Source: a virus
Lineage: Duplodnaviria > Heunggongvirae > Uroviricota > Caudoviricetes
Length of the DNA stretch: 64,000 nt
Virus record (IMG/VR): IMGVR_UViG_3300046047_000103
Strand: one strand, 5' to 3'
The number at the start of each line of letters is the position of its first letter. Positions within the stretch are counted from its first letter, which is position 1. The notes beneath the pieces are model-generated. The model saw only the letters and a program-made list of their open reading frames with translations, was not told the origin of the DNA and ran no database searches. A program made the translations under genes and the position numbers. Below are positions 1 through 64,000 of this stretch, piece by piece.

Positions 1-3
1 ATG

Positions 4-90
4 CCCATGCTAGGAATCAGGGTCGCCGTGAACGAGGATACTCGATAGCGGCGACGGGTCCAACCAAGAATAACGGTTTCTAGCAACTGT
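4..90. repeat. ~87-bp leader-like repeat, copy A (about 88% identical to copy B at 61652..61738). Sits just upstream of the first ORF and reaches the window edge.
   Basis: Direct alignment of cccatgctaggaatcagggtcgccgtgaacgagg...ccaagaataacggtttctagcaactgt with the 61652..61738 copy. Internal inverted repeats (tgctag/ctagca, gtcgccg/cggcgac). Confidence 0.7.
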
Positions 91-781
91 GGGTACAGAT
101 GGAAGCAGTGGGACCAGATCGGGAGCGATTGAAGACATGATCATACGTACATTCCAGGAGCATGGCGTCGTCCAGCAGGCAATCGATCGTGACGGTGTCT
201 ACATGGCCACGTCAGATCTGTCCGGATGGTTGAAGAGTGATCGTGATAATCATAGCTCCATGTTCACGGACGCTTACAGGTGGATGTCCGCAACGATGGA
301 AGCGTCTGGTCTGGAGAAGCCAGCGCAAGACGCTGTTCCCATCTGGTCATGGGCGCGGATGCTCTATGATGAGTATACTGATCACGCGGTATGGAAGCCA
401 CGGAATTGGATCGGCGCCCTGCGATTCAAGTACGGGAGATGCCGTGAGCTCACGGACTGGAGTCCACGGCATCTGAATGATCTCATTCCGTTCGAGGGAT
501 GGATCAACGGATTAGATCTTATCACGCTTGACGTGCCTGTGGACAGGATGCTCTGCACTGACCTCGACGGATGGAACTACGTGCTGAACCAGTGGCCGAT
601 CTTCAATGATGATGCGAGGGAGATGGCCTATGAGCAGGGCGACCTCACTGATGATGAGGTGATGAAGACGTGGGATGAGTGCATCGTGGATCCATCTGAC
701 ATCAGCAGGCATGATGAGGTGCAGGCTTGCATGTGGACAATCAGATCTGAGGACATCGTTTCCATAAAGATCATGAAGTGA
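89..781 (+). CDS. hypothetical protein
   Basis: 230-aa ORF directly downstream of repeat copy A. No recognisable motif. Confidence 0.5.
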   Translation: MGTDGSSGTRSGAIEDMIIRTFQEHGVVQQAIDRDGVYMATSDLSGWLKSDRDNHSSMFTDAYRWMSATMEASGLEKPAQDAVPIWSWARMLYDEYTDHAVWKPRNWIGALRFKYGRCRELTDWSPRHLNDLIPFEGWINGLDLITLDVPVDRMLCTDLDGWNYVLNQWPIFNDDAREMAYEQGDLTDDEVMKTWDECIVDPSDISRHDEVQACMWTIRSEDIVSIKIMK

Positions 782-828
782 CGTCAGTGAATATCTTCAT
801 CTTGTGAGCACGATACGACGGAGGGATC

Positions 829-1233
829 ATGGGCTTGTTCGGTAAGATGCGGAAGAGGTACGACTTCAGTGACTCTCAACCGGTGACAGCCATGTATGAC
901 GCGCTTAAGATCAGCAATGAGCAGCTTGAGCGCATTGACCTGAGCGCACTGGTGAACGACGATTCGATCCATGCTGTCGGGTACGAGCTCTTCCATCTGA
1001 CAGTGAATGGCGCTGCTCCACACGCCACCGAGCAAGACGTGCAGGATCAATGGCAAGCGCTGGATCCGTCTGATCGTAACAGATTCTTTTTAAGGGCGAA
1101 GATGCTGATACTTACGGCTGTCTACAATGATCCCAGGTATTCGGGGAAGAACGCTACAGATCCGGCTGGCAATGATGATCGGCGGCGAGATCATCTGAAG
1201 GATCTCGCTAATGGTCATTCAGGGGAAGAGTGA
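829..1233 (+). CDS. hypothetical protein
   Basis: 134-aa ORF, same strand and spacing as its neighbours. Confidence 0.45.
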   Translation: MGLFGKMRKRYDFSDSQPVTAMYDALKISNEQLERIDLSALVNDDSIHAVGYELFHLTVNGAAPHATEQDVQDQWQALDPSDRNRFFLRAKMLILTAVYNDPRYSGKNATDPAGNDDRRRDHLKDLANGHSGEE

Positions 1234-1328
1234 CCCGCCCACTCATCGTTACAGATCTGCATCGTTCAAGATCTCTCCATTACGACGATACCATAGGCTT
1301 ATCTGAAGATTAGGAAAGGAGCAAACTG

Positions 1329-2006
1329 ATGACGCATTTCATGGGCGTTCTCATCAATGAGGGCGATGCCCCGGACGGATCTATTCTAGACAAGTTCAGT
1401 GAGAACAGGAAGGTTCCGCAGTACGTGTACAAGACGAAGAGCCAGTGGATCAGTGACGAGCGGAAGCGGCTGCAAGATCAGCTCGATGATGATCATGCAC
1501 TGCGGACAGATCCGTCTACAGACCGCGGATGGATCAGGCCGTTGAATGACCGGCAGATCGTTGAGATCAGGGACAAGCTCTTACAAGACGATGAAGATTT
1601 CGCCGAGAGGTTCATGCGAGAAGATCCGCGCGGGATCACGTTCGCGGACAATGGGGACTGGCTGTCCACCTATAACACTGACTCTCACTGGGACTGGTAC
1701 TCGTACGGAAGGTACTGGTATGAGGATCATGAAGACATTGATGGCATGCCGGTCGAGGAGCTTGCCAAGATCATCGGATCTTTACCTCCACGCCAGCCTG
1801 AAGATGCGGAGACTGACGCTTACATCCCACGGAACTTCATCGCTCGTGATGAGCATGGGGAGCCGCAATGGCTGGAAGACGGCCCGACCGGCTGGTTCGG
1901 AGCTCATATCGTGGAGATAGAACCTGATGATTGGAAACAGATCGTACTCGACCTGCTAGCATCACACCCTGGTGAGAGGGCATGGGGGATCGACTTCCAT
2001 ATCTGA
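1329..2006 (+). CDS. hypothetical protein (Trp-rich)
   Basis: 225-aa ORF. GGAGC-type RBS region upstream (aggaaaggagcaaactgATG). Confidence 0.5.
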   Translation: MTHFMGVLINEGDAPDGSILDKFSENRKVPQYVYKTKSQWISDERKRLQDQLDDDHALRTDPSTDRGWIRPLNDRQIVEIRDKLLQDDEDFAERFMREDPRGITFADNGDWLSTYNTDSHWDWYSYGRYWYEDHEDIDGMPVEELAKIIGSLPPRQPEDAETDAYIPRNFIARDEHGEPQWLEDGPTGWFGAHIVEIEPDDWKQIVLDLLASHPGERAWGIDFHI

Positions 2007-2028
2007 TCTCCCATGCTCTCCAGATCGG

Positions 2029-2541
2029 TCACATGGTCTTGCCGCCGGCCGCGGCCTTCAGCTGCTTGAGCTTGTCCGTGTAAGCAATGGCTGCAAGCCT
2101 AAGATTCTCCATCCCGACATCAACGCTAAGATCTTGAAGACCGCTGTAGTCAGATCTCGCCACGGCGTCGTCAATGATCCCCGGGATCGTATCCACGGCT
2201 TCCTTCCTTGCCACGGCCAGGAAGGATCTGATGTCATCCGTGAATCCATCATCAGTCTGTTCCGACTCCGTCCAGTCAGTGACGCTGCTAGCCCTCACCG
2301 TACGATGCGGATAGACCCTCTTCACGTCATCAAGATCGTACTCATTCTCCTGAGACTCAGTAAGACCCTGCTGCCATCTGATACGATAATACTCGTCCCG
2401 GCCGTCAGACGGCTTGACGACCGTAGTCATGGCCCGTGTCCATCTGCCGTCATCGCCAGCCCACTGATCCACCGCGTTAGACCATATCGCGTCTTCAAGC
2501 TCTTCCTGATCTTCCGGCTTCCATTCGCTATTAGAATCCAT
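2029..2541 (-). CDS. hypothetical acidic protein
   Basis: 170-aa ORF opening a three-gene minus-strand block. Confidence 0.45.
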   Translation of the reverse strand: MDSNSEWKPEDQEELEDAIWSNAVDQWAGDDGRWTRAMTTVVKPSDGRDEYYRIRWQQGLTESQENEYDLDDVKRVYPHRTVRASSVTDWTESEQTDDGFTDDIRSFLAVARKEAVDTIPGIIDDAVARSDYSGLQDLSVDVGMENLRLAAIAYTDKLKQLKAAAGGKTM

Positions 2542-2553
2542 ATCTTATTCTCC

Positions 2554-3345
2554 TTATTCTGATCTTGCCGTGGACGCATGATCCACGGTCAGTCCTAATC
2601 GTTCGATGCGGTCAATGATCTTACGGACTGTATCCAGCAGATCGTCCTCATCATGTCCATAGATCGTCGGCCATGCCGGATCGTTCGGAGGAATGCTCCA
2701 AATCTTGCGTCCGTAGACCGGCTCGGACATGGTCGGCCTCCGCCTACGATCCCTCGGCCGGACCATCTTACTCTTACCGTCGTACGGATCAGCCAGGAGC
2801 GAGATCTTCGGCCAGAACCTGCCAGATGCCAGCAGCCTGTGCCCGATCATGGAATAGCCGTCTGCTGAGATGACAGACCAGATAGCCTCGCCAAGTCTTG
2901 CCTTCACCGGCTGAGCATGGAACAGATCATCAGGGACGTCGAGCGCCCCGATGAAGTCTTCACTGACCGTCTCCGATGTCTTCATGGGAGCATACCGTGC
3001 TTTCACGATACTGCTCGCATCCTCCCACTGCTGCTTCGAGATCTTATCGGAGAGGACAGCGCTTGGTGCGATCCTCCTATACGATGTGATCGGTTCTGTC
3101 TTCAAGGTGAACGTGACCGTGAACTCATCTCCGGCATGGATAAGATCATCAGTGGCGGCATCATCCGCCGGAGCGAGCTTGACCATCCGTCCGTTCGGAT
3201 CGATGCCGGAGCCCCGCATGATGACAGTCCCGGCCGCATCGGTGACGGTCACGCTCTCATGCTTGTCCGCCTGTCTTCCAAGGATCTTGAACCCTCCGTC
3301 GACTGGCTTGAGGATCACCATCTTCCTGTCTTCACTTGCTGTCAT
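2554..3345 (-). CDS. hypothetical protein (start moved to MTASEDRK)
   Basis: The ORF track gives 2554..3411. An AAGGAGG RBS sits 7 nt before the internal ATG at 3345, which overlaps the TGA of the upstream gene. Confidence 0.45.
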   Translation of the reverse strand: MTASEDRKMVILKPVDGGFKILGRQADKHESVTVTDAAGTVIMRGSGIDPNGRMVKLAPADDAATDDLIHAGDEFTVTFTLKTEPITSYRRIAPSAVLSDKISKQQWEDASSIVKARYAPMKTSETVSEDFIGALDVPDDLFHAQPVKARLGEAIWSVISADGYSMIGHRLLASGRFWPKISLLADPYDGKSKMVRPRDRRRRPTMSEPVYGRKIWSIPPNDPAWPTIYGHDEDDLLDTVRKIIDRIERLGLTVDHASTARSE

Positions 3346-4081
3346 TAGACGCCTCCTTGCCGGATGGAACGATCGCGTCTGACAAGACCTCCAGCAGCCT
3401 GTCCCGTACATGATCGTAATCGACGTCGATCATCGTTCGGACGTCGACGCTTACCGTGTGAGGTCTTTCACCGTAGATGATCTCCTCAGGGTCGGACGGA
3501 TCCCTCCATATCTTCATTGATCCAGGATCATCATTCGATGGAGCGTCATACGCCGTCTCCCATGACGGATCGATCTGCTTCAAGATCGATCTCATAAGCA
3601 CGTATGCCGAGTCCCTAGGAACGATCACGATTCCGGTGTCTTGTCCCATGACCAGATCTGCGGTAGCGTCATCATCATGATCAACGGGGTCAAGCTTGTA
3701 TCCATTGCCATCAGATCGTATGGATCCGCGATGATCTAGAACCACTGTGATAATGTCCCCGTACTGGCTCGTGATCTTCGGGATCTTAGCAAGATCATCC
3801 ATGCTGATCATGAATCGTTCCCACCTGTCCTGGTGCGGATCGTCATCGAATCTTAGCAGGCGGGATGATCTCATGATGTCAGCATCACTAGAACCGTCGA
3901 GTCTTACCACTGATGGCAGCCTGAATATTCTTGCATTCAGATCTGTCGTCAGCGAGTAATGATACACTATCGCCCTCCCGTGCCATCCATACCAGTGGAG
4001 GACGAGTGTCTTGCTGTCTTTATCCATATGATCATGATATCTTAATCTCGCGATGAAAGCAAACGGATGCGCTGCTTTCAC
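3332..4081 (-). CDS. hypothetical protein
   Basis: 249-aa ORF, translationally coupled to the downstream gene. Confidence 0.45.
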   Translation of the reverse strand: MKAAHPFAFIARLRYHDHMDKDSKTLVLHWYGWHGRAIVYHYSLTTDLNARIFRLPSVVRLDGSSDADIMRSSRLLRFDDDPHQDRWERFMISMDDLAKIPKITSQYGDIITVVLDHRGSIRSDGNGYKLDPVDHDDDATADLVMGQDTGIVIVPRDSAYVLMRSILKQIDPSWETAYDAPSNDDPGSMKIWRDPSDPEEIIYGERPHTVSVDVRTMIDVDYDHVRDRLLEVLSDAIVPSGKEASNDSK

Positions 4082-4140
4082 GGCGTGTCGCGGCTCGGAC
4101 TGTTATATGATGGAGCTGCAATCAACGATGGGAGTTCATC

Positions 4141-4335
4141 ATGAAAGATCAATACTACAAGCCCCAGTATCACGGTGCTGCTGACAATGCGTACGTGGAG
4201 AGGTTCTGGAAAACTCGCGCGGAGTACCCGGTGACGCCCGCGCTCATTCTCGTCGGAGCTGATGAGAACACGCCGAATCCGGACATCAGCAATGATGCCC
4301 CTCAGGACACGGTGGTGTCTGATGAAGATCAGTGA
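4141..4335 (+). CDS. small hypothetical protein
   Basis: 64-aa ORF. Its stop overlaps the start of the next + gene. Confidence 0.35.
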   Translation: MKDQYYKPQYHGAADNAYVERFWKTRAEYPVTPALILVGADENTPNPDISNDAPQDTVVSDEDQ

Positions 4336-4855
4336 GATCATGGCGCGGCTCACGAGTGATGATCCGCAGCCAGGAACCGTCGAGTATGATCTCACCCATG
4401 CACTCACCGATGACGACATGCTTTACATCATGATAGAGCACCAGATGTATGACGAGCTCGCCATGATGACGAAGATCTTGAAGCGGATGGATGACAGGTC
4501 CCTTGACAGCACGATCGTGAAGGCTGAGATGGTCATGGTGAATGGTGAGCACGCCAGGAACATCGACTTCGTCTTGAATCTGCCGGGGCGGCTTGCCATT
4601 CCGTATCATCAGCTGCTCATGCTCCGGTTCCATCTCAGGAAGAGCGTCACCATCCCCCGGCTTGACTCCAACATGTGGACATTCCTGGAAGATCAACGAT
4701 CCATCGCCCAGATGAGCAATGAAGATCATATCGTCAAGATGATCGATAAGAGCGTCAGAATAGGCGATAAGATCGCCGCGCTGATAAGATCGCATCCAGG
4801 TGCTGTCATCATCGACAATGATGCGTCTATCGTCCCTCCTTCGAAGCTGTTCTAG
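4322..4855 (+). CDS. hypothetical protein (start at MKISEIMARL)
   Basis: The + strand ORF is preferred over the His-rich antisense ORF 4286..4879. The ATG overlaps the upstream stop (GATCAGTGAGATCATGG). Confidence 0.4.
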   Translation: MKISEIMARLTSDDPQPGTVEYDLTHALTDDDMLYIMIEHQMYDELAMMTKILKRMDDRSLDSTIVKAEMVMVNGEHARNIDFVLNLPGRLAIPYHQLLMLRFHLRKSVTIPRLDSNMWTFLEDQRSIAQMSNEDHIVKMIDKSVRIGDKIAALIRSHPGAVIIDNDASIVPPSKLF

Positions 4856-5290
4856 CGCAGAGGGTCTCGCCGCTGTCATGGCAGGAGTCGGTCAGAAGTC
4901 TAATCTGTTGAAGAAGAGCGATTCTGACAGTGAGTTCAAGGATTTCGAGGAGAAGATGAGCGACGGGTCGAAGACGACTCGCGGTAAGTAGTAAGCATGA
5001 TCATGGTTGCCGTCATCTTGTAGACAGACCATTCTGACTGATGCTGACGAGATTCGATGGGTGATGATCATACAGATCTGAACATGCTTGTCTACATGAG
5101 ATCTGAGGACGATGTAAGCATGATCCATGCGGGAGAGATTCTGAGACCCCGAAGACTTGATCGTCCACAAGATCGTATTCAGTGTCTCCCGATCTGAACA
5201 CCGTATTAAGATCTTCATCACGGTCATGGAGCCGACGATCTTACAGTCTGACCTCAAATGCTTTACCATCGTTCAACTATCGTCTGGAAT

Positions 5291-5322
5291 CGTTGAAAAG
5301 CTCTCTAGAACCGTTGAAAAGC
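5291..5322. repeat. Two exact copies of cgttgaaaagc (14-bp aaYcgttgaaaagc) spaced 21 bp apart
   Basis: Seen directly at 5291..5301 and 5312..5322 in a region that is probably non-coding. Confidence 0.6.
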
Positions 5323-5389
5323 GTCCTCAGAACGCGAAAATGGAAAAGGGCGAGATGGCAACGTTTAGAGTGTAACATGCGGAAGCATA

Positions 5390-5640
5390 TCCTAGGATAC
5401 ACCCGTCTGGGCCGACGGCGCTCGAGGGCCGGGGACGCAGGGTCAACGGGGTCTCGCCCGCACGATGCTACGGCCGCGCCGCGGAGCTCATCTTGACGGC
5501 CCGCCGGACATGATTCAATGATGCCACTGGTCCGGGGGAGCTTAAGGGCTTGCCGGTGGTCCGAGGCGCTCATGGTCTGTGGGATGGTGCAAGCAGGAGG
5601 ACGAGATGCAGGACGAGACGAGATAAGCAAGTGCATGATG
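5390..5640. other. GC-rich (~68% GC) non-coding island. Candidate structured RNA or DNA element.
   Basis: Only Arg/Pro-rich junk ORFs on either strand. Composition is sharply different from the flanks. Confidence 0.35.
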
Positions 5641-5724
5641 CAAGCAGGGTCTTAAGATCTCCATGATCTTGGTCTCAGAATGATCTCAGTCTTAACGATC
5701 TTAAGATCTTAATTCTTAAGGAAG

Positions 5725-5808
5725 GCAAGTCTTCGAGTCCGCGAGATGGAGGCAAGCAAGTCTATGGGTCCGCGTGGAGGGGTGAAGCGAGTCCATGGAT
5801 CCGCGGCG
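5725..5808. repeat. Three degenerate tandem ~27-28-bp repeats (iteron-like). They follow a GATC/CTTAAG-rich AT stretch at 5651..5720.
   Basis: aagtcttcgagtccgcgagatggagg / aagtctatgggtccgcgtggagggg / gagtccatggatccgcggcgtcttcc. Confidence 0.55.
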
Positions 5809-6107
5809 TCTTCCTTCATCATTGTCCATGGATTCGAGCGATCGTTAAGACTCTTCAAGATCTTATGGCTCCGAGCGATCATTGACCGCATGTGGATGAG
5901 ATCATGTGAAGACGTAAGATGATCTTGTGATCCCCATGATGAAGGCTCTGTCAAGCATGATGATGTCTTCAAGTTGCTCTCCAAGCGCGTCCATCCGGTG
6001 AACGATCTGTCAGCATGATGGGGAATGATGACAGCGTCTGCTGGCTCCGTATTGCCGCGCATCGTCATCATTCCAGATCTGTATTCCTGGCGTCGTCGCC
6101 TTATGAA

Positions 6108-6213
6108 TCGTTCTAACGCGCCTTAGACGCGAGATCTTTATGGCCGGTAAAAAAACGCATGCCGCGCAGGTTCTCACGTCTATGGCGTCACAGACTGCGT
6201 CTGAGGGGCATGC
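6108..6213. repeat. Large imperfect inverted-repeat element, copy 1. Both arms flank an A7 tract.
   Basis: The left arm ttctaacgcgccttagacgcgagatc and the right arm ggttctcacgtctatggcgtcacagactgcgtctgagg are mutual reverse complements. The segment gcatgcc...ggcatgc is nested inside. The right arm is 48/52 identical to 29501..29552. Confidence 0.65.
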
Positions 6214-6264
6214 GATGATGTTCTGTCGCCATTCCCGGTGAGATATGATGATCTGGCGGTGAGA

Positions 6265-7077
6265 TCAACCGTTCGTGACGATACTGCTCCGATTCTTCAC
6301 GACTTCAAGCATTCGATCCCTGATGGCTTCGACGGGCCATAGCATCTTCCTCCCATTGACCGTGATGATCTTACTAGCAGCACGAGCTTCATCATCCGTC
6401 ACAAGGATCCATGAGAGCTTATCGACTGTCTCCCGTCTGTTCTCATCTGGTGACAGTCTTTCGAATCCGTGGTCCCTATGGCCGTACACGATGAAAGCGC
6501 TGTCCAGGCCGGCTATCGTCTTCTCGATCCATACCTGACGGACATACTTGTGATACTTGTCAGGATCATCCCTCTTCATGTCGACGATGGTCTTGCGAGC
6601 ACCGGTCTTGACCTCGATGGCAGCAGTGGACTCATCGTTGAATCTTGCGACGCCGTCAAGACTTGCATGGATCTTACCGCCGTCTTCATCCGTGAGCAGG
6701 TAGTACGATTCGTCATTCCAGCTGTACTCGCCCGGCTGCAGAAGATCAACCGGGACGTCCTTTCCGGCAGATCTGATGCCCCAGTCTGAGGCCCATCGTT
6801 GAAGCAGCTGCGGCTCATACTCGTGGCCGAATCTGAAGATGCATGACAGGAAGGTAGCCGTCCCGTCCGGATGCACGAACTCGGGACTCTTGGAGTACTC
6901 GTCCATCGTCATGTGAGACTCATGCCATGTCTTCAGTCTGTCCACTTCAGCCAGATCGGTGGCACCTGGGGAGAGTTGACGATTCTTGTACCATCCGTCA
7001 AGATCATGAAAGAGCGTGAAGGTCACATCTTCCACGCTCGTCAGATTCGATCCGTAATGCTTATCATATGCTATCAT
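6265..7077 (-). CDS. YqaJ / lambda-Exo-like PD-(D/E)XK exonuclease (recombination)
   Basis: Motifs FRFGHEYEP and HASLDGVARFNDESTAAIEVKTGARK match the YqaJ-domain pattern (wG..Ep ... aSPDG ... EIKcp). Confidence 0.5.
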   Translation of the reverse strand: MIAYDKHYGSNLTSVEDVTFTLFHDLDGWYKNRQLSPGATDLAEVDRLKTWHESHMTMDEYSKSPEFVHPDGTATFLSCIFRFGHEYEPQLLQRWASDWGIRSAGKDVPVDLLQPGEYSWNDESYYLLTDEDGGKIHASLDGVARFNDESTAAIEVKTGARKTIVDMKRDDPDKYHKYVRQVWIEKTIAGLDSAFIVYGHRDHGFERLSPDENRRETVDKLSWILVTDDEARAASKIITVNGRKMLWPVEAIRDRMLEVVKNRSSIVTNG

Positions 7078-7195
7078 GATTCCATCGTAACGCTATGACG
7101 GTGATCTGGCAATTCAAGATCTGCACGCCCTGCCGGTTGCATTCCCGCCGATCATTGATTAGAATAGGGTACTACGATAGGATGACCGGCCATGG

Positions 7196-7561
7196 ATGGA
7201 GGACATGATGGTGAATAGCGCTGGTGAGGTATTAAGATCGTTGTATTCTGACGCGGTTGGCAATGATGACGCGGACATGATGGAATTCGACGGTCTGATG
7301 GCCCAGCATGATGACGATCTTGCAAGCAAGCTGCTTTCATTCGATGAGTACGAGCTTGCCGTGGTGCGGGCTGTCTTCGACTCGTATTACGATCCGATCG
7401 ATGACAACGTGGAGGAGGCGTTCGTGAAGACGCTGAGGATTCTGCGCGGCAGGGCTGGTTCGATGGCTGGCACCATGAGAAAGACCGCCGTCGGTATGAT
7501 GAGTCATGGCAGGAAGGCCCCGGCGGCTAGGATCGTCAAGACGCTTAGGGCGTCTAGGTAA
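7196..7561 (+). CDS. hypothetical protein
   Basis: 121-aa ORF. Confidence 0.4.
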   Translation: MEDMMVNSAGEVLRSLYSDAVGNDDADMMEFDGLMAQHDDDLASKLLSFDEYELAVVRAVFDSYYDPIDDNVEEAFVKTLRILRGRAGSMAGTMRKTAVGMMSHGRKAPAARIVKTLRASR

Positions 7562-7573
7562 GGAGAGCGGAAG

Positions 7574-8323
7574 ATGGGCATACTGTTAGCATTCAGTGGG
7601 CACATGGGTTCGGGGAAGGACACGGTCGCCTCACCGGTGGTTCAGAACATCCCCGGCCCTGCGATCCACGGATCGTTCGCGGCCGCGCTGCGGTGCGAGC
7701 TGAATGCAGTGATCCGCATCATATCCGAGTCTGGCACGGTGTTCGAGGCGGTGATCGATACGATCATGTCGCTTGACGGGCTGTATGATGCGGAAGCGGT
7801 TGAGTCCACGGTGCGAGCATTGTATGATGACGTGAAGATGCATGGACTGGACGACATCAGCAAGCGGACTCCGTCCACGAGGTACGCGATGCAGGAGTGG
7901 GGGACGGAAGTCCGAAGATCTAAGGATCCCATGCACTGGGTGAACATCATCAAGCCGATGATACTGAACGATCTGTCCACTGGAAGCACGGTGTATCTCA
8001 CTGATGCCAGATTCCCGAATGAGCTGGATGCGGTGCATGATCTTGGCGGGTTCATCGTGCGGTTGAACGTGAGCCCTGAGGTGCAGGCGGAGAGGATCAT
8101 GAAGCGTGATGGTGTCCGGGTGACGGATGAGATGAGATCCCATCCGAGTGAGACTGCTGCCGATGATTACCCGGACTTTGATCTCGTGGTCGACACTGAC
8201 GATAAGACCGTGGATGAGATCACTCGGATCGTGGTGTCTAACATCGTGAATGAGTCAGACAAGATCAGGGAGTACGGTGACGGATCTGGCTCTGACGAGG
8301 ACGCTGGGGAAGATCAGGCTTGA
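7574..8323 (+). CDS. deoxynucleoside monophosphate kinase-like P-loop protein (T4 gp1-like)
   Basis: The N-terminus MGILLAFSGHMGSGKDTVA resembles T4 Dnk MKLIFLSGVKRSGKDTTA. GGAG RBS upstream. Confidence 0.55.
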   Translation: MGILLAFSGHMGSGKDTVASPVVQNIPGPAIHGSFAAALRCELNAVIRIISESGTVFEAVIDTIMSLDGLYDAEAVESTVRALYDDVKMHGLDDISKRTPSTRYAMQEWGTEVRRSKDPMHWVNIIKPMILNDLSTGSTVYLTDARFPNELDAVHDLGGFIVRLNVSPEVQAERIMKRDGVRVTDEMRSHPSETAADDYPDFDLVVDTDDKTVDEITRIVVSNIVNESDKIREYGDGSGSDEDAGEDQA

Positions 8324-8670
8324 TGTCTTCCCCACATCTTAGACGAAGGAGGCTGATGGATATGATTATGATCGGTGAGAGTAAGACGGTTCGTGATCGT
8401 ATCTGATTCCATGTCAGCAGGTTCATGATGTCAGAGCATGGTAGGGATCTTCCGGACGGTCTTAGGCGTGAGTACAGGCGCGGATTCGCCCGTGGGTACA
8501 GGCTTGCGGTGAGGGCGTGGAGACCGGCGTCGGAATGCTCGCGGTGCTGCACCGGATTCCATGGCCACGCTCCTCAAGATGGGTCTGTCTGATGGTCTCA
8601 GGATCGGGGAGGCCGAGACTCCCCACATCACAGATCTGTTCTGACCGGGATTAGCTCCGTTGATATCTTC

Positions 8671-9507
8671 ATGCTATCGATGATAGCAGGAATCCGAAGG
8701 AGATGCATTATGGCCTTACCGCATAGACACGGCCATCAAAGTTCGAGTCAGAATACCACACCGCAGTACAGGCAGCCGGATCAGGGATCGTTGCCGATGC
8801 CCGTTGATGATCAGCGGGCGATGCCGATGCCAGACCCTGATGATGGTAACGATCTGAATCCGCTCACGGAACCTGAGAACGGGAGTGTGGACAGCGCGCC
8901 GGCCGCCAGCTTCCAAGAACCATATCCGGCGGCCCCGCAGCAAGTCCAGGACCCATCCGTCACCTCGTATGGCAGTAGCACTGAAGATGAGACGGTCGAG
9001 GATGGTGGCGTAGCTCCGTCCATGACGTTCGATGAGGCTCGCAAGAGTCTCCTCAAGCACTTGTTCACGTTCAAGGGAAGGGCGAGTAGGAGCGAGTACT
9101 GGTGGGGTTATCTGCTCACCGTGATCATGGGGACAGCCCTGGGAGCACTGACAGATCTTGCCAAGAGCATGCTGGATAGCTCTTCAATGATCTTCAGCGT
9201 CGTATCCATCGTCATATTCATTGCTGACATTCTTGTGCTGATCATTTGTCTTGCACTGCTTACCAGGCGCGCTCATGACTCTAACAAGAGTGAGTGGTGG
9301 GTGACCTTACCGATGCTGCTTTCATTCCTCGCCGGATTCGTAGGAGTGGTCGCAGGGGTCATCGGGACGGTCGGCGGCCTGCGCTTGACCGCATTGATCG
9401 GCTTCGCAGCGGTGATTGTCTCCGCGATCGTGATCGTCATATTCTGGCTCGTCGTTGCTCTTGCGAAGCCGGATCCAGCAGGCGCCCGATTTGATCGTAA
9501 GAGGTGA
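8671..9507 (+). CDS. DUF805-family inner-membrane protein with a Pro/Gln-rich N-terminus
   Basis: RSEYWWGYLL motif followed by several predicted TM helices. Confidence 0.5.
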   Translation: MLSMIAGIRRRCIMALPHRHGHQSSSQNTTPQYRQPDQGSLPMPVDDQRAMPMPDPDDGNDLNPLTEPENGSVDSAPAASFQEPYPAAPQQVQDPSVTSYGSSTEDETVEDGGVAPSMTFDEARKSLLKHLFTFKGRASRSEYWWGYLLTVIMGTALGALTDLAKSMLDSSSMIFSVVSIVIFIADILVLIICLALLTRRAHDSNKSEWWVTLPMLLSFLAGFVGVVAGVIGTVGGLRLTALIGFAAVIVSAIVIVIFWLVVALAKPDPAGARFDRKR

Positions 9508-9514
9508 TCTCGAT

Positions 9515-9931
9515 ATGGATGGTGAGGTCGTCTACTTCTCATCGGTGTCCGGGAACACGGCAAGATTCATAGTAAGCTGTGAGTTCACCGTCCCCGTGGA
9601 GCGGGTGCCGTTGAAGGCGTCTGAACCCCAGCTTGTGGTCACGAGACCCTATGTGCTTATCACGCCGACGTACGGTGGTGGTGAGAGCGGGCATGCTGTC
9701 CCGGTGCAGGTGAAGAGATTCCTCCAATGGCATGATAACTGGAGGCTGATGCGCGGGGTGATAGCAGCTGGAAACATGAACTTCGGAACCGCGTACGGTA
9801 AGGCCGGTGACGTGCTGTCCAGCAGGTTCCATGTCCCCATGCTGTACAGATTTGAACTCACGGGTACGGAGAGGGATCGACAGATCGTCCGTGACGGCGT
9901 GGAGGAGTTCCTCAGATCGCTTCCCGCTTGA
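9515..9931 (+). CDS. nrdI: NrdI flavodoxin-like protein
   Basis: VYFSSVSGNTARF motif. Start placed at MDGEVVYF after an AAGAGGTGA RBS. Lies directly upstream of nrdE. Confidence 0.8.
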   Translation: MDGEVVYFSSVSGNTARFIVSCEFTVPVERVPLKASEPQLVVTRPYVLITPTYGGGESGHAVPVQVKRFLQWHDNWRLMRGVIAAGNMNFGTAYGKAGDVLSSRFHVPMLYRFELTGTERDRQIVRDGVEEFLRSLPA

Positions 9932-9934
9932 ACG

Positions 9935-10017
9935 CAGATCTGTGAACTTCATCACTATTTGATTAGCGCAGATCTGTACATGATCCGTCGATTCCGAGTG
10001 ATCGTACGATAGATCTG
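9935..10017. promoter_or_regulatory. Three CAGATCTG-type palindromic boxes in the nrdI-nrdE intergenic region
   Basis: gcagatctgt at 9934, gcagatctgt at 9968 and tagatctgt at 10010. The same palindrome recurs in other intergenic regions. Confidence 0.45.
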
Positions 10018-10045
10018 TTATTCGCGGATAAGGACAGACGATAAG

Positions 10046-12250
10046 GTGAAGGGTATGATGGATCATATGAGAACAATGACTGATGAAGATGTGAAGAGGT
10101 ACCGGGCTGAGGCGCAGTCTGCGGTCGCGGATGGGCTAGATCCCCGCGCTTTGAACGCAGAGTTGAATATCTGGGGTGCTGGCAGGCATATCCAGTTCGA
10201 GCGTGATCTTGTGGCCGAGCAGTCTTACATGATCACTGATGTCGAGCCGAATGAGAAGCGGTTCCCGACCGAGCATGATCGTGTCCACTGGCTCGTGGAC
10301 AACGGATATTATGAGCACGATCTCGTAGACCTGTACACGGATGAGTTCATTGACCGCATCCATGGCCTGGGAAGATCCGAGTGGAAGGCGTTCGGATCGT
10401 TCATGGGCGTCTACAAGTTCTATCAGCAGTACGCGATGCGGACAGGTGACGGCAAGACGCATCTTGAGGATTTCGTGGAGCGTGCTGTCGCCACCGCTCT
10501 CAAGCTAGCGCAGGGTGATGAGGACTTCGCCACGCGGATCGCCCACGCGATCATCACGAGACAGTACCAGCCAGCTACCCCGACCTTCCTGAACGCTGGG
10601 AAGGTGCGCCGCGGGGAGTACGTGTCATGCTATCTGCTCCGCACCGAGGACAACATGGAGAGCATCGGAAGGAACATCAACTCTGCCCTTCAGCTATCGA
10701 AGCGCGGTGGCGGTGTAGCTCTTGGTCTGAGCAATCTGCGTGAGCAGGGCGCCCCCATCAAGGGCATCGAGAACCAGTCAAGCGGCGTAGTCCCGGTGAT
10801 GAAGATCTTGGAGGACTCGTTCAGTTACGCGAACCAGCTCGGTGCTCGTCAGGGCGCCGGCGCCGTGTATCTCCATATGAATCATCCGGACATCATGAGA
10901 TTCCTTGACACGAAGCGGGAGAACGCTGACGAGAAGATAAGGATCAAGACACTGTCCCTTGGGATCGTGGTTCCGGACGTGGCTTTCAGGCTTGCTCGCG
11001 AGAATGCGGACATGGCGCTGTTCTCCCCGTACGGTCTGCAGAAGTACTATGGTAAGGGTCTTGCTGACATCGGGGTGAGTGATCATTATGACGAGCTGGC
11101 CGCAGATCCGAGGGTCGTCGCTGGTCATGTGAATGTCCGCAAGCTGTTCACGACGATAGCAGAGCTGCAATTCGAGTCAGGCTATCCGTACCTCATGTTC
11201 GAGGATACGGTGAACAGGGAGAATCCGATTCCTGGGCGGATCGTGCAGAGCAATCTCTGCTCCGAGATCTTGCAGTCGCAAGAGCCGTCCGAGTACGATG
11301 AAGATCTGTCCTACAAGTCCGTCGGCATTGACGTGTCTTGCAACCTCGGATCGTTGAACGTCGCGCGGGCCTTCGAGTCCGGCGATCTTGGCGGCGTGGT
11401 GAACACGGCGGTGCGATCATTGACAGCAGTGTCTGAACTCACTGATGTCGGCTCAGTGCCGTCACTCAGGAAGGCGAATGACACGAGGCATACGATCGGT
11501 CTTGGCGAGATGAATCTGCACGGATTCCTCATGAGTCACGGACTAGCATACGGTTCGCCCGAAGCGCTTGAGTTCGTGGACGCATACTTCCGCACCGTCT
11601 CGTACCATGCGATCTTGACGAGCAACAAGCTAGCGATCGAGCGTGGTGAACGCTTCCAGGGGTTCGAGGAGTCCGGGTACGCTGACGGATCATACTTCGA
11701 CAGATTCACTTCAAGAACGCGGGACTTCAAGTATGACGCTGTCCGCAGGCTGTTCGATGAGTACAGGGCGACTGTTCCCACGGTGGATGACTGGAACAAG
11801 CTAAGGGAATCCGTGATTGAGCATGGCATCTTCAATGCATATCTGCAGGCAGTGCCTCCAACTGGAAGCATCTCGTACATCAACGGATCAACATCATCGA
11901 TCCATCCCGTGGCTGCTGCCATCGAGATCCGTAAGGAGGGTAAGACCGGTAGGGTGTACTATCCGGCGTACGGTCTTACCGATGAGAACGTGAATGAGTA
12001 CAAGGATGCGTACCAGATCGGCCCTCGGGCGATCATCGACACGTATGCGGCCGCGCAGCCTTACGTGGATCAGGGCATGAGCCTCACGCTGTTCTATCCT
12101 GATACGGTGACGACTCGAGACGTGGTGAAGAATTACATCTACGCGTGGAGTAAGGGCGTGAAGACGCTGTACTACATGAGGCTTCGCCAGGCTGCTCTTG
12201 ACGGCACTGAGGTCGATAACGTGAGCGAGTGCATAAGTTGTCAATTATAA
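10046..12250 (+). CDS. nrdE: ribonucleotide reductase class Ib alpha subunit
   Basis: 734 aa with no ATP cone. Active-site NLCSEI, PTGSISYI, and a C-terminal CISC pair. Follows nrdI. Confidence 0.9.
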   Translation: MKGMMDHMRTMTDEDVKRYRAEAQSAVADGLDPRALNAELNIWGAGRHIQFERDLVAEQSYMITDVEPNEKRFPTEHDRVHWLVDNGYYEHDLVDLYTDEFIDRIHGLGRSEWKAFGSFMGVYKFYQQYAMRTGDGKTHLEDFVERAVATALKLAQGDEDFATRIAHAIITRQYQPATPTFLNAGKVRRGEYVSCYLLRTEDNMESIGRNINSALQLSKRGGGVALGLSNLREQGAPIKGIENQSSGVVPVMKILEDSFSYANQLGARQGAGAVYLHMNHPDIMRFLDTKRENADEKIRIKTLSLGIVVPDVAFRLARENADMALFSPYGLQKYYGKGLADIGVSDHYDELAADPRVVAGHVNVRKLFTTIAELQFESGYPYLMFEDTVNRENPIPGRIVQSNLCSEILQSQEPSEYDEDLSYKSVGIDVSCNLGSLNVARAFESGDLGGVVNTAVRSLTAVSELTDVGSVPSLRKANDTRHTIGLGEMNLHGFLMSHGLAYGSPEALEFVDAYFRTVSYHAILTSNKLAIERGERFQGFEESGYADGSYFDRFTSRTRDFKYDAVRRLFDEYRATVPTVDDWNKLRESVIEHGIFNAYLQAVPPTGSISYINGSTSSIHPVAAAIEIRKEGKTGRVYYPAYGLTDENVNEYKDAYQIGPRAIIDTYAAAQPYVDQGMSLTLFYPDTVTTRDVVKNYIYAWSKGVKTLYYMRLRQAALDGTEVDNVSECISCQL

Positions 12251-12403
12251 ATAAGTCTTATTGTTCGCTCGATTCGGGTTTGCTCATACTTAAGCAGATG
12301 AGCGATATACAGTCAAGTCGAATGCAGTTCCGTATCAGCCGGCCAGCACTTCATTGACAAGATAAGTCCGTGGAATGATGATACCAGGGGCGCGGACAAT
12401 TGA

Positions 12404-13432
12404 TCACCATCCGTACTCACCGAATGACGCGATGTACTTCTGCACCTTACCGGACGACTTGACCCTTGGATCATTCAGGAAGATAGTCCTCAGATCTCTT
12501 CCAGCGATGATCTTGTGGAAGTACCTCGCCAGAGCCAGCAGCACGGTGTCATCAACATGATCATTTGACAGGACGCCCATCGTGAACATGATCTCATTCG
12601 TCTGGCCGTAATCGTGCTTATCATGGTTCACGATCGTGAGTACGTCCTTGACGAGAATCTTCCCGATTCTGCGGCCGAACGCTATCCCCCTGACGGCTAT
12701 TGACTTAGACGACTCGCTGATACGATATGATGTCTTCGCCTTGTCGATGAGATCTGGAAGCAGCTCCCAGCCCTGCAGGCCCTTGGCCATGCACGCGGTC
12801 TCCAGGGACTTGACTGCACCGTCGCTGTCAATGCGGTCGAATGCGGATCGGACGCCCTTACCGGCGTAGAACTCAAGATCATCGTTGCTAAGATTCCCGT
12901 GACCGCAGAACGTCTCCAGCTGGCTACGATCACCGATCTTACTGATGGCCGAGGCCACCCAGTTAGCGAGCTTGCCGCCGTCTGGAAGCCTCTTCAAGAC
13001 GGCGTTGATCGTGCTATGAGATGGCTTCCAGAACAAGACGCTCTTCAGATCGTCCTCTCCAGACTTGGGATCATTAGCAATGTTAAGCGCATCTTCCTCG
13101 CTGATGTGCTTCCAGTCCACGTAGCCCGGCCGGGCCTTCCAGTCCCTGTCCTGGAGTTCCTTCACCCTGTTAAGCAGTCGAAGGGCCTCGCCTTCCGGCG
13201 TGGTCTCATACGTGAGGTCAGGTGAGTTGCCGTACATGTACGGGTCACGGACCCTGAATCCGTGACCGTATCTCACGCAATCTAGAATAGCTTCGATCGT
13301 GTCGTCGGAGAGATAGTCAGTGTCGCCGTTCTTGAGATACCGGCGGGCAGTGCTGACATCATTCGTGGAGAACTCTACGATCGCTCCATTATCTGACATG
13401 CTTGCATCCTTCCTTGTTGGTAAGACAATCAT
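12404..13432 (-). CDS. hypothetical protein
   Basis: 342-aa ORF convergent with nrdE. Confidence 0.5.
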   Translation of the reverse strand: MIVLPTRKDASMSDNGAIVEFSTNDVSTARRYLKNGDTDYLSDDTIEAILDCVRYGHGFRVRDPYMYGNSPDLTYETTPEGEALRLLNRVKELQDRDWKARPGYVDWKHISEEDALNIANDPKSGEDDLKSVLFWKPSHSTINAVLKRLPDGGKLANWVASAISKIGDRSQLETFCGHGNLSNDDLEFYAGKGVRSAFDRIDSDGAVKSLETACMAKGLQGWELLPDLIDKAKTSYRISESSKSIAVRGIAFGRRIGKILVKDVLTIVNHDKHDYGQTNEIMFTMGVLSNDHVDDTVLLALARYFHKIIAGRDLRTIFLNDPRVKSSGKVQKYIASFGEYGW

Positions 13433-13539
13433 AACATAGTCTTATGAGAACAGGTGACGGCGTGTCCCATCTGAAGGCGTCTTGAACGATCTGTAATGTG
13501 ACCGGTTCAACTGTTCACAGCTGATCTTACCCGGATCAG

Positions 13540-13815
13540 TCACTTACCGCCTCTGTCCCTGCCTCCGGTGTAGTCGATGAGTGGAAGATCCTGATCACGC
13601 TTGTCATCAACGGATACGATCTTGAAGTCACGGATCGTCATCAGTGAGTCCGTCCAATCCTCGCGCCGTCCGTCACCTCCGAAGATCTTAACCTGGCAGT
13701 CTTCCAGCTGGACGGGAACCTCGTCACCGATACGGAAGACCTTCATTCCGCGTCCGAGGGCCTTGGTCTGCCATTCATGATCATTCGTGTCTTTGATGGA
13801 ATCGTACATGCCCAT
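13540..13815 (-). CDS. small hypothetical protein
   Basis: 91-aa ORF. Confidence 0.35.
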   Translation of the reverse strand: MGMYDSIKDTNDHEWQTKALGRGMKVFRIGDEVPVQLEDCQVKIFGGDGRREDWTDSLMTIRDFKIVSVDDKRDQDLPLIDYTGGRDRGGK

Positions 13816-13842
13816 TAGTGAATCCCCTATTCTTCCATGGTC

Positions 13843-14121
13843 TCATAGTCTGTCGTCGGGCTGATGGCAATAGATGCAGTCGTCGTGACCCGGATCGTCA
13901 TCATCGTCATAGATGCAGCTCCCTGTCGGACTGTCCTCGCATGCCCATACTCCAAGATCTGGATGATTGATCCCCGTGATCTCGGATACGATCATCATGA
14001 TCTCAAGATCGTGCCCATTGATGATCCTAGCCCATGTCTTCATGGGCTCACGAGCATTACGGATCTTGTACTGGTGAACCCTGATCTTGGCGATCTCAAC
14101 TGCGGTCGCCGTTCTCATCAC
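13843..14121 (-). CDS. small Cys-rich hypothetical protein
   Basis: 92-aa ORF with C-terminal CIYDDDDDPGHDDCIYCH. Confidence 0.35.
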   Translation of the reverse strand: MMRTATAVEIAKIRVHQYKIRNAREPMKTWARIINGHDLEIMMIVSEITGINHPDLGVWACEDSPTGSCIYDDDDDPGHDDCIYCHQPDDRL

Positions 14122-14729
14122 AGATCCCTCTTGTTGGTGAGATCGATGTCAGATCTGCGCACGACGCTTCCGATGCGCTTGAACTTGTTCTTGGATGGGA
14201 TCAGGTCAAGATCCTTAAGACGGGCTTCCATGGTCTTCGCGGTCACCTTGAATCGTTTCGAGATCTGCTTCACGGTCTTGCCTGCAGTCCATTGCGCGGC
14301 CACGGCGTCCTCCGGCATGGAGAGATTGTATGCGAAGCGTCTGATCCACTTCTTGACGGGCGCGCTGGCATCGTTGCCTGCAAGCTTGATAGCAATCGTG
14401 TCCGTCGATCCGGAGGCATCAAGGGGATCCTGTAGGGCGTAGATACCAAGAGCGATGGCAAGGGCGATCGTCCTGTCCGCTTCAGACACTGTCTCATCAA
14501 GAACGATGGTCGACGGCAGACCGGACTCATGCTTGATGATGACGACGCCGTCCACATGATGATCTCGCGTGATGTTAGGCTTCCTGTACATGGGGATGTG
14601 CAGATCGTTGACAAGAGTTGACGGTGGCACCCTGTCAGCACCGGCTACTGATCTTCCCACTGACGCGATGACCCGCTCGACCGCTCTAGCGGGATCCGTC
14701 TTGATCGTTATGCCTTCCATCAGAATCAC
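14118..14729 (-). CDS. DNA-binding protein with a C-terminal helix-turn-helix
   Basis: TAGKTVKQISKRFKVTAKTMEARLKDL resembles sigma-70 region 4 / an HTH. Confidence 0.45.
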   Translation of the reverse strand: MILMEGITIKTDPARAVERVIASVGRSVAGADRVPPSTLVNDLHIPMYRKPNITRDHHVDGVVIIKHESGLPSTIVLDETVSEADRTIALAIALGIYALQDPLDASGSTDTIAIKLAGNDASAPVKKWIRRFAYNLSMPEDAVAAQWTAGKTVKQISKRFKVTAKTMEARLKDLDLIPSKNKFKRIGSVVRRSDIDLTNKRDL

Positions 14730-14878
14730 CTTCCTGTCCGCAGACTACCTGAGTCCATGATAACACGCTGACGCAGATCTGCAACCGGCGCGCTGGTCAC
14801 CGGCGCATGACCATGCTTCTCATCGTATGATGCGGAAAGGACTGCTTCCTGACACGATTCCTGAGACTGACGCCGCGG

Positions 14879-15298
14879 TTGATGGTCACGATCTTGTATC
14901 CCCGGACGGCGAAGGGGCAGATGCTTGCCCAGATGGCCTATGCGATGGGTGGACGGGCTGCCGAGGAGATCTTCACGGGGACGTCGACCACAGGTGCAAG
15001 CAATGACTTCGAGAAGGCCACGCAGATCGCCAGGGACATGGTGACGAAGTACGGTTACGGATCTGACACCGGGCTTGCAGCGTGGTCATCTGATGACAAG
15101 ATGATGTCAGAATCAACCAGATCTGCCATTGACCGGGAGGTGATCACCCTGCTGAATGATGCCATGGCGACCGCACGGAGGGCTATCACCGTGAACAAGA
15201 CAGTGCTGTCAGATCTTGTTGGCAGGCTGGTCGAGCATGAGACCATCAACGGATCAGAGCTTGATGGCGTGATCGCCAAGGTGTCCGCGGTGGATTGA
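14879..15298 (+). CDS. ftsH: FtsH protease C-terminal fragment. It lacks the AAA and HEXXH parts.
   Basis: VTILYPRTAKG...MGGRAAEEIFTGTSTTGASNDFEKATQIARDMVTKYGYG aligns with FtsH KVTIIPRG...LGGRAAEEI..STGASNDI..AT.IAR.MVT. TTG/ATG start. An in-frame stop 50 nt upstream excludes a longer protein. Confidence 0.55.
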   Translation: MMVTILYPRTAKGQMLAQMAYAMGGRAAEEIFTGTSTTGASNDFEKATQIARDMVTKYGYGSDTGLAAWSSDDKMMSESTRSAIDREVITLLNDAMATARRAITVNKTVLSDLVGRLVEHETINGSELDGVIAKVSAVD

Positions 15299-15308
15299 TC
15301 TTGATATC

Positions 15309-15896
15309 ATGATGCTGTATGGAGGGGAAGGCGTCTTGAATGGAATCATAGTACTGGAAATTGCGGATCTGATGTGCTTGATGATTCTTCCGTCTAGCAT
15401 CGTGATGACTGCCGGTGCACGGCGTCGTGAAGCTGCGGAAGAGTCATTCTTGAAGTCATGGATCGAATTCTGGACGCTGACGAGGGTCATGGCGGTGTCG
15501 ATCATCATCGGCGCGACAGCGCTGTTGAGCGTCATCATTCTTGGACCGATCCATTCGACGTTCGACAATGATGTCAGTGACGGAGCCCGAACTGCTGCCA
15601 TCATGGGTGGCAATGACACTGAATTAGTGTCTGCGTTCAATAAGGACGATGCTGGCGATGATCGCGGCCAAGTGGACAGTGTGGCCGATCTTCTGAAGAG
15701 TCAATTGATCAAGGATGGGTTCATCGTTACCAACGTCAAGTGTGATCCGAAGACGGCAGACGCTGGTGACAAGGTCAGCTGCTCGGTGGATGGACGGATT
15801 CCGGTTCCGTTCGCACCTGACATTCAGATCTCATCGTCCGCATCAGCTCTGTCCGAGGTCAATGCGTCACATAAGACCAGTGCGTCCACATCTTGA
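15309..15896 (+). CDS. membrane-anchored secreted protein with a DUF4333-like two-Cys domain
   Basis: TM helix, then IVTNVKCDPKTADAGDKVSCSVDG (DUF4333-like pattern). Confidence 0.4.
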   Translation: MMLYGGEGVLNGIIVLEIADLMCLMILPSSIVMTAGARRREAAEESFLKSWIEFWTLTRVMAVSIIIGATALLSVIILGPIHSTFDNDVSDGARTAAIMGGNDTELVSAFNKDDAGDDRGQVDSVADLLKSQLIKDGFIVTNVKCDPKTADAGDKVSCSVDGRIPVPFAPDIQISSSASALSEVNASHKTSASTS

Positions 15897-16043
15897 TGTC
15901 CGATAAGCATTGGAATAACAGTAGGGCATTCTCAGTCAATGGACGCGATCTGATTCCAGATGACAAGTAGCTCTTCAAGTTGCATCCGTCGCAGATCTGC
16001 GATATTTTAGTAACGTCAAGTAATCTTATAGGGAGGAAATTCC

Positions 16044-16616
16044 ATGCCGTCATTCTTAACCAAGAAGAATTCGTTCATCGGAGCGGTCATCATTGTAGTC
16101 ATCGTCGTCTTCGTCGGATTCTTCCTCGCCGCGCAGGGCGCTAAGAACTCCGCCATCAAGCAGGAGAACATGATCGAGCGCGAGCAGTCTAATGTCCAGA
16201 CGATCGTGCAGAAGCGTGTTGATGCACTCACTGAGCTCATCAACACCGTCAAGGCGTCTAGCAAGTTCGAGCAGGATACAATCACCAAGCTCACTGATGC
16301 TCGCAGCAAGGCGAAGACCGGTGATATCGAGGGCAGCGCTACCGTTCTTCAGGCGACCGCGGAAGCGTATCCAGATCTGAAGAGCATTGACCTGTTCTCT
16401 CAGGTGAACCAGGAGACCGTCACCATCGAGAATCAGCTGTCGAATTCAAGGCAAGCGTATAACACGGCCATCCGCGACTACAGGAATAAGACGCAGACCT
16501 TCCCGAACAGCAGTCTGCTTGCAATGGCAGGGTACACTGCGAAGGACTACAAGCCGTTCACGGCTAATAGCTCCGCGCAGGACTACGATCCGTCATCTGA
16601 CAATCTCTGGAACTGA
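16044..16616 (+). CDS. lemA: LemA family membrane protein
   Basis: N-terminal TM. VDALTELINTVKAS...AYPDLKS...TENQL..R.AYN.A.RDYN...FP matches the LemA family. Confidence 0.8.
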   Translation: MPSFLTKKNSFIGAVIIVVIVVFVGFFLAAQGAKNSAIKQENMIEREQSNVQTIVQKRVDALTELINTVKASSKFEQDTITKLTDARSKAKTGDIEGSATVLQATAEAYPDLKSIDLFSQVNQETVTIENQLSNSRQAYNTAIRDYRNKTQTFPNSSLLAMAGYTAKDYKPFTANSSAQDYDPSSDNLWN

Positions 16617-16688
16617 TCACATACTGCCGGCACAGTCCGGCACTCATCATTAAGACCGTGTCTATGTTCTTAAGGAAAGAAGACGATC

Positions 16689-17510
16689 ATGTCCTTCCTC
16701 TCTCGGGGAGTACTTGGTAAGCTCAAGGGTCGGACGTTCCTGATCCTGGTGGCCATTCTCACAGGTCTTATCATTCTGACGACGATCAACGCCGTTCTTA
16801 TCAACATGTGGAAGGATCATGACAGCGAGGTCAGGAGTAAGATCATATCTGGTCTCTCCGTGACCACGGCCAAAGATCTTGGCTGGCAGGTGAAGACCCA
16901 GGCGGGCAATCTTGTCGTTCAGGGTAAGGTCACGATCCCGAAGGATCAGTGCGCCAGGTTCAATGAGATGGACGGATCATACTGCGCCGCATCCGTGACG
17001 AAGACCGAGGAGATCTATACCCGTCATGAACGCAAGTATGATTGCGGGGCCGATGCTCATCCGAGGACTTGCACTGAGGTCTATTGGTCATGGGATCTGG
17101 CCGGATCGTGGTCAGATCAGGCAAGCAATGGTGTGATCCTCGGCAAGACGCTCCCGTATTCATGGCTGCGTGCAAGTGAAGACAGAGTGGATCCATCCGT
17201 CATTGGTATCAATGGATGCAGATTTAGGTACTGCTATGAGGGATCTGGCATCAGATACTCATACAAGGCCGCTCCGGGGAGGTATTCAGGGGTCGCTTAT
17301 CTTACATCTGACAGTGATGGCCTGTCAAGCTTCAACGGATTCGATGAAGATGAGACCGCGGATGGAGCGAAGAATGCAGCCCAGCACCCGTCTGTGATTC
17401 CCGACGTCGTGTTCTGGATCGTTGAGTTCATTCTGATGGCAGCTGCCAGCGCTATTGGATTCACCGTCGTCAGGAATGACCTTGATGACGGTGCAGACAA
17501 TGATTTCTGA
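16689..17510 (+). CDS. membrane protein with a Cys-rich extracytoplasmic domain
   Basis: N- and C-terminal TM segments. Downstream of lemA. Confidence 0.5.
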   Translation: MSFLSRGVLGKLKGRTFLILVAILTGLIILTTINAVLINMWKDHDSEVRSKIISGLSVTTAKDLGWQVKTQAGNLVVQGKVTIPKDQCARFNEMDGSYCAASVTKTEEIYTRHERKYDCGADAHPRTCTEVYWSWDLAGSWSDQASNGVILGKTLPYSWLRASEDRVDPSVIGINGCRFRYCYEGSGIRYSYKAAPGRYSGVAYLTSDSDGLSSFNGFDEDETADGAKNAAQHPSVIPDVVFWIVEFILMAAASAIGFTVVRNDLDDGADNDF

Positions 17511-17732
17511 TCTCACCAGTCATCTTCAGATCCAGCTATGCGCAGAAGCATAGACCCTACTGCCATTCTGAACGCAATCAGATCGGTCATGCGCTGGAAA
17601 GCGCGATCTAGTATGACGTTACTTCTTGAACGCTGTTGCGTCTTCAGATGCCAGATCTGTCATCATTGCCTTGACGGCGTGTCTGTCGTCAAGGCATGTT
17701 ATCATTGATGTATCCAATCATAATGGGAAGGC

Positions 17733-20507
17733 GTGAACATGGCATTGTCTACACTGTCCAAGGCTAACACCGCGGTCACCGGTCATAAGACCGTAGGGTT
17801 CATGGGTAGTACGATCAGCAAGCATACGATGACGTTCAGTGAGGACGTCATCCAGATGATCGTCCAGCAGTTGACGGATCTTTACAGTGATCCCATTGCT
17901 GCGACCGTGCGTGAGACCATATCGAACGCGATCGATGCGACCCTGCTGGCGAGGGAGCGGGGTGAGGATGCTCCAGATGTGGACGTGTCGACCCCATCTG
18001 CGTTCAGCCCCACGTTCACGGTGGAAGATCATGGCGTGGGCATGACGAGTGACCAGATCTACTCCAACTTCGCTGACTACGGCAATTCGACGAAGATCGA
18101 TGACATGACCGCAACGGGATCTAAGGGTCTTGGAGCTAAAGCGCCATTGGCCTACACGACGACGTGCGTGGTGTCGACCGTGAAGGATGGTCATAAGATC
18201 ATCCTCACCCTGAATCGTGGTGAGAATTCGAACGAGGCCGAGACCATCTTCGATGGTGATGTTGATGAGCATAATGGTACGAAGATAGAGATCCCGGTCC
18301 GCGCTGAGGATGCGGACAAGTTCCAGGAATGCATCAACAAGTACAAGATGAATGCAGACGCGAGCATCCCCCTGCGGATTGACGGTGAGCCGGCTTACAA
18401 GCAGTTCAATGAGATATGGTCGAAGCTCATCGACTTCCCGATCGCGAAGGACGCTGAGGGCAAAGACATCTATGGCACTCTGTACGTGAAGAAGTCTTAC
18501 ATCCGCCAAGCGTTCAAGGAATGGAGAGATCTTGTCAGAGCAGCCAGTAACCACGATTGGTCGACTGAGGACAGGAACAACATTGCAGAGATAACCTCGG
18601 TGTCGCTGATGGGCTGGAACTATGAGATGCGGGCCGGTCAGTATTACTACACGAAGAACGAGTTCTTGGTCAGGATAGCACCTGGCGTCGTCGACTTCCC
18701 TCCGTCTCGTGATTCGATCAAGCGGAATGACCGTCTTGACAGCCTGCTCGACGCTATCAGAGACGGCATGAAGATCAGGCCGTATGCCCCTGATGAATTC
18801 ACGGAGGAGTTCCCGGCTGCCGTGGCGGAGATCTGGGGATCGATATCCCCGGATGAACGCATCGAGGTTCTTGACCAGATAGCAGATATGGACTTCAAGA
18901 TGGACACCACTGCACTCATGAAGGTCTGGCCTGACGAGGTGAAGCTTTACACTGATGATTATGATGGGAAGTACTTCCGCGCGATTCTCGGATTCAACAT
19001 TCCGTACTCGACGACCTTTCCCATGATATCAAGTTCATTCATCTTCAGGAACAATTCGATGGCAGACAAGACGGAGTCACCGTTGTCCACATTCTCGATC
19101 CATGGGACGTCAGTGCGGAACATCAACATGCTTCTGAACAACTCTGCCGACGATGAGATCAATGATGACAAGACATCTGAGGCGCGTGCTGATGAGATCA
19201 ACGGTCTCTTCCGTGACGATGATGTTCTCGAAGATTGCTCTAAGCTGATCTCTGTCAGAATCGGTTGGATGAAGAAGCACGTATCACTGTTCGCGAGCGA
19301 TTACGCTTCGAACTCATGCCTGACCATCATCAAGGGCAAGTTCGAGGGCAGCAAGTCGTACAGAAGGCTGCGAAGGTACATCAAGTCGGATCAGATCAAC
19401 CATTCATCAAGACAGATCTGCTGCATCGTTGACGGGGATGTGGACGCTCACGACTTTGACGACATGAAGAAGTCCGCGGAGGCTAATCATGTCGAATGGG
19501 GTGGAGTCATCGACTGGGATGACGTGACGGTCAAGAGTAAGACTGTGAAGACTCCAGGCAAGAAGCAGGCCGAGAACGTTCCGGTCAGCGGATACCTGGA
19601 CGCAGCCGTGGGCAGCCCCCTCAGGCAGAGGTTCGCGGTGCTCCTGAACAGGAACGGTTCTTACCCCGACTTCAATGATACGCTTGATCTTCAGGATCTT
19701 AGAGACAATGATGGCACGGTGTGGATCTATTCCAGGAGCTGGGGGAATCGTGACGCTTGCATCTTGCTGACCGAGATGGTGAAGAACCGCGCCGTCGTTG
19801 ATGGAAAGCCGTTCGCTCTGATTAACGCCTCGGACCATGACCATGGACTGCGAGCAGCTGCCTTCAATGTCTTGTCAGGATATGACAAGATTTGGATCGT
19901 GGATGGTACTCCGAAGATCCCGCGCTACAAGGCTATGAAGGACGCTCACATCATCAAGTATGGTAGTGACCCTGGCTTAGCTATGAGCCAGGCTATACTG
20001 TCTGATGCTGACCATTGGTCTGACCTTGTCTATGAGTTCTTGTGTTCGACCGATCTGCTGACAGAGAAGTCGTCACTAGAGGCCAGGTTAATCAATCTGG
20101 CCGAGCAGATCACCGGAACCGTCAAGCATGCCAAGTCTTTTGACGCTAAGATGTACAAGGGCGTTCTTGACGTCATGCTGGAGGCGTCCAAACCTTACCA
20201 GTTCAAGCAGATCGTCGCCCCGTTGCTGAAGAATCCGCCTAAGAACGCCAAGGTGATGGAGGCGGCCAGGGAGCTGGCCTACCATTCCGAGCTTAAGTCC
20301 AAGATCCAGGATGACCAGTCTAACCTTGATGTCGTCATGGTGAAGTCCATGGTGACGACGAATTGGGGATGGGGATCATATGACATTCTCAAGGATCTCC
20401 CCAAGTTTGACCCCTCGACTTCCATGATCGCGCAGTCCATCAAGGAATGGTGGACTGGCTACGCGACCCCGATCTATAAGCATGCCGTCGCTAATTGCGG
20501 ATTCTGA
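17733..20507 (+). CDS. rIIA: rIIA-like protein with an N-terminal GHKL (Bergerat-fold) ATPase domain
   Basis: N box TVRETISNAIDA, G1 VEDHGVGMT and G2 GSKGLGAKAPLAY. 924 aa. A ~319-aa partner follows, as in T4 rIIA/rIIB. Confidence 0.55.
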   Translation: MNMALSTLSKANTAVTGHKTVGFMGSTISKHTMTFSEDVIQMIVQQLTDLYSDPIAATVRETISNAIDATLLARERGEDAPDVDVSTPSAFSPTFTVEDHGVGMTSDQIYSNFADYGNSTKIDDMTATGSKGLGAKAPLAYTTTCVVSTVKDGHKIILTLNRGENSNEAETIFDGDVDEHNGTKIEIPVRAEDADKFQECINKYKMNADASIPLRIDGEPAYKQFNEIWSKLIDFPIAKDAEGKDIYGTLYVKKSYIRQAFKEWRDLVRAASNHDWSTEDRNNIAEITSVSLMGWNYEMRAGQYYYTKNEFLVRIAPGVVDFPPSRDSIKRNDRLDSLLDAIRDGMKIRPYAPDEFTEEFPAAVAEIWGSISPDERIEVLDQIADMDFKMDTTALMKVWPDEVKLYTDDYDGKYFRAILGFNIPYSTTFPMISSSFIFRNNSMADKTESPLSTFSIHGTSVRNINMLLNNSADDEINDDKTSEARADEINGLFRDDDVLEDCSKLISVRIGWMKKHVSLFASDYASNSCLTIIKGKFEGSKSYRRLRRYIKSDQINHSSRQICCIVDGDVDAHDFDDMKKSAEANHVEWGGVIDWDDVTVKSKTVKTPGKKQAENVPVSGYLDAAVGSPLRQRFAVLLNRNGSYPDFNDTLDLQDLRDNDGTVWIYSRSWGNRDACILLTEMVKNRAVVDGKPFALINASDHDHGLRAAAFNVLSGYDKIWIVDGTPKIPRYKAMKDAHIIKYGSDPGLAMSQAILSDADHWSDLVYEFLCSTDLLTEKSSLEARLINLAEQITGTVKHAKSFDAKMYKGVLDVMLEASKPYQFKQIVAPLLKNPPKNAKVMEAARELAYHSELKSKIQDDQSNLDVVMVKSMVTTNWGWGSYDILKDLPKFDPSTSMIAQSIKEWWTGYATPIYKHAVANCGF

Positions 20508-20582
20508 CGGCAAGGCGTTTTCATTCCGTCAGCCCAATGATATAATGAGAAGTGAGCAAGTACATAAGATGGTAAGGAGAAG

Positions 20583-21542
20583 ATGATGGCAACTGTAACC
20601 AGTCTGTCCGGGAACTATAACACGCTGAACAAGGAGTACGACGAACTTCACGGCGCGCTTACTCTCGATGACGGGACTATGAAGACGTTCACCCTGCAAG
20701 GAGGTGGTGACCGCACCGAGGAATTCGATTCCATCGTCAAGGGCATCGATGAGGGTGTAAGCAATGCTGAGCTTGCTGAACTCATCTTGAAGGCGTCGGA
20801 TAAGATCGGCATCGTCGAATCCAGGATCTCATCGAATCTGGAGTCGATCGGATTTGATGATCGTCTGACGAGAAGCGGCAACCGCATCTTCGTTGACGGT
20901 GAGCCGATCGACCCGGTTCTTGAGCGCGAGATCTTGTCCATTCTCAATCATGAGTCCGCGTCAAGCGAGGATGACAACTCCAGGAACTGGAAGTCCCTGC
21001 TCATGTTCGTCAAGGATCTGTACTCGAACAGTAATGAGTACGTCCGGGGGCAGCTGTTCTCATGGCTCAAGGCGAACTTCGAGTCTTCGTCCAAGGGCTT
21101 CACGCTGCTTGACGATGGACGGATCGTCGGGTACAAGGGCGTTGCGCGTACGGATGACGGAACGCCGCAGAGCTCGTACACCGGTCTTGGTCTGGTCAAG
21201 GAGAAGGGCGAGACCGAGTTCCATGAGGTGAATGGCCATATCCCGAATAAGATCGGCTCCACCATCTCCATGCCGCGTAGCCTTGTCACTAATGACCCTA
21301 ACATTGGCTGCGCTCCGGGTCTGCATATCGGAACATGGGACTACGCTTACTCATGGGGCAACGGGTATGTCCTCACGGTCGCGTTCAGCGCGTCTGACGT
21401 GGTAAGCGTCCCTGTGGACTCCGGGTTCAAGAAGCTTCGTGTCTGCAAGTATGAGGTTCTGAACGTCACCGAGACGCCGCATCATGACATCAGTCTTGAC
21501 TATGATGATGACGACGACGAATATGATGATGGAGAGGATTGA
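20583..21542 (+). CDS. rIIB: rIIB-like protein (tentative) with an acidic C-terminal tail
   Basis: 319 aa, immediately downstream of the rIIA-like gene. The size matches T4 rIIB (312 aa). No independent motif evidence. Confidence 0.35.
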   Translation: MMATVTSLSGNYNTLNKEYDELHGALTLDDGTMKTFTLQGGGDRTEEFDSIVKGIDEGVSNAELAELILKASDKIGIVESRISSNLESIGFDDRLTRSGNRIFVDGEPIDPVLEREILSILNHESASSEDDNSRNWKSLLMFVKDLYSNSNEYVRGQLFSWLKANFESSSKGFTLLDDGRIVGYKGVARTDDGTPQSSYTGLGLVKEKGETEFHEVNGHIPNKIGSTISMPRSLVTNDPNIGCAPGLHIGTWDYAYSWGNGYVLTVAFSASDVVSVPVDSGFKKLRVCKYEVLNVTETPHHDISLDYDDDDDEYDDGED

Positions 21543-21832
21543 TCTGTAGTCAAGATCTGTCATCTTTAATGGCGTGACTTCCTGATATCTTGCCAGTGGA
21601 AGTCACGCCATTTTTCATATAAGGAGCCTGTCATGGCATTACCTAGAAGAGCCCGTCCGAGAGACCTTGAAGAGTACTCCGAGCCTGCGCCTGAGGTCAC
21701 CAGCACACCGAGTCAGATCCATTTTGATCTACCATCATATGGGGTTCGAAGCCGATCGTCATCCCCGATCCGGAGAGACCTGACCTTGAGGAGCATAAGC
21801 CTTCCGCAGATCACGGATCTAAGCATGACGCC

Positions 21833-22375
21833 ATGAGGGAGCAGTCGAGACCGGCCGTGCAGCCACCTGACCGCAGTCCAGCGCATCCAGATCCGGCTGT
21901 GAAGGAAGCAGGGGCTTCAGGATCTGATACTAGTCTGATAGCATTAGCCTTCGCCGTGGCCGGTCTCCCTCCATTCGCCTTGTTCATCGTGGTAGCCGTA
22001 TGGCTACTGAGCGGGAACGTCATGACCGGTCTGTTCACGGCCGGGCTTCTGATCTTACTACTTCCGGTCATTGGACTGGCGATGGGTATCATGGCTCTTG
22101 TCAAGAAGGGTAAGATGACGGCGATGGTCGCATCCGCGCTCGCTATCGTGCTTTCACTGATCTCACTGTCCGCATTCGGGATCGTGTACATGCGCAGGAG
22201 CGAGATCGTATCTAATGTGGAGTCCGGGATAGCCGGTCTCGTGTCATCGCAGATGGAGAAGAGTCTTGCGGGTGGATCGTCCAATAATGGATCCGGTGCT
22301 ACAGGGTCGGACGCAGTCCCGCCAGCTCCGGTACCATCAGACGACCCGCTCTATGATGAGATCAGCAACAGTTAA
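21833..22375 (+). CDS. polytopic membrane protein
   Basis: About four hydrophobic helices, then a Ser/Gly-rich tail. Confidence 0.45.
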   Translation: MREQSRPAVQPPDRSPAHPDPAVKEAGASGSDTSLIALAFAVAGLPPFALFIVVAVWLLSGNVMTGLFTAGLLILLLPVIGLAMGIMALVKKGKMTAMVASALAIVLSLISLSAFGIVYMRRSEIVSNVESGIAGLVSSQMEKSLAGGSSNNGSGATGSDAVPPAPVPSDDPLYDEISNS

Positions 22376-22386
22376 GGAGTGATCAT

Positions 22387-22995
22387 ATGATACGCGCAAT
22401 ACAGAGGGTAAGATCCCATCACGGATGGACGGGCATGCTTGTACTTCTCGGATCTGGAATGGGTCTGCTGGCATCGTTCATGCTTTCACTGGAAGCATAC
22501 TGGCGGGCGCTGAACCCGACTCAGGTGTTCTCATGTGACGTGAACGCGAAGCTCTCATGCTCCAGCGTGGCCGCGTCATGGCAGTCCACGCTCTTGCACT
22601 GGCCGGGCGGTGGAGCTATCCCGAACGCATTCCTCGGTCTTGGCATCTTCGCCGTGTTCGTGACGATCGGCGTGTTCATAGCGAGTCACGCGACCATCCC
22701 GGAATGGATACTCTGGGGCTTCAGATTGGGGGTCGTCGCTGAGCTGGTGTTCTCGACCTGGCTGTTATGGGAGTCGATGTTCGTGATCGGTGCGATGTGC
22801 CCATGGTGCCTGACCATGGATCTTGGATCCATCTTGCTTGCATTCGGTGCGTTCAGGGACTGGGCGCTTGCGAAGGGCGATCGGCATCCCAGAGCGTTGA
22901 GATTCACGATCGGAATGGAATCCCTGCTGGTATCTGTTCTCATCTTGCTAGCATTCGCCTTCATTGTCGTCTTGCATTACTTTGGATCAATTTAG
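22387..22995 (+). CDS. vitamin K epoxide reductase (VKOR) homolog
   Basis: Loop Cys pair CDVNAKLSC (Cx7C) plus the active-site CPWC in a TM helix. Polytopic. Confidence 0.65.
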   Translation: MIRAIQRVRSHHGWTGMLVLLGSGMGLLASFMLSLEAYWRALNPTQVFSCDVNAKLSCSSVAASWQSTLLHWPGGGAIPNAFLGLGIFAVFVTIGVFIASHATIPEWILWGFRLGVVAELVFSTWLLWESMFVIGAMCPWCLTMDLGSILLAFGAFRDWALAKGDRHPRALRFTIGMESLLVSVLILLAFAFIVVLHYFGSI

Positions 22996-23057
22996 TTTTG
23001 CAAAGCCCGTGATCTTTTGATATGATCGTATCATGTTCAATATGAGAGGAGCAGTGA

Positions 23058-24305
23058 ATGGCAAGCGCATCTAAAGCGGCAGTCCAGAGGGTCACCCCGG
23101 CTAAGGCTGACATTGATTCAGAGTTGCGGAAGGCTAGAGACCTTGCTGGAGCTACGAGGAAGTCGTATGACGAGCTTGACGGGCAGGTGGCGAAGACTAT
23201 TAAGACCATCTTCGATGTCAAGTCAGATAAGGATTCGACCCAGCTTGAGCATGTCTATGAGTTGCATGAGAAGTATTCTAACCTCGGCGCTGATGCGCTG
23301 AAGGGTCTCATGCCGGATCTGACGAACGAATCGTTCAACGTCTCCATGAAGGAGCTTGACTACGGATCAGAGGCTAGCAAGGACATCTCCAAGACCCTTG
23401 CCAAGGTGTCTGACTCCCTGGCTGATCTTGATGCTTCCAAGATCAGCCACCGGCCTAGCAACGCCTTGCTCAGGGCGGTCTATGATCCCGTGCGCGGGTT
23501 CTTCAACCGGAGCAGGAAGGCCGGCGCCGTCATCGAGAGCTGCATGAAGACGCTGACGAAGTACGAGCTGTCCCTGATATCAGACATCGCTGCGTACAAT
23601 AAGGACAGGGTGAGAGCTGCGAAGTGCGCTGAGGTGGCCACCCAGCAGGCGGAACTAGCCGATGAGATCATCAAGGAGCTCCGCAAGCAGCTTGCTTCCA
23701 TGACGTTCGACGAGTCCAACATCGATCTGAAGAATGCGATCGAGTCGGAGGTGCTTGCCACGCTTGAACGCAGGAAGACCGATCTGCTTGAGATCGCCAC
23801 CGGCCAGGCTACATACATCGCGTCCATTGATCTGCTCTCGAAGACGCATTACAAGATTCTTGAGATCGTGAAGAGCACGAAGAACACGGCTGTCATCCAG
23901 TTCCGTTCCGCGGTCCAGGTCGCGCACGGGATCTATGTCCAGGAGACCGCTCGCAAGGCTGTACTCACCACGAACAAGGCAAGCTCTGATCTTGACATGG
24001 ACAATGCGGTGAACTTGAAGGAGTCCGTTAAGAACATCAGTGATGTCAGTCATGTACTGCATGACAACATTGATTCCATGTCCGCAGCGCTGAACACGGT
24101 TCTGGAAGCCCATGACGCATTCAAGAGTGCTGAGGCGTCATCTGCCGACGTGGCGAGGGACGCTGCCGAGAGAGCGCAGAAGCAGCTCCGTCTCATGAAC
24201 AAGAAGCTGGAGCAGTCGAAGATTCTTGACGATACGAGAAACGATCTGCTGGCTAAGATCACCTCGTCGTCACATGAAGATGCGGCGGATGGTGATGTCC
24301 AGTGA
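23058..24305 (+). CDS. TelA/KlaA-like coiled-coil protein (tentative)
   Basis: 415 aa, all-helical and coiled-coil rich. The resemblance to TelA is weak and recalled from memory. Confidence 0.35.
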   Translation: MASASKAAVQRVTPAKADIDSELRKARDLAGATRKSYDELDGQVAKTIKTIFDVKSDKDSTQLEHVYELHEKYSNLGADALKGLMPDLTNESFNVSMKELDYGSEASKDISKTLAKVSDSLADLDASKISHRPSNALLRAVYDPVRGFFNRSRKAGAVIESCMKTLTKYELSLISDIAAYNKDRVRAAKCAEVATQQAELADEIIKELRKQLASMTFDESNIDLKNAIESEVLATLERRKTDLLEIATGQATYIASIDLLSKTHYKILEIVKSTKNTAVIQFRSAVQVAHGIYVQETARKAVLTTNKASSDLDMDNAVNLKESVKNISDVSHVLHDNIDSMSAALNTVLEAHDAFKSAEASSADVARDAAERAQKQLRLMNKKLEQSKILDDTRNDLLAKITSSSHEDAADGDVQ

Positions 24306-24408
24306 CCAAGATGCAGGAAGGCCCCTCCAGACGCGCGAGACTGCGTTCTAAACGCCGTTCCCATGTTGGATGCGTTTCCCTTCATAATGTGGCGTCTATG
24401 GTGTTAGC

Positions 24409-25035
24409 GTGTCGTCTGTCAATGGAGGAAGGATCATGAAGCATAGTGGAGTGATCAGTGAGAAATGGTGGTCAGTTCTTGACAAGAAGCGCGCTGAGAT
24501 GCGGTTGGCAGATAGTCAGCCGGGTGATCATCCAACGGACAATGACCCCGATGTGTCCAGCGAACGATTTGATCAGAAAAGAACGCTGGACGATCTTATC
24601 CAGGAGCTGCAGTCCATCAAGTACAAGAGGTACGATGGTGACGGCACTGTTCCAGTGGCCATCGCGTACCGTGATGATTCAGATCAGATCTCCATGGGAG
24701 CTGTTCTGGTTGACTGCAATGATGCTGACAGTCAGGTCATTCTGTCGGCAGATCGTCAGAACACGGTCATTGACGGCCTTGCGTCGAATGATGATTCCAG
24801 GTATGATGACGATGATGAAAGCATGACTGACCGGGTCATGAGGGTGGCGAAGGCTATCCATTCTGACGATATTGGAACGATCAATCACGCCAGGGCTGCT
24901 TATGACGAGTCCGTGTACACGGCTGCCAAGATAGCTGACGGTCTTGTCGAATCTACGCTTGAAGACTACCCGGACACTGACGAGGGTTGGGATGCAGCCG
25001 TTGCTTCCGCCATTCAGATCAACGGTGATCAGTGA
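24409..25035 (+). CDS. hypothetical acidic protein
   Basis: 208-aa ORF. Confidence 0.45.
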   Translation: MSSVNGGRIMKHSGVISEKWWSVLDKKRAEMRLADSQPGDHPTDNDPDVSSERFDQKRTLDDLIQELQSIKYKRYDGDGTVPVAIAYRDDSDQISMGAVLVDCNDADSQVILSADRQNTVIDGLASNDDSRYDDDDESMTDRVMRVAKAIHSDDIGTINHARAAYDESVYTAAKIADGLVESTLEDYPDTDEGWDAAVASAIQINGDQ

Positions 25036-25056
25036 TGGTCCAGTGAGGATGTCGAG

Positions 25057-25698
25057 ATGCAAGATCGTAAGTGTGAGGGTTGCTGGAGAAGAATAATGAG
25101 AAGAACATTCAATGATGAGAATAAGGTCCAATCAGTCGTAGACGGTCTTAAGATCAGGCCGATAGCGAATGGATGGTTGAAGAGCAGGGCTGTGGACAGG
25201 CTTGCCCTCAGTGAGGACGCTATCGATGCGTACTCCGTGCAGGCGAGGAACGTGAAGACGTACACGATGAAGTCGACGTATGAGGACATCACCCCTGAAC
25301 GCAGATGGGCGATGGCGTCGACCATCCGTAGGAGCCCGGGTCCGTTCGTCGCAAGGCTTGGTAGGGAACTGGCCGCTGCCGCGTTCCTTGAGAAGCCGGC
25401 CGCCATGCGAGTCGAGACGATCACGACTGAAGACATGTTCACAGATGAAGACGAAGATGAAGCATTCGCTCTTCATTATGATGAAGGATGGGAAGATCGG
25501 GTGAATGACAAGTTCACTGGAGAGATATCCGTCATCATCGATATGGAAGACTCCCCGCAGAGTGATGTAGATCTGATGGTAAGATGGTTGAAGGACACGG
25601 GGGCATACAAGCTGTTCGATACCGTTGATGGACCTAAGGCGTCTTATCGTGTCCATAGGGTGAGATCAACGGTCAGCGAGTATCTTCCATTCGACTGA
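25057..25698 (+). CDS. hypothetical protein
   Basis: 213-aa ORF. Confidence 0.45.
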   Translation: MQDRKCEGCWRRIMRRTFNDENKVQSVVDGLKIRPIANGWLKSRAVDRLALSEDAIDAYSVQARNVKTYTMKSTYEDITPERRWAMASTIRRSPGPFVARLGRELAAAAFLEKPAAMRVETITTEDMFTDEDEDEAFALHYDEGWEDRVNDKFTGEISVIIDMEDSPQSDVDLMVRWLKDTGAYKLFDTVDGPKASYRVHRVRSTVSEYLPFD

Positions 25699-25707
25699 GG
25701 AGGTCAG

Positions 25708-26109
25708 ATGTCTTCAAAGAATGCTAGACGCAGGCGCCGGCAGGATCTTATGAAGCGGCGTGAGCAGAGAAGGGAACGGGCGGAGCGTGAGATCGCCGCT
25801 GGAAAGAAGCGAGCATTGCTGGCAAGTTCTGGCGATGATAAGCCCGTTGATGATCAACCGGTAGTACAAGCGGTGAAGACGGCACCGGACAGACGATCAG
25901 TCAAGCGAAAGGTCGACGTGAAGATGCAGCAGGACATCAAGGATCTTGCCGGGAGACTACGGAAGCAGAACGCTGAGGATCAGCATGCTGCAAGCAGGAA
26001 GAACTCATCTGCGTCCAGATCTCGCAAGCAGGTCGTGGTAAGAATCATTGCTGTCATCGCGGCGGTGGCCACGTTAGGAATGTTCATCGTTCCGTCACTG
26101 CTGCTTTAG
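25708..26109 (+). CDS. basic protein with a C-terminal membrane anchor
   Basis: Arg-rich N-terminus and a C-terminal TM (VRIIAVIAAVATLGMFIV). Confidence 0.4.
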   Translation: MSSKNARRRRRQDLMKRREQRRERAEREIAAGKKRALLASSGDDKPVDDQPVVQAVKTAPDRRSVKRKVDVKMQQDIKDLAGRLRKQNAEDQHAASRKNSSASRSRKQVVVRIIAVIAAVATLGMFIVPSLLL

Positions 26110-26129
26110 TATGATCGGGGGATCATAGT

Positions 26130-27071
26130 TTGCGCATATCTTACACAACAATGAGGCACATATTCCACCAGCATGCAAGACATAAGGCCACCCGGTCGGG
26201 TGCGATCATATCACTGAATCGTAGGATCTCGCTAGTTCTGATAGCGGCCGCTGTCAGCATCGTATCCGCACTGACCGTCATTGATCGTCGTGCGGATGGA
26301 GCGGCAGGACCAGCTGCTTACACGGCTACCAGGACATGGAAGGAACCGGCCGTCAACAGTGATAGCACCGAGGTCTCCAGATCTGGACGGCGGCGTGCCC
26401 TGTTGACCGAGTCCACGTCAACAGATGCCGAGGGAAGCTGGGATCTTGGAGACGAGGAAGATATCGGCAAGAATCTTCAAGATCAGGCTAATGATCAGTC
26501 GAAGGCTATTGAGATCAGGTCGCGGATGACGGGCGACATCAATGGATGGAAGACGCTTGACAGCACTGCGTACACGGTTGACAGCTGGGCTGAATACTCG
26601 TCTGATCTTGATGCTGCCAATGATCTTGTCCATGACGGCAGTCTTGACGTCTCCGCTCTGCAGTCCACGCTTGACGATCTGGAACGATCCCACGCCGCCC
26701 TCAAGACCGTTCCCAAGATCGCTCCGGCGGTCAATCAAGGGCATGCGTCTGTTCCGAGCGGGCCAACCGTCCCGGTCAATGAGATCCAATCATACGCTCA
26801 TGATAAGGTCGTCAGCCGCGGATGGAGTGAGGCTGACTTCACCGCTCTTGTCTGGTTATGGAATCGGGAGTCAGGATGGAATCCGAATGCGTCTAATGCG
26901 TCATCAGGCGCGTACGGGATACCGCAGTGTCTTGGCCATGCGGAGTGTCAGTCCGATGCGTTCAAGACTGACTACAGGGTCCAGGTCGACTGGGGTCTCG
27001 GATATATTGCCGGCAGGTACGGTACCCCGTCGACAGCGCAGCAGCACAGTCTGTCTACAGGATGGTACTGA
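26130..27071 (+). CDS. membrane-anchored transglycosylase-like (IsaA/SceD/Rpf-type lysozyme-like) domain protein
   Basis: ESGWNPNASNASSGAYGIPQ matches the ESGGNYNAVNPSSGAAGKYQ transglycosylase-like signature. N-terminal TM. Confidence 0.5.
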   Translation: MRISYTTMRHIFHQHARHKATRSGAIISLNRRISLVLIAAAVSIVSALTVIDRRADGAAGPAAYTATRTWKEPAVNSDSTEVSRSGRRRALLTESTSTDAEGSWDLGDEEDIGKNLQDQANDQSKAIEIRSRMTGDINGWKTLDSTAYTVDSWAEYSSDLDAANDLVHDGSLDVSALQSTLDDLERSHAALKTVPKIAPAVNQGHASVPSGPTVPVNEIQSYAHDKVVSRGWSEADFTALVWLWNRESGWNPNASNASSGAYGIPQCLGHAECQSDAFKTDYRVQVDWGLGYIAGRYGTPSTAQQHSLSTGWY

Positions 27072-27904
27072 TGGCCGGCGGTGAAGACATGGATGAGCGC
27101 AAGATCTTAAGGGTGCGGTTCGTGATACCGGTCAAGTACTATAAGGGATCAAACACGAATGATGTCCCTGCGGTGTCCAGGAGCAAGAGTCAGTGGCTGC
27201 GACGGTATGGTGAACAGGTCTGGTCTGACGCGATCAGGAGAGACTTCGGGATCGTGGCGGATGAGCCCGACGACTGGAAGAAGTCCAGTACGGCGTACTC
27301 ACCATCAGAGCAGAAGACCCATGACGCATTCACGGATCAGGATATGATCGTGGAGACCGCTTCCAATCTGGTGAAGACGCTTGAGGCCGATCATGAGAAC
27401 ATCCGTACGACCCTGCATGATGTGGACAAGAAGTCGTATGAGCATGCCGAGCTGAAGGCGCAGCTTGCTTCCATCGAGGATGATCTGAAGACGGCGAAGC
27501 GGCGTCTTCAGATCGAGTCGAAGCTGTTGACGAAGACGCGGAATGCGTTCAAGACTGCCCACAGCCGTCAGGACTCCAGAAGGTCAAGGGCGGATCGGAA
27601 GTCATACATCAAGGAGAAGTCCAGGCTGAATGAGGGCAAGCTCTTGTTCCCAGGACGGGTCACTCTCGATGTCAGATCTAATATCATAACAGCCCATGAC
27701 TTTGATGCTCCGAACTGCTGGCCGTCCGTGAAGCCATTGCAAGACGGGGGTACAGACACTTGCATCTTATGGCATGATGACAACAACAACTTCATCACGC
27801 GGACAAGCTTCTACGGCGGAGGCAAGGAAGACAGCAAGAACTATGTGATCGATATGATCGTCCGTGAGGACGATGGTGACGGATCAGATCCGTTCCGTGA
27901 CTGA
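27062..27904 (+). CDS. hypothetical protein
   Basis: 280-aa ORF with a coiled-coil segment. Confidence 0.45.
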   Translation: MVLMAGGEDMDERKILRVRFVIPVKYYKGSNTNDVPAVSRSKSQWLRRYGEQVWSDAIRRDFGIVADEPDDWKKSSTAYSPSEQKTHDAFTDQDMIVETASNLVKTLEADHENIRTTLHDVDKKSYEHAELKAQLASIEDDLKTAKRRLQIESKLLTKTRNAFKTAHSRQDSRRSRADRKSYIKEKSRLNEGKLLFPGRVTLDVRSNIITAHDFDAPNCWPSVKPLQDGGTDTCILWHDDNNNFITRTSFYGGGKEDSKNYVIDMIVREDDGDGSDPFRD

Positions 27905-28003
27905 TCATCCCTCTGACTGATTGCAGGTTGGATTCAAGCGATGGTACAATGATCATTGCATCATGTCCATATGGAATGATCCATCGATCTACAAGGAGTT
28001 TAA

Positions 28004-29407
28004 GTGTCTATAGAGTTCATAGGGGTGGCTGCTATCGGCGTCATTGTCTTTCTGCTCGTATGGTTCTTGGTCAGCAGGTACAAGACGCCTACCATCAATG
28101 AAGCGTACATCATATCCGGCTCGACGAGCCGTGACTCGGAGGGGAACAAGTCCGTCCGCGTTCTGAGAAGTCGTGGAGGCTTCGTCTGGCCCATCTTCAA
28201 CAGGGTCGTCAGCATCTCCCTCCGTTCTCATCAGATCAGCACTGAATGCGAGGCGATCTCCAAGGATAAGATCAAGATCAAGCTCAAGGTCGTCACCACA
28301 TTCAAGGTGAATGACACCGAGGAAGACATCCGTCTTGCCGGGCAACGATTCTCCAAGCAAGAACAGCTCATGGAACCGTACGTGAAGGAGATCATTGAAG
28401 GCTCCATGCGTTCGATCGTCGGCGGCCTCTCGGTCGAGAGTCTGTTGAGTGATCGTGTCGAGTTCACGAAGCAGGTCAGAACTGAGGTCGCGGATTCGAT
28501 TGAGATCCAGGGTCTTAGACTTGATACGCTTCAGGTCCAGGACATCAGTGACCAGACCGGTTACATCGATGCGCTCGGCGCTCCGCAGGAAGCATCCGTG
28601 AAGAGGGATGCGGCGATCGCGGAGGCGAACGCTAAGCAGGAAGCCCAGAAGGCGCAGATCAGTGCTGACAAGGTCATTGCCCAGAGCCAGAAGGATCTGG
28701 CATTGCAGCAGGCTTCCATCAAGGCCGAGACCGGTAAGGCAGACGTGAACGCAGATGCCGTCAAGAATCTTGAACAGCAGGCGCAGAACAGGAAGATCGC
28801 AGAGGCCGAGGCGCTGGCCGAGGCCGAGAACGTGAAGCTTCAGAGAGTCAGGCTTGAATCTGAAGTGAACACGAAGGCCGACGCTGAGAAGTACAGGCGT
28901 CGTACTGAGGCCGAGGCGCAGGCTGAGGTCACGAAGCAGAACGCTGCCGCCGATGCCGAGTCCACAAGACTGAGCGCAGAGGCGTCCGCCAAGGCTATTA
29001 AACTTGAGGGCAATGCGAAGGCTGCCGCCGTGAGGGCGCAGGGTCTGGCTGAGGCCGAGGCGATGAACAAGAAGGCTGAGGCGTACCGTAAGTATGGTCA
29101 GGCCGCATTGCAGTCCCTGATCATCGAGAAGCTGCCGGAGCTTGCATCTGCCATCAGCAAGCCGCTTGAAGGCGCGAAGATCACGTCGGTTGGTACTGAC
29201 GCGCAGGACAGGACGTCGGGCCTTGTCACCGATCTTGCCGCCAAGCTGCCGACACTCGTGAACACGCTCACCGGTGTGGATCTTGCCGGGTCGCTTCGGA
29301 AGCTCGCTAATGGTAAGGCTGATGCTGACGCCGAGGCGCCCTCAGACAGCGCTGAATCTAAGAATGATGCTGCCGACGCCCTGGTCGAGACGACAGATGA
29401 GAAGTAG
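28004..29407 (+). CDS. SPFH/band-7 flotillin-like protein
   Basis: N-terminal TM, an SPFH core, and a long Ala/Glu/Lys coiled-coil (EAEA repeats) typical of flotillins. Confidence 0.8.
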   Translation: MSIEFIGVAAIGVIVFLLVWFLVSRYKTPTINEAYIISGSTSRDSEGNKSVRVLRSRGGFVWPIFNRVVSISLRSHQISTECEAISKDKIKIKLKVVTTFKVNDTEEDIRLAGQRFSKQEQLMEPYVKEIIEGSMRSIVGGLSVESLLSDRVEFTKQVRTEVADSIEIQGLRLDTLQVQDISDQTGYIDALGAPQEASVKRDAAIAEANAKQEAQKAQISADKVIAQSQKDLALQQASIKAETGKADVNADAVKNLEQQAQNRKIAEAEALAEAENVKLQRVRLESEVNTKADAEKYRRRTEAEAQAEVTKQNAAADAESTRLSAEASAKAIKLEGNAKAAAVRAQGLAEAEAMNKKAEAYRKYGQAALQSLIIEKLPELASAISKPLEGAKITSVGTDAQDRTSGLVTDLAAKLPTLVNTLTGVDLAGSLRKLANGKADADAEAPSDSAESKNDAADALVETTDEK

Positions 29408-29432
29408 TCATTCAGATCTGATGTGATCTCAC

Positions 29433-29475
29433 AATGGCGTCATAGAAATCAATCTATGACGCCATTCTCGTATTC
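29433..29475 (+). terminator. Rho-independent terminator-like hairpin after the flotillin gene
   Basis: aatggcgtcatag-aaatcaat-ctatgacgccatt gives a 13-bp perfect stem, followed by a T-rich run. Confidence 0.55.
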
Positions 29476-29555
29476 AGATCTGCCATGCAAAAAAAACACG
29501 TACCGTGCAGGTTCTCACGTCTATGGCGTCACAGATTGCGTCTGATGGGCATGCC
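29474..29555. repeat. Inverted-repeat element family, copy 2. A8 tract plus the right arm.
   Basis: caaaaaaaacacgtaccgtgcaggttctcacgtctatggcgtcacagattgcgtctgatgggcatgc. 48/52 identical to copy 1, in a different reading frame. Confidence 0.65.
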
Positions 29556-29975
29556 AGGTATCCGTGCGGCAATGATCGTCGTCCGATCGTCGTTCTAACT
29601 CCGGATAGATCAGATCTGCATTGCCGGCGATATCTTAACCGTATGGATACTATCGTCGTACATGTTGAAGATCATGATTACAAGTGCTTGGTGGACAATG
29701 CTCTCGGAAGGGTCGTATTCAAGCTCAAGAATGGAGTGATCTTTGACAGCAGTGAAGATCTGTTCAGTAGGATGATCACGGATGATCTTAATGAAGACGA
29801 GAAGAAGTCGGAAGATGAGATACTGTCCGTCTTATCCAGGTTAGCTGAGATCGATTCAGATCTGTCCATCAGTGTAAGCGATACGATCTTACAGCATGAT
29901 GACGATGAGGACGATCTGCCAGCACGCGGTGACTATCACGGATCTGGGTTGCTGATAGGGTCGGATTGGGAATGA
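29505..29975 (+). CDS. hypothetical protein. The 5' end overlaps the repeat element, so the true start may lie downstream.
   Basis: 156-aa ORF. Its first ~17 codons are repeat-element sequence. Confidence 0.35.
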   Translation: MQVLTSMASQIASDGHARYPCGNDRRPIVVLTPDRSDLHCRRYLNRMDTIVVHVEDHDYKCLVDNALGRVVFKLKNGVIFDSSEDLFSRMITDDLNEDEKKSEDEILSVLSRLAEIDSDLSISVSDTILQHDDDEDDLPARGDYHGSGLLIGSDWE

Positions 29976-30024
29976 CTCAAATGATGGAGGACGTCATCTG
30001 ATTCCAATGGAAGCGCTGTGAGAT

Positions 30025-31083
30025 CTACTTCTTCTTAGATCTGCGATACGTTCGCGGCTTCGGGGGATTCTGCTCCCAGATCGTCTTCACATCGTCAAGC
30101 GTGATCGTACGCGGATCGTTACCATCAGGAAGCGAGATGAACTGGGCTCGTCCCTTCGGTGTCTTCTTGAACCCGATCCATGGACCCCGCTTACCGATGC
30201 CAGTGAAGTAGCCCTCACCGATCTGTCGGGGAAGCTTGATCTCGCTGAACAGCTTGCTAGCAGCATCGAATGTGATCGTGTTCTCATCGTATCCATCTGG
30301 TATCGTCATGTTCACGGGCTTCGCGCTCTTCACCGGTGCGCCCTTCGTGTTCAGCTTCACGGCTTGCACGTATGCGCCGTACTTACCGCTCTTCGCCGTC
30401 AACTGGTAGCCAGCGTACGGACCGTCAGACAGTACTCCAAGAACATGATTCACGATCGGCTTCGCGTCGGCTAGCAGCTTCTTGCAAGCATTCGGGGATA
30501 GGGCGTCTTCACTGGTGAGAGCATCATCGTCCAATCTCACGCTCTTCACGTACCCGTCATCATTCTTCTGACCCGACGGATCTTCCAGCCATGCTCCTGC
30601 CTTGTTCACTCTCACCACGTACCCGCCGTTCAGATGGATCTCGGACAGCGTGTTGACCTCATCCCAATTGATGTTCTTGGCAAGTCCGTTCACCTTGCGG
30701 TCAATGCCGTCGGATCCCTTCCACGCCGTGTCCAGGAACTCCTTCAACGTGATCTTCCCGGACGCGATGTCGTCAAGCTGATCTTCCATGTGAGCGGTGA
30801 AGCCGTAATCAATGAAGTCGGGCATGGTCGCATCCAAGATCTGCGCGACCTTCATGCCGGTCCATGTCGGGACCATGGCCTTACCCTTCTTCTGGACGTA
30901 CCCGCGCTTCTGGTTAACGGTGACAAGATTCGCATACGTGGATGGCCGGCCGATGCCAAGCTCTTCCATCTTGGCGACCAGCTGCGGTTCCGTGTACCGT
31001 GGTGGCGGGGTAGTCGTATGGGTCTGTGGAGAGGCGTTCGAGATCACACACTCTTCCCCGACCTTGAAGTCATAGTCTGTCAT
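30025..31083 (-). CDS. topA: DNA topoisomerase IA, C-terminal cistron
   Basis: PPPRYTEPQLVAKMEELGIGRPSTYANLV. Its ATG overlaps the upstream TGA (TGATG) and is preceded by AGGAGGG. Confidence 0.8.
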   Translation of the reverse strand: MTDYDFKVGEECVISNASPQTHTTTPPPRYTEPQLVAKMEELGIGRPSTYANLVTVNQKRGYVQKKGKAMVPTWTGMKVAQILDATMPDFIDYGFTAHMEDQLDDIASGKITLKEFLDTAWKGSDGIDRKVNGLAKNINWDEVNTLSEIHLNGGYVVRVNKAGAWLEDPSGQKNDDGYVKSVRLDDDALTSEDALSPNACKKLLADAKPIVNHVLGVLSDGPYAGYQLTAKSGKYGAYVQAVKLNTKGAPVKSAKPVNMTIPDGYDENTITFDAASKLFSEIKLPRQIGEGYFTGIGKRGPWIGFKKTPKGRAQFISLPDGNDPRTITLDDVKTIWEQNPPKPRTYRRSKKK

Positions 31084-32504
31084 CAGTCCCTCCTACCGTC
31101 GTCATAGACCTTCAGGAATCCTGGGTCATCTATTCTTGTACTTGCCGTCGTGAAGACAGCCTTGCCGTCAGTTGACGTGATCGTGATCTTCTTCGTCACT
31201 CCACGGGCCGGATCCATCTGACTGGCCACGCTTCTCCTATAGACAAGATCGTACACGTCCCCGGCCTTGTCGTCGAATGCTGATCCGCCCGTCATCCTAC
31301 GGATCTTGGATGGGGCATAGAACACCCCGGTCGCCTCATCGATCACGGGACGGATGCATTCATGGCCCTCCTGCGCGTTCTTCGACTTTGACTTGTAGAC
31401 AATGGGCTTTGCCGGCATCTTGCCTCCATACTGCTTCCTGATGATAGCCCTGGCTGCATTGATCGCCTCGCTGGCCATTGCCGGGCTGTCCGTCCTGGAG
31501 TACGTCTGGTACGTGTGCTCGAAGAGCTGCTGGGCGATCGTCATAGATCTGCTTGCGGACAGTCCTAGCAGGCTTCCAACATTCTGCTGGTATGATGACG
31601 TGGTGTACGGGACGGGTGGACGTCTGGCGTACGGTCGTTCCGTGATGTCCGTGATCGTGTACGCTAATGTCTTCAAGTCGCTGACGGCCTGTTGCAGATC
31701 TTTACCTAGAAGGACGATCTTCCCCTTGTTCTTCAGCTTGCCGTCAGCCGTGAAGTCGCCGGATCCAGCCATCTTCCTGCCATTCCATTCGACGAGTGAC
31801 GCTGTGATCTCATTCGGTCTGCCTTCATTGAAGACAGCGTCAATAGATCCGTACTCTGATGGGATGAATCTGATCCGCTCCTTCTCCCGGTCGACCACGA
31901 GACGAAGCGCCGGACTCTGCGCCCTGCCGCCGGACGTTCCTGACCCTACGGTCTTCCAGAGGTACGGGCTGACGCTGAATCCGAAGAGACGATCATACTC
32001 CTGACGGGCTTGTGCAGACTGTGCTTTCAAGGTGTCCACAGATCCGTACGCTTCAAGTCCGGCAAGCACGGCCTTCTTCGTGATCTCATGCCATGATGCT
32101 CGCCTGACATCCATGTGCTGCTTCTTCAGATCGTTCTTAAGCGAGTCGGCCACCTCGTATCCGATGAGTTCGCCGGCTTCATCAGGGTCAGTGCTGACAT
32201 AGAAGTGCTTCCAGCGGCCAGATCTGACCGCATCCCTGATCTCATTCCATTGCTTCCTGTTCTGCGGATCGTGGTCAAGCAGCCGATCATAACTGCCATC
32301 ACTGACATTGATCGAGTATGATCCGTAGATCTGCTTCTCATCCTTGGAGAGCTTCTTCGGATCCTTCAGCTCGAACATGAATCCCTTGGTAGGCATGATC
32401 AGCCATTTGGATCCCAGGAATCCGGAGATCTCCCTAGCCTTCGTCGGTGACTCTACGATCATCAGACCGCCGTCGCTTAGTATCGTTTTGATGTCATCAC
32501 TCAT
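31083..32504 (-). CDS. topA: DNA topoisomerase IA, N-terminal cistron (Toprim plus catalytic Tyr)
   Basis: IVESPTKAREI, DPDEAGELIGYEV, SGRAQSPALRLV and QTYSRTDSPAMAS (catalytic Tyr). Confidence 0.85.
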   Translation of the reverse strand: MSDDIKTILSDGGLMIVESPTKAREISGFLGSKWLIMPTKGFMFELKDPKKLSKDEKQIYGSYSINVSDGSYDRLLDHDPQNRKQWNEIRDAVRSGRWKHFYVSTDPDEAGELIGYEVADSLKNDLKKQHMDVRRASWHEITKKAVLAGLEAYGSVDTLKAQSAQARQEYDRLFGFSVSPYLWKTVGSGTSGGRAQSPALRLVVDREKERIRFIPSEYGSIDAVFNEGRPNEITASLVEWNGRKMAGSGDFTADGKLKNKGKIVLLGKDLQQAVSDLKTLAYTITDITERPYARRPPVPYTTSSYQQNVGSLLGLSASRSMTIAQQLFEHTYQTYSRTDSPAMASEAINAARAIIRKQYGGKMPAKPIVYKSKSKNAQEGHECIRPVIDEATGVFYAPSKIRRMTGGSAFDDKAGDVYDLVYRRSVASQMDPARGVTKKITITSTDGKAVFTTASTRIDDPGFLKVYDDGRRD

Positions 32505-32546
32505 GGACAGTATGGTACCGTTATGATCATTCCATGATGCGGACGG

Positions 32547-33743
32547 CTAGTCCTGGACTATCTTGCAACGATCTGCGTAGACTGTCTTCTTCGCATCGTA
32601 GTGCCCCTGTGACGACTTGAAGTCTTCTGGCGAGTGCGTGTCCACGTACTCCTTGATCTCACTGATGACGGCAGTCGCCTGGTCGACGTCAATATAGCCG
32701 GGGTATCTTGTCTCCTTCATGACGCCAGGCGTCCCCTTGTCCGTCGGTACAAGAACGACGTATGCCTTGACCTCGTCACCGTACGGGAAGATCTTCTCGA
32801 ACGCATTGAGTGAGATCTCATCAGATCTGGTTTCAGCGTACTTCTTATCTTCCGTATGCAGTTGAAGGAAGTGCGGGACTTCTATCTCGACTCCGTGGGA
32901 GTCTTTGATGGACTCGTCACGGATCTTCCAGATATGCTTCCAGTCGTCGTCACTCATGTTCCGCAAGATGAGTTCGCCCTTGCCGTCAGGCCCGCCCTGA
33001 TCTATCATGTAGTCGTTCTCGTGTACTGGCGTGTAGTACTTCGCGTCAAGCATCCATGTCATGTCGCCGTACATGATGACGCAGTCCACATCAATGTCGA
33101 AGTTCGTATCAGGTGACTCTAGCGACCAGAACGTGAAGACATTCTTGTTCTCAAGGAGACCGCTCTTTGCGACCAGACCGGCTAGTATTCTCTCGCCTTT
33201 GGCTCCGTACTTCGCCCGATCACCGAACTTCTCCACGGTCGCTACACCGCCGCCGGGCGTCCCGTATGTCTGCCCTGCCGGCAGGGTTGTGGACAGTCTC
33301 TCCAGTTCAGCAACGTCGGCCGGAGGTTCTGGTCTCCGCTTGATCCCATCTGGCTGCAGCTCCCGGTACAGATCGATTGCGAATTCGACCCGGGCATTCG
33401 GCTTGTACCATTCCTCGAATCTCTTCGTTGGCTCCCCATAGAGCAGATAGATGAACGGGTAAGCGATCACGCACGGTACAAGCGCATAGACGTGGAAGAA
33501 CCACAGCGCGATGCCAATGGCCTCGAATATGGCGAATCTGTAGAACAGCCTGTGGGGATCATAGTTCTCGGCCTCGCAATGCGCTTTGAATAGCATGAGT
33601 GCAAGCACCGTGAAGACAGCGACGAACAGCCATCTTATGATCGTGATCGGCATGAAGATGGCGGCAAGACCAAGTCCAATGACGAGGAGATCCATCTTGA
33701 CGATACCCCAGTTGATGGGTTCTTTCTCAGTATTAGTATCCAT
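32547..33743 (-). CDS. membrane-anchored NERD (nuclease-related domain) protein
   Basis: N-terminal TM helices. GAKGERILAGLVAKSGLL...DIDVDCVIMYGDMTWMLDAKYYT resembles the NERD pattern (GE..V...L ... IDhvvi...fviEtK). Confidence 0.5.
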   Translation of the reverse strand: MDTNTEKEPINWGIVKMDLLVIGLGLAAIFMPITIIRWLFVAVFTVLALMLFKAHCEAENYDPHRLFYRFAIFEAIGIALWFFHVYALVPCVIAYPFIYLLYGEPTKRFEEWYKPNARVEFAIDLYRELQPDGIKRRPEPPADVAELERLSTTLPAGQTYGTPGGGVATVEKFGDRAKYGAKGERILAGLVAKSGLLENKNVFTFWSLESPDTNFDIDVDCVIMYGDMTWMLDAKYYTPVHENDYMIDQGGPDGKGELILRNMSDDDWKHIWKIRDESIKDSHGVEIEVPHFLQLHTEDKKYAETRSDEISLNAFEKIFPYGDEVKAYVVLVPTDKGTPGVMKETRYPGYIDVDQATAVISEIKEYVDTHSPEDFKSSQGHYDAKKTVYADRCKIVQD

Positions 33744-33893
33744 GTAATCTAAATATAATTGTAGATCTCACGGAATGCAAATTCTTATAGTCTTCTGAAG
33801 TCCATCATATCATGGATCGTGTCTGATAGCAACCTGTAGACGAACGATTCTTATACTGATCTATCGTTGCAGTCTCAACGAATCCGTATGATC

Positions 33894-34496
33894 TTACTCA
33901 GATGGTGATGGGGTTCCTTCCCCATGATCTTCAAGATCGTTCCCAGATGCATTCAGATCTTTCAAGACCGAGTCCATGTTCAGCCACGTCTTGTCCGCAA
34001 CGGCGCCTGCACTGTTGACGATGATCATGTTCTTCCGCTGATCATATCCGGTGATGATGATCTGCTCCTGGTCGCTGATCTCATCGTCACTCATGTAGTA
34101 TGATCGTCTCGGCCCGTCACCAAGATCAATGATGCCCTCGCCAACCTCACCCGGCTTCGTATCAGTTATGGACTTCCCTATCTTGCCGATAGATCTGGCC
34201 TTGGACTCCTCAGGTTCGCCGGCCGAGCGCCTGATCATAACAGATATGATCTTCACGATGATGGCTGACGCGATGAACCCGGACACCGTGGCCACGCCTG
34301 CTATCATGAATGTCGGCAGTCCAAGACCAAGCGTGATAAGACCTGAAGCGCCTCCGATACCGAGGAATGCGCCAAGCGCTCCGGTGACGGATGATCCTCC
34401 GCCTTCAAGTCCGAAGTCCACGCCGATGTCCGATCCGGACGCTGATAGGAAGAGCAGACCTGCCCCCACAATGGTCGCCAAGATAAGCCAGTTCAC
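33894..34496 (-). CDS. membrane protein
   Basis: 200-aa ORF with Gly-rich TM helices. Confidence 0.45.
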   Translation of the reverse strand: MNWLILATIVGAGLLFLSASGSDIGVDFGLEGGGSSVTGALGAFLGIGGASGLITLGLGLPTFMIAGVATVSGFIASAIIVKIISVMIRRSAGEPEESKARSIGKIGKSITDTKPGEVGEGIIDLGDGPRRSYYMSDDEISDQEQIIITGYDQRKNMIIVNSAGAVADKTWLNMDSVLKDLNASGNDLEDHGEGTPSPSE

Positions 34497-35347
34497 CGCT
34501 TCACGTCCTTACCGTCTTCAACGATGTCTTCAACGATCGCCGTTCCAGCCGGGTCACGAGCGATAGCCGGCATGGATAAGATGTCTTCACTGATGACGTT
34601 ATGATCGTACTTGTCTAACAATGATCGTACGCCGTACTGACTCAGGAATGCTTGCATCGTTGGCCGGGTGGGGCTATCCACCCAATCCCACTCGACCCTG
34701 GAGTACTTCCAGTCAGGGGCTGCCTCCAGTCTGCCGTCATGGACCGCCTTCAAGACGGTCTCATGGATCCCACTGTTCGTGTTCGCCGTGCAGAAGGCGT
34801 CATCGATCGTGCCCTCGGAGTTGATGCTTACCCGGATGGATGTGATCTTCACGATGTCGTCGCCCTGCCCGGCCTGCAAGAGAAGCCCGCCGTCCTCCAT
34901 CTTGCACGGGACGGTCAGCGGACGATCAGTATCGACGGTAGCCGTGCAGAACACGGGATCCCATTCCGTCAGTCTTGCCGTGATCCCACCCTTCTTCAAG
35001 ACGGCGAGCTCAGTGTCCTCAGATCTGTCCGCAGGCCTGCCGACAGAATCTTCACGAGATGCCGGATGAGACACCGGCTTCTTGCCGATCGTGGCAAGCA
35101 AGCCGTTGATGTCCACATGCTCGGTTCCGGCTAGTTCGAGAACGTTGACAAGCTCGTTGACCGCATCTTCATCGACCCCGACAAGCCCGTGCCGTTGGAT
35201 AGCGGCTACACCAGCGGCTAGTATCGTGATGATGATCTCCGACGGTTCAGGGGCGTCAGTGTCTATCCCAGCCTCCATGAGAACCCTATTCCGATTGACC
35301 TTCCTGACGATAGCCCTTACCAGATCAATCGTGCTCCGACTACTCAC
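34493..35347 (-). CDS. hypothetical protein
   Basis: 284-aa ORF with a 4-nt overlap onto its neighbour. Confidence 0.45.
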   Translation of the reverse strand: MSSRSTIDLVRAIVRKVNRNRVLMEAGIDTDAPEPSEIIITILAAGVAAIQRHGLVGVDEDAVNELVNVLELAGTEHVDINGLLATIGKKPVSHPASREDSVGRPADRSEDTELAVLKKGGITARLTEWDPVFCTATVDTDRPLTVPCKMEDGGLLLQAGQGDDIVKITSIRVSINSEGTIDDAFCTANTNSGIHETVLKAVHDGRLEAAPDWKYSRVEWDWVDSPTRPTMQAFLSQYGVRSLLDKYDHNVISEDILSMPAIARDPAGTAIVEDIVEDGKDVKR

Positions 35348-36633
35348 AGATCCTCCCTTGACAGCTGATCTTGAAGCTCTGGCATGTCATAGGTCTCACC
35401 GACGATGAAGATCTTCGTGCTGTCAGGGATGGTCAGTCTGTCACCATTGTCTGTTATGATCATCCTTGATTTGATCATTGTCTTCATCCATGAATCCTTC
35501 CGTGGATCTAGACTGATCGCCAAGATCATGGCGTTCCCGGAGATGACGGTGAAGATCCATGATGGAATGATGACCTTATCGTCATTTATGGTGACAGATC
35601 TGCTCAGCGTGCTGGCATCCGCGTCTAGGGCGACAAGCTCTTTGCCGGACGCTTGCGCGATCATATTGACCATGGACAGGTCGCCATGCTTGCCACCAGA
35701 CATGAAGACAAGATCTTCAGCATAATCAATCCTGGCGTCTGGTACAGTATCGTCCTTCCCTACCGGGGCTCCGGGTTCCTCATCATTGCTGACAGGATGA
35801 TCTGCAACCATGTCGTCATCCTCGTCCGGCAGATCGTTGAACTCGGAGTACCGTCCCATCAGATCCATGGCCCCTCCATGGGCGCCAGATCCGTCATGAG
35901 AGGAGATCATGCTCTCTATGGAGTCAGCGAGCTGCATCGGATCTATTGGATCATCATCCTCGTCTTCCGTCATGGCGGCAAGCTTGTCAGCATCAGTGCT
36001 TTCATCCAGATCTGTACCGACCTTGAATCCGTCCGGGGCTGATGACCAGACCGTCATTTCCATAAGGTTAGGTATCTTATCCAGTCCACCGTCCTTACGG
36101 ATCGATCCGATCGGGAAGTATGTCGTGGCATCATTACCGGCTAGCGTGATGATGACATCATTGCCTGACTTACTGATGAACCCCCTGATCTTCCCGTAGT
36201 CTTCCAGCTTGTAGCCAGTGAATCTGACCTCGGCCGGCTTGCCGTACAGATCGTTCAGACGAGCGCTGGAGAGATCAAGCTTTCTAGCCGGTTCCTGCTG
36301 ATCTTGATGATCATCCGTCAGAACGGTGCCATCATCTGGTTGATCATCAAGGGCATCCACGTCGTCCGCATCCACGTCAGCAATGATGTCAGCCCATTGC
36401 TTCGCGAAGATCTTACGCTGGGCGTCCTGCTTCACGTCAAGTCCATCGATCGTGTTGATCATGTTCCAGTACCGAAGCAGTGACGCTTTGTCCACGTACG
36501 CGCTGACATCTGGTATCAGTGAGATGTTGTCATAGTCTTTGAATGATCCGTCAAGATCACCGGAGCGTATCTTGCTAAGAGCTGAATCTTGCAGCCCTCT
36601 CGTCATCTTAAGAGATGCATTGTCATCAGTCAT
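35344..36633 (-). CDS. hypothetical acidic protein
   Basis: 429-aa ORF. Confidence 0.45.
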   Translation of the reverse strand: MTDDNASLKMTRGLQDSALSKIRSGDLDGSFKDYDNISLIPDVSAYVDKASLLRYWNMINTIDGLDVKQDAQRKIFAKQWADIIADVDADDVDALDDQPDDGTVLTDDHQDQQEPARKLDLSSARLNDLYGKPAEVRFTGYKLEDYGKIRGFISKSGNDVIITLAGNDATTYFPIGSIRKDGGLDKIPNLMEMTVWSSAPDGFKVGTDLDESTDADKLAAMTEDEDDDPIDPMQLADSIESMISSHDGSGAHGGAMDLMGRYSEFNDLPDEDDDMVADHPVSNDEEPGAPVGKDDTVPDARIDYAEDLVFMSGGKHGDLSMVNMIAQASGKELVALDADASTLSRSVTINDDKVIIPSWIFTVISGNAMILAISLDPRKDSWMKTMIKSRMIITDNGDRLTIPDSTKIFIVGETYDMPELQDQLSREDL

Positions 36634-36725
36634 GCTTCCTCCATGTTCTTATACGGCTCATAGTACCATAAGAAGATATTCAAGATGGCCCTTGTCAACA
36701 GGATGGGATATGATGATCACATAGG

Positions 36726-37139
36726 TTGACGACTAGTACGGAAGGACCTGATATGGCTGCGAGAACGGTCGAGTATGACAAGTTCAATAATTCCCTGCAA
36801 CGCGAGCTGAGTGAGAATGACGATCCGTCTCACGTTATGGACATTGACGTCCATGAGTATGATGGTATGATCGGCATCTGCAGGATGACGGACGCTAAGA
36901 ACAGTACGATCATGGGGCGGCTGGTAAGACGGAGGGATGGGGTGATGATGCTGTCATCTGACGTCAGTGAACTTGAAGAAGCATCAGAACCCGTCGAGCA
37001 AGGATTTGATCCCGTGGTTCTGTCCGACAGGTTCGGCCAGCCGGCCGTGGAGACCCTGGAGACGGTGAAGAGTCTGATCGTCGTGAGCTCACCTGACGGC
37101 AAGCATGTGGAGTCAACGATCGTATGGTCTCGCAGATGA
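36726..37139 (+). CDS. hypothetical protein
   Basis: 137-aa ORF between two minus-strand blocks. Confidence 0.4.
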   Translation: MTTSTEGPDMAARTVEYDKFNNSLQRELSENDDPSHVMDIDVHEYDGMIGICRMTDAKNSTIMGRLVRRRDGVMMLSSDVSELEEASEPVEQGFDPVVLSDRFGQPAVETLETVKSLIVVSSPDGKHVESTIVWSRR

Positions 37140-38597
37140 TCACATGGAGAACGGATTGATCGGACCGCCATTCAGATCTTCTATCGGGCTGACATGATCA
37201 TCCTTATGATCGTCATCATTGCCGGGTTCGGAAGATATGGACGGGGCGACGACGTTCACCGTGTCCTCGGCTGTCTGCACAAGACGCTTCCGTTCGATCT
37301 CGATGCCCTGCAGCCCGGCGTCAGCAGCAGCCTCGACCTGGGCTAGTCCGTCACCGTCAAGCTGGTACAGATCAGATCTCGCCAGCCGGATGGACGCATC
37401 CGCTATCTGGGTCGCGTGCGTGGAGTCGACGGCCGTGTTCCCCGCCACGATGGTCTTAAGATCATTGGCCTCGGCATCTAATGTCTTCAGCTTGTCAGCA
37501 ATGCTCTTCCTGTACTCGTCAGCCTCATTCCTGTCCGCGATCACTCCGTCTAGGGGATGTGCTTCAAGAGACTCGGAGTCATACCCGATCGTGCTGTTGA
37601 TCACAATGGGCTCATCGCCCTCGAACGATCTTATCGTGTTCCCCGCCGACTGGTGCTTCACGTAAAGACTCAAGTATCGCTCGGCTTCATATGGCTTCAA
37701 CGTGCATTCGGAGTCAAGCCTCCTATTAGACTGGAACCATGCCATTCGTCCATCGGAAGATACGGCCGTGTTCATAATCGCGGGCGGAACGGAATACTTC
37801 CCTCCATGCTTCGAGCCGATGTACTTCTCGACCTCCTTCGTAGCCGAGTCTGCGAGCTGGTGTGGCGTAGCCTTTCCGTCATTGTACTGCCAGCATAGCC
37901 AGCCGTCAGATGTCTCCAAGATGTAGCCAGGTCTGCGCACGGGCTTGGTGATCAACTTCTTCACGGTGTTGCTCTTCCTGATCCGCTTCAGGCCATAGAT
38001 CAGCATAGCCGCTCCAAGAATGCCTAGTCCGACACCTGAGTTGAAGGCAAGCATGATAACACCGGAGACGACGAGTGTGACGGCGCTTCCGTGCGTCGAT
38101 CGTCTGACGTCCATGAGAGCGCTGCTCATGGCCAGTTCATCAGCCGAGTACGCACTGGTAAGATCATCATTGAACGATGTGATATGATACGGCTCGTAAT
38201 TAGACAAGGCTTGCAGGACATCAGTCTCTATCGTGTATGACGGATCATACGAGACACCGATTGTCTGGCACTTGTTTGATCTCCAGTCCACGGATGAGAT
38301 CATGTCCTTCTGGACGATGTCCGCCCAATCTTCATGGCCCGTCTTCCGCATGTTCTCAATGACTTCACGGAGGATCACGCTGTTCTTGGACTTGAGAACA
38401 TCATCCTGGTAGCCGTACGGGAGCTGGATGTACAGCCCGCCGAATGATCCGTCAAGATTAGTTCTCGGCGTCCATCTGATCGCATGCTTGTCCAGGCTTG
38501 TCTGCCGGTAATTCCAGAATGGTCTCAGTTTGATGCCAGATCCGTCATGGTCAAGCCTGTCATGGACGAGATCTGTGCGAGATACTAATTCAGTCAT
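37140..38597 (-). CDS. hypothetical protein with a central TM hairpin
   Basis: 485-aa ORF. AVTLVVSGVIMLAFNSGVGLGILGAAMLIYGL. Confidence 0.45.
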   Translation of the reverse strand: MTELVSRTDLVHDRLDHDGSGIKLRPFWNYRQTSLDKHAIRWTPRTNLDGSFGGLYIQLPYGYQDDVLKSKNSVILREVIENMRKTGHEDWADIVQKDMISSVDWRSNKCQTIGVSYDPSYTIETDVLQALSNYEPYHITSFNDDLTSAYSADELAMSSALMDVRRSTHGSAVTLVVSGVIMLAFNSGVGLGILGAAMLIYGLKRIRKSNTVKKLITKPVRRPGYILETSDGWLCWQYNDGKATPHQLADSATKEVEKYIGSKHGGKYSVPPAIMNTAVSSDGRMAWFQSNRRLDSECTLKPYEAERYLSLYVKHQSAGNTIRSFEGDEPIVINSTIGYDSESLEAHPLDGVIADRNEADEYRKSIADKLKTLDAEANDLKTIVAGNTAVDSTHATQIADASIRLARSDLYQLDGDGLAQVEAAADAGLQGIEIERKRLVQTAEDTVNVVAPSISSEPGNDDDHKDDHVSPIEDLNGGPINPFSM

Positions 38598-38605
38598 GCT
38601 TCCTC

Positions 38606-39184
38606 CTACAGGTCAAGATGAGCTTTCTTGAGGGCTGGTGATGATCCGCCGTTCGCCACGATCCTAACCCTGCCGCTATTCAGCTGTATGGTACCCCGCA
38701 CGGTAAGATTACCGCTAGACGGCATCCATACCGCATCATACGTACCACCCTTGATGTCCTTGACGACGATGCCGTCACCATTTGACGTGAGGACGCTCTT
38801 GTCAGCAGTCGTGGCCAGTGAGATCGACTTGATCTCATACTCATTCACGATGTCGCGGAACTTGATGGTGGTTGGCCCTAACGGGGGTAAGAACATCTGC
38901 GTCAAGATCGTGACCGCGATGAGGATGACCGTGGATAAGATTCCGTTCCGGACCTTATCCCTGATCTTACCAGGGTCGATGGTGTTGATCGTCTGCATGA
39001 TCTTATGCTCTCGTCCCGTAGCCCTGTCAACCAGATCTGCACCGGCTTTCCATGTGATCAGTGCTGTCACTGCGAACACGCAAGCAATGATGAGTACCAG
39101 CATGATCATTCTCTTGATGCCACCGGTCTGGACGGCGACCGGATACTTTGACGCATCGACTCCAATGGCTAATATCGTGAACAT
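38606..39184 (-). CDS. membrane protein
   Basis: 192-aa ORF with an N-terminal TM. Confidence 0.4.
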   Translation of the reverse strand: MFTILAIGVDASKYPVAVQTGGIKRMIMLVLIIACVFAVTALITWKAGADLVDRATGREHKIMQTINTIDPGKIRDKVRNGILSTVILIAVTILTQMFLPPLGPTTIKFRDIVNEYEIKSISLATTADKSVLTSNGDGIVVKDIKGGTYDAVWMPSSGNLTVRGTIQLNSGRVRIVANGGSSPALKKAHLDL

Positions 39185-39263
39185 TCCAGCTCCCTAGCAA
39201 GGTTGATCTTCATGGAATGAAGATATTCAGGGTGATGTTAGATCTCATTCGTAGGGAGGTCTT

Positions 39264-40751
39264 ATGAGCGTGAAGATCAGGTACGGTGTGGATGATCATG
39301 GCATGTTAAGCCCGTGCAGAGCTAAGCATGGCAATGAGGGCAAGTACGGCTGCCATCACGTTGATCATGTAGAGTTGACGCGAGACGAGTATCAAGAGCG
39401 AATGGAGCAGGCTTACAAGAACAGCGTGCTCGGTGAATCCTCTGCTCTTGGTCACAGAAATGATGGCCATTCTGAGGCCAGGAAGATCTCGCACATTGCC
39501 AAGCCTATCACTGAGATACCACATATAGATTCCGGTCAATATGATCGCACTACTGGAAGATTTCTCAATTCTCCAATAGCTCTTATGGAATACGATCATG
39601 AGAGCATGAAGAACGGGTACGCAAGCATCTTCACGGTCGTAGGTCATGATGGTGTGGATAAGATCGCATTAGACGATAAGATCCGGGGCCTGTCAGCATT
39701 GTCGCCAGATGAGGTCGAGGCCCGTGGCGCTAAGATCGCTAGTGAATTGGGTCTTGATGCGAATCATGTCAAGTCTGATGAGCTCGTCCGCAGATGGTTC
39801 CATGATAATAACGATGGAAGCAATGATCATCATGATGAGATCGTTGGTCCACTTCGTAATGATCTCATGAGGGAGATCGTTCCATTCCTTCCGCGTTCGG
39901 TCACGTCTTCCCATGACAGTATTCCGTTGAGCGCATCATACGCTAAGGCTGACACGATCCAGAGACGATACGGTCAGAAGGATACGAAGGAGGGTAAAGT
40001 CGCTGGATTCTACTCGACCGCTGGAACATGGTCTGAGAACGTTGTTCATGAGGTTGGGTTCAATAAGACCATGACGTTCGGAGCCAAGGATGTGTTGGAG
40101 TCGATACCAATCGGCCATGTTTTCTATAATGGATCGGGGCACGGGATGGGTGACCCAGTGAATGATACCCCTGACGCTCTGTCGAATGCAGCCGGAGGAA
40201 TGGAGGCCGGTGTAGGATGGATGAAGGTCAGTGATTCTACATGCAAGAAGGTTTGGATCGGTAAACGTCCAAGAGGTCATGACGGGACAAGATACGTGAA
40301 GATATCTGATTCGGTGACCTTATCAGGATGGAAGAAAGACAGATCTACTCATCATGTGAAGGTGTATGAAGTCCAGTCACAGGATGATAAGGCCGGTCAT
40401 ATCATCGTCATCAGGAGGCACGGATCCAGGGACAGTGTGAATTCAAAAGATTTCATGCTGAATCAGCTTGCTCATGAGTACACGCATTATCTCACGCATC
40501 AGCATCCGGGGCTTATGGATCCGGTCGGGAAGATGTATGACTCCCTCAAGGAGAAGAACGGATTCCCGAGGGCTAACGAGTATGCGGAGAGTCCGATCTA
40601 CATGGAGACGAATCCAACCGAATTCATCGCTGAGGCAACCGCGAGGATGATCCAGCCAAAAGGGCTGGCATCGTTATACGGATCTGACCATGACGAGCAG
40701 CTGAAGCGTCTTAGGAACTGGACGATAGGGTTCTGGGCGTCCCTCGCATAA
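39264..40751 (+). CDS. Cys/His-module family protein with a C-terminal HExxH zincin-like domain
   Basis: N-terminal SPCRAKHGNEGKYGCHH...HVELTRDEYQERMEQ. C-terminal LAHEYTHYLTHQ (HExxHxxxQ, zincin / DUF4157-like). Confidence 0.55.
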   Translation: MSVKIRYGVDDHGMLSPCRAKHGNEGKYGCHHVDHVELTRDEYQERMEQAYKNSVLGESSALGHRNDGHSEARKISHIAKPITEIPHIDSGQYDRTTGRFLNSPIALMEYDHESMKNGYASIFTVVGHDGVDKIALDDKIRGLSALSPDEVEARGAKIASELGLDANHVKSDELVRRWFHDNNDGSNDHHDEIVGPLRNDLMREIVPFLPRSVTSSHDSIPLSASYAKADTIQRRYGQKDTKEGKVAGFYSTAGTWSENVVHEVGFNKTMTFGAKDVLESIPIGHVFYNGSGHGMGDPVNDTPDALSNAAGGMEAGVGWMKVSDSTCKKVWIGKRPRGHDGTRYVKISDSVTLSGWKKDRSTHHVKVYEVQSQDDKAGHIIVIRRHGSRDSVNSKDFMLNQLAHEYTHYLTHQHPGLMDPVGKMYDSLKEKNGFPRANEYAESPIYMETNPTEFIAEATARMIQPKGLASLYGSDHDEQLKRLRNWTIGFWASLA

Positions 40752-40835
40752 GGTCACGGATCCATTTGCCGTATGATCTTATCTGTTGTATGATGATCTT
40801 GATCGAAGCGTTCTCCTCGATGAAAGAAATGATCA

Positions 40836-41894
40836 ATGAACATCATAGAGTCAAACAACTCGTTAAGCATCTTCCCTGATGGGGTGAAGGTCTATAAGAC
40901 CATACCGGCCGGCGTCTATAAGATAGAGTCAAGCGCTACTTCCGGATTCTATCTGGTGCGGCGCGGTGATCTTCCGGTGGACGGTAAGGTCTACGGGAAT
41001 CGTGATCATGAGGTCGATAAGGTCTTCACCATGTTCAATCACGTGGACAAGTCCCTCGGAGTGATCCTCTCCGGTCCTAAGGGCATTGGTAAGACCCTGT
41101 TCTCAAGAATGCTTGCACGGCATGCGATCAGTGTTGGGATTCCGGTCATTCTCGTGACTGACAACACTGATGGGATCCAGAATTATCTTGAAAGCATTGA
41201 CCAGAAGGCCATGATCTTGTTCGACGAGTTCGAGAAGACCTTCCTGAACGTCTCATCGGACAATACAGGTGGATGCACTCAGGACGATCTGCTCTCCCTG
41301 TTCGATGGGCTATCCACCGCCAAGCACTTGAACGTGATTACCGTGAATGACATCGGCAGGGTAAGCTCATTCCTCGTGAATCGTCCTGGAAGATTCCATT
41401 TCAACATCAGGTTCATGTATCCAACCGCTGATGAGATCAGGGAGTACTTGCATGATCAGCTGGATGACCAGGAGTATGAAGACATCGATGAGATCGTCCA
41501 GTTCTCCGGGAAGTACCCGTTGAATTACGATTGCCTCAAGGCCATCGTCGATGAGGTCAATCTGTTCCATGAGCCGTTCGAGGACACGATCAAGGACCTT
41601 AACATCGTCAACTGGGGCATCGAATCGATCTTCAAGTATCAGGTCGTATGGAAGAATGGAAGGGTATGGTCTACAACCGAGACTGATGCTCCGTTCAATG
41701 ATAGCATGTCATTCATCTTCGACGATGGGAATTACTGCGATAACGTCGAGATACCCACGTCTAATATGGAGAGGGACAGGAATGGGAACATCGTGGTGAC
41801 AGATCTCAGCTTCATAGATAGCCATTTCCCTGATCGAGCGAATCTTGAGAAGATCGTGATCTCAATTGACCGGAAGGACTACCTGGCATTCTGA
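40836..41894 (+). CDS. AAA+ ATPase
   Basis: Walker A GPKGIGKT and Walker B ILFDEFE. Confidence 0.6.
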   Translation: MNIIESNNSLSIFPDGVKVYKTIPAGVYKIESSATSGFYLVRRGDLPVDGKVYGNRDHEVDKVFTMFNHVDKSLGVILSGPKGIGKTLFSRMLARHAISVGIPVILVTDNTDGIQNYLESIDQKAMILFDEFEKTFLNVSSDNTGGCTQDDLLSLFDGLSTAKHLNVITVNDIGRVSSFLVNRPGRFHFNIRFMYPTADEIREYLHDQLDDQEYEDIDEIVQFSGKYPLNYDCLKAIVDEVNLFHEPFEDTIKDLNIVNWGIESIFKYQVVWKNGRVWSTTETDAPFNDSMSFIFDDGNYCDNVEIPTSNMERDRNGNIVVTDLSFIDSHFPDRANLEKIVISIDRKDYLAF

Positions 41895-42012
41895 TCATTC
41901 AAGGGGCTAGATGCATCATTGCGTCTAGCCCCTTATTGGCATGTTAACCCCCTCTTCACGCATGAGATTGACCTAACATGTTGTTAGATTGATTCCATGG
42001 TAGATAGATCTA

Positions 42013-42603
42013 TTGACGGAGGTGTCTATGAGATGTCATCTTGGTAAGAATGGTAAGATGGCTCCATGCCACGCGGAGAAGAAGGCATGTCCACTTGGAT
42101 CTAGTCGGCACGTTGATCTTAAAGACATCGAGTCGGTAAGACAGTACAATGACTTCAGCGGAAGCGATGACTACAGTCACCTGTCATCACATGTGAGAGC
42201 AACGATCATACGCCGCGGATCGTTGAATGATCGGCAATACGAGTCAAGCGTCGGTGACGCTATGCAAGCCGGTGATGATCCAAGCTCTCCAGGATACATC
42301 ACCCAGGCCGTTCGGAATGGGGACGCGGCTGCGTTCATGAGGGTCGCGGAAACTGACAAGTTCAATTCTTTACCAGATGAGATTGTAGACAAGACCTATG
42401 AACGGATCGTCAATGATGCGGCCATTGATCCAGAGTCAAGGTCTGGCGAGAATGAGGAGGCGTTGCAGTCTATCCACTCCATGTTCGTTGGCATGAGAAA
42501 CAATGATGCGATAGATAAAAGAACGCGTGGATGGGCTACGTACATGGCCATGAAGATGGAGAGATCTGTACCCGTCCATTACTACACGACCGTGGGAGCA
42601 TAG
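42013..42603 (+). CDS. Cys/His-module family protein
   Basis: N-terminal GKNGKMAPCHAEKKACP. Confidence 0.45.
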   Translation: MTEVSMRCHLGKNGKMAPCHAEKKACPLGSSRHVDLKDIESVRQYNDFSGSDDYSHLSSHVRATIIRRGSLNDRQYESSVGDAMQAGDDPSSPGYITQAVRNGDAAAFMRVAETDKFNSLPDEIVDKTYERIVNDAAIDPESRSGENEEALQSIHSMFVGMRNNDAIDKRTRGWATYMAMKMERSVPVHYYTTVGA

Positions 42604-42613
42604 GAGGCGGCTG

Positions 42614-43738
42614 ATGCTGTACGGAATCAAGAAGAGTAATGACGGATCGGTTAAGATCACTCCGTGCAGAGCGAAGGATCCGGAGCACTGCCCGTATCAT
42701 ACGAAGCATGTGGAATGGTCTAAGCAGGAGTATCAGGATAAGATGGAAGAGCTGCTAGCGCCTGTCACCGGCAACAAGCTCAGCAAGATGTCCACAGACG
42801 GTGAATACGATGAACCGGCATCAATCATCATGTTCGATCATACGATACTAGATCATCTTGAGCATAAGAACTACGACCCCCAGTATGACATGATCGATGA
42901 CTACCGCAGTCTGGATACGGCTGGTCTTAGCGCTGGCGATGCAAGAGCAGTGAGGTCTCAGGCCGAGAACATTCTTGCTGACAGGATCAGCGCCAACAGC
43001 CCCGTGGCCGGCGACAGCATAGCCATGGAGCTCATCGAGGGCGATGATGAGCATCGTGGTCTTGGCAGGCCGTTCGCTATGAAGCTTCTTGAGCGCATGG
43101 ACGATCTGTCGTCAGACATGGCGAACGATCTGATCACATATGATCTCTCCACGGAGGGCGATGAAGATCATGCCGTCACGATGAAGATCATCAAGGACAC
43201 TGGCCGTCGGAACAAGTACGGGGTCCATCTGCATCGGATCGTATCCCAGCGTGGGGACATCAGCGACCCCATCGTGCAGGCAGCCGTGAAGAAGATCGAT
43301 TGGTCTAAGATGGATCTTGACATCTCATTCGGTGACAAGGTGTGGGATGACAAGGCCACCCGTGCGTCCATGGTAAGCAGGTTGAAGCGTCTGGCCCCGA
43401 AGAACGTGAGTCAGTCACTGTACGTTGATCTTTATGATCCGAGGGTCAAGCTCTCGTATGATCATAAGAATGAGCTTGCAGGCAAGTTGACCAGGTATGA
43501 TGACAGGGTTACGTTCTTGAAGAATCTTGATCTTGCCAATGATGTCGAGCCTGTTCGCATCATGTTTGATCATATGGATCGTGACCATAGTGCTAGCGGT
43601 TTTGCCTTCAAGTCGACCGTTGCCAGGGCGGTCACCGAGGGCCGTAAGGTGCACCGATCCATCCTCCATGAGATCGGGTTCGATGACGAGAAGGCGGCTG
43701 GGGTCTGGCTCCGAAAGCTTCAGGGAACTCATCGCTGA
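42614..43738 (+). CDS. Cys/His-module family protein
   Basis: N-terminal DGSVKITPCRAKDPEHCPYHTKHVEWSKQEYQDKMEE. Confidence 0.5.
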   Translation: MLYGIKKSNDGSVKITPCRAKDPEHCPYHTKHVEWSKQEYQDKMEELLAPVTGNKLSKMSTDGEYDEPASIIMFDHTILDHLEHKNYDPQYDMIDDYRSLDTAGLSAGDARAVRSQAENILADRISANSPVAGDSIAMELIEGDDEHRGLGRPFAMKLLERMDDLSSDMANDLITYDLSTEGDEDHAVTMKIIKDTGRRNKYGVHLHRIVSQRGDISDPIVQAAVKKIDWSKMDLDISFGDKVWDDKATRASMVSRLKRLAPKNVSQSLYVDLYDPRVKLSYDHKNELAGKLTRYDDRVTFLKNLDLANDVEPVRIMFDHMDRDHSASGFAFKSTVARAVTEGRKVHRSILHEIGFDDEKAAGVWLRKLQGTHR

Positions 43739-43838
43739 CCGTTAGCTTCGGCGCGTCTGAACGATCTGCGTGATACGATAGAATTGTTCGATGACGGAAG
43801 CACCGTTCTAGCGGACTGGCGGAGAATGGAATGGTAAG

Positions 43839-45323
43839 ATGGCAGATTCAAGGATCTGGGGATCCGGCGAGGCGAAGCCTATCCATATCAGTGACGATGG
43901 TCTGATACGGCCATGTGAAGATCCAGGGCATTGCAGATTCAAGGAGAGGAATCTGCAGGTCGCCGTGCGCGCGGATGCGGATCATGAATCCATGGTGCTG
44001 GCACTTGCCGCCAGACTCTTCCACGAGAATCTTCTCAAGCTCCCGGCTGGTCATATCGCCGTAAGAGACATGGATGAGCGCGGCATACCGATTACTGACG
44101 AGCATCTGGGATGGATGCCGTCACGACAAGCAGCGCTGCGGCAGCTGCGAGCATCTGGTCTCACAGATCTTGACCTGCTAGAGTCAGGTCTGGCTGATCT
44201 TGCCGCTGGAAGTACTGATCTACAGATCTTCGCTCATGACAGGCTGACGATCTCCGTCCATGATGCTGGCAGGGTGGCCGCATTCTATGCAAGATCATAC
44301 GCTGATAAGACCTGCGGCCCTAGGACAGCTAAGATCGGTGACGCTACGGCTACCATGACATCGGGTCTTAAGTACGTGAGGTCAAGACCGGCGTCATACA
44401 TGGTTCCGCCGCGTGATCCAAAGAGTCAGAGATTCACGAAGCCGTACGAGGACCCGATGTTCCTTCTTGACGAGAATCAGGGGGAGATCCGCAAGCGTGA
44501 CGCGATCATCATCGTGGAGGGTCAGCTGGATGCGCTTGCTTGCACGGCTGCGGGCATTAAGAACGTGGTGGCCATAGCCGGGATGACGAACTTCTACCAG
44601 CATCAGCTTGATGAGTGCAAGTGTCTGCTGACAAGCGCAGGCAAGATCATCCTATGCCTTGATGCGGATGACGCCGGTATCCGTGGTCTCTCCAGCGTGA
44701 TCAGAAGATTCCCGGATGAGGACATCCGTGCGTGCAGCCTGCCGGACGGGAAGGACCCCTGCGAGTACCGGGCTGAGCACGGTGACGACGCTCTGAGAAG
44801 AGCGCTTGATGATCATGAAGATGGTAAAAGGTTCATGGTCCGAAGGACGCCGTATGGTGAGATCCCGCGGCTTATCGCTGCCGTCAACGATGCTGGCAAG
44901 AGGGATGATCTGATACGATTCGCGGCAGGTCTTGACGCTAACACATGGACGGTTGACGGTCTTGCCGATCATGTCCGCAAGCTGTATCCGGTTGAGAGCC
45001 ATCATGCTCACCAGCGTCCGTACCGTGAGCGCAGGCGCTGGGTGAGAGCGCTTGGAGTCTATCCAGGCTCACTGACACCCAGTAAGAGCTTTGAGGATCG
45101 GTTACGATCTAATGACAGACTCAGACTGATCGCGTCCGTCGCCCTTCTGGCAAGACGAGATGGAGTCACCCTGGATAGCACTGTACGTAGCATGGTCCCA
45201 AAGAAGTTGAGATCCGCCGATGATGCTGACCCGATCTGGAAGATCGTGGAGGATGTCATGGATGAGGGATCTTTACAAGATCTTCTCGATAAGATCAGAT
45301 CCGCGACGTTACGGCATGTCTAA
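43839..45323 (+). CDS. Cys/His-module family protein with a Toprim domain (primase-like)
   Basis: N-terminal DDGLIRPCEDPGHCRF. Toprim signature IIIVEGQLDALACTAAGIKNVVAIAGMT...ILCLDADDAG. Confidence 0.55.
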   Translation: MADSRIWGSGEAKPIHISDDGLIRPCEDPGHCRFKERNLQVAVRADADHESMVLALAARLFHENLLKLPAGHIAVRDMDERGIPITDEHLGWMPSRQAALRQLRASGLTDLDLLESGLADLAAGSTDLQIFAHDRLTISVHDAGRVAAFYARSYADKTCGPRTAKIGDATATMTSGLKYVRSRPASYMVPPRDPKSQRFTKPYEDPMFLLDENQGEIRKRDAIIIVEGQLDALACTAAGIKNVVAIAGMTNFYQHQLDECKCLLTSAGKIILCLDADDAGIRGLSSVIRRFPDEDIRACSLPDGKDPCEYRAEHGDDALRRALDDHEDGKRFMVRRTPYGEIPRLIAAVNDAGKRDDLIRFAAGLDANTWTVDGLADHVRKLYPVESHHAHQRPYRERRRWVRALGVYPGSLTPSKSFEDRLRSNDRLRLIASVALLARRDGVTLDSTVRSMVPKKLRSADDADPIWKIVEDVMDEGSLQDLLDKIRSATLRHV

Positions 45324-45332
45324 GGGCCCCTT

Positions 45333-46613
45333 ATGATGATAGACTCCATGAACATGAACAGAACAAGGATCTACTTCTTACAGGGATGCCATGGATCCGG
45401 TAAGACTAATTTCATTGCTAGTAACGGACTTCAAGACTATACGGTGTCCATAGATGAGATCATAACGGCCTTGCATCCAACGGCCGACCGGTATGATCCG
45501 GTTACTGGGGAGATCCGATCCCATGAGGTTGATGTCACTAGGGACACCCTGTCATCAGCTCTTGACGTCGCGCAGTCCATCATCGAGCGTCGGATGCAGC
45601 TAGGCTCCGTCATCATCGTGGACTGGCTAGACGTGAAGCGGAGACGGATCGGTAAGATGATTGATCTCGCCTCGAAGTACCGGTACGGCGTGTCATTCGT
45701 TGACGTCCAGCGCGGGCTGACGCTCGATGAAGCTGTGGACAGATCGTATCCGTTATGGCCGCAGGATGAGGTCATGAAGACATGGACTGACAAGCACCAT
45801 TTCGAGTACGGTCGAGACGATGAGGTGATCACGCCAGCCGAGCTTGCCAGCAGGATGCATGTGAGTGAGGTCGATCTGTCCCCATATGATCGCGTCAACG
45901 TGGTTGGTGACATCCAGGGGTGCTTCCATGCGCTGGAGAGATCCGGTCTTGACAAGCATGCGGACAATGAGTACACGATCTTCTGTGGAGATCTGTTCGA
46001 CAGGGGTCCAGCTGATGAAGCCGGTCCGATGTTCGACTGGCTGGTTGATCATATCAGTGATGATCATATGACGTTCGTCCGTGGGAACCATGACTCGTAC
46101 ATCAAGTACTATGGTAATCCCGTGTACAAGCCGTACTCCAAGTCTACGGTCGACACGATCAATGAGATCATGCAGGATGCGGCCAGTGTCCGCGGATCGG
46201 ATAAGATGCTGCGCCGGCATGGTCACCGGATCAATGATGGGATGGTCGACTTCTTCCCGTTCAGGATCAATGGGAAGCATTACTTCGCATCTCATGCCGG
46301 TGTCCATCCGAATGATCTTCCGTACACAGATCTGGGAGGGTCGAGGACATATGAGATCGGCTTCGATACCGGAGCTAAGTACTGGTACGGAACAGGGTTA
46401 AGACCAGGATTCCATGACTACAGGATCGACATCGACAAGATCGTGGACGCTACGGACACTGACATCATCCAGTTCCATGGCCACAGGAATGAGTACAAGC
46501 ATCGTCCTGATGAGTACGGCAAGATCTTCAATCTTGAGACCGGAGTGGAGAAGGGCGGCAAGCTGAGTACGGCGACGATCGTGAACGGCGGGGTAACCAT
46601 CCAGCAATTCTGA
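45333..46613 (+). CDS. polynucleotide kinase-phosphatase-like protein (P-loop kinase plus calcineurin-like metallophosphoesterase)
   Basis: GCHGSGKTNF (T4 Pnk-like Walker A). GDIQGCF, FCGDLFDRGP and VRGNHD (metallophosphatase motifs). Confidence 0.6.
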   Translation: MMIDSMNMNRTRIYFLQGCHGSGKTNFIASNGLQDYTVSIDEIITALHPTADRYDPVTGEIRSHEVDVTRDTLSSALDVAQSIIERRMQLGSVIIVDWLDVKRRRIGKMIDLASKYRYGVSFVDVQRGLTLDEAVDRSYPLWPQDEVMKTWTDKHHFEYGRDDEVITPAELASRMHVSEVDLSPYDRVNVVGDIQGCFHALERSGLDKHADNEYTIFCGDLFDRGPADEAGPMFDWLVDHISDDHMTFVRGNHDSYIKYYGNPVYKPYSKSTVDTINEIMQDAASVRGSDKMLRRHGHRINDGMVDFFPFRINGKHYFASHAGVHPNDLPYTDLGGSRTYEIGFDTGAKYWYGTGLRPGFHDYRIDIDKIVDATDTDIIQFHGHRNEYKHRPDEYGKIFNLETGVEKGGKLSTATIVNGGVTIQQF

Positions 46614-46619
46614 CTCTGG

Positions 46620-47204
46620 TCACTTGGATCCGGTTGGCAGGTTCCGTCCCCACTGGATGAGCTCGGTGGTGACCGCACCATGGACGCCATCATCAATGGT
46701 GACGGTGATGATCTTGTGCTTCAGATCATCACCGTCACTGGTTGAGGTCTTCACGATCTTCCACTGCTTCCAGGCGGTGAGGTCAGACTTGTTCTCACCG
46801 GTCGCATGATCTTTCCGGATGCAGGTCTTCAGATCGTTCTTGGCATACGTGGCACGGATCATCATATGCAGATCATTGGTGTCAGCATCAGTACTCATGG
46901 TGACGGATGGGGTGCAGTCCCTCCACGTCTTGAACTGGATGATCAGGCTCTTGTCCGCATTCTGCTTCCACGATGGTGACGGGTCTCTAGACGGCAGCGT
47001 CGAATAGATGATCGACGGCTTGCTGATCTGTGAGATCGTGTACCCCCGGTCACCACGGTTGAGTGCGCTGATGACCGCAGGTGCGGATAGGGCCGCAACC
47101 AGCATGACGGCAAGCAGGGACATGAATACGATCTTATTCTTATCCCATCTGGAGGGAATCAGTTGCATGCGATCCATGATACCGCCCTGATATCTTGCTG
47201 TCAT
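46620..47204 (-). CDS. signal-anchored secreted hypothetical protein
   Basis: 194-aa ORF with an N-terminal TM. Confidence 0.4.
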   Translation of the reverse strand: MTARYQGGIMDRMQLIPSRWDKNKIVFMSLLAVMLVAALSAPAVISALNRGDRGYTISQISKPSIIYSTLPSRDPSPSWKQNADKSLIIQFKTWRDCTPSVTMSTDADTNDLHMMIRATYAKNDLKTCIRKDHATGENKSDLTAWKQWKIVKTSTSDGDDLKHKIITVTIDDGVHGAVTTELIQWGRNLPTGSK

Positions 47205-47213
47205 GGTTGATGA

Positions 47214-47651
47214 TTGCAGGAGTGCAGCGGCGTCCAGATGAAGATCTTAGGATTCAGGGGCATGAAGAGATGGACTACTGATCCATCATATGTGAGATCG
47301 AGTGACCCCAGGGTATGGAGGAACATGGATGACGATACCCTGAACACCCTGGTGTCAGTGCTGGATACGCAGCCCGATGACGATGAGAACTATCCCCTGC
47401 TCGATCTGCTTGACGAGCATCATTGCTATATTGTCGATGACCTGATGGTGGTCTCTCCACCGTCACCGGTAAGAATCGGTGACAGCTGGTGCATCCATGT
47501 AGCCAGGAATCTGAAATGGTTCGATGGTGTTGATGATGAGAACGCTGGATCCGACATGCAAGATCTGATCTCATATGAGGGCAAGGACATCTCATCCGTC
47601 ATTGATGATGACGGGCGTGTAGATCTTATCGTGAACGTGGATCAGTCATGA
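47214..47651 (+). CDS. hypothetical acidic protein
   Basis: 145-aa ORF. Its stop overlaps the next start. Confidence 0.4.
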   Translation: MQECSGVQMKILGFRGMKRWTTDPSYVRSSDPRVWRNMDDDTLNTLVSVLDTQPDDDENYPLLDLLDEHHCYIVDDLMVVSPPSPVRIGDSWCIHVARNLKWFDGVDDENAGSDMQDLISYEGKDISSVIDDDGRVDLIVNVDQS

Positions 47652-48085
47652 CCGTGATCACGTCCCCGGAGCGGATACCAGAGCATGCTGGCTGCTTCCT
47701 TGCCGGAGGGACATCGAACTGTCCTGACTGGCAGCATGATGTTCTCGCGACGCTGGATGCAGGTGACGGCAGGGTGATAGCAAACCCGCGGAGGAGAGGA
47801 TCGTTCCGCCCGGAGGATGCGGAGGATCAGATCACCTGGGAGTGGAATGCGATGCGGGTGAGCAGGATGATCTCATTCTGGTTCCCGTGCGAGACGCTGT
47901 GCCCGATCGCCCTATTCGAGCTTGGCAAGGCTATCATGAGGACAAGCGTGCGGACAGTCGTCGGCGTCCATCCCTCTTATGCCCGTAAGATGGACATTGA
48001 GACGCAATTAGGGCTGGAACGATCTGACATCATGATCGTGTACAGTCTTGATGACCTGTTGCGGATGATACGGATGACGATCTGA
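47648..48085 (+). CDS. nucleoside 2-deoxyribosyltransferase-like (Rcl/DNPH1-family) protein
   Basis: FLAGGTSNCPDWQ and CPIALFELGKAI resemble the family's Rossmann-like and G..E.G motifs. Confidence 0.4.
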   Translation: MTVITSPERIPEHAGCFLAGGTSNCPDWQHDVLATLDAGDGRVIANPRRRGSFRPEDAEDQITWEWNAMRVSRMISFWFPCETLCPIALFELGKAIMRTSVRTVVGVHPSYARKMDIETQLGLERSDIMIVYSLDDLLRMIRMTI

Positions 48086-48096
48086 TATCATTCATC

Positions 48097-48498
48097 ATGA
48101 ATGGTAATGATCGATGGGAGGTAAGCATGGACGAGAATGGTAAGATCACGTATGATGATCCGTCTAATAAGGATAGATCTGTGGCTAGTGAGAGTCAGGT
48201 GCGTAAAGATCGTTCACAGTATGCTTCCACGCAGATGCCAATCGACGTGAATGCTCCGGTGAAGTCTAAGATCGTTGCTGGTCTGTTAGGCGTCTTCCTC
48301 GGAATGTTCGGTGCCCATAACTTCTATCTCGGTAAGACGTCCAAGGCTATGACGCAGCTACTCATGACGGTATTATCGCTTGGAATCCTCAGCTTCGTGA
48401 GTGAGGCATGGGGCTTCATCGAGGGGATCATGATACTGTCTAGCCAGACCGGATCCCCATGGCATCTTGACGGGTATGGAAGAGATCTGACTGATTGA
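48097..48498 (+). CDS. TM2 domain membrane protein
   Basis: KSKIVAGLLGVFLGMFGAHNFYLGKTSKAMTQLL. Confidence 0.65.
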   Translation: MNGNDRWEVSMDENGKITYDDPSNKDRSVASESQVRKDRSQYASTQMPIDVNAPVKSKIVAGLLGVFLGMFGAHNFYLGKTSKAMTQLLMTVLSLGILSFVSEAWGFIEGIMILSSQTGSPWHLDGYGRDLTD

Positions 48499-48577
48499 TT
48501 TGATGAACGATCTGTGATTCTGTAAATAAGTTGCATGAATCCAGATTATGTGGTATAGTGAATTCTGTAAGGTTCGC

Positions 48578-48785
48578 GGCCATGTCGGAGAGTTCTTCTA
48601 CTCGCATAAAATCAATGCTCCGGCGCCTTCCACGATCTTCAGTAGTGATAATTGAATGAGGCCATCTGCAAGAGTTCTTCTCTTTTCATAGGATAAAAAA
48701 TGCTTGCAGGCTTTCCTCTATTCTTTTTGATCGTATTGGGGCGGTGGTCAGGAATGGCCATCGCCTTTTTCATACGATAATGATC
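48578..48785. promoter_or_regulatory. Three direct repeats of a ~40-bp motif (GGCCAT..TTCTTCT..TCATA.GATAA) upstream of the 837-aa ORF
   Basis: ggccatgtcggagagttcttctactcgcataaaatcaatgc / ggccatctgcaagagttcttctcttttcataggataaaaaatgc / ggccatcgcctttttcatacgataatgatc. Confidence 0.55.
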
Positions 48786-48795
48786 AGGAGGACAT

Positions 48796-51309
48796 ATGAG
48801 GGTTACCACGAGGGAAGAGCTTATCAACGGGAAGCATGAGAACGATCAGGGCGGATCTGACCATGCAGATCGGGATACGATCATTGACGATCGTTCCATT
48901 GCTGGCAAGGACGTGGGCTCACGCGAGGACACGATCATGTCAGATCTGTACAAGGCGAACAAGTATCTTGTCTTGAATAAGGGTCAGATCTTCATTCCGA
49001 AGACCGACCTGCTTGCCAGGATATCGGTTGACCATAAGACTGCCGGCCATGATGACCTCATTGCATTCACGGCGAACGCGATCTCCCTGAACTATGTGAT
49101 CAATTGGAGGGGAGGCCATGGCGACCCGGACGCAGATGATCTTTTCGGAGCGTTCGATGGGCTCAACCCGACAAGCGTGGGAGTGCTGGAGTCCGCGCTC
49201 AGCGTTCTGAAGGACTCCCGCGGAATCGTCGTCGACTATTCATACGAACCGATGTACCCCGACTTCCCGAAGCAGGTGGTCGAAGCGTCTGATGAAGAGC
49301 TGATCGTGAATGCGTTCATGCATTACCTCGGTGACCTGGTCGGTGCTCGCATCATGCCCGACTACAAGCCGTCTGACAGGCTCCCCCTCATTGATGGCGT
49401 GAAGCCGGTCTCTTTGACGGTGATTGATCAGGGTCCGCTGATCGAGGCGTACCAGACCGTGATCTCATCTGGTCAGGTATGGTCTGATGATCAGAAAGAC
49501 TTCGTGCGCGGCGTGGTCAGCGTCTTGGGGACATCAGTGACTGCACCGGCGCAGCCAGGATACCCGAAGATCAGGGAGAACGCCGTTCTGCTGTACTCCC
49601 TGTTCAAGAACGTCGTTCTTATCAAGAGCCCGACTGACGTTCTTCGTCTTGCTGCTCTGTACTCGGATGGTGACCCGTCGCTGGCCGCGCCAACAAGATT
49701 CAAGTTGACGAGGTCGCAGAGGCGTGAGATCATGCATCTGCTTACTAACGTGCTTACGCATAGTGAGGACAATGAGTTCATCAGTGATGAGTTCTATAAG
49801 CATGCGGAGGAATGGAAGCGTCTCGCCACCACGCTTCATCACTGGGAGCTGACGAAGAAGGATCAGGCGACGACGCAGGCGTCCCAATGGCTGAACAAGG
49901 TCCAGCAGGGCGAGTCAGAGTCGCTTGATGGACAGATCGATCGTGACTTCCAGGACATTCTGCATCCATCTGCTCTCAGGGCAGCGTACATCAGTAGTCC
50001 AAGCTATGATGGAAGACTTGACGGTTATGATCTTATCAAGGATCTGAGCAAGCGTCCAGGCGTCTATGCTCGTCGTCTTGTCGAAGCTCTCCGTAAGACT
50101 CCGGTCGAGTATCACGATGCTATCATCAGTGGGTTCAAGAACGTGGCCGGGAGGATAAGCAATCGGGTTCTTATCCAGATGTGGGGTCTGTTCACGACTC
50201 GGATCGAGGGCAAGGTGACCGACCTGCCGATGAGATCTGTCATCGAGAGAACAGCGCATGGTCAGAAGAGCGTTCTGATCGATAACAAGATCTTCGATGA
50301 CGTGACGGTTGATGAGGCTAGGAAGATCGTATCCATCATCGAGGAAGCGCTGACCTCCCATAAGAAGCAGATCTTGACGAAGTTCATTGATGACAAGAAT
50401 AGCTCGTACGTGGTTCCGATGGGCGTGTCGTCAGCAAGCTCTGGCGTGCGGATCATTGGACGCGGATCTAGGTTCAAGATCAGTGACTGGTCCAGGGACA
50501 AGGTGGTAAGGCTCTTCGTCCACTGGCACGATCTTACCGAACCCGATCTGGATTCATACGACAATTCAAGAGTAGATCTTGATCTGTCGGCCGTGCTCTA
50601 TTCATACGATCTGAAGACGTCAAGGCAGGTGTCATACACGAATCTGCGTGAGGGCCGCGCCGTGCATTCAGGCGACATCACGAGCGCACCTGAAGGCGCG
50701 TCTGAGTTCATTGACATACCGGTGAGGGAGGCTCTGGCTTCAGGCGTGCGGTACGTGATGCCATCAGTCTACTCGTTCACGCGCCAGAGGTTCTCTACTA
50801 TTCCGGAGGCGTGGGCTGGCGTCATGATGAAGACGGAGCTTGGTCAGCAGACCGGTGAGATCTTTGACGCCAGGACGGTTGCACAGAAGTGGGATCTGAC
50901 GAAGAACTCCATGAACTTGACCCCATTCGCGCTTGACATGCAGACAGGTGAGGTCATCTGGATGGACTCTGATGTCGGATCAGATCAGTACTTGAACAGG
51001 GTTGACGGGAATGAGAACATGCTCGCTCTCCAGCTCCGATCCGCGCTGTACACTCGTGTGATGCCGGTACGGAAGGCCGTGGAGCTGCTGTCCAATCCGG
51101 TTGCACCTGCGGGAGGTCTCCCGACCCCGTCCACGATCCATTCTAAGATGCTTAAGGTCGTGAATGGAAGGAAGTTCCCCTCCGCAGATCTTCCAGACAA
51201 GGCTATCATCAAGAAGGCGAATCCGTCCGACAAGGACTATGATTCCAGCAGCATGAGGACCATCCGTGGTGACGACGCCGCCGCGATCTTGTCACTGATG
51301 TCAGATTGA
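48796..51309 (+). CDS. large hypothetical protein
   Basis: 837-aa ORF after a CAGGAGG RBS. Confidence 0.55.
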   Translation: MRVTTREELINGKHENDQGGSDHADRDTIIDDRSIAGKDVGSREDTIMSDLYKANKYLVLNKGQIFIPKTDLLARISVDHKTAGHDDLIAFTANAISLNYVINWRGGHGDPDADDLFGAFDGLNPTSVGVLESALSVLKDSRGIVVDYSYEPMYPDFPKQVVEASDEELIVNAFMHYLGDLVGARIMPDYKPSDRLPLIDGVKPVSLTVIDQGPLIEAYQTVISSGQVWSDDQKDFVRGVVSVLGTSVTAPAQPGYPKIRENAVLLYSLFKNVVLIKSPTDVLRLAALYSDGDPSLAAPTRFKLTRSQRREIMHLLTNVLTHSEDNEFISDEFYKHAEEWKRLATTLHHWELTKKDQATTQASQWLNKVQQGESESLDGQIDRDFQDILHPSALRAAYISSPSYDGRLDGYDLIKDLSKRPGVYARRLVEALRKTPVEYHDAIISGFKNVAGRISNRVLIQMWGLFTTRIEGKVTDLPMRSVIERTAHGQKSVLIDNKIFDDVTVDEARKIVSIIEEALTSHKKQILTKFIDDKNSSYVVPMGVSSASSGVRIIGRGSRFKISDWSRDKVVRLFVHWHDLTEPDLDSYDNSRVDLDLSAVLYSYDLKTSRQVSYTNLREGRAVHSGDITSAPEGASEFIDIPVREALASGVRYVMPSVYSFTRQRFSTIPEAWAGVMMKTELGQQTGEIFDARTVAQKWDLTKNSMNLTPFALDMQTGEVIWMDSDVGSDQYLNRVDGNENMLALQLRSALYTRVMPVRKAVELLSNPVAPAGGLPTPSTIHSKMLKVVNGRKFPSADLPDKAIIKKANPSDKDYDSSSMRTIRGDDAAAILSLMSD

Positions 51310-51331
51310 TCACGCAAGGAGAGGAAAGACA

Positions 51332-52324
51332 ATGGAATCGTTAACCATCCATATGACCAAGACCGTCAAGCCTTATAAGGCAAGGAATGGTGAGATCTTG
51401 GTACGGCTCCCGTTCTCACGGATGTCCCCAGATGAGATCTCTGACCTAGATCTGAGAGATCTGGACGCCGGATCTGCCGTCATCATCTTTGATGATCATG
51501 ACGTTTCATACGCTGGAGCTGTGAAGAACGTGACTCAGAATATGATCATCGTGGTGCTGGATGAGGACACTGAGGACGATGCTGGCAATGATCATCCGGC
51601 CGGCGAACCTGCTGATCGCGCATCTGCTCCACCGGCCGCGCCTGATGAAGATGCCGGTGATGATCCATCCGATGCCCGGCCGTCACCGTTCGTGAGGGTC
51701 AAGACGTGGCTCGGTGATCTTGGTGACAAGTTGTATGATGCGCTTCCAGATTCGATCCGGTCTGTCTACTGGTGGCTGCATCGGAATGTCTCCAATGGCA
51801 GATCTGCCGTGAAGCATGCTGGTCAGCGGGCGATCAGGGGATATGACGATCTCACCCTGTGGAATCTTGGCGGATCAGAGCTTGAACGATTGGCCAATCT
51901 GCTTCATGTCTTCGCCATGCATACTCACGGGTACCCGGCTGCGTACATCGAAGATGACTCGGATCTTGGTATCAGGAATGGCCGCAAGCATTGGCTGAAC
52001 AAGCATCTTGAAGACAATGCAGAATGGTTGAGGTCGTCTGCCCTCGGCGTCCCCAGTCATCTTTACGATGACAAGAGGAAACTGTCCGAGCATGATCTGA
52101 ACATGACCGTGAAGGAGTATTCTCCGGCTGCTGCCGCATGGAGTCAAGATCTTGAGTATGCATCGATAGTGATCCGTGAATACTTGAGAGTGAATAATGA
52201 TGTTGACCATATCATGGATCGTGATGATAAGCTCGGGACGAGGAATCATTATGATAAGGTGGAGAAGGAGTTCCATAGGGTGTGGACATGGCTCGGTACG
52301 GTCATGCTGGGCATCTGGGACTGA
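51332..52324 (+). CDS. hypothetical protein
   Basis: 330-aa ORF. Confidence 0.5.
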   Translation: MESLTIHMTKTVKPYKARNGEILVRLPFSRMSPDEISDLDLRDLDAGSAVIIFDDHDVSYAGAVKNVTQNMIIVVLDEDTEDDAGNDHPAGEPADRASAPPAAPDEDAGDDPSDARPSPFVRVKTWLGDLGDKLYDALPDSIRSVYWWLHRNVSNGRSAVKHAGQRAIRGYDDLTLWNLGGSELERLANLLHVFAMHTHGYPAAYIEDDSDLGIRNGRKHWLNKHLEDNAEWLRSSALGVPSHLYDDKRKLSEHDLNMTVKEYSPAAAAWSQDLEYASIVIREYLRVNNDVDHIMDRDDKLGTRNHYDKVEKEFHRVWTWLGTVMLGIWD

Positions 52325-52341
52325 CGGAAGATCGGAGGATC

Positions 52342-53211
52342 ATGTTACGTACGCGGAGGGGAGCTCATGCCGCTGGAAGGTTCAGGCACCGGAGGGAACG
52401 GCACGCGATCCATGCTCGTCAGGGCGCGGTGACGGCAGCTGCTGTCACCAGCGTGATCCCGATAATCATCTTGTCAGCACCGTTGCTGATGTCCGTGAAG
52501 ACCTATGCAGCGCCCTCAGGATCGTCCTCATCTTCCAGAGTGAAGCAGGCCGGTAGTGTCAGGGATAAGATTGTCTCATACTCCGTGTCCTCGGAGAAGC
52601 AATCATTCTGGGATCTTAACGATGGAGATCTTGACATCCCGTACTCACCGACGGCGCTTGAACAGGCGGTCAAGGCCATGTCGTCTAGGCGTGCTGAAGA
52701 TCTGGATAGAGTGCAAGCATTCATATCGTCAGAGAAGCCGGGGAACGATCTGGTGAAACCTGCCAAGCTTACGCTGACCGCACAGATCGTCAAGGGTCTG
52801 AACACGATGTATGAAGGCAAGACACCTGATGGATTCGATGCGAGTCATGAGGTTGACGATCATGGTAGCGCATATGAGTTCAGCCAGTGCACCTGGTGGG
52901 CGTATCTGCGGAGGCATCAGCTTGGCCTGCCGGTCGGATCGCATATGGGCAATGGGAACATGTGGGCAGACTCCGCCCGCGCTAGGGGATACTGGGTTGA
53001 TCATGATCCGCATGTTGGTGACATCATGGTCTTCAGATCTGGTCAGCTGGGGTCAGACCCTGTCTACGGTCATGTGGCAATCGTTGAAGATGTGGTCGTC
53101 GTCAATGGTGCGTCATACGTGATCACCTCGGAATCAGGTTCATCATTCAATGGTGTCCCGGTGTCACGGGTGATCGGTGACGTCAATGCATACAGCTATG
53201 TTCACTTCTGA
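52342..53211 (+). CDS. CHAP-domain peptidoglycan hydrolase with an N-terminal signal anchor
   Basis: Catalytic Cys in SQCTWWAY and His in GHVAIVED. Start moved to MLRTRRG after a GGAGGA RBS. Confidence 0.6.
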   Translation: MLRTRRGAHAAGRFRHRRERHAIHARQGAVTAAAVTSVIPIIILSAPLLMSVKTYAAPSGSSSSSRVKQAGSVRDKIVSYSVSSEKQSFWDLNDGDLDIPYSPTALEQAVKAMSSRRAEDLDRVQAFISSEKPGNDLVKPAKLTLTAQIVKGLNTMYEGKTPDGFDASHEVDDHGSAYEFSQCTWWAYLRRHQLGLPVGSHMGNGNMWADSARARGYWVDHDPHVGDIMVFRSGQLGSDPVYGHVAIVEDVVVVNGASYVITSESGSSFNGVPVSRVIGDVNAYSYVHF

Positions 53212-53245
53212 ATGAAAGTATGTTAGATGTGACATGTAAATCAAC

Positions 53246-53530
53246 GTGAGCAGAAGCCAGGAGCATCATATGAAGTATGTCATCGTCGATGGGCGGGTCA
53301 CGCCCTGTCGGGCAGCAGACCCGAATCATTGCCGGTATCATGTCGGCGCTACGCACTACGCTTCAAAGCACGATGCTACTGTAGAACTTGAACGGGAGAT
53401 CAGGAATGATGTCCCCGCGAAGAATGGTCTTAGGAAGAACGACGTCGTTGAAGAGGAGACCGTGAGATCATGCATCAAGACCGGCAAGCATCTTGTTGAC
53501 CTGGCCGCAGGTAGGGTCACTAAATGGTAG
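53246..53530 (+). CDS. small Cys/His-module family protein
   Basis: VIVDGRVTPCRAADPNHCRYH. Confidence 0.45.
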   Translation: MSRSQEHHMKYVIVDGRVTPCRAADPNHCRYHVGATHYASKHDATVELEREIRNDVPAKNGLRKNDVVEEETVRSCIKTGKHLVDLAAGRVTKW

Positions 53531-53580
53531 CATCTGAACGCAATCTGCGATGATGTGGCCATCCATGGACGGCAGCATGT

Positions 53581-53672
53581 CATCAGACGCATTCTAACGC
53601 GCCATAGACGTGAGATCACCAATGGTGTGAGTAAAAAAACGTGGTTGCGGTCAAGCGCGTTAGAAGGGCGTT
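53581..53672. repeat. Inverted-repeat element family, copy 3. It lies between convergent genes and probably acts as a bidirectional terminator.
   Basis: catcagacgcattctaacgcgccatagacgtgagatc...gtaaaaaaacg...cgcgttagaa. The ttctaacgcg/cgcgttagaa pair is a perfect inverted repeat. Confidence 0.6.
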
Positions 53673-54455
53673 CTATCGAATCTCACGCATAGAGTATATC
53701 TTGCGTGATCTAGGATCTGCGGGGTCAACCACCCCGACCTCATTCCAGAATCCCGCGTACTTGCGGCGGAAGTTCTTCCGATTCACGTCTGACTCCATGG
53801 AACCGAACAGCCCGCAGCGCAGACGGATCGCGTCGTCAAGCGTGAATTCATCTGGAAGCGTGTAGAAGACATTCGGTATCCAGTCGAACTGCTCCTGGAG
53901 TCTCCGGACAAGAACTTTCACCATAAGATCGTGATCGAATGCCAGTCCCCCGTTCACGGCGAGATCTAGCATCGGCACCCATTCGCCCTCAAGATCATTG
54001 ATCTTCCAGTTGATCGCGTCTTTCAGATAGATCGTATGCAGAATGCTGACGACTTGTCCGCGCGGATCACGATGCAGACCGGCGAACGTCCGGATCTGCT
54101 GGATACTGTACCGTGGCAGCGTATGGAACAGGTATCGCATCGTCCTATTCACCGCGTCCACAGCGTCGTTCTCATCTGTATGCAGGAATGTTCCCGTGAT
54201 GGCCATTGATCCCAGGAACGGATGCGTGGTCCGCTTCGTGACCAGCATCTTCAACGACTCGTTCGCAGGGCCATTGGGATCATATGTCAGCATAGCGCAG
54301 TCGACCGTGACATCAGGATGATCATACGCTTCCCGTCCAGCCGGCTCGCCCGGAGCCCTGTCCTTAGGATCTCGCGTCCACCACGCAAGCCATTCAGACT
54401 CCGTCGCTTCGCTCTCATACCATTGCTTGGTTCGTCTTGTCATGATCTCCTCCAA
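53673..54455 (-). CDS. hypothetical protein (weak Nudix-like resemblance)
   Basis: 260-aa ORF. Confidence 0.35.
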   Translation of the reverse strand: MEEIMTRRTKQWYESEATESEWLAWWTRDPKDRAPGEPAGREAYDHPDVTVDCAMLTYDPNGPANESLKMLVTKRTTHPFLGSMAITGTFLHTDENDAVDAVNRTMRYLFHTLPRYSIQQIRTFAGLHRDPRGQVVSILHTIYLKDAINWKINDLEGEWVPMLDLAVNGGLAFDHDLMVKVLVRRLQEQFDWIPNVFYTLPDEFTLDDAIRLRCGLFGSMESDVNRKNFRRKYAGFWNEVGVVDPADPRSRKIYSMREIR

Positions 54456-54572
54456 TTACGATGATGTGGTCATCGTGCGCACAGATTGATTCCATCGTAA
54501 CATAATGAGGTCAGAACGGAACCTTGTTGCAAGATCTTCGATCTGTTGATACTATAGGGTTATACCGTCTAT

Positions 54573-55022
54573 ATGGAGGATGAGATGACTGATCGCAAGA
54601 ATAATGATGACGATCTTGAAGTCCACGGCGCCGGGACTTCAAGTACTGCTCCAGTCGAGGAGGACAAGGATCCCGTCGTGTCGAGGGTCGGAGAGATCTT
54701 CGGTAAGGTGAAGCGTGGATGGGATGAGTACACGGCTGATGTCAGGGTTGCGGACGACCCTGCTTCCAGTGACAGCGCTGGCGACGAGCCGGCTGCACCT
54801 GCGCCGAGGGCTGAAGGTGTTAGCATCGTGCGCCGTGGCAGGGATGTAGCATCATCATTCCTGGATGGTCTTAAAGGGAGGAAGCATGGGCCGGCGACGC
54901 CGGGTCGTCACGGATCTGGGTTCAAGCTCGCCTTCAAGATCGTTGTCGGTATCTTCGCCGTACTGGGAGCGCTTGCCACGGTGAGTGCTGTACTTGACGC
55001 CTTCAAGTCAAGTCGCCATTAA
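54573..55022 (+). CDS. tail-anchored membrane protein
   Basis: C-terminal TM (FKIVVGIFAVLGALATVSAV). Confidence 0.4.
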   Translation: MEDEMTDRKNNDDDLEVHGAGTSSTAPVEEDKDPVVSRVGEIFGKVKRGWDEYTADVRVADDPASSDSAGDEPAAPAPRAEGVSIVRRGRDVASSFLDGLKGRKHGPATPGRHGSGFKLAFKIVVGIFAVLGALATVSAVLDAFKSSRH

Positions 55023-55043
55023 GTCGGGCAGGGCAATATCTTC

Positions 55044-56093
55044 ATGATGAGAACAGGAGGGAATGCAATGGCTCGTAAGAAGAATCCAGATCCATCTGAA
55101 TACAATAAGGGGCTGAAGAAATCAGAGCTTCTGCAACGGAGGATCTTCATCACGACCCTACTGTACATCGGAATGAATGAAGATCTTATCTCCGAGAAGC
55201 TGGAGATACCAATGAACATCATCATGGATGATCTGAACTGGATATTCATGAACAGGCCCGACGTGATCGCGCAGGCGAAGCAGCAGTTCATCGATCTGTG
55301 GAAGATCGATCCGAGTTCTGACATCACCAGCGAGTTCGCGGACAAGATCACGAAGGTCTATAGCGAGCTTGACCCCAAGACCCTGCAGGGCGCGTTGAAG
55401 CAGATGGAAGGGCTGAGTGAGTCTGAACCAGATCTGGATACGATCCTTGGCGCGGATGAAGACGCTGACGATGACGTTGACATGTTCCAGATGGATGAAG
55501 ATGAAGACGACGATGAGGACACGGATGAAGACCCTGTGGAGCGGAAGTCCACGCTGTCACCTGAGGAAGAGTCTGAGTTCAATGATCTGGCGAGTGAGCT
55601 CAATGGGATCAGTGCTGGCGTCTATAAGGACGTGTATCTTAAGGCCGCTATGATCGTATCAGTCCAATGGGTAGCCCGTCCAGTGCTTGGCGGTCACCTG
55701 TTCGGAAGGGTCAATATGATCAACAGCTTCCTGGACAGTGTGATGCAGGACGTGAAGACGGGGATGTATAAGCTGCATTCATCGCCAATGGTTATGGGCG
55801 TCGCGGCCACCCTCGTTGACGTCATCCATGGCGGTGGCAAGACGCTAGATCCGTCCGTCATGCTGGCCGTATCCCTCAGACCAGACTGGATGGCGAATGG
55901 GGGAGCGACCCGGGGAGCTAAGCCGGATGAGATCGAAGCGATCTCGACATGGTTCTCGGCGCTGAAGAGCAATGATCCGGAGGCCATGGCTTATGTCGAC
56001 TCGATACCGACCCCCATTGGAGTCCAGATCGATGATGAAGGCAATCTGACCCCGGGGAACCTGCCTCCAGATCTGGACGCAGGATCATGGTAG
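55044..56093 (+). CDS. hypothetical protein with an acidic central region
   Basis: 349-aa ORF. Confidence 0.45.
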   Translation: MMRTGGNAMARKKNPDPSEYNKGLKKSELLQRRIFITTLLYIGMNEDLISEKLEIPMNIIMDDLNWIFMNRPDVIAQAKQQFIDLWKIDPSSDITSEFADKITKVYSELDPKTLQGALKQMEGLSESEPDLDTILGADEDADDDVDMFQMDEDEDDDEDTDEDPVERKSTLSPEEESEFNDLASELNGISAGVYKDVYLKAAMIVSVQWVARPVLGGHLFGRVNMINSFLDSVMQDVKTGMYKLHSSPMVMGVAATLVDVIHGGGKTLDPSVMLAVSLRPDWMANGGATRGAKPDEIEAISTWFSALKSNDPEAMAYVDSIPTPIGVQIDDEGNLTPGNLPPDLDAGSW

Positions 56094-56114
56094 GCATGAC
56101 GTCGTGATGGTATT

Positions 56115-57284
56115 ATGATCATCATGGCAAAGAAATATGAAGAGCTGTATAAGAAGTACAGGCCGAGGACGTGGGATGAGATCGTCGGCCAGGACAAGAT
56201 CGTCAGTAATCTGAGATCTAGCGTGGCGAATGACAGGCTGGCCACCGCATACTTGTTCGCCGGCCCGTACGGCTGCGGTAAGACGACCACCGCGCTGATC
56301 TTCGCGAAGGCTATCAACTGTGAGCGCCCTGACGGCAAGGGCAATCCTTGCAATGAGTGCGCCACCTGCAAGTCTATTGACGCTGGGGCTAACATTGCTG
56401 TGCATTACGTAAGCGCGGCTAACTTCGAGGGTGGCGGCGTCAATGACATCAAATCGATCGTTGATCAGGCGAAGCGCCGGTCGGCCATAGCGAAGCCGAT
56501 ATGGATCATCGATGAGATCCAGAGACTGTCCCCGAATGCGAAGGACGCGCTTCTGATACCGCTTGAAGATCCCAGCATGCCATCGATCTTCATCTTCTGC
56601 ACGACCGAGATCGATCGGATCCCCGAGACGATCACGAGCCGTGTCCAGCAGAGAGCGTTCAAGCTGGTCTCAAGGAAGCGTCTTAAAGAGCTCTGCGTGA
56701 GCGTTCTCGCCCGTGAGGGCTATAAGCCGTCAACCGTGGACAATGCTGAAGAGCAGGATGCGGGCGGCAAGACCTTCACGGATGATCTTGTCAACAAGGT
56801 CATCAAGGACGCTGGAGTGACCTTCGAGGGTGGATCCGCCCGTCAAGTGCTTTCAGAGCTTGATCACATCTTGTCCACACCGGAGGCGTACAAGGCTGAC
56901 TGGACACGGATGATCGAGGCAGATCTGTTCCTTGACTCCGTGAAGAACCCTCTCGGCAACGCGACCAAGGCTCTTCTTGATCTGTCGAACGCGGTGTCTG
57001 ACGGAGTGAACGTGAAGACGCTGACGAGATCAATCGTAGACTTCATGAGGGAGATGGTTCTTATCTTGAGTCTTCCGGATGACATGGTGAAGACCTATCC
57101 GGCGAAGAGGGTGGACATGGCGAGAAGATTAGGTCCCGTCACCCTGCTGAAATGCTTCAAGATCATGGCGAAGGCGCAGCGAGACTCCACTCTTGACAAT
57201 GATACAAGAACATACTGTGAGGTCGCTCTGATAGAGATCAGCAGCATCCTCAGGAAGCGCAAGAAGGAACTGGAGACAGGCTGA
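56115..57284 (+). CDS. dnaX: DNA polymerase III gamma/tau-like clamp-loader subunit
   Basis: KYRPRTWDEIVGQ, AYLFAGPYGCGKTT, the zinc module NCERPDGKGNPCNECATC, IIDEIQRL, and the SRV sensor. Confidence 0.8.
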   Translation: MIIMAKKYEELYKKYRPRTWDEIVGQDKIVSNLRSSVANDRLATAYLFAGPYGCGKTTTALIFAKAINCERPDGKGNPCNECATCKSIDAGANIAVHYVSAANFEGGGVNDIKSIVDQAKRRSAIAKPIWIIDEIQRLSPNAKDALLIPLEDPSMPSIFIFCTTEIDRIPETITSRVQQRAFKLVSRKRLKELCVSVLAREGYKPSTVDNAEEQDAGGKTFTDDLVNKVIKDAGVTFEGGSARQVLSELDHILSTPEAYKADWTRMIEADLFLDSVKNPLGNATKALLDLSNAVSDGVNVKTLTRSIVDFMREMVLILSLPDDMVKTYPAKRVDMARRLGPVTLLKCFKIMAKAQRDSTLDNDTRTYCEVALIEISSILRKRKKELETG

Positions 57285-57850
57285 TGGCAATCTCGATACG
57301 ATACGCGGACGGATCATACCAGGTAGTGAATGGTGGTAAGACGGTGGCGCTAGACCCCGCGGCCGACGCTACTGTCCGCATCGTGGATACGATACTTGAC
57401 CATGATGCGTTCACCGGTCTTGCACCGTTGTATGATACAGATCTTGATTCAGATCCGTACAAGAATGGACTGCCTAAAGATGCGCTCACCGTCGACATCA
57501 ATGCCCTCAGCTGGATCGCGTGGAAGATCCGGAATGGTGAAGCCGTGGTTCCGGAGGGGAAGCGCGCTGCGCTGTCCTTCACCTATGTCAGACTGTATGA
57601 TCGTAGGGAGGTCACCATATCGGACGTATGGATCGTTGACGGATCTGAAGACGGGTCATCATTCCTTGTCGCCATCCGTGAAGATGGGTACATCGGTTAC
57701 CGTAGGTGCAGATTCGATGGGATCAGATCTGACATCACCGTCAAGATCATGGACGATGAAGACCCCGCCGTCGAAGGCAACGATCTTGACAACGTTGATC
57801 CGTTCCATGATGATCATAAGCGCGGCGTCTTGTCTAAGATCTTCGGCTGA
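57284..57850 (+). CDS. hypothetical protein
   Basis: 188-aa ORF. Confidence 0.45.
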   Translation: MAISIRYADGSYQVVNGGKTVALDPAADATVRIVDTILDHDAFTGLAPLYDTDLDSDPYKNGLPKDALTVDINALSWIAWKIRNGEAVVPEGKRAALSFTYVRLYDRREVTISDVWIVDGSEDGSSFLVAIREDGYIGYRRCRFDGIRSDITVKIMDDEDPAVEGNDLDNVDPFHDDHKRGVLSKIFG

Positions 57851-57950
57851 ACCGCGCTATACGATGTTGCCGTCATGGTCGCACGATGTTATAATAGATG
57901 CATATCTTGCATACGGAAGACAAGATCATGTACCTAGGAGGACGAGGTAA

Positions 57951-58469
57951 TTGGCAGATCATTCCGCCGGTCGTAGAGTGAACAAGCAGATCAGGTCTAA
58001 GAGGATCACTCTGATCGACATCAATGGTAAGAACGTTGGCGTGTACGATACGGATGTGGCTCTACAGATGGCCGAACGTGATGGATACGATCTGATAGAG
58101 ATGAATGATCATCAGGATCCCCCTATCGTGAAGATCGGTGATTACTCCAGGGAGAAGTACAAGCAGCAGCAGCGTGAGAAGCAGCAGCGGAAGAGTGCTC
58201 GAGCTCAGCAGGTCAAGGAGATCAGGCTGGGTCCGAAGATCGGTGAGCATGATCTTGAGACCAAGTGCAATCAGGCGCTCAAGTTCTTGCAGAGCGGTGA
58301 TAAGGTGAAGTTCAACGTCCAGCTCCGTGGCCGTGAACGTGATCACAGGTCGATCGCATTTGACCTCATCAACAAGGTCGCCAAGTCCCTGGCCGAGGAC
58401 AGCGTGGTCTCAACGCAAGCGTCGGCTAATGGCTCGTTCGTCAGCATGACTCTCTCGCCGTTGCGCTAG
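57951..58469 (+). CDS. infC: translation initiation factor IF-3
   Basis: Matches across both IF-3 domains (RLIDINGKNVGV, DLIEMNDHQDPPIVKIGDY, VKEIRLGPKIGEHDLETK, QSGDKVKFNVQLRGRE). The ORF begins with TTG. Confidence 0.8.
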   Translation: MADHSAGRRVNKQIRSKRITLIDINGKNVGVYDTDVALQMAERDGYDLIEMNDHQDPPIVKIGDYSREKYKQQQREKQQRKSARAQQVKEIRLGPKIGEHDLETKCNQALKFLQSGDKVKFNVQLRGRERDHRSIAFDLINKVAKSLAEDSVVSTQASANGSFVSMTLSPLR

Positions 58470-58508
58470 TACGGCATGTCTTCACGGACGACGTGATATG
58501 ATCGTCAT

Positions 58509-59972
58509 GTGGAGGTGATGAGATTGATGATGAAGAATGGTAAGGTCATGATAGATGACCAAGATCTCTCCGTTGAGATCGGTGAAGCGAAGCGGCTTGG
58601 ATCGCAGTACGCGGAGTCAGATCACGATCTTGCTCTTGTTGGAGGACCGGTACGTGACCTGATGCTCGGATCGCATCCGAAGGACTTCGATATGACCACG
58701 GACGCCAGACCGGATGTCTCCGAGCGGATCTTGAAGGCGTGGGGATCGTCATTCTGGAACGTGGGTAAGAAGTACGGTACGATCGGTGCTGGCAGGGATG
58801 TCAGCAATGGTGTCCACATGGACGTCGAGGTCACCACGTACCGCAGCGATTCGTATGATGGGCGATCTCGCAAGCCTGCCGTGAAGTGGGGATCATCCCT
58901 GGAGGGTGACCTGCATCGTCGTGACTTCACCATGAATGCAATGGCCATCACCCTCCCCGGAATGAAGCTCGTGGATCCGTTCCATGGAGCGGAGGCTATA
59001 AAGAACAAGATCATCATGACGCCGGGTTCCCCGTATGACTCATTCAATGATGACCCGCTGCGGATGCTTCGTGCGGTCAGGTTCGCTGGCAAGCTTGGAT
59101 TCCATCTTGACGGCAGGGTGCTTGACGCGATCCGTGAGATGGCGCCGCGTCTGGATGAGATCAGCCGTGAACGGGTGTCTGACGAGTTGTCGAAGATCAT
59201 GCTGTCCGCCCATCCTGTGGACGCTCTGAAGCTGATGATGGATTCAGGTCTGATGGATCATGTGCTTCCTGAGTTCTCGGAGCTGAAGAGAAGTGATGCG
59301 ACGAGCCGTGGGATGCATAAGCTGAATTACGAGCATTCCCTCACGGTGCTGGAGAACGCGATCAGCATGGAGGACAGGCTCGGTAACGGGCCAGATCTGA
59401 TTCTTCGACTGTCCGCATTGCTTCATGATGTCGGCAAGGCCAGGACTCGCAGGTTCAATGGTCGCAGGAAGGTCACGTTCGACCAGCATGAATTCGTTGG
59501 TGCAGACATGATTCGGAAGCGTCTGAGGGCATTGAAGTATCCGAATGACGTGGTGAAGACCGTGAGTGATCTTATCGGACTGCATATGAGGGCTCACGGG
59601 TATGAGAGCAACGGATGGACTGATTCAGCCGTGCGGAGATTCGTGCATGAGGTTGGACCGTTGTATGATCGTCTCATGATTCTTACAAGAGCGGATGTGA
59701 CCACGTCCCATGCATCAAAAAAGGTGCGGGTGATGAAGAGCATCGACTCTCTTGAAGCGCATGTGGACAAGCTCTGGAAGATGGACGATCTGAATGCTGT
59801 CAGACCTGAGATCGATGGGAATGAGATCATGAAGATCCTTCAGATTCGACCTGGTAAGATCGTTGGCCAGTGCTATCGTCATATGCTTGAGTACAGGATC
59901 GTGAACGGTGCGGTCGGCCATGCAGCCGCGGTCCAGGAGCTGAAGAGATTCTACGCGGAGATCGCAGGTTGA
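58509..59972 (+). CDS. cca: CCA-adding tRNA nucleotidyltransferase with an HD domain
   Basis: LVGGPVRDLMLG, DFDMTTDARP, RRDFTMNAMA and LHDVGK. Confidence 0.8.
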   Translation: MEVMRLMMKNGKVMIDDQDLSVEIGEAKRLGSQYAESDHDLALVGGPVRDLMLGSHPKDFDMTTDARPDVSERILKAWGSSFWNVGKKYGTIGAGRDVSNGVHMDVEVTTYRSDSYDGRSRKPAVKWGSSLEGDLHRRDFTMNAMAITLPGMKLVDPFHGAEAIKNKIIMTPGSPYDSFNDDPLRMLRAVRFAGKLGFHLDGRVLDAIREMAPRLDEISRERVSDELSKIMLSAHPVDALKLMMDSGLMDHVLPEFSELKRSDATSRGMHKLNYEHSLTVLENAISMEDRLGNGPDLILRLSALLHDVGKARTRRFNGRRKVTFDQHEFVGADMIRKRLRALKYPNDVVKTVSDLIGLHMRAHGYESNGWTDSAVRRFVHEVGPLYDRLMILTRADVTTSHASKKVRVMKSIDSLEAHVDKLWKMDDLNAVRPEIDGNEIMKILQIRPGKIVGQCYRHMLEYRIVNGAVGHAAAVQELKRFYAEIAG

Positions 59973-60517
59973 TCTGATCCGTGATGGAAGTAGATCGTAT
60001 CGATCCCCGGTCCCCGATGATCTTTCAAGACCTTGCCTACCGTCCAGCCCCTCTTCCCAAGGATATGGATCTGCGTGGCGTTAGTGCTCCATGTTCTGAG
60101 CCATATGCCCTCCGGGTGCATGGACTTGACGGTCGAGTACAGGGCGTGAGCATGGCCCTGACCGCGATGATCCCCACGAATGGCTATCACCTGCAGATAC
60201 GTCACGTCATGCAGATCTGCATCGTCCTCGTCATGATGTGATTTTATGATGGCTATTCCGACAAGTTCACGATCATCATAGAGGAAGACTCCTTCAAGCC
60301 CTATCAGCTCTTGCACATACCCGTCAAGGCCCGATGGGAAGCGTGTGGACAGTGGCGGGAGGAACATGCTGTCCACATCAGCGAGTAACGATCTGATCTC
60401 AATCTTCATGGTGTCAGGAATGTGGTCAATGATCGTCAAGGCAACGGGTTTCTTATCCATGAGGATGTCCTTGTATAGGGTCGATACTGATGTGAGGTCT
60501 TGCTCGATGCAGATCAA
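59951..60517 (-). CDS. GNAT-family acetyltransferase (tentative)
   Basis: IAIRGDHRGQGHAHALY resembles GNAT motif A. Confidence 0.4.
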   Translation of the reverse strand: MICIEQDLTSVSTLYKDILMDKKPVALTIIDHIPDTMKIEIRSLLADVDSMFLPPLSTRFPSGLDGYVQELIGLEGVFLYDDRELVGIAIIKSHHDEDDADLHDVTYLQVIAIRGDHRGQGHAHALYSTVKSMHPEGIWLRTWSTNATQIHILGKRGWTVGKVLKDHRGPGIDTIYFHHGSDQPAISA

Positions 60518-60522
60518 CGATA

Positions 60523-61401
60523 TCAGAACGTGAACACGATCTTGAGTCTGCAGGTGTCAAGCAGCTTCAGATTGTATGAGAGACGATCGATGTCTGACAG
60601 CATGGACTGCAACGATCTGCTGCTACCGAGTCTGGATAAGATCATGCCTTCAGGTGAGATCACCCATTCAGGATGCTGCGCGTCTTGATGGTCGAAGATC
60701 TTGGGCTTCCTGCCGATCCATGCAAGAGCTGGCTTCATAGATGCGGACAGGTTGAGGACAGCGTCAGACCACGCTTCAGCATAAGCGGTCTTCACGCCCT
60801 CCTTCCTCAGATCGTTCCAGGTGATGTCCTCATTCCTGATAGCATCATAGATCCCGACACTTACCGTCTTATGAATGATCGTGCTGTCCTTACTGATCCC
60901 CTCCGACCATGACGCGATCTGCTCCAGTCCACCCGAGTACAAGCCCATACGATCGAGTTCACCGTCTGATGAGACGCTCCGGACGTCTGACCACCATTCG
61001 GGTCTGCGCATGATCGAATCTGCGGAAGGCCTCCATATGGGCTCGAAGATCAATGGTTCTCCAGATCTGTGATGATCCCGCACCATGCGGATGAGTCGCA
61101 TGCTGATGAGCGCGCGGGCTGACGACATCTCCTGGGATGCAGGTGTCCGCAGTGTCTTCATGACCGGGGGATCAGTCTTGTCATGATCTTCCAGCCAGGC
61201 CACGGCTGCATTCTTGTCCGTCCAGTGTCTCATGGGCTTCCCGTTCTTATCCCTATGATTACGGCACTGCTTCGGGTCTTTCGCATAGCATTTCTCAAGA
61301 CGTCCATCAGATATGACCCAGGAGATCTTCGACATGGTATGAAGATATGCAGATCTGGGCTCTTGTAGGATGCGGACAAGACCTGGCGGCGATGATAGCA
61401 T
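60523..61401 (-). CDS. Cys/His-module family protein
   Basis: VISDGRLEKCYAKDPKQCRNH. Confidence 0.45.
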   Translation of the reverse strand: MLSSPPGLVRILQEPRSAYLHTMSKISWVISDGRLEKCYAKDPKQCRNHRDKNGKPMRHWTDKNAAVAWLEDHDKTDPPVMKTLRTPASQEMSSARALISMRLIRMVRDHHRSGEPLIFEPIWRPSADSIMRRPEWWSDVRSVSSDGELDRMGLYSGGLEQIASWSEGISKDSTIIHKTVSVGIYDAIRNEDITWNDLRKEGVKTAYAEAWSDAVLNLSASMKPALAWIGRKPKIFDHQDAQHPEWVISPEGMILSRLGSSRSLQSMLSDIDRLSYNLKLLDTCRLKIVFTF

Positions 61402-61523
61402 CTACGGCCACCGGGTACGTCTGGACTCTCGTGGACACGCCGGCTAAGTAAGATCATAAAAAGTTTTTTGGCTACGGGTCTCAACGTTTAGAGCATATCT
61501 GCAAAAGATCTTCCTGATAGATG

Positions 61524-61552
61524 TTGCATTCATGCTAGCTCCGTGATATATT
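61524..61552 (+). promoter_or_regulatory. sigma-70-like promoter (TTGCAT, 17-nt spacer, TGaTATATT)
   Basis: Read directly from the sequence. Sits in an AT-rich region upstream of repeat copy B and the tRNA cluster. Confidence 0.4.
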
Positions 61553-61651
61553 ATCTATTGTATTTGAAAGTTAAACAACTTGAATACAAGTTCGGGTTGA
61601 GCACCGTGTTACAGACGGAACGCTCCTGGCGTCCGAGAGGCGTCAGTCAAA

Positions 61652-61738
61652 CCCCTGCTAGTAATCAGGGTTGACGTGAACGAGGATTCTCGGTAACGGC
61701 GACGGGTTTAACCAAGAATAACGGTTACTAGCAACTGT
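61652..61738. repeat. ~87-bp leader-like repeat, copy B
   Basis: About 88% identical to 4..90. Confidence 0.7.
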
Positions 61739-61779
61739 CAACGTTCATAGGGAACGCTACTGATAAGGAACTGGAGGTC

Positions 61780-61929
61780 ATGATGGCAGCATTGCGTACA
61801 GTCAAATCAATGCGGTCGGCTCTTCAGGGCCAGTGGCCGCTTCAATCAGCTATGGATTATCAGCGCCTGAGTAGCGCAACGGCGTGCCTGATTAAGCATG
61901 TCTTTAATCCAGCGAGGATGATTGCGTAA
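61780..61929 (+). CDS. possible small ORF (48-49 aa) downstream of repeat copy B
   Basis: GGAGG RBS and ATGATG start. A terminator follows immediately. Confidence 0.25.
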   Translation: MMAALRTVKSMRSALQGQWPLQSAMDYQRLSSATACLIKHVFNPARMIA

Positions 61930-61952
61930 CGTTGTAGATCTGTGGAAACAGA

Positions 61953-61992
61953 AACGGCGCAATCTTATCACGGGGATTGCGCCGTTCTTTGT
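61953..61992 (+). terminator. Rho-independent terminator-like hairpin
   Basis: aacggcgcaatc-ttatcacggg-gattgcgccgtt gives a 12-bp perfect stem, then ctttgtatctg. Confidence 0.55.
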
Positions 61993-62015
61993 ATCTGTCA
62001 CATAATTGAAGATTA

Positions 62016-62089
62016 CGGGTCGTAGCCCAGCTTGGTAGGGCGCCTCGTTCGGGACGAGGAGGCCGCGGGTTCAAATCCCGCCAACCCGA
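62016..62089 (+). tRNA. tRNA-Pro (anticodon CGG)
   Basis: Cloverleaf folded by hand. D arm gccc/gggc, anticodon arm cctcg-ttcggga-cgagg, T arm gcggg-ttcaaat-cccgc. One C.A mismatch in the acceptor stem. No encoded CCA. Confidence 0.7.
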
Positions 62090-62180
62090 CACGCCGTGGG
62101 AACACGATTGTCAACGACCGTGTTATCATGGATAACGCCGCGCTTCACGGAGCGTCGATAACTTAAGAATGCACCATCAA

Positions 62181-62254
62181 CGGGATGTAGCGCAGCTTGG
62201 TAGCGCGCTTGCTTTGGGAGCAAGATGCCGCAGGTTCGAATCCTGTCATCCCGA
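62181..62254 (+). tRNA. tRNA-Pro (anticodon UGG)
   Basis: Acceptor cgggatg/catcccg is a perfect pair. Anticodon arm cttgc-tttggga-gcaag. T arm gcagg-ttcgaat-cctgt. Confidence 0.75.
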
Positions 62255-62792
62255 CGATGATCGCCTGATTCTCGTGACTGACTGATCGAGTGACGCTCGT
62301 GAAGATCAGCCGCGATGGTGATCTGAATAACTGAATACAGAACTGCTCGCACCAGTTGGAAGCAAAGTGCGCGACGGCCCGGGTACCGGAATGTGAAAGA
62401 ACTCACCCTGCTTGGTCACGAAGATCACCATGTAGTCGATGGTGCAGTGACGGAGCGCCTGAATACAGGATCGAGCATGGGGAAGCCATCGCCCTGATTC
62501 TTGAAGGTCCGTATGGATCTGATGGAGATGTACATTGTACGTCAGCAACGCGATGATAACTCATGAACGGGATTACCAGCGTCATTCATGGAATGTTGAC
62601 GACCCGTAGACATAAACAAGTTCCTTCAGATTATCTTCAAAACGATGCAGATCTGCGGTCGGTGCGATGCAGATCTGAGGTCGTCGTCCCACCGGTGAGA
62701 TGCACCGGCAACCGTTGATGATGCTGTGACCGCATCATTGACAGCACATGTGGTCATCGTCGTGCTGGCGGACGTGAAACGCCAGTTCTTAT

Positions 62793-62867
62793 TCCCCGGG
62801 AGCAACCTTCGGCGGCTGCGATCGACTGTTAATCGATAGAGAGCTGGTTCGACTCCAGTCCGGGGAG
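62793..62867 (+). tRNA. tRNA-Asn (anticodon GUU), with an atypical D arm
   Basis: Acceptor tccccgg/ccgggga. Anticodon arm atcga-ctgttaa-tcgat. T arm gctgg-ttcgact-ccagt. The D region is 2 nt longer than canonical. Confidence 0.55.
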
Positions 62868-63069
62868 CGATGGTTGAAAAGGGCGAAGATTGTTAAAAGA
62901 TTGCTCATCATTCTGAATCCACGTGGTAGCTCCTCGTGGACGATGATAGGAAAGTCCGGAATCGAAAACTGATGACGATCATACTCTGGTCAATGTGCCA
63001 TACAATCGGGAGGTCCATATCGTAATTCAGCGAGGCCTAGCGAGTAATTGACCTCAAGGTCCATCCAAT

Positions 63070-63146
63070 GCTTTCATGGCCCAATCGGCAGAGGCGCAGG
63101 GCACACTGCAGACCTGTTCATACTGGTTCGACTCCAGTTGGAAGCA
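63070..63146 (+). tRNA. tRNA-like element with a non-canonical anticodon region (possible pseudo- or unusual tRNA)
   Basis: Good acceptor (gctttca/tggaagc) and T arm (actgg-ttcgact-ccagt), and a D arm of the Leu/Ser type (ccaatcggcagaggc). No 5-7-5 anticodon hairpin can be drawn; the best fit is gcagg-gcacactgcaga-cctgt with a 12-nt loop. Confidence 0.3.
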
Positions 63147-63259
63147 CGCAGTATCAGTAGGCTATGAGCTGGCAGCGTGACGCAAGTCATCTTGGTTATC
63201 TGTGACCACCAGCGAGCTGAATGCAATAGCAGACGGGTGAGTGCAAGGCTCACCATCAT

Positions 63260-63344
63260 GGATGATTCGCATAGAGGCCTAGTGCACTTGTCTTGAAAAC
63301 AAGAGTGGGTCACACCACCGGGGGTTCGAATCCCTCATCATCCG
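63260..63344 (+). tRNA. tRNA-Ser (anticodon UGA), type II
   Basis: Acceptor ggatgat/atcatcc is a perfect pair. 3-bp D stem. Anticodon arm cttgt-cttgaaa-acaag. Long variable arm gtgg-gtcaca-ccac. T arm ggggg-ttcgaat-ccctc. Confidence 0.75.
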
Positions 63345-63454
63345 CGACCCGTACGTTGGGTCCATCTGGCGACACGATGGATTGGCGGTCCATCTTCTCC
63401 TGGCGGGGGATAGCCGGTTGATGTGATCGCATACGGATTGCATCGCATACAGAT

Positions 63455-63539
63455 GCCCTCATGGCTGGAATAGGTAGACGCGGACGGCTCAAACCCGTCT
63501 CCCGTAATGGGGATCTCGGTTCGACTCCGAGTGAGGGTA
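63455..63539 (+). tRNA. tRNA-Leu (anticodon CAA), type II
   Basis: Acceptor gccctca/tgagggt. D loop ggaataggtagac. Anticodon arm gacgg-ctcaaac-ccgtc. Long variable arm. T arm ctcgg-ttcgact-ccgag. Confidence 0.7.
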
Positions 63540-63804
63540 CGACGAACACATCGGGCGGCTTAATCACCCGTCCGGTCGTGGGCATACATATGTCGCGCGT
63601 GGACGTGATTGATCCACGTGGATAGCCCGTTGCCAGGCATGTCCCGGCGGAAGTTTGATGCAGATTCTGCGTAGTTCGTCTTCCGTTGGGATCACTTGAA
63701 GACAGGTGCGGCCCGTTGGCTGCGGTGGAAGTGGGGTCCGAGTACCCAACGGTACCGGTTAGACTCCGGCTCCGGCGCGTGGGAACTCATCCATCTCCAT
63801 ATCT

Positions 63805-63878
63805 GCTCTCTTAGCCCAATTGGTAGAGGCGATAGACCAAGGATCTATTCAGTGCGGGTTCGAGTCCCGTGGAGAGCA
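63805..63878 (+). tRNA. tRNA with an unusual anticodon loop CCAAGGA (apparent anticodon AAG, with C at position 33)
   Basis: Acceptor gctctct/ggagagc. Anticodon arm ataga-ccaagga-tctat. T arm gcggg-ttcgagt-cccgt. Confidence 0.45.
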
Positions 63879-64000
63879 CAGATCTCATGACATCCTTACG
63901 GATGTCCTCTGAGATTCAGGGTCGATTCACTGTGGTGGTGATGAACATGCTCAAGGCCCGTCATGCAAGCATAGGAGTATGGAGCGAAGTTCCTATGTGG

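Follow-up and report, generated by a model that had tools for sequence, protein, structure and literature searches.

A probable 5'-truncated ftsH gene in a large phage and the phage-encoded FtsH family to which it points

The locus and its source phage

The DNA analysed in this study, called the window throughout, is a stretch of 64,000 nucleotides that is identical to part of a 349,703-bp metagenome contig, Ga0455797_000015 of JGI 3300043959, which was seen in five samples; 64 kb of this ~350-kb genome was read directly. Genes for ribonucleotide reductase (RNR), NrdI, rIIA, rIIB, a primase, a tRNA nucleotidyltransferase, a Pnk-like protein, LemA, TelA and VKOR were found in the window, a content that, judged from sequence, is that of a jumbo phage. 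Deposited phages include no close relative, with megablast of 13500-16700 giving no match, and IMG/VR searched with the fragment described below and both of its neighbours gave no related phage. The main features around the fragment are as follows.

12404-14729, minus strand: block of four genes (342, 91, 92 and 203 aa), with the plus-strand RNR gene on one side and the FtsH remnant on the other
14118..14729, minus strand: Peptidase_M78 (ImmA/IrrE)-like gene (E=9e-6), the divergent upstream neighbour, ~150 nt from the ORF
14730..14878, no strand: spacer that separates the two divergent genes and has no relation to ftsH, with the homology break at its right edge or just inside the ORF
14828-14830, plus strand: in-frame TGA that closes the frame 5' of the ORF, 48 nt before its TTG
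14879..15298, plus strand: ORF of 139 codons, from TTG at 14879 to the stop TGA at 15296-15298
22387..22995, plus strand: VKOR gene, ~7 kb from the ftsH remnant

The M78-like gene at 14118-14729, the last of the four genes in the minus-strand block, reads IALGI at the HEXXH position. It would thus place another metallopeptidase homologue that lacks the catalytic motif directly next to the FtsH remnant. Downstream of the ORF, positions 15309-24305 hold a membrane-associated run of genes. Between the remnant and VKOR these encode a 195-aa protein (transmembrane by eye), LemA, a 273-aa protein (phrog_3886), rIIA (924 aa), rIIB (319 aa) and a 180-aa protein; VKOR itself and TelA complete the run. 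Further along the plus strand are a gene for a Pnk-like kinase/phosphatase (45333-46613) and one for a CCA-adding tRNA nucleotidyltransferase (58509-59972; phrog_2244, E=2e-68), and together with the T4-type RNA ligase of the relatives described below these suggest that the phage group carries an RNA-repair gene set. The octamer GATCTTGA is present in 45 copies in the window, both strands counted, compared with 6.2 +/- 2.4 expected from dinucleotide-preserving shuffles. Examples are at 13618-13625, 14003-14010 and 15297-15304, and one copy is situated after the stop of the fragment and before the ORF that follows it.

The ORF encodes the C-terminal part of an FtsH protease domain

The JGI gene call starts at ATG 14882, giving a product of 138 aa. 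A Pfam scan matched the ORF to PF01434 (Peptidase_M41) with E=1.4e-30 over positions 58-189 of the 191 in the profile, and up to E=1 the only other match was to DUF5619, at chance level. Solved structures of FtsH and Yme1 match the ORF at E ~1e-16, always through their last ~125 residues, and an HMM of actinobacterial M41 domains is matched at positions 75-210 of 269. The AlphaFold model of the product (pLDDT 82.8) is compact and all-helical, and its superposition on FtsH of T. maritima (2ce7) gives a TM score of 0.8. The first-pass annotation, which was made from the letters alone, had described the ORF as a stand-alone C-terminal piece of FtsH, and these matches, which are far above chance, bear that description out. 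Two of the motifs that it quoted, GGRAAEEI and ATQIARDMVT, are exact, whereas the third, given as 'STGASND', reads TTGASND.

The profile coverage shows that the HEXXH-bearing part of M41 is missing from the ORF, and no HEXXH was found in the ORF or in any frame of 14650-14900. No AAA module was matched by Pfam in the ORF. There is also no N-terminal transmembrane anchor, as the ORF starts only 11 codons before the homology and the model has no hydrophobic N-terminal helix. The earlier statements that both HEXXH and the AAA module are missing, and that the upstream in-frame stop rules out a longer protein, were thus confirmed. Asp43 (in GASND) and both Glu29 and Glu30 (in GGRxAEE) are conserved in the ORF. 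In FtsH crystal structures from T. maritima and T. thermophilus, the Asp of TGASND serves as third zinc ligand. With no ATPase, no membrane anchor and only one zinc ligand out of three, the product cannot be a protease. The codon-usage score of the ORF frame is 0.453 per codon, compared with 0.373 +/- 0.087 for 30 window genes and with -0.79 to 0.16 for the other five frames.

The closest relatives are full-length FtsH proteins of a clade found on phage-like contigs

When 1.84 billion representative proteins were searched exhaustively with HMMER, the best match other than the fragment itself was P0104 (E=5e-44, 65% identity), a full-length FtsH of 643 aa, and the next matches followed only at E ~5e-22. 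A scan of GTDB genomes returned full-length FtsH with 40-47% identity to the fragment, mainly from freshwater Microbacteriaceae, and a word-indexed protein search returned FtsH pieces of ~40% identity alone. A metagenome scan with the back-translated DKALLRPGRFDRQ pattern gave, among the matches listed, ordinary FtsH genes of 43-47% identity that appear to be bacterial. No second stand-alone copy was found in the 1.84 billion representatives or in the phage and IMG/VR collections, and on the sequences searched there is no family of stand-alone fragments. Several short M41-only proteins on long contigs (P0049, P0085, P0086, P0094, P0096 and P0101) were considered as stand-alone homologues and rejected, since their sequences resemble frameshifted or partial calls of bacterial ftsH; P0107 and other short matches from the exhaustive search were rejected as well, as they look like partial sequences or like sequences from outside the clade described next.

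P0104 belongs to a metagenomic, mostly phage-borne clade with P0254-P0260 and P0106 (loci L085-L092), whose members are 600-643 aa long. They have transmembrane segments, an AAA+ ATPase, a HEGGH zinc site and the helical C-terminal subdomain, and they have in common the lack of an FtsH_ext domain, HEGGH, an SDDDxTNYT signature, a short loop between the second and third helix and a short C-terminus. Identity of the fragment to clade members other than P0104 is 40-48%, and the fragment has the indel pattern of the clade, with a loop 11-12 aa shorter than in bacterial FtsH and an end soon after the last helix. Five members (P0255, P0257, P0258, P0259 and P0260) are encoded on phage-like contigs of 7-101 kb. 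Genes for a T4-type RNA ligase, a Pnk-like protein, an SbcC-like protein, dCMP deaminase and a DNA methylase are found across the clade contigs, with an rIIA-like gene in one of them. The order of genes around ftsH is constant: a protein of ~150 aa, FtsH, a membrane protein, VKOR, a protein of ~160 aa, MoxR and DUF2201. Among L087-L092 this FtsH-VKOR-MoxR module, with a membrane protein of 226-285 aa and a MoxR of the AAA_5 type, was placed, for example, as follows.

L087, 10001-17350: FtsH-VKOR-MoxR module
L091, 1241-10517: FtsH-VKOR-MoxR module
L092, 303-7251: FtsH-VKOR-MoxR module

In L091 the module is followed by rIIA. The clade is a coherent group of full-length FtsH proteins encoded on phage-like contigs, whose hosts are probably actinobacterial.

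When the window was compared by tblastx with L087-L089, the longest of the clade contigs, the FtsH tail, VKOR and the ORFs at 26130..27071 and 27062..27904 were matched in the order in which they stand in the window. The Pnk-like gene is common to the window, L087-L089 and L090, and rIIA to the window and L091. The immediate neighbours of the fragment on both sides differ from those of the relatives. The fragment thus occupies the position at which the relatives have a complete ftsH, which argues for a copy of the phage's own ftsH that has lost its 5' part and against a piece of a host gene.

This bears on the suggestion in the first-pass annotation that the ORF is a captured host gene, that is, that the 3' end of a host ftsH was taken up directly. 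The best cellular matches are actinobacterial FtsH, mainly of freshwater Microbacteriaceae (Rhodoluna, Aquiluna), and the G+C content of the window (~53%) is also in keeping with such an origin. However, the 40-47% identity to actinobacterial FtsH falls well short of the 65% to P0104, the fragment agrees with the P0104 clade in its shorter loop and short C-terminus, and it is colinear with the full-length gene of related phages. In addition, the fragment has phage-like codon usage, and its dS to the nearest relative has already reached saturation. Capture from a host is therefore considered extremely unlikely, and the suggestion was not upheld. It should be noted that the Microbacteriaceae among the best cellular matches (L005-L084) have very small genomes. 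They give a hint as to the host, one to be read with the bias that the search pattern put on which genomes appeared; a ~350-kb phage on such small-genome bacteria would be remarkable.

The homology border and the missing 5' part

The similarity to FtsH begins abruptly inside the ORF, and two features mark the border.

14912..15292, plus strand: homology to the C-terminal helical subdomain of the FtsH protease domain, equivalent to P0104 residues 513-639 (65% identity over 127 aa, gap-free)
14885..14905, plus strand: possible leftover of the 'K(V/I)TILPRG' strand, which follows the HEXXH helix; reads VTILYPR, weak

The alignment starts at 14912 and ends 4 residues before the end of P0104, and at the DNA level the ORF region is 72% identical to L085 over 286 nt. 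MAFFT places VTILYPR (14885..14905) on the invariant TIL-PR columns. The match has p ~0.03 against the expected 47-aa segment and p=0.37 against the whole upstream 512 aa. VTILYPR is possibly a remnant of TILPRG, and if so, ~17 codons would have been deleted in frame between 14905 and 14912. The ~20 residues that all relatives have in common (GRALGYT...NYTR) have no counterpart in the ORF. Farther upstream, a possible frameshifted relic of the HEXXH region had been seen by eye at ~14803-14865 ('AHDHASHRMMRKGLLPDTIP') and was rejected: with an HMM of the N-terminal part of M41, its pieces rank worse than 1000th among 12,770 window pieces. Over 14650-14900 this HMM gave background scores, and DNA alignment of the region upstream of the ORF with four relatives was at chance level.

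The missing part was also sought elsewhere. Tblastn of the 64-kb window with PA5oct FtsH, P0104 and P0106 found FtsH sequence at 14912-15292 alone, and the N-terminal 480 residues of seven clade FtsH proteins gave no match within the window. An AAA protein at 40836..41894 resembles the AAA region of PA5oct FtsH weakly (E=0.002, 21% identity) and was not matched by the P0104-clade queries. The flanking frames thus hold no disrupted full-length ftsH by either HMM or tblastn, so that the simple pseudogene that the first-pass annotation had allowed for was not found. When P0104 and its residues 1-512 were used as queries, no protein of the 349,703-bp contig was among the best 120 matches, lists in which a short AAA-only piece would rank below the cut-off; the fragment itself is indexed in the same database under this contig. 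This makes a full-length second copy of ftsH unlikely. An independent 5.6-kb Logan assembly (L002, SRR16378897) covers the junction with 100% identity, which shows that the structure is not an assembly chimera.

These results also bear on a split gene. In that case another site in the ~350-kb genome would encode the part with the transmembrane segments, AAA and HEXXH, and an active FtsH would be put together from both products. Jumbo phages do have split genes, an example being the split DNA polymerase of MIJ3 (PMC6892783), and direct inspection covered 64 kb of the genome. However, no protein of the contig came up among the best 120 matches. Moreover, the break is not at a domain border but inside the protease domain, between the zinc-binding helix and the third ligand, and the GRALGYT...NYTR residues are missing from the ORF. 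A split gene is thus very unlikely.

What stands in place of the 5' part is the minus-strand block at 12404-14729. None of its four genes has a counterpart in L086, L087 or L089, none has a PHROG match or a match to a defence system, and no repeats were found at the borders of the block. The 5' part of ftsH may have been replaced by this block.

Selection, age and expression

The first-pass annotation had also suggested that the gene could be decaying, and in this respect the data do not support it. In relative-rate tests against P0104 with 11 outgroups, the fragment had 7-12 private changes compared with 5-12 for P0104 (all p>0.2). It departs from its relatives at none of 21 invariant columns and at none of 30 columns conserved at 90% or more; among these columns are Glu29, Glu30 and Asp43, residues for zinc binding and catalysis in the complete enzyme. 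The dN/dS relative to the P0104 gene (L085) is 0.16 with dS saturated, a value that covers the whole path between both genes and not the truncated lineage alone. In a neutral simulation, an open frame was rare beyond 0.07 substitutions per site when indels were allowed and beyond 0.4 with substitutions only, while dS per branch between the fragment and P0104 is at least ~0.9. Taken together, the simulation and dS, the unchanged conserved columns and the normal rate exclude long neutral decay, so that either the truncation is recent or the fragment is selected. A recent event is favoured because Asp43 and the GASND motif were kept though useless without HEXXH, and because no other stand-alone copies were found. 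The event cannot be dated, since every copy available (L001, L002) matches the window exactly and even the nearest relative has just 65% identity.

With respect to expression, no consensus sigma-70 promoter was found in 14730..14878. One candidate translation start was identified.

14911..14923, plus strand: Shine-Dalgarno-like candidate start (GAAGGGG, CAG, in-frame ATG at 14921), which would give 125 aa

Among the start regions of 36 other window genes, many have a GGAGG-like motif 3-9 nt upstream, and ATG 14882 has no ribosome-binding site of that kind. A start at ATG 14921, with a product beginning at the homology border and first conserved helix, thus appears more plausible than one at ATG 14882.

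The open frame raises the alternative that the fragment has been kept as a small, functional, non-catalytic protein, a free helical subdomain. Such a protein could cap or poison FtsH hexamers of the host or of a co-infecting relative, or it could hold FtsH substrates or partners such as the membrane protein and VKOR of the module, and the effect would be an altered turnover of membrane proteins during infection. This alternative would fit the open frame, the full set of conserved residues, the unaccelerated rate and the normal codon usage. It would also fit the Shine-Dalgarno-like start exactly at the homology border, the compact and confident helical fold of the model and the position of the gene within a membrane-related cluster (LemA, rIIA/B, VKOR, TelA). 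Furthermore, lateral contacts within the protease ring of AFG3L2 are made mainly by the homologous helices, where mutations have a dominant effect (10.1101/551085), and C-terminal helices of Yme1 and FtsH have been proposed as sites of substrate engagement (PMC12994072).

However, several observations speak against a non-catalytic role. The fragment is a singleton in all of the collections searched, and residues that serve catalysis only (Asp43 and the Glu29-Glu30 region) are unchanged, which would not be expected after long service in a new role. Loss of the HEXXH helix would probably bare the core of the domain, and the annotated start has no ribosome-binding site. The ring interface of the phage clade also departs from that of bacterial FtsH, with Tyr or Phe for the Met that corresponds to AFG3L2 M666, Ile for the Arg that corresponds to R702 and a central-protrusion loop shortened by 11-12 aa. 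These differences mean that mixing with host FtsH hexamers is not obviously favoured. A non-catalytic role, which takes in the decoy or modulator of host FtsH considered in the first-pass annotation, is therefore put forward as a tentative alternative only. Its most specific form, in which the phage would have turned its own FtsH tail into a catalytically dead 'ring-interface' protein that inserts into or caps hexamers or sequesters substrates or partners, is doubtful. If true, truncation of the protease would have given rise to its own inhibitor or modulator, one that acts on membrane-protein quality control during infection.

A proposed young relic of a phage ftsH

The ORF is very likely what is left at the 3' end of a phage ftsH after loss of the first ~510 codons. 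The further proposal, that the relic is young and has no function under selection, is held with less confidence and is favoured by a modest degree. Relatives of this large phage carry a full-length, membrane-anchored FtsH just upstream of a membrane protein and VKOR, and the window has only the last ~127 codons of that gene at the colinear position. In the course of events that we propose, a rearrangement or replacement would have removed the 5' part of the gene in the lineage of the window. The truncation would be recent relative to the divergence among these phages, as the frame is still open and the conserved residues are all in place. The remnant is probably transcribed, being the first cistron of a plus-strand unit after a divergent intergenic region, and if translated from ATG 14882 or ATG 14921 it would give a helical protein of 125-138 aa.

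Some caveats apply to this young-relic model. The intact frame of 139 codons, its phage-typical codons and the plausible internal ribosome-binding site would fit a functional small protein too, and useless DNA is usually purged from phage genomes. In addition, the absence of an N-terminal part beyond the 64 kb rests on an indirect argument from the database.

By itself the fragment is of little consequence, being probably a young gene relic. Its main value is as a pointer to an undescribed family of phage-encoded FtsH proteins that are always linked to a membrane protein, VKOR and a MoxR/VWA pair, and the FtsH-VKOR-MoxR phage module is a more interesting lead than the fragment. The natural truncation in one lineage also shows that at least one phage of the group can do without the FtsH protease. 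Additionally, if the fragment is expressed, it would be a ready-made probe of FtsH protease-ring assembly.

Comparison with known systems

The fragment shares its fold with bacterial FtsH (MEROPS M41; 2ce7, 3kds, 7tdo, 2dhr; TM 0.8), together with the GGRxAEE and TGASND motifs. It differs from these proteins in having no anchor, AAA+ ATPase or HEXXH and in a central-protrusion loop shortened by 11 residues, and it lacks the long tail with which actinobacterial FtsH ends at the C-terminus. FtsH relatives without proteolysis are known from plastids, where FtsHi proteins (the Ycf2-FtsHi motor; 8xks, 8xku, 8xqw) gave weak sequence and fold matches to the fragment. However, FtsHi proteins keep the AAA+ motor and the membrane anchor and work as an import motor, whereas the fragment has neither part.

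Lambda CIII is a phage inhibitor of FtsH. Any likeness to the fragment would lie solely in the speculative reading that a small phage protein interferes with FtsH, as CIII is an amphipathic-helix substrate and competitor and not a piece of the protease, and the two have no sequence relationship (Pfam to E=1).

PA5oct and MIJ3, both jumbo phages of Pseudomonas, are the only phages for which an FtsH is described in the literature searched, and its function there is unknown (PMC6892783). This jumbo-phage homologue (EST35_0266, 576 aa) is 34% identical to the fragment in its C-terminal region. Unlike the fragment, it is full length, and it belongs to another lineage and another host phylum. The closest known counterparts remain the proteins of the P0104 clade, which resemble the fragment in the loop, the C-terminus, and the association with VKOR and other colinear genes. 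The difference is one of completeness: the clade proteins are complete at 600-643 aa, whereas the fragment has only the last ~127 residues (513-639), without HEGGH and without SDDDxTNYT.

Follow-up and report, generated by a model that had tools for sequence, protein, structure and literature searches.

Bacterial VKORs take the place of DsbB: a pair of loop cysteines accepts electrons from a thioredoxin-fold oxidase and a CXXC motif delivers them to quinone. In Actinobacteria the vkor gene is often adjacent to a dsbA-like gene, as in the Rv2968c/Rv2969c pair of M. tuberculosis. The VKOR of Actinomyces oris re-oxidises MdbA and requires menaquinone (PMC5478893). Disulfide-generating membrane enzymes have so far been treated as cellular housekeeping, and the viral VKORs that have been described come only from giant viruses of amoebae. 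A survey of NCBI sequences found six viral VKORs, five from Mimiviridae and one from a viral metagenome, and never mentioned phages (PMC13486548). The activity of a viral VKOR was reconstituted in E. coli, and a role in lipid remodelling was proposed (Collins et al., PNAS 2026, PMC13486548).

The DNA analysed here, referred to as the window, is a viral stretch of 64,000 nucleotides in which one open reading frame encodes a genuine VKOR-family protein with all of the catalytic residues intact (Table 1). The Shine-Dalgarno sequence of the gene shares bases with the TAA stop codon (22373-22375) that ends the preceding gene. The gene call made by JGI on the identical sequence starts at M17 and gives a protein of 186 residues. 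The longer start was preferred because the basic extension at the N-terminus (R-x-R...W-x-G) is also conserved in the homologs and because the Shine-Dalgarno sequence is strong. The only cysteines in the protein are C50, C58, C138 and C141. C50 and C58, in the predicted extracytoplasmic loop between TM1 and TM2, are the predicted partner-facing shuttle cysteines, while C138 and C141, at the outer end of TM4, are predicted to form the quinone-facing active site. Scans for promoters and terminators gave signals at the background level, which carry no weight. In the public JGI data these sequences carry the label "uncharacterized membrane protein" and a Pfam tag that was assigned automatically.

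Table 1. Positions of the VKOR gene, its catalytic codons, its neighbours and the candidate client genes in the window.
Feature	Position	Strand	Details
Candidate client, six-Cys membrane protein	16689..17510	+	~5 kb upstream of VKOR; N- and C-terminal TM helices
rIIA-like ATPase	17733..20507	+	phrog_612, E = 3.9e-43; Pfam HATPase_c_3
rIIB-like protein	20583..21542	+	phrog_609, E = 2.4e-29; PF26926 Phage_T4_rIIB on the identical JGI gene
Cys-free 3-TM protein	21833..22375	+	180 aa; ends 11 nt before VKOR; syntenic companion in relatives
Shine-Dalgarno sequence of the VKOR gene	22374..22379	+	AAGGAG, read from the sequence; 7 nt before the ATG
VKOR-family gene	22387..22995	+	ATG at 22387, stop codon ends at 22995; 202 aa, 5 TM, stand-alone; ORF, Pfam PF07884, AF2, Foldseek
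Loop pair C50-x7-C58	22534..22560	+	CDVNAKLSC, residues 50-58; Cys codons 22534-22536 and 22558-22560; invariant; aligned with human C43/C51
C138-P-W-C141	22798..22809	+	CPWC, residues 138-141; invariant Cys; aligned with human C132/C135
TelA-like protein	23058..24305	+	Pfam TelA, E = 8.2e-17; directly downstream of VKOR
Candidate client, membrane-anchored transglycosylase	26130..27071	+	3 kb downstream of VKOR; phrog_12661

Membership in the family was evident from the Pfam profile PF07884 (VKOR), which matched the protein with 98.2 bits (E = 5.4e-28, gathering cutoff 27.5) over profile positions 2-131 of 134. A Pfam scan at E <= 1 returned VKOR alone, with no match to DsbB or any other family, and the matches to VKOR equivalogs in NCBIfam were weak and below threshold. 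Residue conservation was read from an alignment of 25 phage-linked and named actinobacterial homologs having 24-69% identity to the query. The invariant columns were C50, S57, C58, V61, Q66, P79, N80, G84, W125, L126, C138 and C141, and S64 was conserved in more than 90% of the sequences. All four cysteines were also invariant in a second alignment of 17 sequences. A profile built from the alignment of 25 homologs matched the solved VKOR-like protein of Takifugu (E = 1e-8) and human VKOR (E = 6e-6). In the alignment to the human enzyme, the loop pair corresponded to the human motif CDVGTAISC and CPWC to CIVC, while S64, which follows the loop pair, and N80, which precedes TM2, were matched with human S57 and N80, respectively. 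Human Y139 is not conserved and is replaced by D145 in the phage protein. The preliminary description of this DNA had proposed a VKOR homolog with a Cx7C loop pair and a CPWC motif, and both the family assignment and the two motifs were borne out by profile, alignment, fold and catalytic residues; the cysteine pairs, whose lack of conservation would have spoken against that proposal, are the same in all 25 sequences.

The AlphaFold2 model calculated on the alignment (pLDDT 91.6, pTM 0.84) had helices at residues 12-42, 58-62, 81-99, 106-134, 139-162 and 168-199; the five long helices are 12-42, 81-99, 106-134, 139-162 and 177-199. When the model was compared with the PDB by Foldseek, the best 14 matches were all VKORs from vertebrates or Synechococcus, including 6wv8 (TMq 0.63), the human structures 6wv3, 6wv6 and 6wv7 and the Synechococcus structures 4nv2 and 3kp9; the next matches were non-significant. 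With five TM helices the positive-inside rule places seven Lys or Arg residues in the N-terminus and cytoplasmic loops and two outside. The N-terminus is therefore predicted to be inside, and because of this distribution both cysteine pairs are predicted to be extracytoplasmic, which is also their location in characterised VKORs. The C-terminus extends only five residues past TM5, and since the protein stops there it has no fused thioredoxin domain. Thus the polytopic nature claimed earlier agreed with the topology prediction, which had been suggested as a check. The CPWC motif, which had been described as intramembrane, is indeed on TM4, but it lies at the outer end of the helix rather than deep within the membrane.

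The sequence surrounding the gene is phage DNA, an assignment that is strong but not absolute because no capsid, portal, terminase or other virion gene was seen in the 64-kb window. VKOR is part of a block of closely spaced, membrane-associated genes on the same strand, consisting of rIIA, rIIB, a small ORF, the 3-TM protein, VKOR and TelA. Elsewhere, the window encodes the large subunit of a class Ib ribonucleotide reductase (RNR), a primase, an RNA ligase, a CCA-adding enzyme, a DnaX-like clamp-loader subunit, a membrane-anchored CHAP hydrolase, the transglycosylase and a Band_7 protein; seven tRNAs and a large number of ORFans are also present. Over 20.6 kb the sequence of the window is 100% identical to a JGI contig of 349,703 bp (Ga0455797_000015) that was found in five samples. 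The rIIA/rIIB-like genes, primase, RNA ligase, tRNAs and ORFans are a huge-phage context, so that the original statement that the VKOR is phage-encoded was upheld.

Orthologs with 30-70% identity were found on phage-like contigs of 160-545 kb, designated L002 (545 kb), L005 (420 kb, IMG/VR), L006 (310 kb, IMG/VR), L013 (214 kb) and L014 (161 kb), and some were found on shorter fragments. Local BLAST showed that the order rIIA, rIIB, 3-TM protein, VKOR, TelA is shared by the window, L002 and L005, with TelA at the equivalent position downstream of VKOR in the latter two. The rIIA gene also adjoins VKOR in L006 and L010. Homologs of the 3-TM protein are encoded directly upstream of VKOR in L005 and L010, where the 3-TM gene overlaps the VKOR start by 4 nt in L010, and a positional equivalent is present in L002. 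In a second subclade (L010, L013 and L014) the block contains signal peptidase S26, an FtsH-like protease, a membrane protein, VKOR, a MoxR-like AAA protein and DUF2201. The GC content of the ortholog loci ranges from 35 to 62%, and the persistence of synteny over this range and on such diverse contigs suggests that VKOR has long been retained under selection. A search for VKOR in related phages, also suggested in the preliminary description, thus returned orthologs with conserved neighbours. Scans of IMG/VR with rIIB and TelA profiles for relatives that lack VKOR returned only a contig that was already known.

A profile search of 5.8 billion proteins gave 443 matches, with scores of 234-311 bits for the phage clade and ~170-190 bits for cellular proteins. 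The named cellular matches were all from Actinomycetota (Actinoplanes, Streptosporangium, Isoptericola, Cellulomonas, Krasilnikovia and Nanopelagicales) and had 30-45% identity to the phage VKOR. The sole match in 185,579 species genomes was on a 3-kb contig of a Bifidobacteriaceae metagenome-assembled genome (MAG), with 46% identity, a pta-like neighbour and a housekeeping context; overall, the closest cellular homolog is ~41-46% identical. In a rough NJ tree, which carried no support values, most of the phage-linked VKORs formed one clade apart from the cellular sequences. The VKOR of L006 was placed among the cellular sequences in the same tree, which could be explained by a second acquisition or by an artefact of composition. 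Bifidobacteriaceae are not proposed as the host, since in the tree the MAG sequence shows no specific grouping with the phage clade.

Other genes of the window also carry information on the host. The nearest cultured phage relatives of rIIA are Streptomyces phages, and 156 of the 158 records that match the transglycosylase are actinophages. The nearest cultured relatives of the CHAP domain are phages of Staphylococcus, Enterococcus and Streptococcus, that is, Firmicutes phages. NrdE was uninformative as a host marker, being about equally similar to the enterobacterial, Erwinia-phage and actinophage proteins. Shine-Dalgarno-like motifs preceded at least 38% of the crudely called genes compared to 6% of random positions, which speaks against a host from the Bacteroidota. 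There is good support for a Gram-positive host, and a host from the Actinomycetota is likely. The suggestion that the type of VKOR hints at the host group was a reasonable one, given the cellular relatives, rIIA and the transglycosylase, with the CHAP domain pointing to Firmicutes phages. The source samples appear to be gut-associated and anaerobic, an environment in which the quinone supply may be limiting.

The window, and the sequence up to ~10 kb from VKOR in the related loci examined, contained no exported CxxC protein and no DsbA-, MdbA- or thioredoxin-like partner. When the window and related loci were scanned for the motif of exported CxxC proteins, the only matches were the VKORs themselves and a small number of opposite-strand ORFs, which were judged spurious. 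The 3-TM protein was rejected as a thioredoxin-like partner; it is free of cysteines and its N-terminus is disordered in every relative. Since no partner is fused or nearby, it is probably the MdbA or DsbA of the host or the product of a phage gene elsewhere.

Cysteine-rich membrane proteins had been described as encoded nearby, which is only partly correct: the adjacent 3-TM protein is free of cysteines, but two other membrane proteins have paired cysteines. Six cysteines, arranged as three close pairs (88/99, 119/128 and 177/182), are located in the exposed domain of the upstream membrane protein. Among its homologs the cysteines are gained and lost pairwise (88-99, p = 4e-8; 119-128, p = 5e-10), with small numbers and with p values that are confounded by shared ancestry. 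The transglycosylase has exactly two exported cysteines, C267 and C273 (IPQCLGHAECQ), and the L005 ortholog, which is 48% identical, retains both. The evidence that these two proteins are clients of VKOR is suggestive only.

The explanation that we favour, and consider probable as a whole, is that a lytic phage of ~350 kb carries a VKOR of the actinobacterial type that is predicted to be catalytically competent and would re-oxidise a host oxidoreductase of the MdbA/DsbA type with quinone and so aid the folding of exported proteins during infection. The protein would insert into the host cytoplasmic membrane, where C50 and C58 would take electrons from the reduced extracytoplasmic DsbA/MdbA-type oxidoreductase, most probably encoded by the host. 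The electrons would then pass to C138 and C141 and from there to a membrane quinone, probably menaquinone. In this way, oxidative folding of exported proteins could be kept going while the phage takes over the cell, and the phage envelope proteins with paired cysteines listed in Table 1 are plausible clients.

Several other explanations were considered. The gene lies in a block with rIIA, rIIB and TelA whose synteny is conserved, Band_7/flotillin, LemA, FtsH-like, ClpB-like and signal peptidase genes are found nearby in relatives, and no protein redox partner is encoded near VKOR. These observations are consistent with a VKOR that acts mainly on the quinone pool or on membrane redox within the rIIA/rIIB/TelA/flotillin/LemA block, keeping the infected membrane energised or countering abortive-infection systems that target the membrane, and the proposal that giant-virus VKORs serve lipid remodelling, not protein folding, points in the same direction (PMC13486548). 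We regard such a role, including its energising or counter-defence function, as unlikely. The loop cysteines C50 and C58 are invariant, and in characterised VKORs these residues carry electrons from a protein partner; there are no neighbours resembling the gamma-carboxylase-like epoxidase or a desaturase; PADLOC matched none of ten proteins of the block, VKOR included, to a model of defence or counter-defence; and the proximity of genes does not establish a common function. The lack of an exported CxxC protein in the window and within ~10 kb of VKOR in the related loci examined also argues against a phage that runs a complete oxidative-folding pathway of its own, independent of the host, with a DsbA/MdbA-like partner encoded elsewhere in the ~350-kb genome, as does the absence here of the vkor/dsbA-like adjacency that is frequent in Actinobacteria. 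The view was limited to ~64 kb of ~350 kb, and relatives encode signal peptidase S26 and FtsH-like proteases, so that envelope functions of the host are duplicated. Even so, there is only a small chance that the pathway is complete.

It is very improbable that the gene does not belong to a phage at all, the contig having been mis-assigned and the VKOR being that of a bacterium or a megaplasmid, or that it is a decaying passenger with no function. The window has no capsid, portal or terminase gene, and two GenBank records labelled "UNVERIFIED Bacteriophage sp." that have VKOR matches resemble a high-GC bacterial chromosome. Nevertheless, the rIIA/rIIB-like genes, primase, RNA ligase, tRNA array and density of ORFans indicate a phage, the relatives include IMG/VR viral genomes of 310-420 kb with synteny kept from 35 to 62% GC, and even the closest cellular homolog is distant. 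Decay is contradicted by the invariance of the catalytic residues and by the grouping of most phage-linked copies into one clade in the rough NJ tree. A broader proposal, which we put forward tentatively and consider rather doubtful, is that a clade of 160-545 kb phages infecting Gram-positive, probably actinobacterial, hosts in the gut carries its own toolkit for envelope proteostasis, in which VKOR would supply the oxidative folding that an anaerobic host lacks or loses as the phage takes over. The toolkit, equally conjectural in its membership, might comprise VKOR, signal peptidase I, FtsH-like and ClpB-like proteins, flotillin, LemA, TelA and rIIA/rIIB. If it exists, disulfide formation would be under phage control, for example in lysis or cell-wall enzymes, or for membrane integrity in a long infection.

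The prior record of phage VKORs was also searched. No family in PHROGs v4 matches the phage VKOR, and no phage entry in BFVD was significant, the only match annotated as VKOR being a weak one to Yasminevirus (E = 7e-3). Megablast with the 6-kb VKOR region found no match in 50,697 GenBank phage records, and tblastn against these records returned only three unannotated human-fecal contigs. The record MT835738 was rejected as a phage VKOR, since it has ~70% GC and epimerase- and ComEA-like neighbours and looks like a bacterial chromosome; MT835553 was likewise not counted. Neither VKOR nor disulfides are mentioned in a protein-fold survey of huge phages, and, apart from the giant-virus paper, a literature search on phage VKOR, phage-encoded DsbA and huge phages in connection with Bifidobacterium or disulfide genes yielded nothing of relevance. 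Within the curated phage resources and literature searched, a phage-encoded VKOR has thus not been described before. Neither the enzyme family nor the mechanism is new; what is new is the type of genome that encodes a member.

The retention of an intact VKOR by huge phages of a diverse clade would have several consequences, 1) virus-encoded redox machinery would be extended to bacteriophages, 2) oxidative protein folding would join the functions of the host that are duplicated in huge phages, and 3) if VKOR proves necessary for infection, the exported proteins of a phage can be limited by the disulfide capacity of the host in anaerobic habitats. The gene is compact and directly testable, offers a phylogenetic clue to the host, and would come as a surprise to specialists in disulfide-bond formation.

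The described enzymes resemble the phage protein to different degrees. The VKORs of Fadolivirus, Yasminevirus and other Mimiviridae are also virus-encoded and conserve the CXnC and CXXC motifs. However, they are eukaryote-like proteins of viruses that infect eukaryotes and are encoded beside a gamma-carboxylase-like epoxidase-desaturase, whereas the phage VKOR is of the bacterial type and has no such neighbours; the gamma-carboxylase-like epoxidase/fatty-acid desaturase fusion was absent from the window and from every related locus. E. coli DsbB has the same predicted job, the quinone-linked re-oxidation of DsbA, and likewise has two extracytoplasmic cysteine pairs in a helical bundle, but it is a functional analogue with no sequence relationship, the phage protein matching only VKOR in Pfam. 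The VKOR-thioredoxin fusion of Synechococcus (3KP9, 4NV2) shares the four-helix catalytic core and the fifth TM helix (Foldseek probability 1.00). In the Synechococcus enzyme TM5 is followed by a periplasmic thioredoxin-like domain; the phage protein is without one and so needs a separate partner.

The closest resemblance is to the stand-alone actinobacterial VKORs, such as M. tuberculosis Rv2968c and the A. oris enzyme, which like the phage protein have ~200 residues, five predicted TM helices and no fused thioredoxin. The loop cysteine pair and the CxxC motif on TM4 face outward in these enzymes and are predicted to do so in the phage protein. The phage gene adjoins rII, TelA and the cysteine-free 3-TM protein rather than a dsbA-like gene. 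It is encoded by huge phages, not by cells, its clade is separate in the rough NJ tree, and it has a six-residue insertion in an external loop (HWPGGG) that is missing in the cellular sequences.

The public JGI gene call started the VKOR at M17 (position 22435), giving a protein of 186 aa that lacks the basic cytoplasmic N-terminus conserved in homologs. A better start is the ATG further upstream, at 22387, which is preceded by an AAGGAG Shine-Dalgarno sequence. The protein encoded directly upstream (Table) begins with a long N-terminal region that is disordered and of low complexity, three TM helices follow, and the position of its gene next to the VKOR was kept in several subclades. In the second-subclade locus L010, the upstream gene overlaps the VKOR start by 4 nt. 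Neither the window protein nor its counterparts could be assigned to a family.

Two candidate clients of the VKOR carry paired cysteines. The six-Cys membrane protein has a TM helix at each terminus; the roughly 200 aa between them form an exposed domain, in which the six cysteines are arranged as three close pairs. No family was found for it in Pfam or PHROG, and its homologs comprised 139 cluster representatives. The cysteines co-occur pairwise across these homologs, which suggests that the protein may form up to three disulfides. In the anchored transglycosylase, a conserved CLGH(A/S)EC motif was located within the lysozyme-like domain, and its Cx5C could be a regulatory or a structural disulfide. 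The closest cultured relatives of the transglycosylase were nearly all encoded by actinophages.

Membrane and proteostasis genes were concentrated around the VKOR, both in the window (14879-29407) and in the related loci L008, L010, L012, L013 and L014. The window set consisted of an isolated 139-aa Peptidase_M41 (FtsH C-terminal) fragment, LemA, rIIA/rIIB, TelA and Band_7/flotillin, while the related phages additionally encoded full-length FtsH-like and ClpB-like proteins, signal peptidase S26, a MoxR-like AAA protein plus DUF2201, and YkuD. The concentration looks like a phage-borne envelope-maintenance toolkit.

The VKOR matched two human fecal GenBank records labelled "UNVERIFIED: Bacteriophage sp.", MT835738.1 (L015) and MT835553.1 (L016). 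Because MT835738 has a GC content of about 70% and NAD-epimerase-like and ComEA-like neighbours, it looks like a fragment of an actinobacterial chromosome, not a phage. The contig L007 (JAISKS010000075.1) was assigned to a bin of Bifidobacteriaceae, a family for which its GC content of 33.5% is unusually low. Its chromosomal VKOR adjoins a pta-like gene. The assignment to this bin may be doubtful.

Table. Coordinates of features in the window and in related loci
Feature	Location	Strand	Remark
Six-Cys membrane protein, 273 aa	window 16689-17510	+	directly 3' of LemA-family gene
Cys-free 3-TM protein	window 21833-22375	+	directly 5' of VKOR
Counterparts of Cys-free 3-TM protein	L005 5002-5934; L010 7066-8004; L002 8850-9947		
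Membrane-anchored transglycosylase with FIVAR-like region	window 26130-27071	+	
Bacterial-type topoisomerase I, two adjacent ORFs	window 30025-31083 and 31083-32504	-	
Topoisomerase I, single gene	L002 15829-18561		
AAA / nSTAND3 (STAND NTPase) domain protein	window 40836-41894	+	
AAA / nSTAND3 protein	L002 1828-3069	-	
tRNA with four-base anticodon (actg)	window 63070-63147	+	ARAGORN; no identity assigned

The tRNA with the four-base anticodon could be frameshift-suppressor-like or a prediction artefact; the array in which it lies (62016-63879) also contains six conventional tRNAs, two each for Pro and Leu and one each for Asn and Ser. An AAA / nSTAND3 protein was present in both the window and the 545-kb relative, L002; host immunity is the better-known setting of STAND NTPases. 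The bacterial-type topoisomerase I of the window appears to be split across two ORFs, one of 473 aa (Toprim plus Topoisom_bac) and the other of 352 aa (Topoisom_bac), whereas in the 545-kb relative the enzyme is encoded by one gene of 910 aa.

Follow-up and report, generated by a model that had tools for sequence, protein, structure and literature searches.

Two overlapping genes on the minus strand of the window (the whole stretch of 64,000 nucleotides of phage DNA that was analysed) are most probably real genes that jointly encode one predicted TopA-type type IA topoisomerase, the halves of which would assemble via their native interfaces. Both the metal site of Toprim and the catalytic tyrosine lie on subunit A, and subunit B would provide the final beta-strand of D2, the D2/D4 hinge and the conserved arginine within it, the remainder of D4 and DNA-binding repeats at the C-terminus. 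The break in the chain falls in a surface loop of D2 that is long, acidic and poorly ordered. Given this position of the break, the halves could assemble through normal intramolecular interfaces, probably by D2 strand complementation and D4 helix packing, into the canonical toroid. No added dimerisation module was found on either half. Assembly, relaxation activity and translational coupling of the two proteins are predicted from the sequence.

The gene pair and its junction

ORF A (473 amino acids, minus strand 32504..31083) ends with VYDDGRRD, and ORF B (352 amino acids, minus strand 31083..30025) begins with MTDYDFKVGEEC, followed further on by PPPRYTEPQLV and GIGRPSTYA, according to both the ORF list and the raw sequence. 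The minus-strand letters at the junction are GGT AGG AGG GAC TGA TG. The initial annotation described a stop codon that overlaps the second start codon as TGATG (31081..31085), and this is seen in the raw sequence, where the TGA of ORF A (31085..31083) shares 1 nt with the ATG of ORF B (31083..31081). The AGGAGGG that it placed before the second ATG was found at 31094..31088; the Shine-Dalgarno AGGAGG (31089..31094, minus strand) lies within the 3' end of ORF A, 5 nt before the ORF B ATG. In the window phage the overlap and the internal AGGAGG would couple translation of B to that of A, and such coupling should therefore favour equimolar synthesis of the two proteins.

An indel at the junction, which the initial annotation had wanted checked, was not found. 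The same 81-nt junction is present in two independent Logan assemblies (SRR16378841 and SRR16378897) and in the JGI contig, with 0 mismatches between these assemblies and the JGI contig across 2.1 kb around the junction, and the raw window sequence has no long homopolymer where the two ORFs meet. Database proteins P0001 and P0121 are identical to ORF A and ORF B, respectively. The neighbours of the pair are unrelated to it: upstream is a 398-amino-acid ORF without a Pfam or PHROG match, and the next scanned gene downstream encodes a Band_7 protein.

Domains, motifs and the position of the break

The Pfam matches in ORF A are Toprim (PF01751, E 1.2e-9) and Topoisom_bac (PF01131, E 1.2e-57, profile positions 4-287 of 411). 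Topoisom_bac resumes in ORF B (profile positions 299-410, E 5.3e-35) and is followed there by Toprim_C_rpt (PF13368, E 5.2e-12). A single domain model, shared between the two ORFs, is therefore cut between positions 287 and 299, in agreement with the original proposal of a topoisomerase IA on two cistrons. The catalytic core is thus not one polypeptide but two ORFs in different frames, kept as two genes in relatives. By Pfam and structure-database alignment, ORF A (31083..32504, minus strand) takes in D1 (Toprim), an N-terminal segment of D4, D2 on its first crossing, D3, which bears the catalytic Tyr, and most of D2 on its return crossing. ORF B (30025..31083, minus strand) contributes, by Pfam and alignment, the final strand of D2, the D2/D4 hinge and the C-terminal segment of D4, together with Toprim_C_rpt domains of actinobacterial type and a basic tail (RRSKKK, in the terminal RTYRRSKKK).

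Pfam and sequence also agree with the earlier placing of Toprim and catalytic Tyr in the first ORF and of PRYTEPQLV and GIGRPSTYA in the second. All coordinates in this paragraph are on the minus strand. In ORF A the conserved Glu and the DxD of the TopA Toprim domain were found as Glu18 in VESPTK (32451..32453) and as the metal-binding motif D106-P-D108 (32181..32189). The core motif (T/S)Y.R(T/S)D is present as TYSRTDS, with the active-site Tyr335 (codon TAC, 31500..31502) equivalent to E. coli Y319 and invariant in the alignments. In ORF B, the invariant Arg29 (codon CGG, 30997..30999) in PPPRYTE is equivalent to R516 of M. tuberculosis TopoI in the D2/D4 hinge region (PMC12889582), and the D4 motif GIGRPSTYA occupies residues 43-51 (30931..30957). 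The Toprim_C_rpt repeat at residues 225-281 (30241..30411), aligned to M. smegmatis TopoI (6pcm), is of the type found in the C-terminal DNA-binding domain of actinobacterial TopA. The signature motifs are kept in both halves, as had been noted from the window sequence: in the homolog alignments E18, K22, D106, D108, Y335, R337, the equivalent of ORF B R29 and the GIGRP motif vary little or not at all. The dN/dS values between the window and its relative L001 are 0.10 for A and 0.18 for B, which indicates purifying selection on each half.

The acidic triad (E. coli D111, D113, E115) is incomplete. The motif reads TDPDEAGE, with Ala at the E115 position and a Glu one residue earlier, and the metal chemistry may differ from that of textbook TopA. 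Many fused phage relatives also have Ala at this position (TDPDRAG), so that the residue is shared by split and fused members of the subclade. The change was therefore rejected as a mark of the split and is a trait of the subclade.

Alignments of both halves place the break between residues 474 and 498 of the M. tuberculosis TopoI chain, in a loop in D2 just upstream of the D2/D4 hinge. The predicted hinge region of MtbTOP1 starts at P506, about 18 residues downstream of the break, and R516 lies about 28 residues downstream of it. AlphaFold models were made of one fused relative (pLDDT 90.8) and of the window halves concatenated into one chain (pLDDT 89.7). In both the break lies in a coil stretch that links a short helix to a strand. 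Its 10-residue block is the least confident one of the fused relative (mean pLDDT 57), and in the concatenated chain only one block of the core scores lower (pLDDT 64). Homology to solved TopoI structures predicts that D2 and D4 are each assembled from segments of both halves, so that neither half alone should give a complete fold.

The best match in sequence and in fold is the actinobacterial TopA of M. tuberculosis and M. smegmatis (PDB 5D5H, 6PCM), with E 2.7e-74 for A, 1.7e-36 for B and a TM-score of 0.88, normalised to the target 5d5h, for the AlphaFold model. ORF B residues 13-291 align to residues 498-795 of M. smegmatis TopoI. The pair and the actinobacterial enzymes have the same domain order (Toprim and Topoisom_bac, then GxxGPY-type Toprim_C_rpt repeats that lack zinc ribbons, and a basic tail), and they share GIGRPSTY as well as the catalytic Tyr and hinge Arg. 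The actinobacterial enzymes are single chains of about 800-930 amino acids, whereas the phage enzyme is cut at Mtb 474/498, has Ala as the third triad residue and a shorter C-terminal domain, and is encoded by a huge phage.

Split and fused relatives

In nine distinct related loci, with identities from 73% to about 36%, the protein is broken at the same loop and the junctions differ. The window and L094 have a 1-nt overlap and L082 a 17-nt overlap, and the halves are separated by spacers of 18 nt in L001, 47 nt in L084 and 134 nt in L086. An ORF of 112 amino acids lies between the halves in L095 and one of 466 amino acids in L096. In L085 and L083 an ORF of 1425 amino acids follows the N-half; the L083 contig ends inside this insert, with the C-half outside the contig. 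The coupling through TGATG suggested in the initial annotation accordingly holds as an arrangement in the window phage and L094, but it is not general in the clade. An SD-like purine run is found upstream of every B start examined in the related loci, and the order and orientation of the halves are constant in all loci where both ends are visible.

The ends of the two proteins are uniform. The 14 closest ORF A homolog clusters (51-100% identity) are 453-498 amino acids long and end 2-6 residues past GF(L/M)xVY, and four more distant split N-halves (P0044, P0051, P0072, L094) end 5-9 residues past the equivalent GWTx(V/I)Y. The 16 stand-alone C-halves, of 335-408 amino acids, start 20-34 residues ahead of HxTxPPxR(F/Y)TE. 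The same break point combined with different junction lengths, frames and inserted genes argues that the split is real. The earlier view that the pair is not a pseudogene is borne out by the split at the same loop in nine loci, the intact motifs and the dN/dS of about 0.1-0.2. The functional heterodimer that the initial annotation thought probable is likewise consistent with every test made at sequence level.

The insert in L096 contains zinc ribbons and gives weak matches to MTES_1575 and DUF559 (E 7e-4 and 2e-3, neither reaching its curated cut-off). The insert of L095 corresponds to phrog_2590, and that of L085 is an Ig-like/SpaA protein. Sortase, SpaA and NlpC/P60 genes are present in relatives and hint at a Gram-positive host.

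L001 was the sole related contig in the IMG/VR scans. No relative was found among cultured phages: megablast with this region drew no match from 50,697 phage records, and tblastn against phage records gave only identities of at most 32% over the N-half, mostly to cellular-type topA in draft 'phage' records. A scan of metagenome contigs with very general motifs gave at least 80 cellular topA loci (L002-L081) of 31-37% identity.

Continuous relatives are single genes encoding 791-914 amino acids. A single base that fuses the frames and homologs with a continuous gene had both been named beforehand as observations that would speak against two cistrons. One inserted base would indeed fuse the frames in the window, and continuous homologs exist, though they are more distant (at most 49% identity over the ORF A region). 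Because the closest relatives are all split, the two-cistron reading is not refuted.

Fused and split genes are interleaved in the tree, and 200 of 200 bootstrap trees require at least four changes between the two states; all trees are neighbour-joining trees. The trees of the N-part and the C-part give the same key groupings. The alternation of fused and split forms among close relatives implies that they are functionally equivalent. The loop in this clade of huge-phage enzymes is best read as a site that repeatedly undergoes fission, fusion and gene insertion, switching between split and fused states and accepting foreign genes. Vestiges of stop, SD and start in the loop DNA of two fused genes (P0015 and P0018) were searched for; an out-of-frame TAA and GGGGGATG in P0015 are suggestive, and the direction of change is not settled by them.

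Alternative readings and known split enzymes

That the two ORFs stem from an indel introduced in sequencing or assembly, or from a recent frameshift that broke an ordinary single topA, is exceedingly improbable. One base inserted after the TG of TGATG would join the frames in the window, and the continuous distant relatives fit such an origin, but the junction recurs in independent assemblies, the nine loci share the break and differ in junction length, frame and inserted genes, a strong SD and an ATG lie exactly at the break, and purifying selection and intact motifs are found on both sides of it. It is very improbable that one polypeptide is still made, whether by programmed frameshifting, stop read-through or reassignment, or split-intein trans-splicing. 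Stop codons are sometimes recoded in huge phages, and the 18-nt spacer of L001 is in frame and free of stops after its TAA, so that read-through is possible at L001 alone. In the window, however, ORF B lies in frame -1 with respect to ORF A with no slippery heptamer ahead of the ORF A stop, and other genes read normally with code 11. Across the loci the offsets vary (-17, -1, +18, +47 and +134 nt) and genes of 0.3-4.6 kb lie between the halves in three lineages. Frameshifting, read-through and stop reassignment were rejected on the tail lengths, frame relations and inserted genes; a split intein, as in 'fractured genes', was rejected on A tails of only 2-9 residues after the conserved motif, B heads of 20-34 residues homologous to fused sequence, and the lack of any Hint or intein Pfam match.

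It is unlikely that the two proteins no longer form a classical topoisomerase, for instance with A a stand-alone nicking or cleavage module and B a separate DNA-binding protein, or with some new role for the pair. The loss of the E115-equivalent acidic residue would agree with this, as would the lineages in which other genes part the halves, where strict co-translation is therefore not required. The halves nevertheless co-occur in the same order and orientation wherever both ends are visible, and their trees share the key groupings. The conserved residues match those of an unsplit enzyme and occur to either side of the break, hinge Arg29 and GIGRPSTYA among them, split and fused forms alternate among close relatives, and by homology one half would not give a complete D2 or D4. 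These points favour the two-subunit topoisomerase.

The type IA fold of Methanopyrus kandleri reverse gyrase (RgyA/RgyB) is divided within the topoisomerase domain and not at a module boundary, and the reverse gyrase of Nanoarchaeum equitans is a naturally split type IA family enzyme of two gene products (PMC4117796, PMC8185306). The N. equitans split differs in lying between the helicase and topoisomerase modules, with the topoisomerase fold intact and the genes unlinked, in a cellular organism with many split genes. The phage pair is like the M. kandleri enzyme in its natural two-chain division inside the topoisomerase fold. Unlike that enzyme, which has a helicase module and comes from an archaeal hyperthermophile, it has Toprim and Tyr on one subunit and the break downstream of D3, and no helicase (SF2) module was found by Pfam in ORF A or ORF B. 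In M. kandleri the DNA-linked tyrosine was reportedly located by Kozyavkin in 1994 and Krah in 1996 on the small subunit RgyA, placing the break upstream of D3, and going by the title of the 1997 report of Krah et al. the enzyme is said to be active once reconstituted from recombinant subunits. We know of no description of recurrent fission and fusion for it.

Phage enzymes that are split and reassemble include Aeh1 NrdA, phage 25 gp43 and the T4 topoisomerase II gp39/gp60 (PMC2988022). In these 'genes-in-pieces' (T4 gp39/gp60 with mobA, Aeromonas phage Aeh1 nrdA with mobE, phage 25 gp43A/B), enzymes of phage replication or nucleotide metabolism are likewise encoded in adjacent cistrons and are fused in related phages, and their pieces come together as active enzyme (PMC2988022, PMC3045599). 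Some relatives of the window pair also have a gene between the halves, one of them with a weak Vsr/DUF559-like nuclease domain. The families differ, being a type IIA topoisomerase, an RNR and a polymerase. The Aeh1 NrdA pieces have interaction sequences from the mobile element, whereas the tails of the phage topoisomerase are only 2-9 residues. In the window the halves overlap by 1 nt, with no homing endonuclease gene between them. A literature search found no split phage or TopA-type type IA topoisomerase.

Implications for type IA topoisomerases and phage genomes

In type IA topoisomerases DNA passes a protein gate that is opened by D3 and D2 moving relative to D1 and D4, and the part played in this movement by the two D2 crossings and the D2/D4 hinge is under continuing study (PMC9960139; PMC12889582). 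The phage enzyme naturally lacks one of the two covalent connections that join lid and base, and the split and fused versions kept among close relatives could serve as naturally matched pairs in biochemical and single-molecule work. It is possible, if rather doubtful, that the D2 loop is a hotspot for insertion of mobile or moron genes (perhaps first a Vsr-like homing endonuclease) and their later loss, driving cycles of fission and re-fusion, and that enzymes lacking this covalent return from D2 to D4 are more than tolerated, the phage exploiting a change in their gate or hinge dynamics. If so, the toroid might open more easily or exchange subunits, and the split enzymes would be natural 'nicked-hinge' variants for testing type IA gate opening.

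The pair also suggests that a TopA-type enzyme can be made of two chains, and it marks the D2 loop as a permissive site for engineered split or insertion variants. For annotation, a 'truncated' topA of 450-480 amino acids followed by a 'partial topoisomerase' of 335-410 amino acids in huge-phage contigs is better handled as a two-subunit enzyme than as pseudogenes. The pair would add a type IA case to the phage 'genes-in-pieces', previously comprising RNR, DNA polymerase and the T4 topoisomerase II.

Gene pair and genome setting

The topoisomerase IA of the window is divided between two minus-strand genes, ORF A (32504..31083, 473 aa) and ORF B (31083..30025, 352 aa). On the minus strand the junction reads ...GGT AGG AGG GAC TGA TG ACA..., so that the TGA of ORF A (31085..31083) and the ATG of ORF B (31083..31081) have one base in common, and the SD sequence AGGAGG (31094..31089) lies 5 nt ahead of this ATG. 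The ORF listing of the window contains no in-frame start upstream of it. In Pfam, ORF A matches Toprim (E 1.2e-9) and positions 4-287 of the 411 in the Topoisom_bac profile (E 1.2e-57); ORF B matches the same profile from 299 to 410 (E 5.3e-35) and has one Toprim_C_rpt match (E 5.2e-12). A single topoisomerase is therefore divided over the two ORFs, and the initial annotation was exact in describing a split enzyme with a TGATG overlap and an upstream AGGAGG. An indel at the junction is ruled out; the junction and the surrounding 2.1 kb recur with 0 mismatches in two Logan assemblies, both independent and built from other sequencing runs.

The catalytic and DNA-binding residues are conserved on both sides of the break. 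E18 and K22 (VESPTK), D106, D108, R167/D171/R172, and Y335 and R337 (TYSRTDS) are invariant in the ORF A alignments, and the B part shows little or no variation in GIGRP and in the H-T-PP-R-TE motif (R29). The closest relative found is L001, a viral contig of 419,707 bp in IMG/VR. Compared with the window it gives dN/dS values of 0.10 (A) and 0.18 (B), which are rough as dS is saturated. These comparisons clearly point to purifying selection on both halves. Where E. coli has E115, the third position of the acidic triad, the window enzyme has Ala, in the motif TDPDEAGE, whose D106-P-D108 codons are at 32181-32189 (-). The same Ala (TDPD[ER]AG) is found across much of the phage clade in split and fused proteins alike (P0012-P0025, P0028, P0033 and P0241), with a Glu one position ahead of it in the subclade of the window. 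It may alter metal coordination. A tie between this change and the split is rejected, as many fused relatives also have Ala.

The window is contained in JGI contig Ga0455797_000015 (349,703 bp), and its gene content, judged by sequence, is that of a huge phage, with rIIA-like, class I ribonucleotide reductase, primase, RNA ligase/phosphoesterase and CCA-adding enzyme genes and a seven-tRNA array (ARAGORN, 62016-63879). Inside the array, 63070-63147 (+) was called by ARAGORN as a tRNA with a 4-base anticodon (actg) and no amino acid assigned, and the stretch scores above the Rfam tRNA gathering cut-off (36.5 bits vs 29). Candidate readings are a frameshift-suppressor-like tRNA whose anticodon loop has 8 nt, a degenerate tRNA and one that contains an intron. 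The CCA-adding enzyme (PolyA_pol head and HD, 58509-59972, +) and the RNA ligase/metallophosphoesterase-like protein (45333-46613, +), both near the array, look like a phage kit for tRNA repair and maintenance. Convergent to the topoisomerase pair is the gene for a 467-aa Band_7/SPFH-family protein with a long Ala/Glu/Lys-rich coiled region (28004-29407, +). This protein and the 924-aa rIIA-like protein with a GHKL ATPase domain (17733-20507, +) have putative membrane-associated functions.

Split and fused forms among relatives

The 14 best matches to ORF A in a protein search (100% to 51% identity) are 453-498 aa long, and all 14 stop 2-6 residues past the motif GF(L/M)x(V/A/I)Y. Four further N-halves at about 36% identity (P0044, P0051, P0072 and the gene of locus L094) stop 5-9 residues past the equivalent GWTx(V/I)Y. 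The search with ORF B gave 16 stand-alone proteins of 335-408 aa (100% to 38% identity), which start 20-34 residues ahead of HxTxPPxR(F/Y)TE. P0129, a fused-gene fragment at a contig end, and P0021, a frameshifted copy, were left out of the split set. On this evidence the split is a property of the whole group, whose members are metagenomic proteins with 'DNA topoisomerase-1' as the fullest annotation. The possibility that homologs have a continuous gene was borne out for relatives at no more than 49% identity over the ORF A region, which are 791-914 aa long with a break-site loop of about 28-30 residues, but not for the 14 best matches.

The junctions were compared in the DNA of nine distinct related loci. 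The spacer between the halves is 18 nt in L001 (73% identity to ORF A), 134 nt in L086-L091 (59%) and 47 nt in L084 (51%, with a rIIB gene close by); the halves overlap by 17 nt in L082 (66%), and L094 (about 36%) has a TGATG overlap like that of the window. In three lineages foreign genes are found exactly at the break. L095, a 475-kb contig (36%), has a 112-aa ORF (5353-5691) that matches phrog_2590, function not assigned (E 2.8e-17), overlaps the N-half stop by 1 nt and ends 1 nt ahead of the C-half start. L096 (51%) has a 466-aa ORF (1816-3216) and a C-half start at the contig end (MNDSLFNIGDTMDLSSMKATEHKTTPPARY). L085 (57%) has a 4.6-kb gene (7738-12015) whose 1425-aa product contains Big_2 and four Ig-type domains of the SpaA (prealbumin-like) family. 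Here a gene of surface or structural type has landed within a replication-enzyme gene pair. In L083 (58%), where the contig covers only the N-half, a gene for a 1411-aa protein with Big_2 and four SpaA domains follows (2425-4996) and runs off the contig end. An SD-like purine run precedes every B start inspected.

These varied arrangements are incompatible with a sequencing indel or a pseudogene, and equally with a programmed frameshift, stop-codon read-through or reassignment. Split inteins are rejected on other grounds: the tails of A are not long enough, the heads of B have homology to fused sequence and Pfam detects no Hint domain. The recurrence of the split, the intact motifs and the selection on both halves favour two real genes over a pseudogene, and the initial annotation holds in both observation and interpretation, with heterodimer function predicted.

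Double zinc ribbons with CxxC are numerous in the L096 insert (DZR_2, E 9e-12), and its C-terminal segment, IEYDGEYYH...ERDERN, gives weak matches to REase_MTES_1575/DUF559 (Vsr-like) nucleases (E 7e-4 and 2e-3, below curated cut-offs); the insert may be a free-standing homing endonuclease. Phage 'genes-in-pieces' formed by homing-endonuclease insertion include Aeh1 nrdA, the T4 topoisomerase gene 39/60 and phage 25 gene 43 (PMC2988022). The L096 arrangement resembles these, as a lead and not a demonstration. The window lacks any gene between the halves.

An exhaustive search of 50%-identity representatives gave a phage clade of six split C-half and five fused representatives and a 269-aa fragment, P0247; beyond it the score falls from 212 to 150 bits, to cellular enzymes. 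Neighbour-joining trees of the N-part (445 columns), the C-part (325) and their concatenation (765) concur in showing split and fused forms interleaved. Fused P0020 is sister of split L084/P0013-14 (bootstrap 96-100). With bootstrap 100, fused P0015 and P0241 nest within the clade that takes in the L085/L086 group and that of the window. Within the basal split group, split L095 has fused P0243 as its sister (bootstrap 93), and in the N-part tree alone split P0012 stands as sister of a fused group (bootstrap 86). By Fitch parsimony the concatenated tree requires 5 state changes; of 200 bootstrap trees 29 require 4 and 171 require 5, and none requires fewer than 4. Fission and re-fusion are both mechanistically easy in a loop tolerant of any sequence, and each change can be either. 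By the trees and junctions, this loop has been split or fused at least four times in the huge-phage clade and has received inserted genes at least three times.

In P0015 (locus L092), a fused relative nested among split ones, the loop (codons 462-505) contains an out-of-frame TAA that follows the VY codons directly; a few bases on comes a GGGGGATG element. A single frameshift could therefore recreate stop, SD and start. These elements could be a vestige of the split state or a predisposition to one.

Position of the break and the predicted two-chain enzyme

The best solved relatives are the topoisomerases I of M. tuberculosis and M. smegmatis. By sequence alignment, residues 474 and 498 of the 5D5H chain pair with ORF A residue 468 and ORF B residue 9, respectively, which puts the cut within the acidic loop between them, at about 420 to 456 in E. 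coli numbering. The AlphaFold model of fused P0015 (pLDDT 90.8, pTM 0.80) reaches a TM-score of 0.88 when superposed on mycobacterial TopoI (target 5D5H, to which the score is normalised). Its sole 10-residue block averaging below 60 is 471-480 (YGKGQGDEND), directly past GWMQVY, in a coil (471-490) between a helix (466-470) and a strand (491-503). With the window halves modelled head to tail as one chain (pLDDT 89.7), the junction 473/474 falls within a coil (467-486), and block 471-480, at 64, is the core's second lowest. In these models the break is thus the weakest (fused relative) or second-weakest (concatenated halves) 10-residue core block, just ahead of the D2/D4 hinge.

In MtbTOP1 the segment P506-L526 at the D2/D4 border is a predicted hinge, and R516A abolishes relaxation activity with DNA binding and cleavage kept (2026 preprint, PMC12889582). 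P506-L526 corresponds to ORF B residues 19-39, and R516 to R29; subunit B therefore opens with the last D2 strand and then directly the hinge. By this alignment the cut lies about 18 residues before the hinge region begins and takes away the covalent connection that leads back from the D2/D3 'lid' to the D4/D1 'base'.

The two genes are conserved, with the break at a disordered D2 loop, no added interaction modules and, in the window phage, an SD and a stop/start overlap. Chains A and B would come together through the contacts that ordinary TopA makes within its one chain. Homology to solved structures indicates that both chains contribute segments to D2 as well as to D4; a stable fold should therefore require assembly. 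The predicted complex is a toroid of the canonical kind: A would carry the active site (Toprim and Tyr335), and B the hinge arginine, the C-terminal DNA-binding repeats and a large share of the DNA-binding surface of D4. Translational coupling in the window phage should hold A:B near 1:1.

Relation to known enzymes

The enzyme groups by sequence with actinobacterial-type topoisomerase I and is predicted to work in the same way, but it is not a single polypeptide and its acidic triad is incomplete. To our knowledge, naturally split type IA enzymes are known for reverse gyrase only. The break in the M. kandleri enzyme reportedly lies upstream of the tyrosine-bearing domain, a site different from that of the window enzyme. 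This reverse gyrase is split within the topoisomerase domain and that of N. equitans between modules (PMC4117796, PMC8185306). A literature search turned up neither a split TopA-type enzyme nor a two-piece type IA topoisomerase from a phage. The window pair is a variant of a known enzyme kind and of a known phage phenomenon; added to the initial annotation are the conservation of the split, its site before the D2/D4 hinge and the repeated fission or fusion and insertion at one loop.

The split pattern also serves as an annotation rule. The missing covalent link between lid and base may change gate dynamics, and the split/fused pairs are a natural tool for type IA gate mechanics.

Follow-up and report, generated by a model that had tools for sequence, protein, structure and literature searches.

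In a 64,000-nucleotide stretch of viral DNA (the window), which matches a 349.7-kb uncultivated huge-phage contig, six open reading frames (p1 to p6) were described in the initial annotation as one family, each joining the same short N-terminal Cys/His module to an unrelated C-terminal part. Which of these proteins carry the module, what kind of domain is it, and what could it do at the start of proteins that otherwise have nothing in common?

Family membership in the window

A membership profile was built solely from sequences outside the window and searched against the window's full six-frame set of 1165 segments. This search, which had been proposed for the module, aligned four ORFs far above chance: p5 (53270-53530, plus strand; E 7e-23), p3 (42614-43738, plus; E 6e-17), p6 (60523-61335, minus; E 2e-12) and p1 (39264-40751, plus; E 4e-10). 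p2 (42028-42603, plus; 191 aa) followed at E 1.5e-3, rank 5 of the 1165 segments, and was not retrieved by leave-one-out within the window; the primase p4 (43839-45323, plus; 494 aa) scored E 0.03. The first match beyond the six was noise (E 1.8), and no further module members were found in the window by profile search. Because the N-terminus of the primase is a distinct variant (described below), the "six-member family" is, judged by sequence, better described as four solid members, a probable fifth (p2) and one distant look-alike (p4).

All six ORFs were present at or close to the coordinates first assigned to them, and the start codons of three were corrected. p2 was started at ATG 42028 (GGAGG 7 nt upstream), p5 at ATG 53270 in agreement with the JGI gene call, and p6 at ATG 61335. 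The stand-alone version, p5, is a real ORF, although its length from this ATG is 86 aa and not 94 aa. The module occupies residues 1-51 of the 495-aa p1 (39264-39416), 1-48 of the 374-aa p3 (42614-42757), 1-45 of p5 (53270-53404) and 1-52 of the 270-aa p6 (61180-61335). The gene for an AAA+/STAND-like ATPase (40836-41894, plus; Pfam AAA 3e-10, nSTAND3 8e-8) lies within the cluster and is not a family member.

Conserved residues and predicted fold of the module

Residues were numbered as in p3, which has the canonical module (C18, C26, H29, H32). C18 was present in 47/47 aligned sequences, C26 and H32 in 46 each and H29 in 43; A20 (45/47) and E45 (44/47) were also conserved. The two Cys were spaced by 7 residues in 45/47, giving a single knuckle of the form C-x7-C-x2-H-x2-9-H. 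p1 carries a 4-residue insertion in the knuckle (C18...C30-H31-H32..H35), p6 a 9-residue insertion between the two His, and p2 is a "C-P-L-G...H" variant without the first His, like P0042. AlphaFold modelling, also proposed at the outset, was run on p3 residues 1-78 with 47 sequences and returned a confident beta-beta-knuckle-beta-alpha fold, in which a beta-hairpin, the knuckle and a third strand (together a three-stranded sheet) are followed by a helix (pLDDT above 90 for residues 1-45); the linker at residues 50-78 had a pLDDT of ~60 (59-63). We infer that Cys18, Cys26, His29 and His32 are the ligands of a small folded zinc-binding domain. The earlier description as a "small zinc ribbon" was right about the conserved Cys/Cys/His/His set, but the fold is predicted as a one-knuckle sheet plus helix and not as a classical two-knuckle ribbon. 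The segment HVE(L/W)...EYQ..ME, taken at first for an extra in p1 and p3, proved to form the module's third strand and helix; it recurs in more divergent form in all members.

No match to the module was obtained in Pfam, PHROGs, PDB sequences, PDB folds or BFVD, in keeping with the first impression that it was no described domain. Neither the domain nor the minimal tag described below is represented in Pfam, PHROGs or the PDB, and both therefore merit definition as new families. The DnaG CHC2 domain, already doubted on inspection, was rejected after neither its profile (Zn_ribbon_DnaG) nor its motif gave a match at E <= 1 in any of the six proteins. A T7 gp4-type C4 zinc ribbon (four Cys, two CxxC knuckles), doubted likewise, is excluded by the presence of just two conserved Cys, 7 apart, plus two His. 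Both primase domains resemble the module in being small N-terminal Cys/His domains, with the p4 look-alike in the same position, but they are built on CHC2 or on two CxxC knuckles and not on one C-x7-C-x2-H-x2-9-H knuckle. A classical C2H2 finger (C-x2-4-C-x12-H-x3-5-H, both His on the helix) was rejected on its spacing, on the position of both His ahead of the helix in the model, and on the lack of a Pfam match. A Sec, Tat or lipoprotein signal was also rejected, the module being hydrophilic and without an h-region.

The primase look-alike

p4, first noted for a Toprim/primase-like domain, is a DnaG-type primase: it matched Pfam Toprim_2 (4.6e-16) and PDB DnaG structures, with the Toprim at residues 222-310 and the RNA-polymerase domain aligning from about residue 94. 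Its N-terminal 60 residues (43839-44018) occupy the place of the CHC2 zinc-binding domain ahead of the RNA-polymerase domain and have a module-like hairpin and C-x5-C, without the two His. Zn_ribbon_DnaG was not matched in p4 by Pfam, whereas PF01807 is present in P0103 and P0104, which are true DnaG relatives. Twenty p4 orthologues keep "MHLSPDGxLRRCxSPxNCRYK...FHENL" (C-x5-C-R-Y-K) and have neither His and no L-x-K motif. Since p4 lacks the His and the motif and reaches only E 0.03, its N-terminus may not be homologous to the module. p4 is the only protein in which such a sequence directly precedes a primase RNA-polymerase domain, other members having no primase body. The primase had been used as an argument for a primase-like finger; its N-terminus does look related, but it is the one marginal member.

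Distribution and variable bodies

An exhaustive profile search of 1.84 billion protein representatives (threshold E <= 1e-3) returned 46 clusters, 44 of which were judged true family. In all 44 the module lay within the first ~50 residues, in proteins of 68-505 aa. Every cluster whose source was looked up (20/20) was metagenomic, with contigs up to 568 kb, and no relative was found in the cultured-phage records searched; the module is confined to contigs of huge phages. Paralogues occur in tandem arrays, with 4 in 6 kb in the window and 4 within about 6 kb in a related locus (L003).

The bodies behind the module are unrelated to one another across the family, and no significant similarity was detected among the window C-terminal parts, which upholds the original picture of a constant N-terminus on unrelated C-termini. 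They include a nuclease, a metalloprotease-like domain, an HNH domain and a repeat protein, and are most often of unknown fold; many look non-enzymatic (repeat proteins, the 30-residue tail of p5). The HExxHxxxQ zincin ascribed to p1 does contain an HExxH (HEYTH) but drew no support from any database searched, p1 having no match in Pfam, PHROG or PDB. p1 is identical in sequence to P0005, p6 to P0002 (orthologue P0007) and p5 to P0001 (orthologues P0008, P0011 and P0012). In P0006 the same N-terminus as in p5 is fused to a 400-residue body, showing recombination at the linker.

A lipoprotein-type signal peptide past the linker was found in P0033 and in an ORF of L025 (2 of 112 distinct proteins at the threshold used), and any hydrophobic segment in <5% of members. 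A lipobox in this position speaks for export out of the infected cell and not for packaging. A lipoprotein-type signal peptide past the linker is also apparent, on inspection by eye, in the L002 nuclease.

MuF and other polymorphic toxins likewise combine a constant N-terminal trafficking domain with a variable C-terminus and recombination at the junction. Unlike them, the family has no match to a known trafficking domain, and the majority of its bodies cannot be recognised as toxins; no immunity genes were identified next to its members. A MuF toxin was rejected, with no Phage_Mu_F Pfam match in the six window proteins or in 45 scanned family members.

A conserved motif in the linker and a minimal tag

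The disordered linker holds a conserved N-x-L-[SRK]-[KR] motif at a distance of 11-13 residues from the end of the helix. Of the 47 sequences, 45 have L/I/M at position 56, 37 have K/R at position 58 and 18 have N at position 54; in 32/43 the motif lies 11-13 residues past E45, although the sequence between varies. The background of L[SRKN]K[polar] in window proteins is 6.4e-4 per residue. In the window, the motif is clean in p3 (N54-K-L-S-K58, 42773-42787) and p5 (N52-G-L-R-K56, 53423-53437, followed by the tail), degenerate at the right spacing in p1 (L62-G63-H64, 13 residues past the helix Glu) and p6 (L62-R-T64, 12 residues past), and absent at that spacing in two, the primase and p2, which has no clear L-x-K there. 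It is doubled in P0019 and P0042. With terminal K/R interchanging and an aliphatic residue two positions earlier, it follows the P3/P1 pattern of sites known to be cut by prohead proteases. The T4 prohead protease site is L/I-x-E; we know of no prohead protease specific for L-x-K.

A minimal tag, C-x-A-K-D-P-x-x-C-x-[YF]-H, stands at the start of many further proteins, on contigs as long as 0.89 Mb. In other huge-phage-like contigs this short tag stands at the extreme N-terminus and heads, among others, ADP-ribosyltransferase toxins. Alt of T4, likewise an ADP-ribosyltransferase, is packaged and injected. One short-tag protein reads by eye like a ligase (KKDGT motif).

Discussion

The reading that we tentatively prefer, while rating it as short of probable, is by analogy: the module may be a docking domain with a processing site, comparable to a capsid targeting sequence (CTS). 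Within one lineage of huge phages, it would give diverse proteins the same N-terminal label for address and processing. The folded module would dock to one phage-encoded partner, which would act on the N-x-L-[SRK]-[KR] motif 11-13 residues downstream, most likely by an endoproteolytic cut after the basic residue; the cut would free the variable C-terminal body, and the most likely destination would be the prohead. New evidence for a handle of this kind is that the disordered linker keeps the conserved motif at a fixed spacing. Against a simple virion role, the replication and recombination setting (below) and the few members with lipoprotein signal peptides are new evidence.

In T4, the CTS is a conserved N-terminal element on unrelated, fast-diverging, often clustered internal proteins (IPI-III, Alt) (PMC3012670). 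The module family is alike in its shared N-terminal element on unrelated clustered proteins, in the aliphatic-x-charged site that follows, and in short-tag payloads that include an ADP-ribosyltransferase. The T4 CTS, however, is an unstructured peptide of ~10 residues cut at L/I-x-E, whereas the module is a folded CCHH domain of ~48 residues with a linker and L-x-K/R, its packaging and cleavage are putative, and its genes lie among replication genes; the two have no sequence similarity, and no PHROG match was obtained. A 48-residue folded, putatively zinc-binding domain is far more elaborate than known capsid targeting peptides, which argues against capsid targeting. Giant-phage N-terminal propeptides are 20-254 residues long, and the prohead protease removes them at a three-residue motif, in some cases at more than one site; in the head and ejection proteins of phiKZ, 201phi2-1 and SPN3US the motif is A/S/G-x-E (PMC10052503). 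The proposed label would parallel the trimmed propeptides of phiKZ- and SPN3US-type ejection proteins in function, and the duplicated motif of some module members recalls those several sites, but the propeptides are not one shared domain and their motif differs. No homology to them was detected, and to our knowledge they have no zinc site.

The main rival, which we consider unlikely, is that the module is a zinc finger for DNA transactions, binding nucleic acid, whether single- or double-stranded, or else a hub of the replisome (such as SSB, DnaB or RadA), and recruiting enzymes to sites of replication and recombination; on this view the linker motif would be no cleavage site but a short linear motif that binds the hub. 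The CCHH ligand set, the confident predicted fold and the related-looking hairpin and Cys pair kept at the CHC2 position in 20 primase orthologues are consistent with this, and so is the genomic setting. The neighbours of family genes serve replication, recombination and nucleotide metabolism (DnaB, primase, exonuclease, SbcC, UvsX/RadA, SSB, thymidylate synthase, PNKP), and head genes are not among them; no capsid, scaffold, portal or prohead-protease genes were found in the window or in the retrieved relative loci. One widespread orthologue group lies directly upstream of RadA in two divergent genomes, followed after RadA by SSB and DnaB in the one with the longer flank, and payloads include a nuclease, an HNH domain and the short-tag ligase-like protein noted by eye. 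A nucleic-acid binder is harder to reconcile with a net charge of about 0 to +1.4, with conserved surface residues that are largely acidic or structural (E39, E45, D22), and with the absence of any match to Pfam nucleic-acid-binding fingers. The primase variant, without both His and the motif, may not be homologous, some payloads are exported lipoproteins or ADP-ribosyltransferase toxins, and the K/R-tolerant motif at fixed spacing is left unexplained.

Improbable in our estimate is a pro-domain or regulatory cap with no capsid involved, in which the zinc module would hold potentially toxic bodies inactive or stable until a phage or host protease, or a metal or redox change, removed or unfolded it at the linker and thereby activated or destroyed them at a set time of infection. 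Potentially toxic bodies do occur (non-specific endonuclease, HNH, HExxH/HEAxH proteins, short-tag ADP-ribosyltransferases), the disordered linker holds a protease-like motif at fixed spacing, and a rare ATGTTAGAT box ahead of 3/6 window genes hints at their co-regulation; but many bodies look non-enzymatic, a distant N-terminal domain on a flexible linker would be a poor inhibitor of unrelated folds, and no cognate protease was identified.

Very unlikely is a tag that routes proteins to a membrane, translocon or other phage-built structure: beside its primase, which is 45% identical, one relative encodes SecE, SecG, SecY and SecA, contigs with this same primase sequence reach 568 kb (the contig size also of the module-bearing P0127), at least two members have a lipobox signal peptide past the linker, and the short tag is signal-like in its extreme N-terminal position elsewhere, but a hydrophilic, folded module does not resemble a Sec or Tat signal, hydrophobic segments are rare, and no Sec genes were found in the window or beside the primase of the closer relative L085.

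A more novel reading, somewhat more doubtful than the preferred one, is that huge phages may have a new zinc-dependent addressing system, which would route to one destination, in each genome, dozens of enzymes, toxins and proteins of unknown kind that are unrelated to one another. Its core would be the 13-residue knuckle C-x-A-K-D-P-x-x-C-x-[YF]-H at the protein start, which this lineage would have expanded into a folded domain with an N-x-L-x-K processing site; the destination could be a compartment or translocon built by the phage, or the inside of the capsid, from which the proteins would be injected. If true, the system would be common to several lineages, with contigs of 0.2 to about 0.9 Mb.

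Of the genes in huge phages, hundreds have no known function. A label common to the N-termini of some of their products would place part of this dark matter in one functional class and would provide a handle for finding that class in any metagenome. If the module were instead a replisome or DNA adaptor, it would be a new zinc-finger class. If the label directs packaging and injection, it would define the "first-strike" protein arsenal of uncultivated phages and, as the T4 CTS is, could be reused to load foreign proteins into capsids.

Module members in the window

The initial annotation had grouped six ORFs by a shared N-terminal Cys/His module, and all six were present: p1 (39264-40751, +), p2 (42028-42603, +; start corrected to 42028), p3 (42614-43738, +), the primase p4 (43839-45323, +), p5 (53270-53530, +; start corrected to 53270) and p6 (60523-61335, -; start corrected to 61335). 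To escape circularity, a profile was made solely from members outside the window and run on all 1165 six-frame window segments. Four ORFs matched solidly (p5, E 7e-23; p3, E 6e-17; p6, E 2e-12; p1, E 4e-10), p2 was a probable member (E 1.5e-3) and the primase was only marginal (E 0.03); the next match (E 1.8) was noise. A leave-one-out test inside the window was consistent with this result, and no further module members were found there. Past residue 62 the window members had no significant mutual similarity, which bears out the claim that their C-terminal parts (bodies) are unrelated. The HVE..EYQ..ME segment of p1 and p3, previously read as an extension, is simply strand 3 and the helix of the module. 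Exact copies of ATGTTAGAT occur only twice in the 64 kb, at 39235-39243 and 53220-53228, each at most ~50 nt upstream of p1 and p5, and p2 is preceded by TTGTTAGAT (41981-41989), which differs from it by one mismatch; this box may be a shared promoter element.

Module anatomy and predicted fold

Conservation was counted over 47 aligned N-termini, numbered after p3. C18 was invariant (47/47), followed by C26 and H32 (46/47 each), A20 (45/47), E45 (44/47) and H29 (43/47), with strong conservation also at Y3, G4, D10, G11, K21, D22, P23 and Y28. The Cys-Cys spacing was 7 residues in 45/47 and the His-His spacing 2-9 residues. AlphaFold run with the six window sequences was unusable (pLDDT 60); AlphaFold2 with the 47-sequence alignment gave pLDDT >90 over residues 1-45 and ~60 from residue 50 on. 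Predicted elements were strands at 2-7, 13-17 and 31-34, a turn at ~23-25 and a helix at 37-48. Because of their conservation pattern, C18, C26, H29 and H32 are the likely zinc ligands.

Relatives outside the window

Word-indexed homologue searches with module alignments returned almost nothing (1 and 3 matches), so an exhaustive HMM search was needed, in which the six-sequence profile was compared with 1.84 billion cluster representatives (cut-off E <= 1e-3). It returned 46 proteins, comprising 44 true members and 2 spurious repeat proteins. The true members were 68-505 aa long, and in 44/44 the module lay inside the first ~50 residues. Sources were looked up for 20 clusters; all were ENA, Logan or JGI metagenomes without informative names, with contigs of up to 270, 386, 420, 491 and 568 kb. 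IMG/VR held one close relative (419.7 kb, two members at most 6 kb apart), and another related contig carried four solid members in ~6 kb and a weaker fifth match.

The initial annotation had not recognised the module as a described domain, and the searches agreed: no relative was found in Pfam, in PHROGs, in PDB sequences by profile search or in PDB and BFVD by Foldseek (E >= 0.27), and a literature search with motif strings found none. GenBank phages gave no match to the window cluster by megablast, nor to p3 and p5 by tblastn. A tblastn match of the consensus module to the C-terminus of an Arthrobacter phage Amigo membrane protein (E = 3) was judged spurious. With high confidence, the module defines a genuine N-terminal domain family that is undescribed and probably binds zinc, to date known only from huge-phage-like metagenomic contigs.

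Bodies and linker motif

Few bodies were recognised by Pfam (45 members scanned): a non-specific endonuclease at related locus L002 (160-1398), and, in proteins from outside the window, an HNH domain (P0044), HEAT repeats (P0022) and, in one of the 45, DUF7448 (P0057, a P0023-cluster member). Read from the sequences, HEAxH was present in P0028 and P0041 and HEYTH in p1. No PDB relatives of p1, p3 or p6 were found. The protein P0006 and p5 have nearly the same N-terminus and different bodies; shuffling therefore takes place at the linker. In a few family members a signal peptide of lipoprotein type (LAAC, MSAC or SLAAC, then G) lies ~90-125 residues from the N-terminus, past module and linker. 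P0033 (residues 92-108) and the L025 ORF (residues 112-128) passed the hydrophobicity threshold and have a lipobox there; the equivalent segment of the L002 nuclease (SLAAC, ~residue 100), found by eye, fell just under the threshold.

Past the module helix lies a linker motif, N-x-L-[SRK]-[KR]. Position 56 was L/I/M in 45/47 sequences, position 58 K/R in 37/47 and position 54 N in 18/47. The motif lay 11-13 residues past E45 in 32/43 scorable sequences, and the sequence between was not conserved; a comparable pattern occurs in the window's proteins at 6.4e-4 per residue. Two copies were present in each of P0019 and P0042. Within the window the motif was clean in p3 (NKLSK) and p5 (NGLRK), degenerate at the right spacing in p1 (L-G-H) and p6 (L-R-T), and absent at the usual spacing from p2 and the primase. 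In a 349-aa protein (55044-56093) that also has a long Asp/Glu-rich stretch, residues 21-27 read N-K-G-L-K-K-S, which resembles the family linker motif; this protein lacks the module.

A wider short tag

The short tag C-x-A-K-D-P-x-x-C-x-[YF]-H was back-translated into a 37-bit DNA pattern, with which three collections were scanned. Metagenome contigs gave 68 matches, 64 of them in frame within long ORFs; 58 had at most 45 open codons upstream and must therefore be N-terminal. IMG/VR gave 3 matches. Bacterial and archaeal genomes (596 Gb) gave 7 vs ~9 estimated by chance, with 5 outside ORFs, and a cellular origin of the tag was rejected on these grounds. Thirty-seven distinct proteins start M-x(2-8)-C-x-A-K-D-P-x-x-C-x-[YF]-H, often then G, with no preceding hairpin. 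Among their bodies were three ADP-ribosyltransferase toxins (Pfam ADPrib_exo_Tox / ART; L073 1010-1651, L017 3945-4604(-) and L013 1241-2011), each starting with MTSEKCRAKDPASCRYHG or a close variant, and one more protein had a KKDGT motif and was putatively ligase-like by eye. An L-x-K motif was not universal to the short tag. As just 4/37 of these proteins had it, the knuckle appears to be the invariant core of the system, and the hairpin, helix and linker motif elaborations particular to this lineage.

Short-tag contigs reach ~0.72-0.89 Mb (725-885 kb; L013, L017, L028, L031, L042, L051, L059, L011, L057, L068) and also encode CysRS, Tpt1, PNKP, DnaB and a normal CHC2 DnaG. No phage genome is known to be this large, and these contigs may be phage, plasmid-like or cellular. 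A third variant, C-x-A-K-D-P-x-N-C-x-[YF]-H-[GK]-T-G-[KR]-[YF]-A, does not always lie at the N-terminus and can be internal (L052, L070, L063, L024, L039, L050, L015, L075, L077); two contigs that carry it were binned into Kiritimatiellae MAGs.

The primase

The RNA-polymerase and Toprim core of p4 aligned to DnaG structures from ~residue 94, and the CHC2 finger was absent; both the primase-like body and the non-CHC2 finger had been proposed from the start. Twenty orthologues (41-56% identity) keep M-H-L-S-P-D-G-x-L-R-R-C-x-S-P-x-N-C-R-Y-K ... F-H-E-N-L, a hairpin with two Cys at C-x5-C that lacks both the module's two His and the linker motif. They form a separate conserved variant, and p4 was rejected as a typical member. 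The variant sits in the zinc-binding-domain slot and may be distantly related to the module.

Primase neighbours showed no synteny between relatives. At L084 (2874-7341; ENA ERZ922480 scaffold_900), SecE, SecG, SecY and SecA lie in a row beside a 45%-identical primase (P0090), and contigs bearing the same primase sequence reach 567,674 bp; a Sec translocon carried by a phage would be remarkable. This relative also has a fructose-bisphosphate aldolase, a ribosome hibernation factor and an IS605 TnpB. The closest large relative, L085 (JGI Ga0455790_000002, 419.7 kb; 750-2728 and 16055-16726), has adjacent fructose-bisphosphate aldolase and triosephosphate isomerase genes and an anti-Pycsar Apyc1-like metallo-beta-lactamase-fold protein.

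Genome context

Window 43270-63530 was identical (0 mismatches/20,261 bases) to part of the JGI metagenome contig Ga0455797_000015 (349,703 bp). Window coordinates equal contig coordinates + 91; because the window begins 91 bases ahead of the record's first base, it may derive from an identical twin, or else from a re-circularised copy. Its gene content is a huge-phage set: ribonucleotide reductase, rIIA, rIIB, TelA, a flotillin-like protein, a tail-lysozyme/tape-measure-like protein, CHAP peptidase, polynucleotide kinase-phosphatase, a clamp-loader subunit, IF-3, CCA-adding enzyme, a type IA topoisomerase I and a seven-tRNA array (62016-63879). The topoisomerase is divided between two abutting ORFs (30025-31083(-) and 31083-32504(-)), one with Toprim and the start of Topoisom_bac, the other with the remainder and the C-terminal repeats. 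ARAGORN called one array tRNA (63070-63147) with a four-base anticodon (actg); the gene might encode a frameshift suppressor, or it might be degenerate.

Neighbours of long-form genes in related contigs included DnaB-like helicases, exonucleases, SbcC, UvsX/RadA-like recombinases, thymidylate synthase, dNMP kinase, ABC transporters, FtsK and HNH genes; none was a head gene. One widespread orthologue group (P0013, P0016-18, P0020, P0027, P0038 type) immediately precedes RadA in each of two divergent genomes, with SSB and DnaB next in the one with longer flank. Capsid and protease genes were sought, to see whether head proteins share the linker motif, and none was found in the scanned ORFs of the window or in 59 neighbouring ORFs from related loci.

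Proposed role

We tentatively favour a docking domain followed by a site worked on by the docked partner, similar in function to a capsid targeting sequence; the strict N-terminal position, disordered linker, fixed motif spacing and K/R-tolerant aliphatic-x-basic motif suggest this reading. The module would dock a partner, which would act on the linker motif, most simply by proteolysis. The destination would be the capsid, the least secure step; replication-gene context, RadA synteny and exported lipoprotein members count against it. In function the T4 capsid targeting sequence comes closest; it alone is described as conserved among the highly diverse T-even internal proteins (PMC3012670). A second analogue is the giant-phage propeptides, trimmed at A/S/G-x-E (PMC10052503). 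The main rival, itself doubtful, would make the module a zinc finger directed at DNA or the replisome; a basic DNA-binding linker was unsupported, the net charge being only ~+1. A regulatory pro-domain is unlikely. Least probable of all is a role in addressing proteins to a compartment or translocon made by the phage, a reading suggested by the SecYEG and SecA genes of a relative.

Architectures that join a constant N-terminal handle to variable cargo are already known; new here are the domain, its linker motif and the minimal knuckle tag. The module gives otherwise unrelated proteins some common property.
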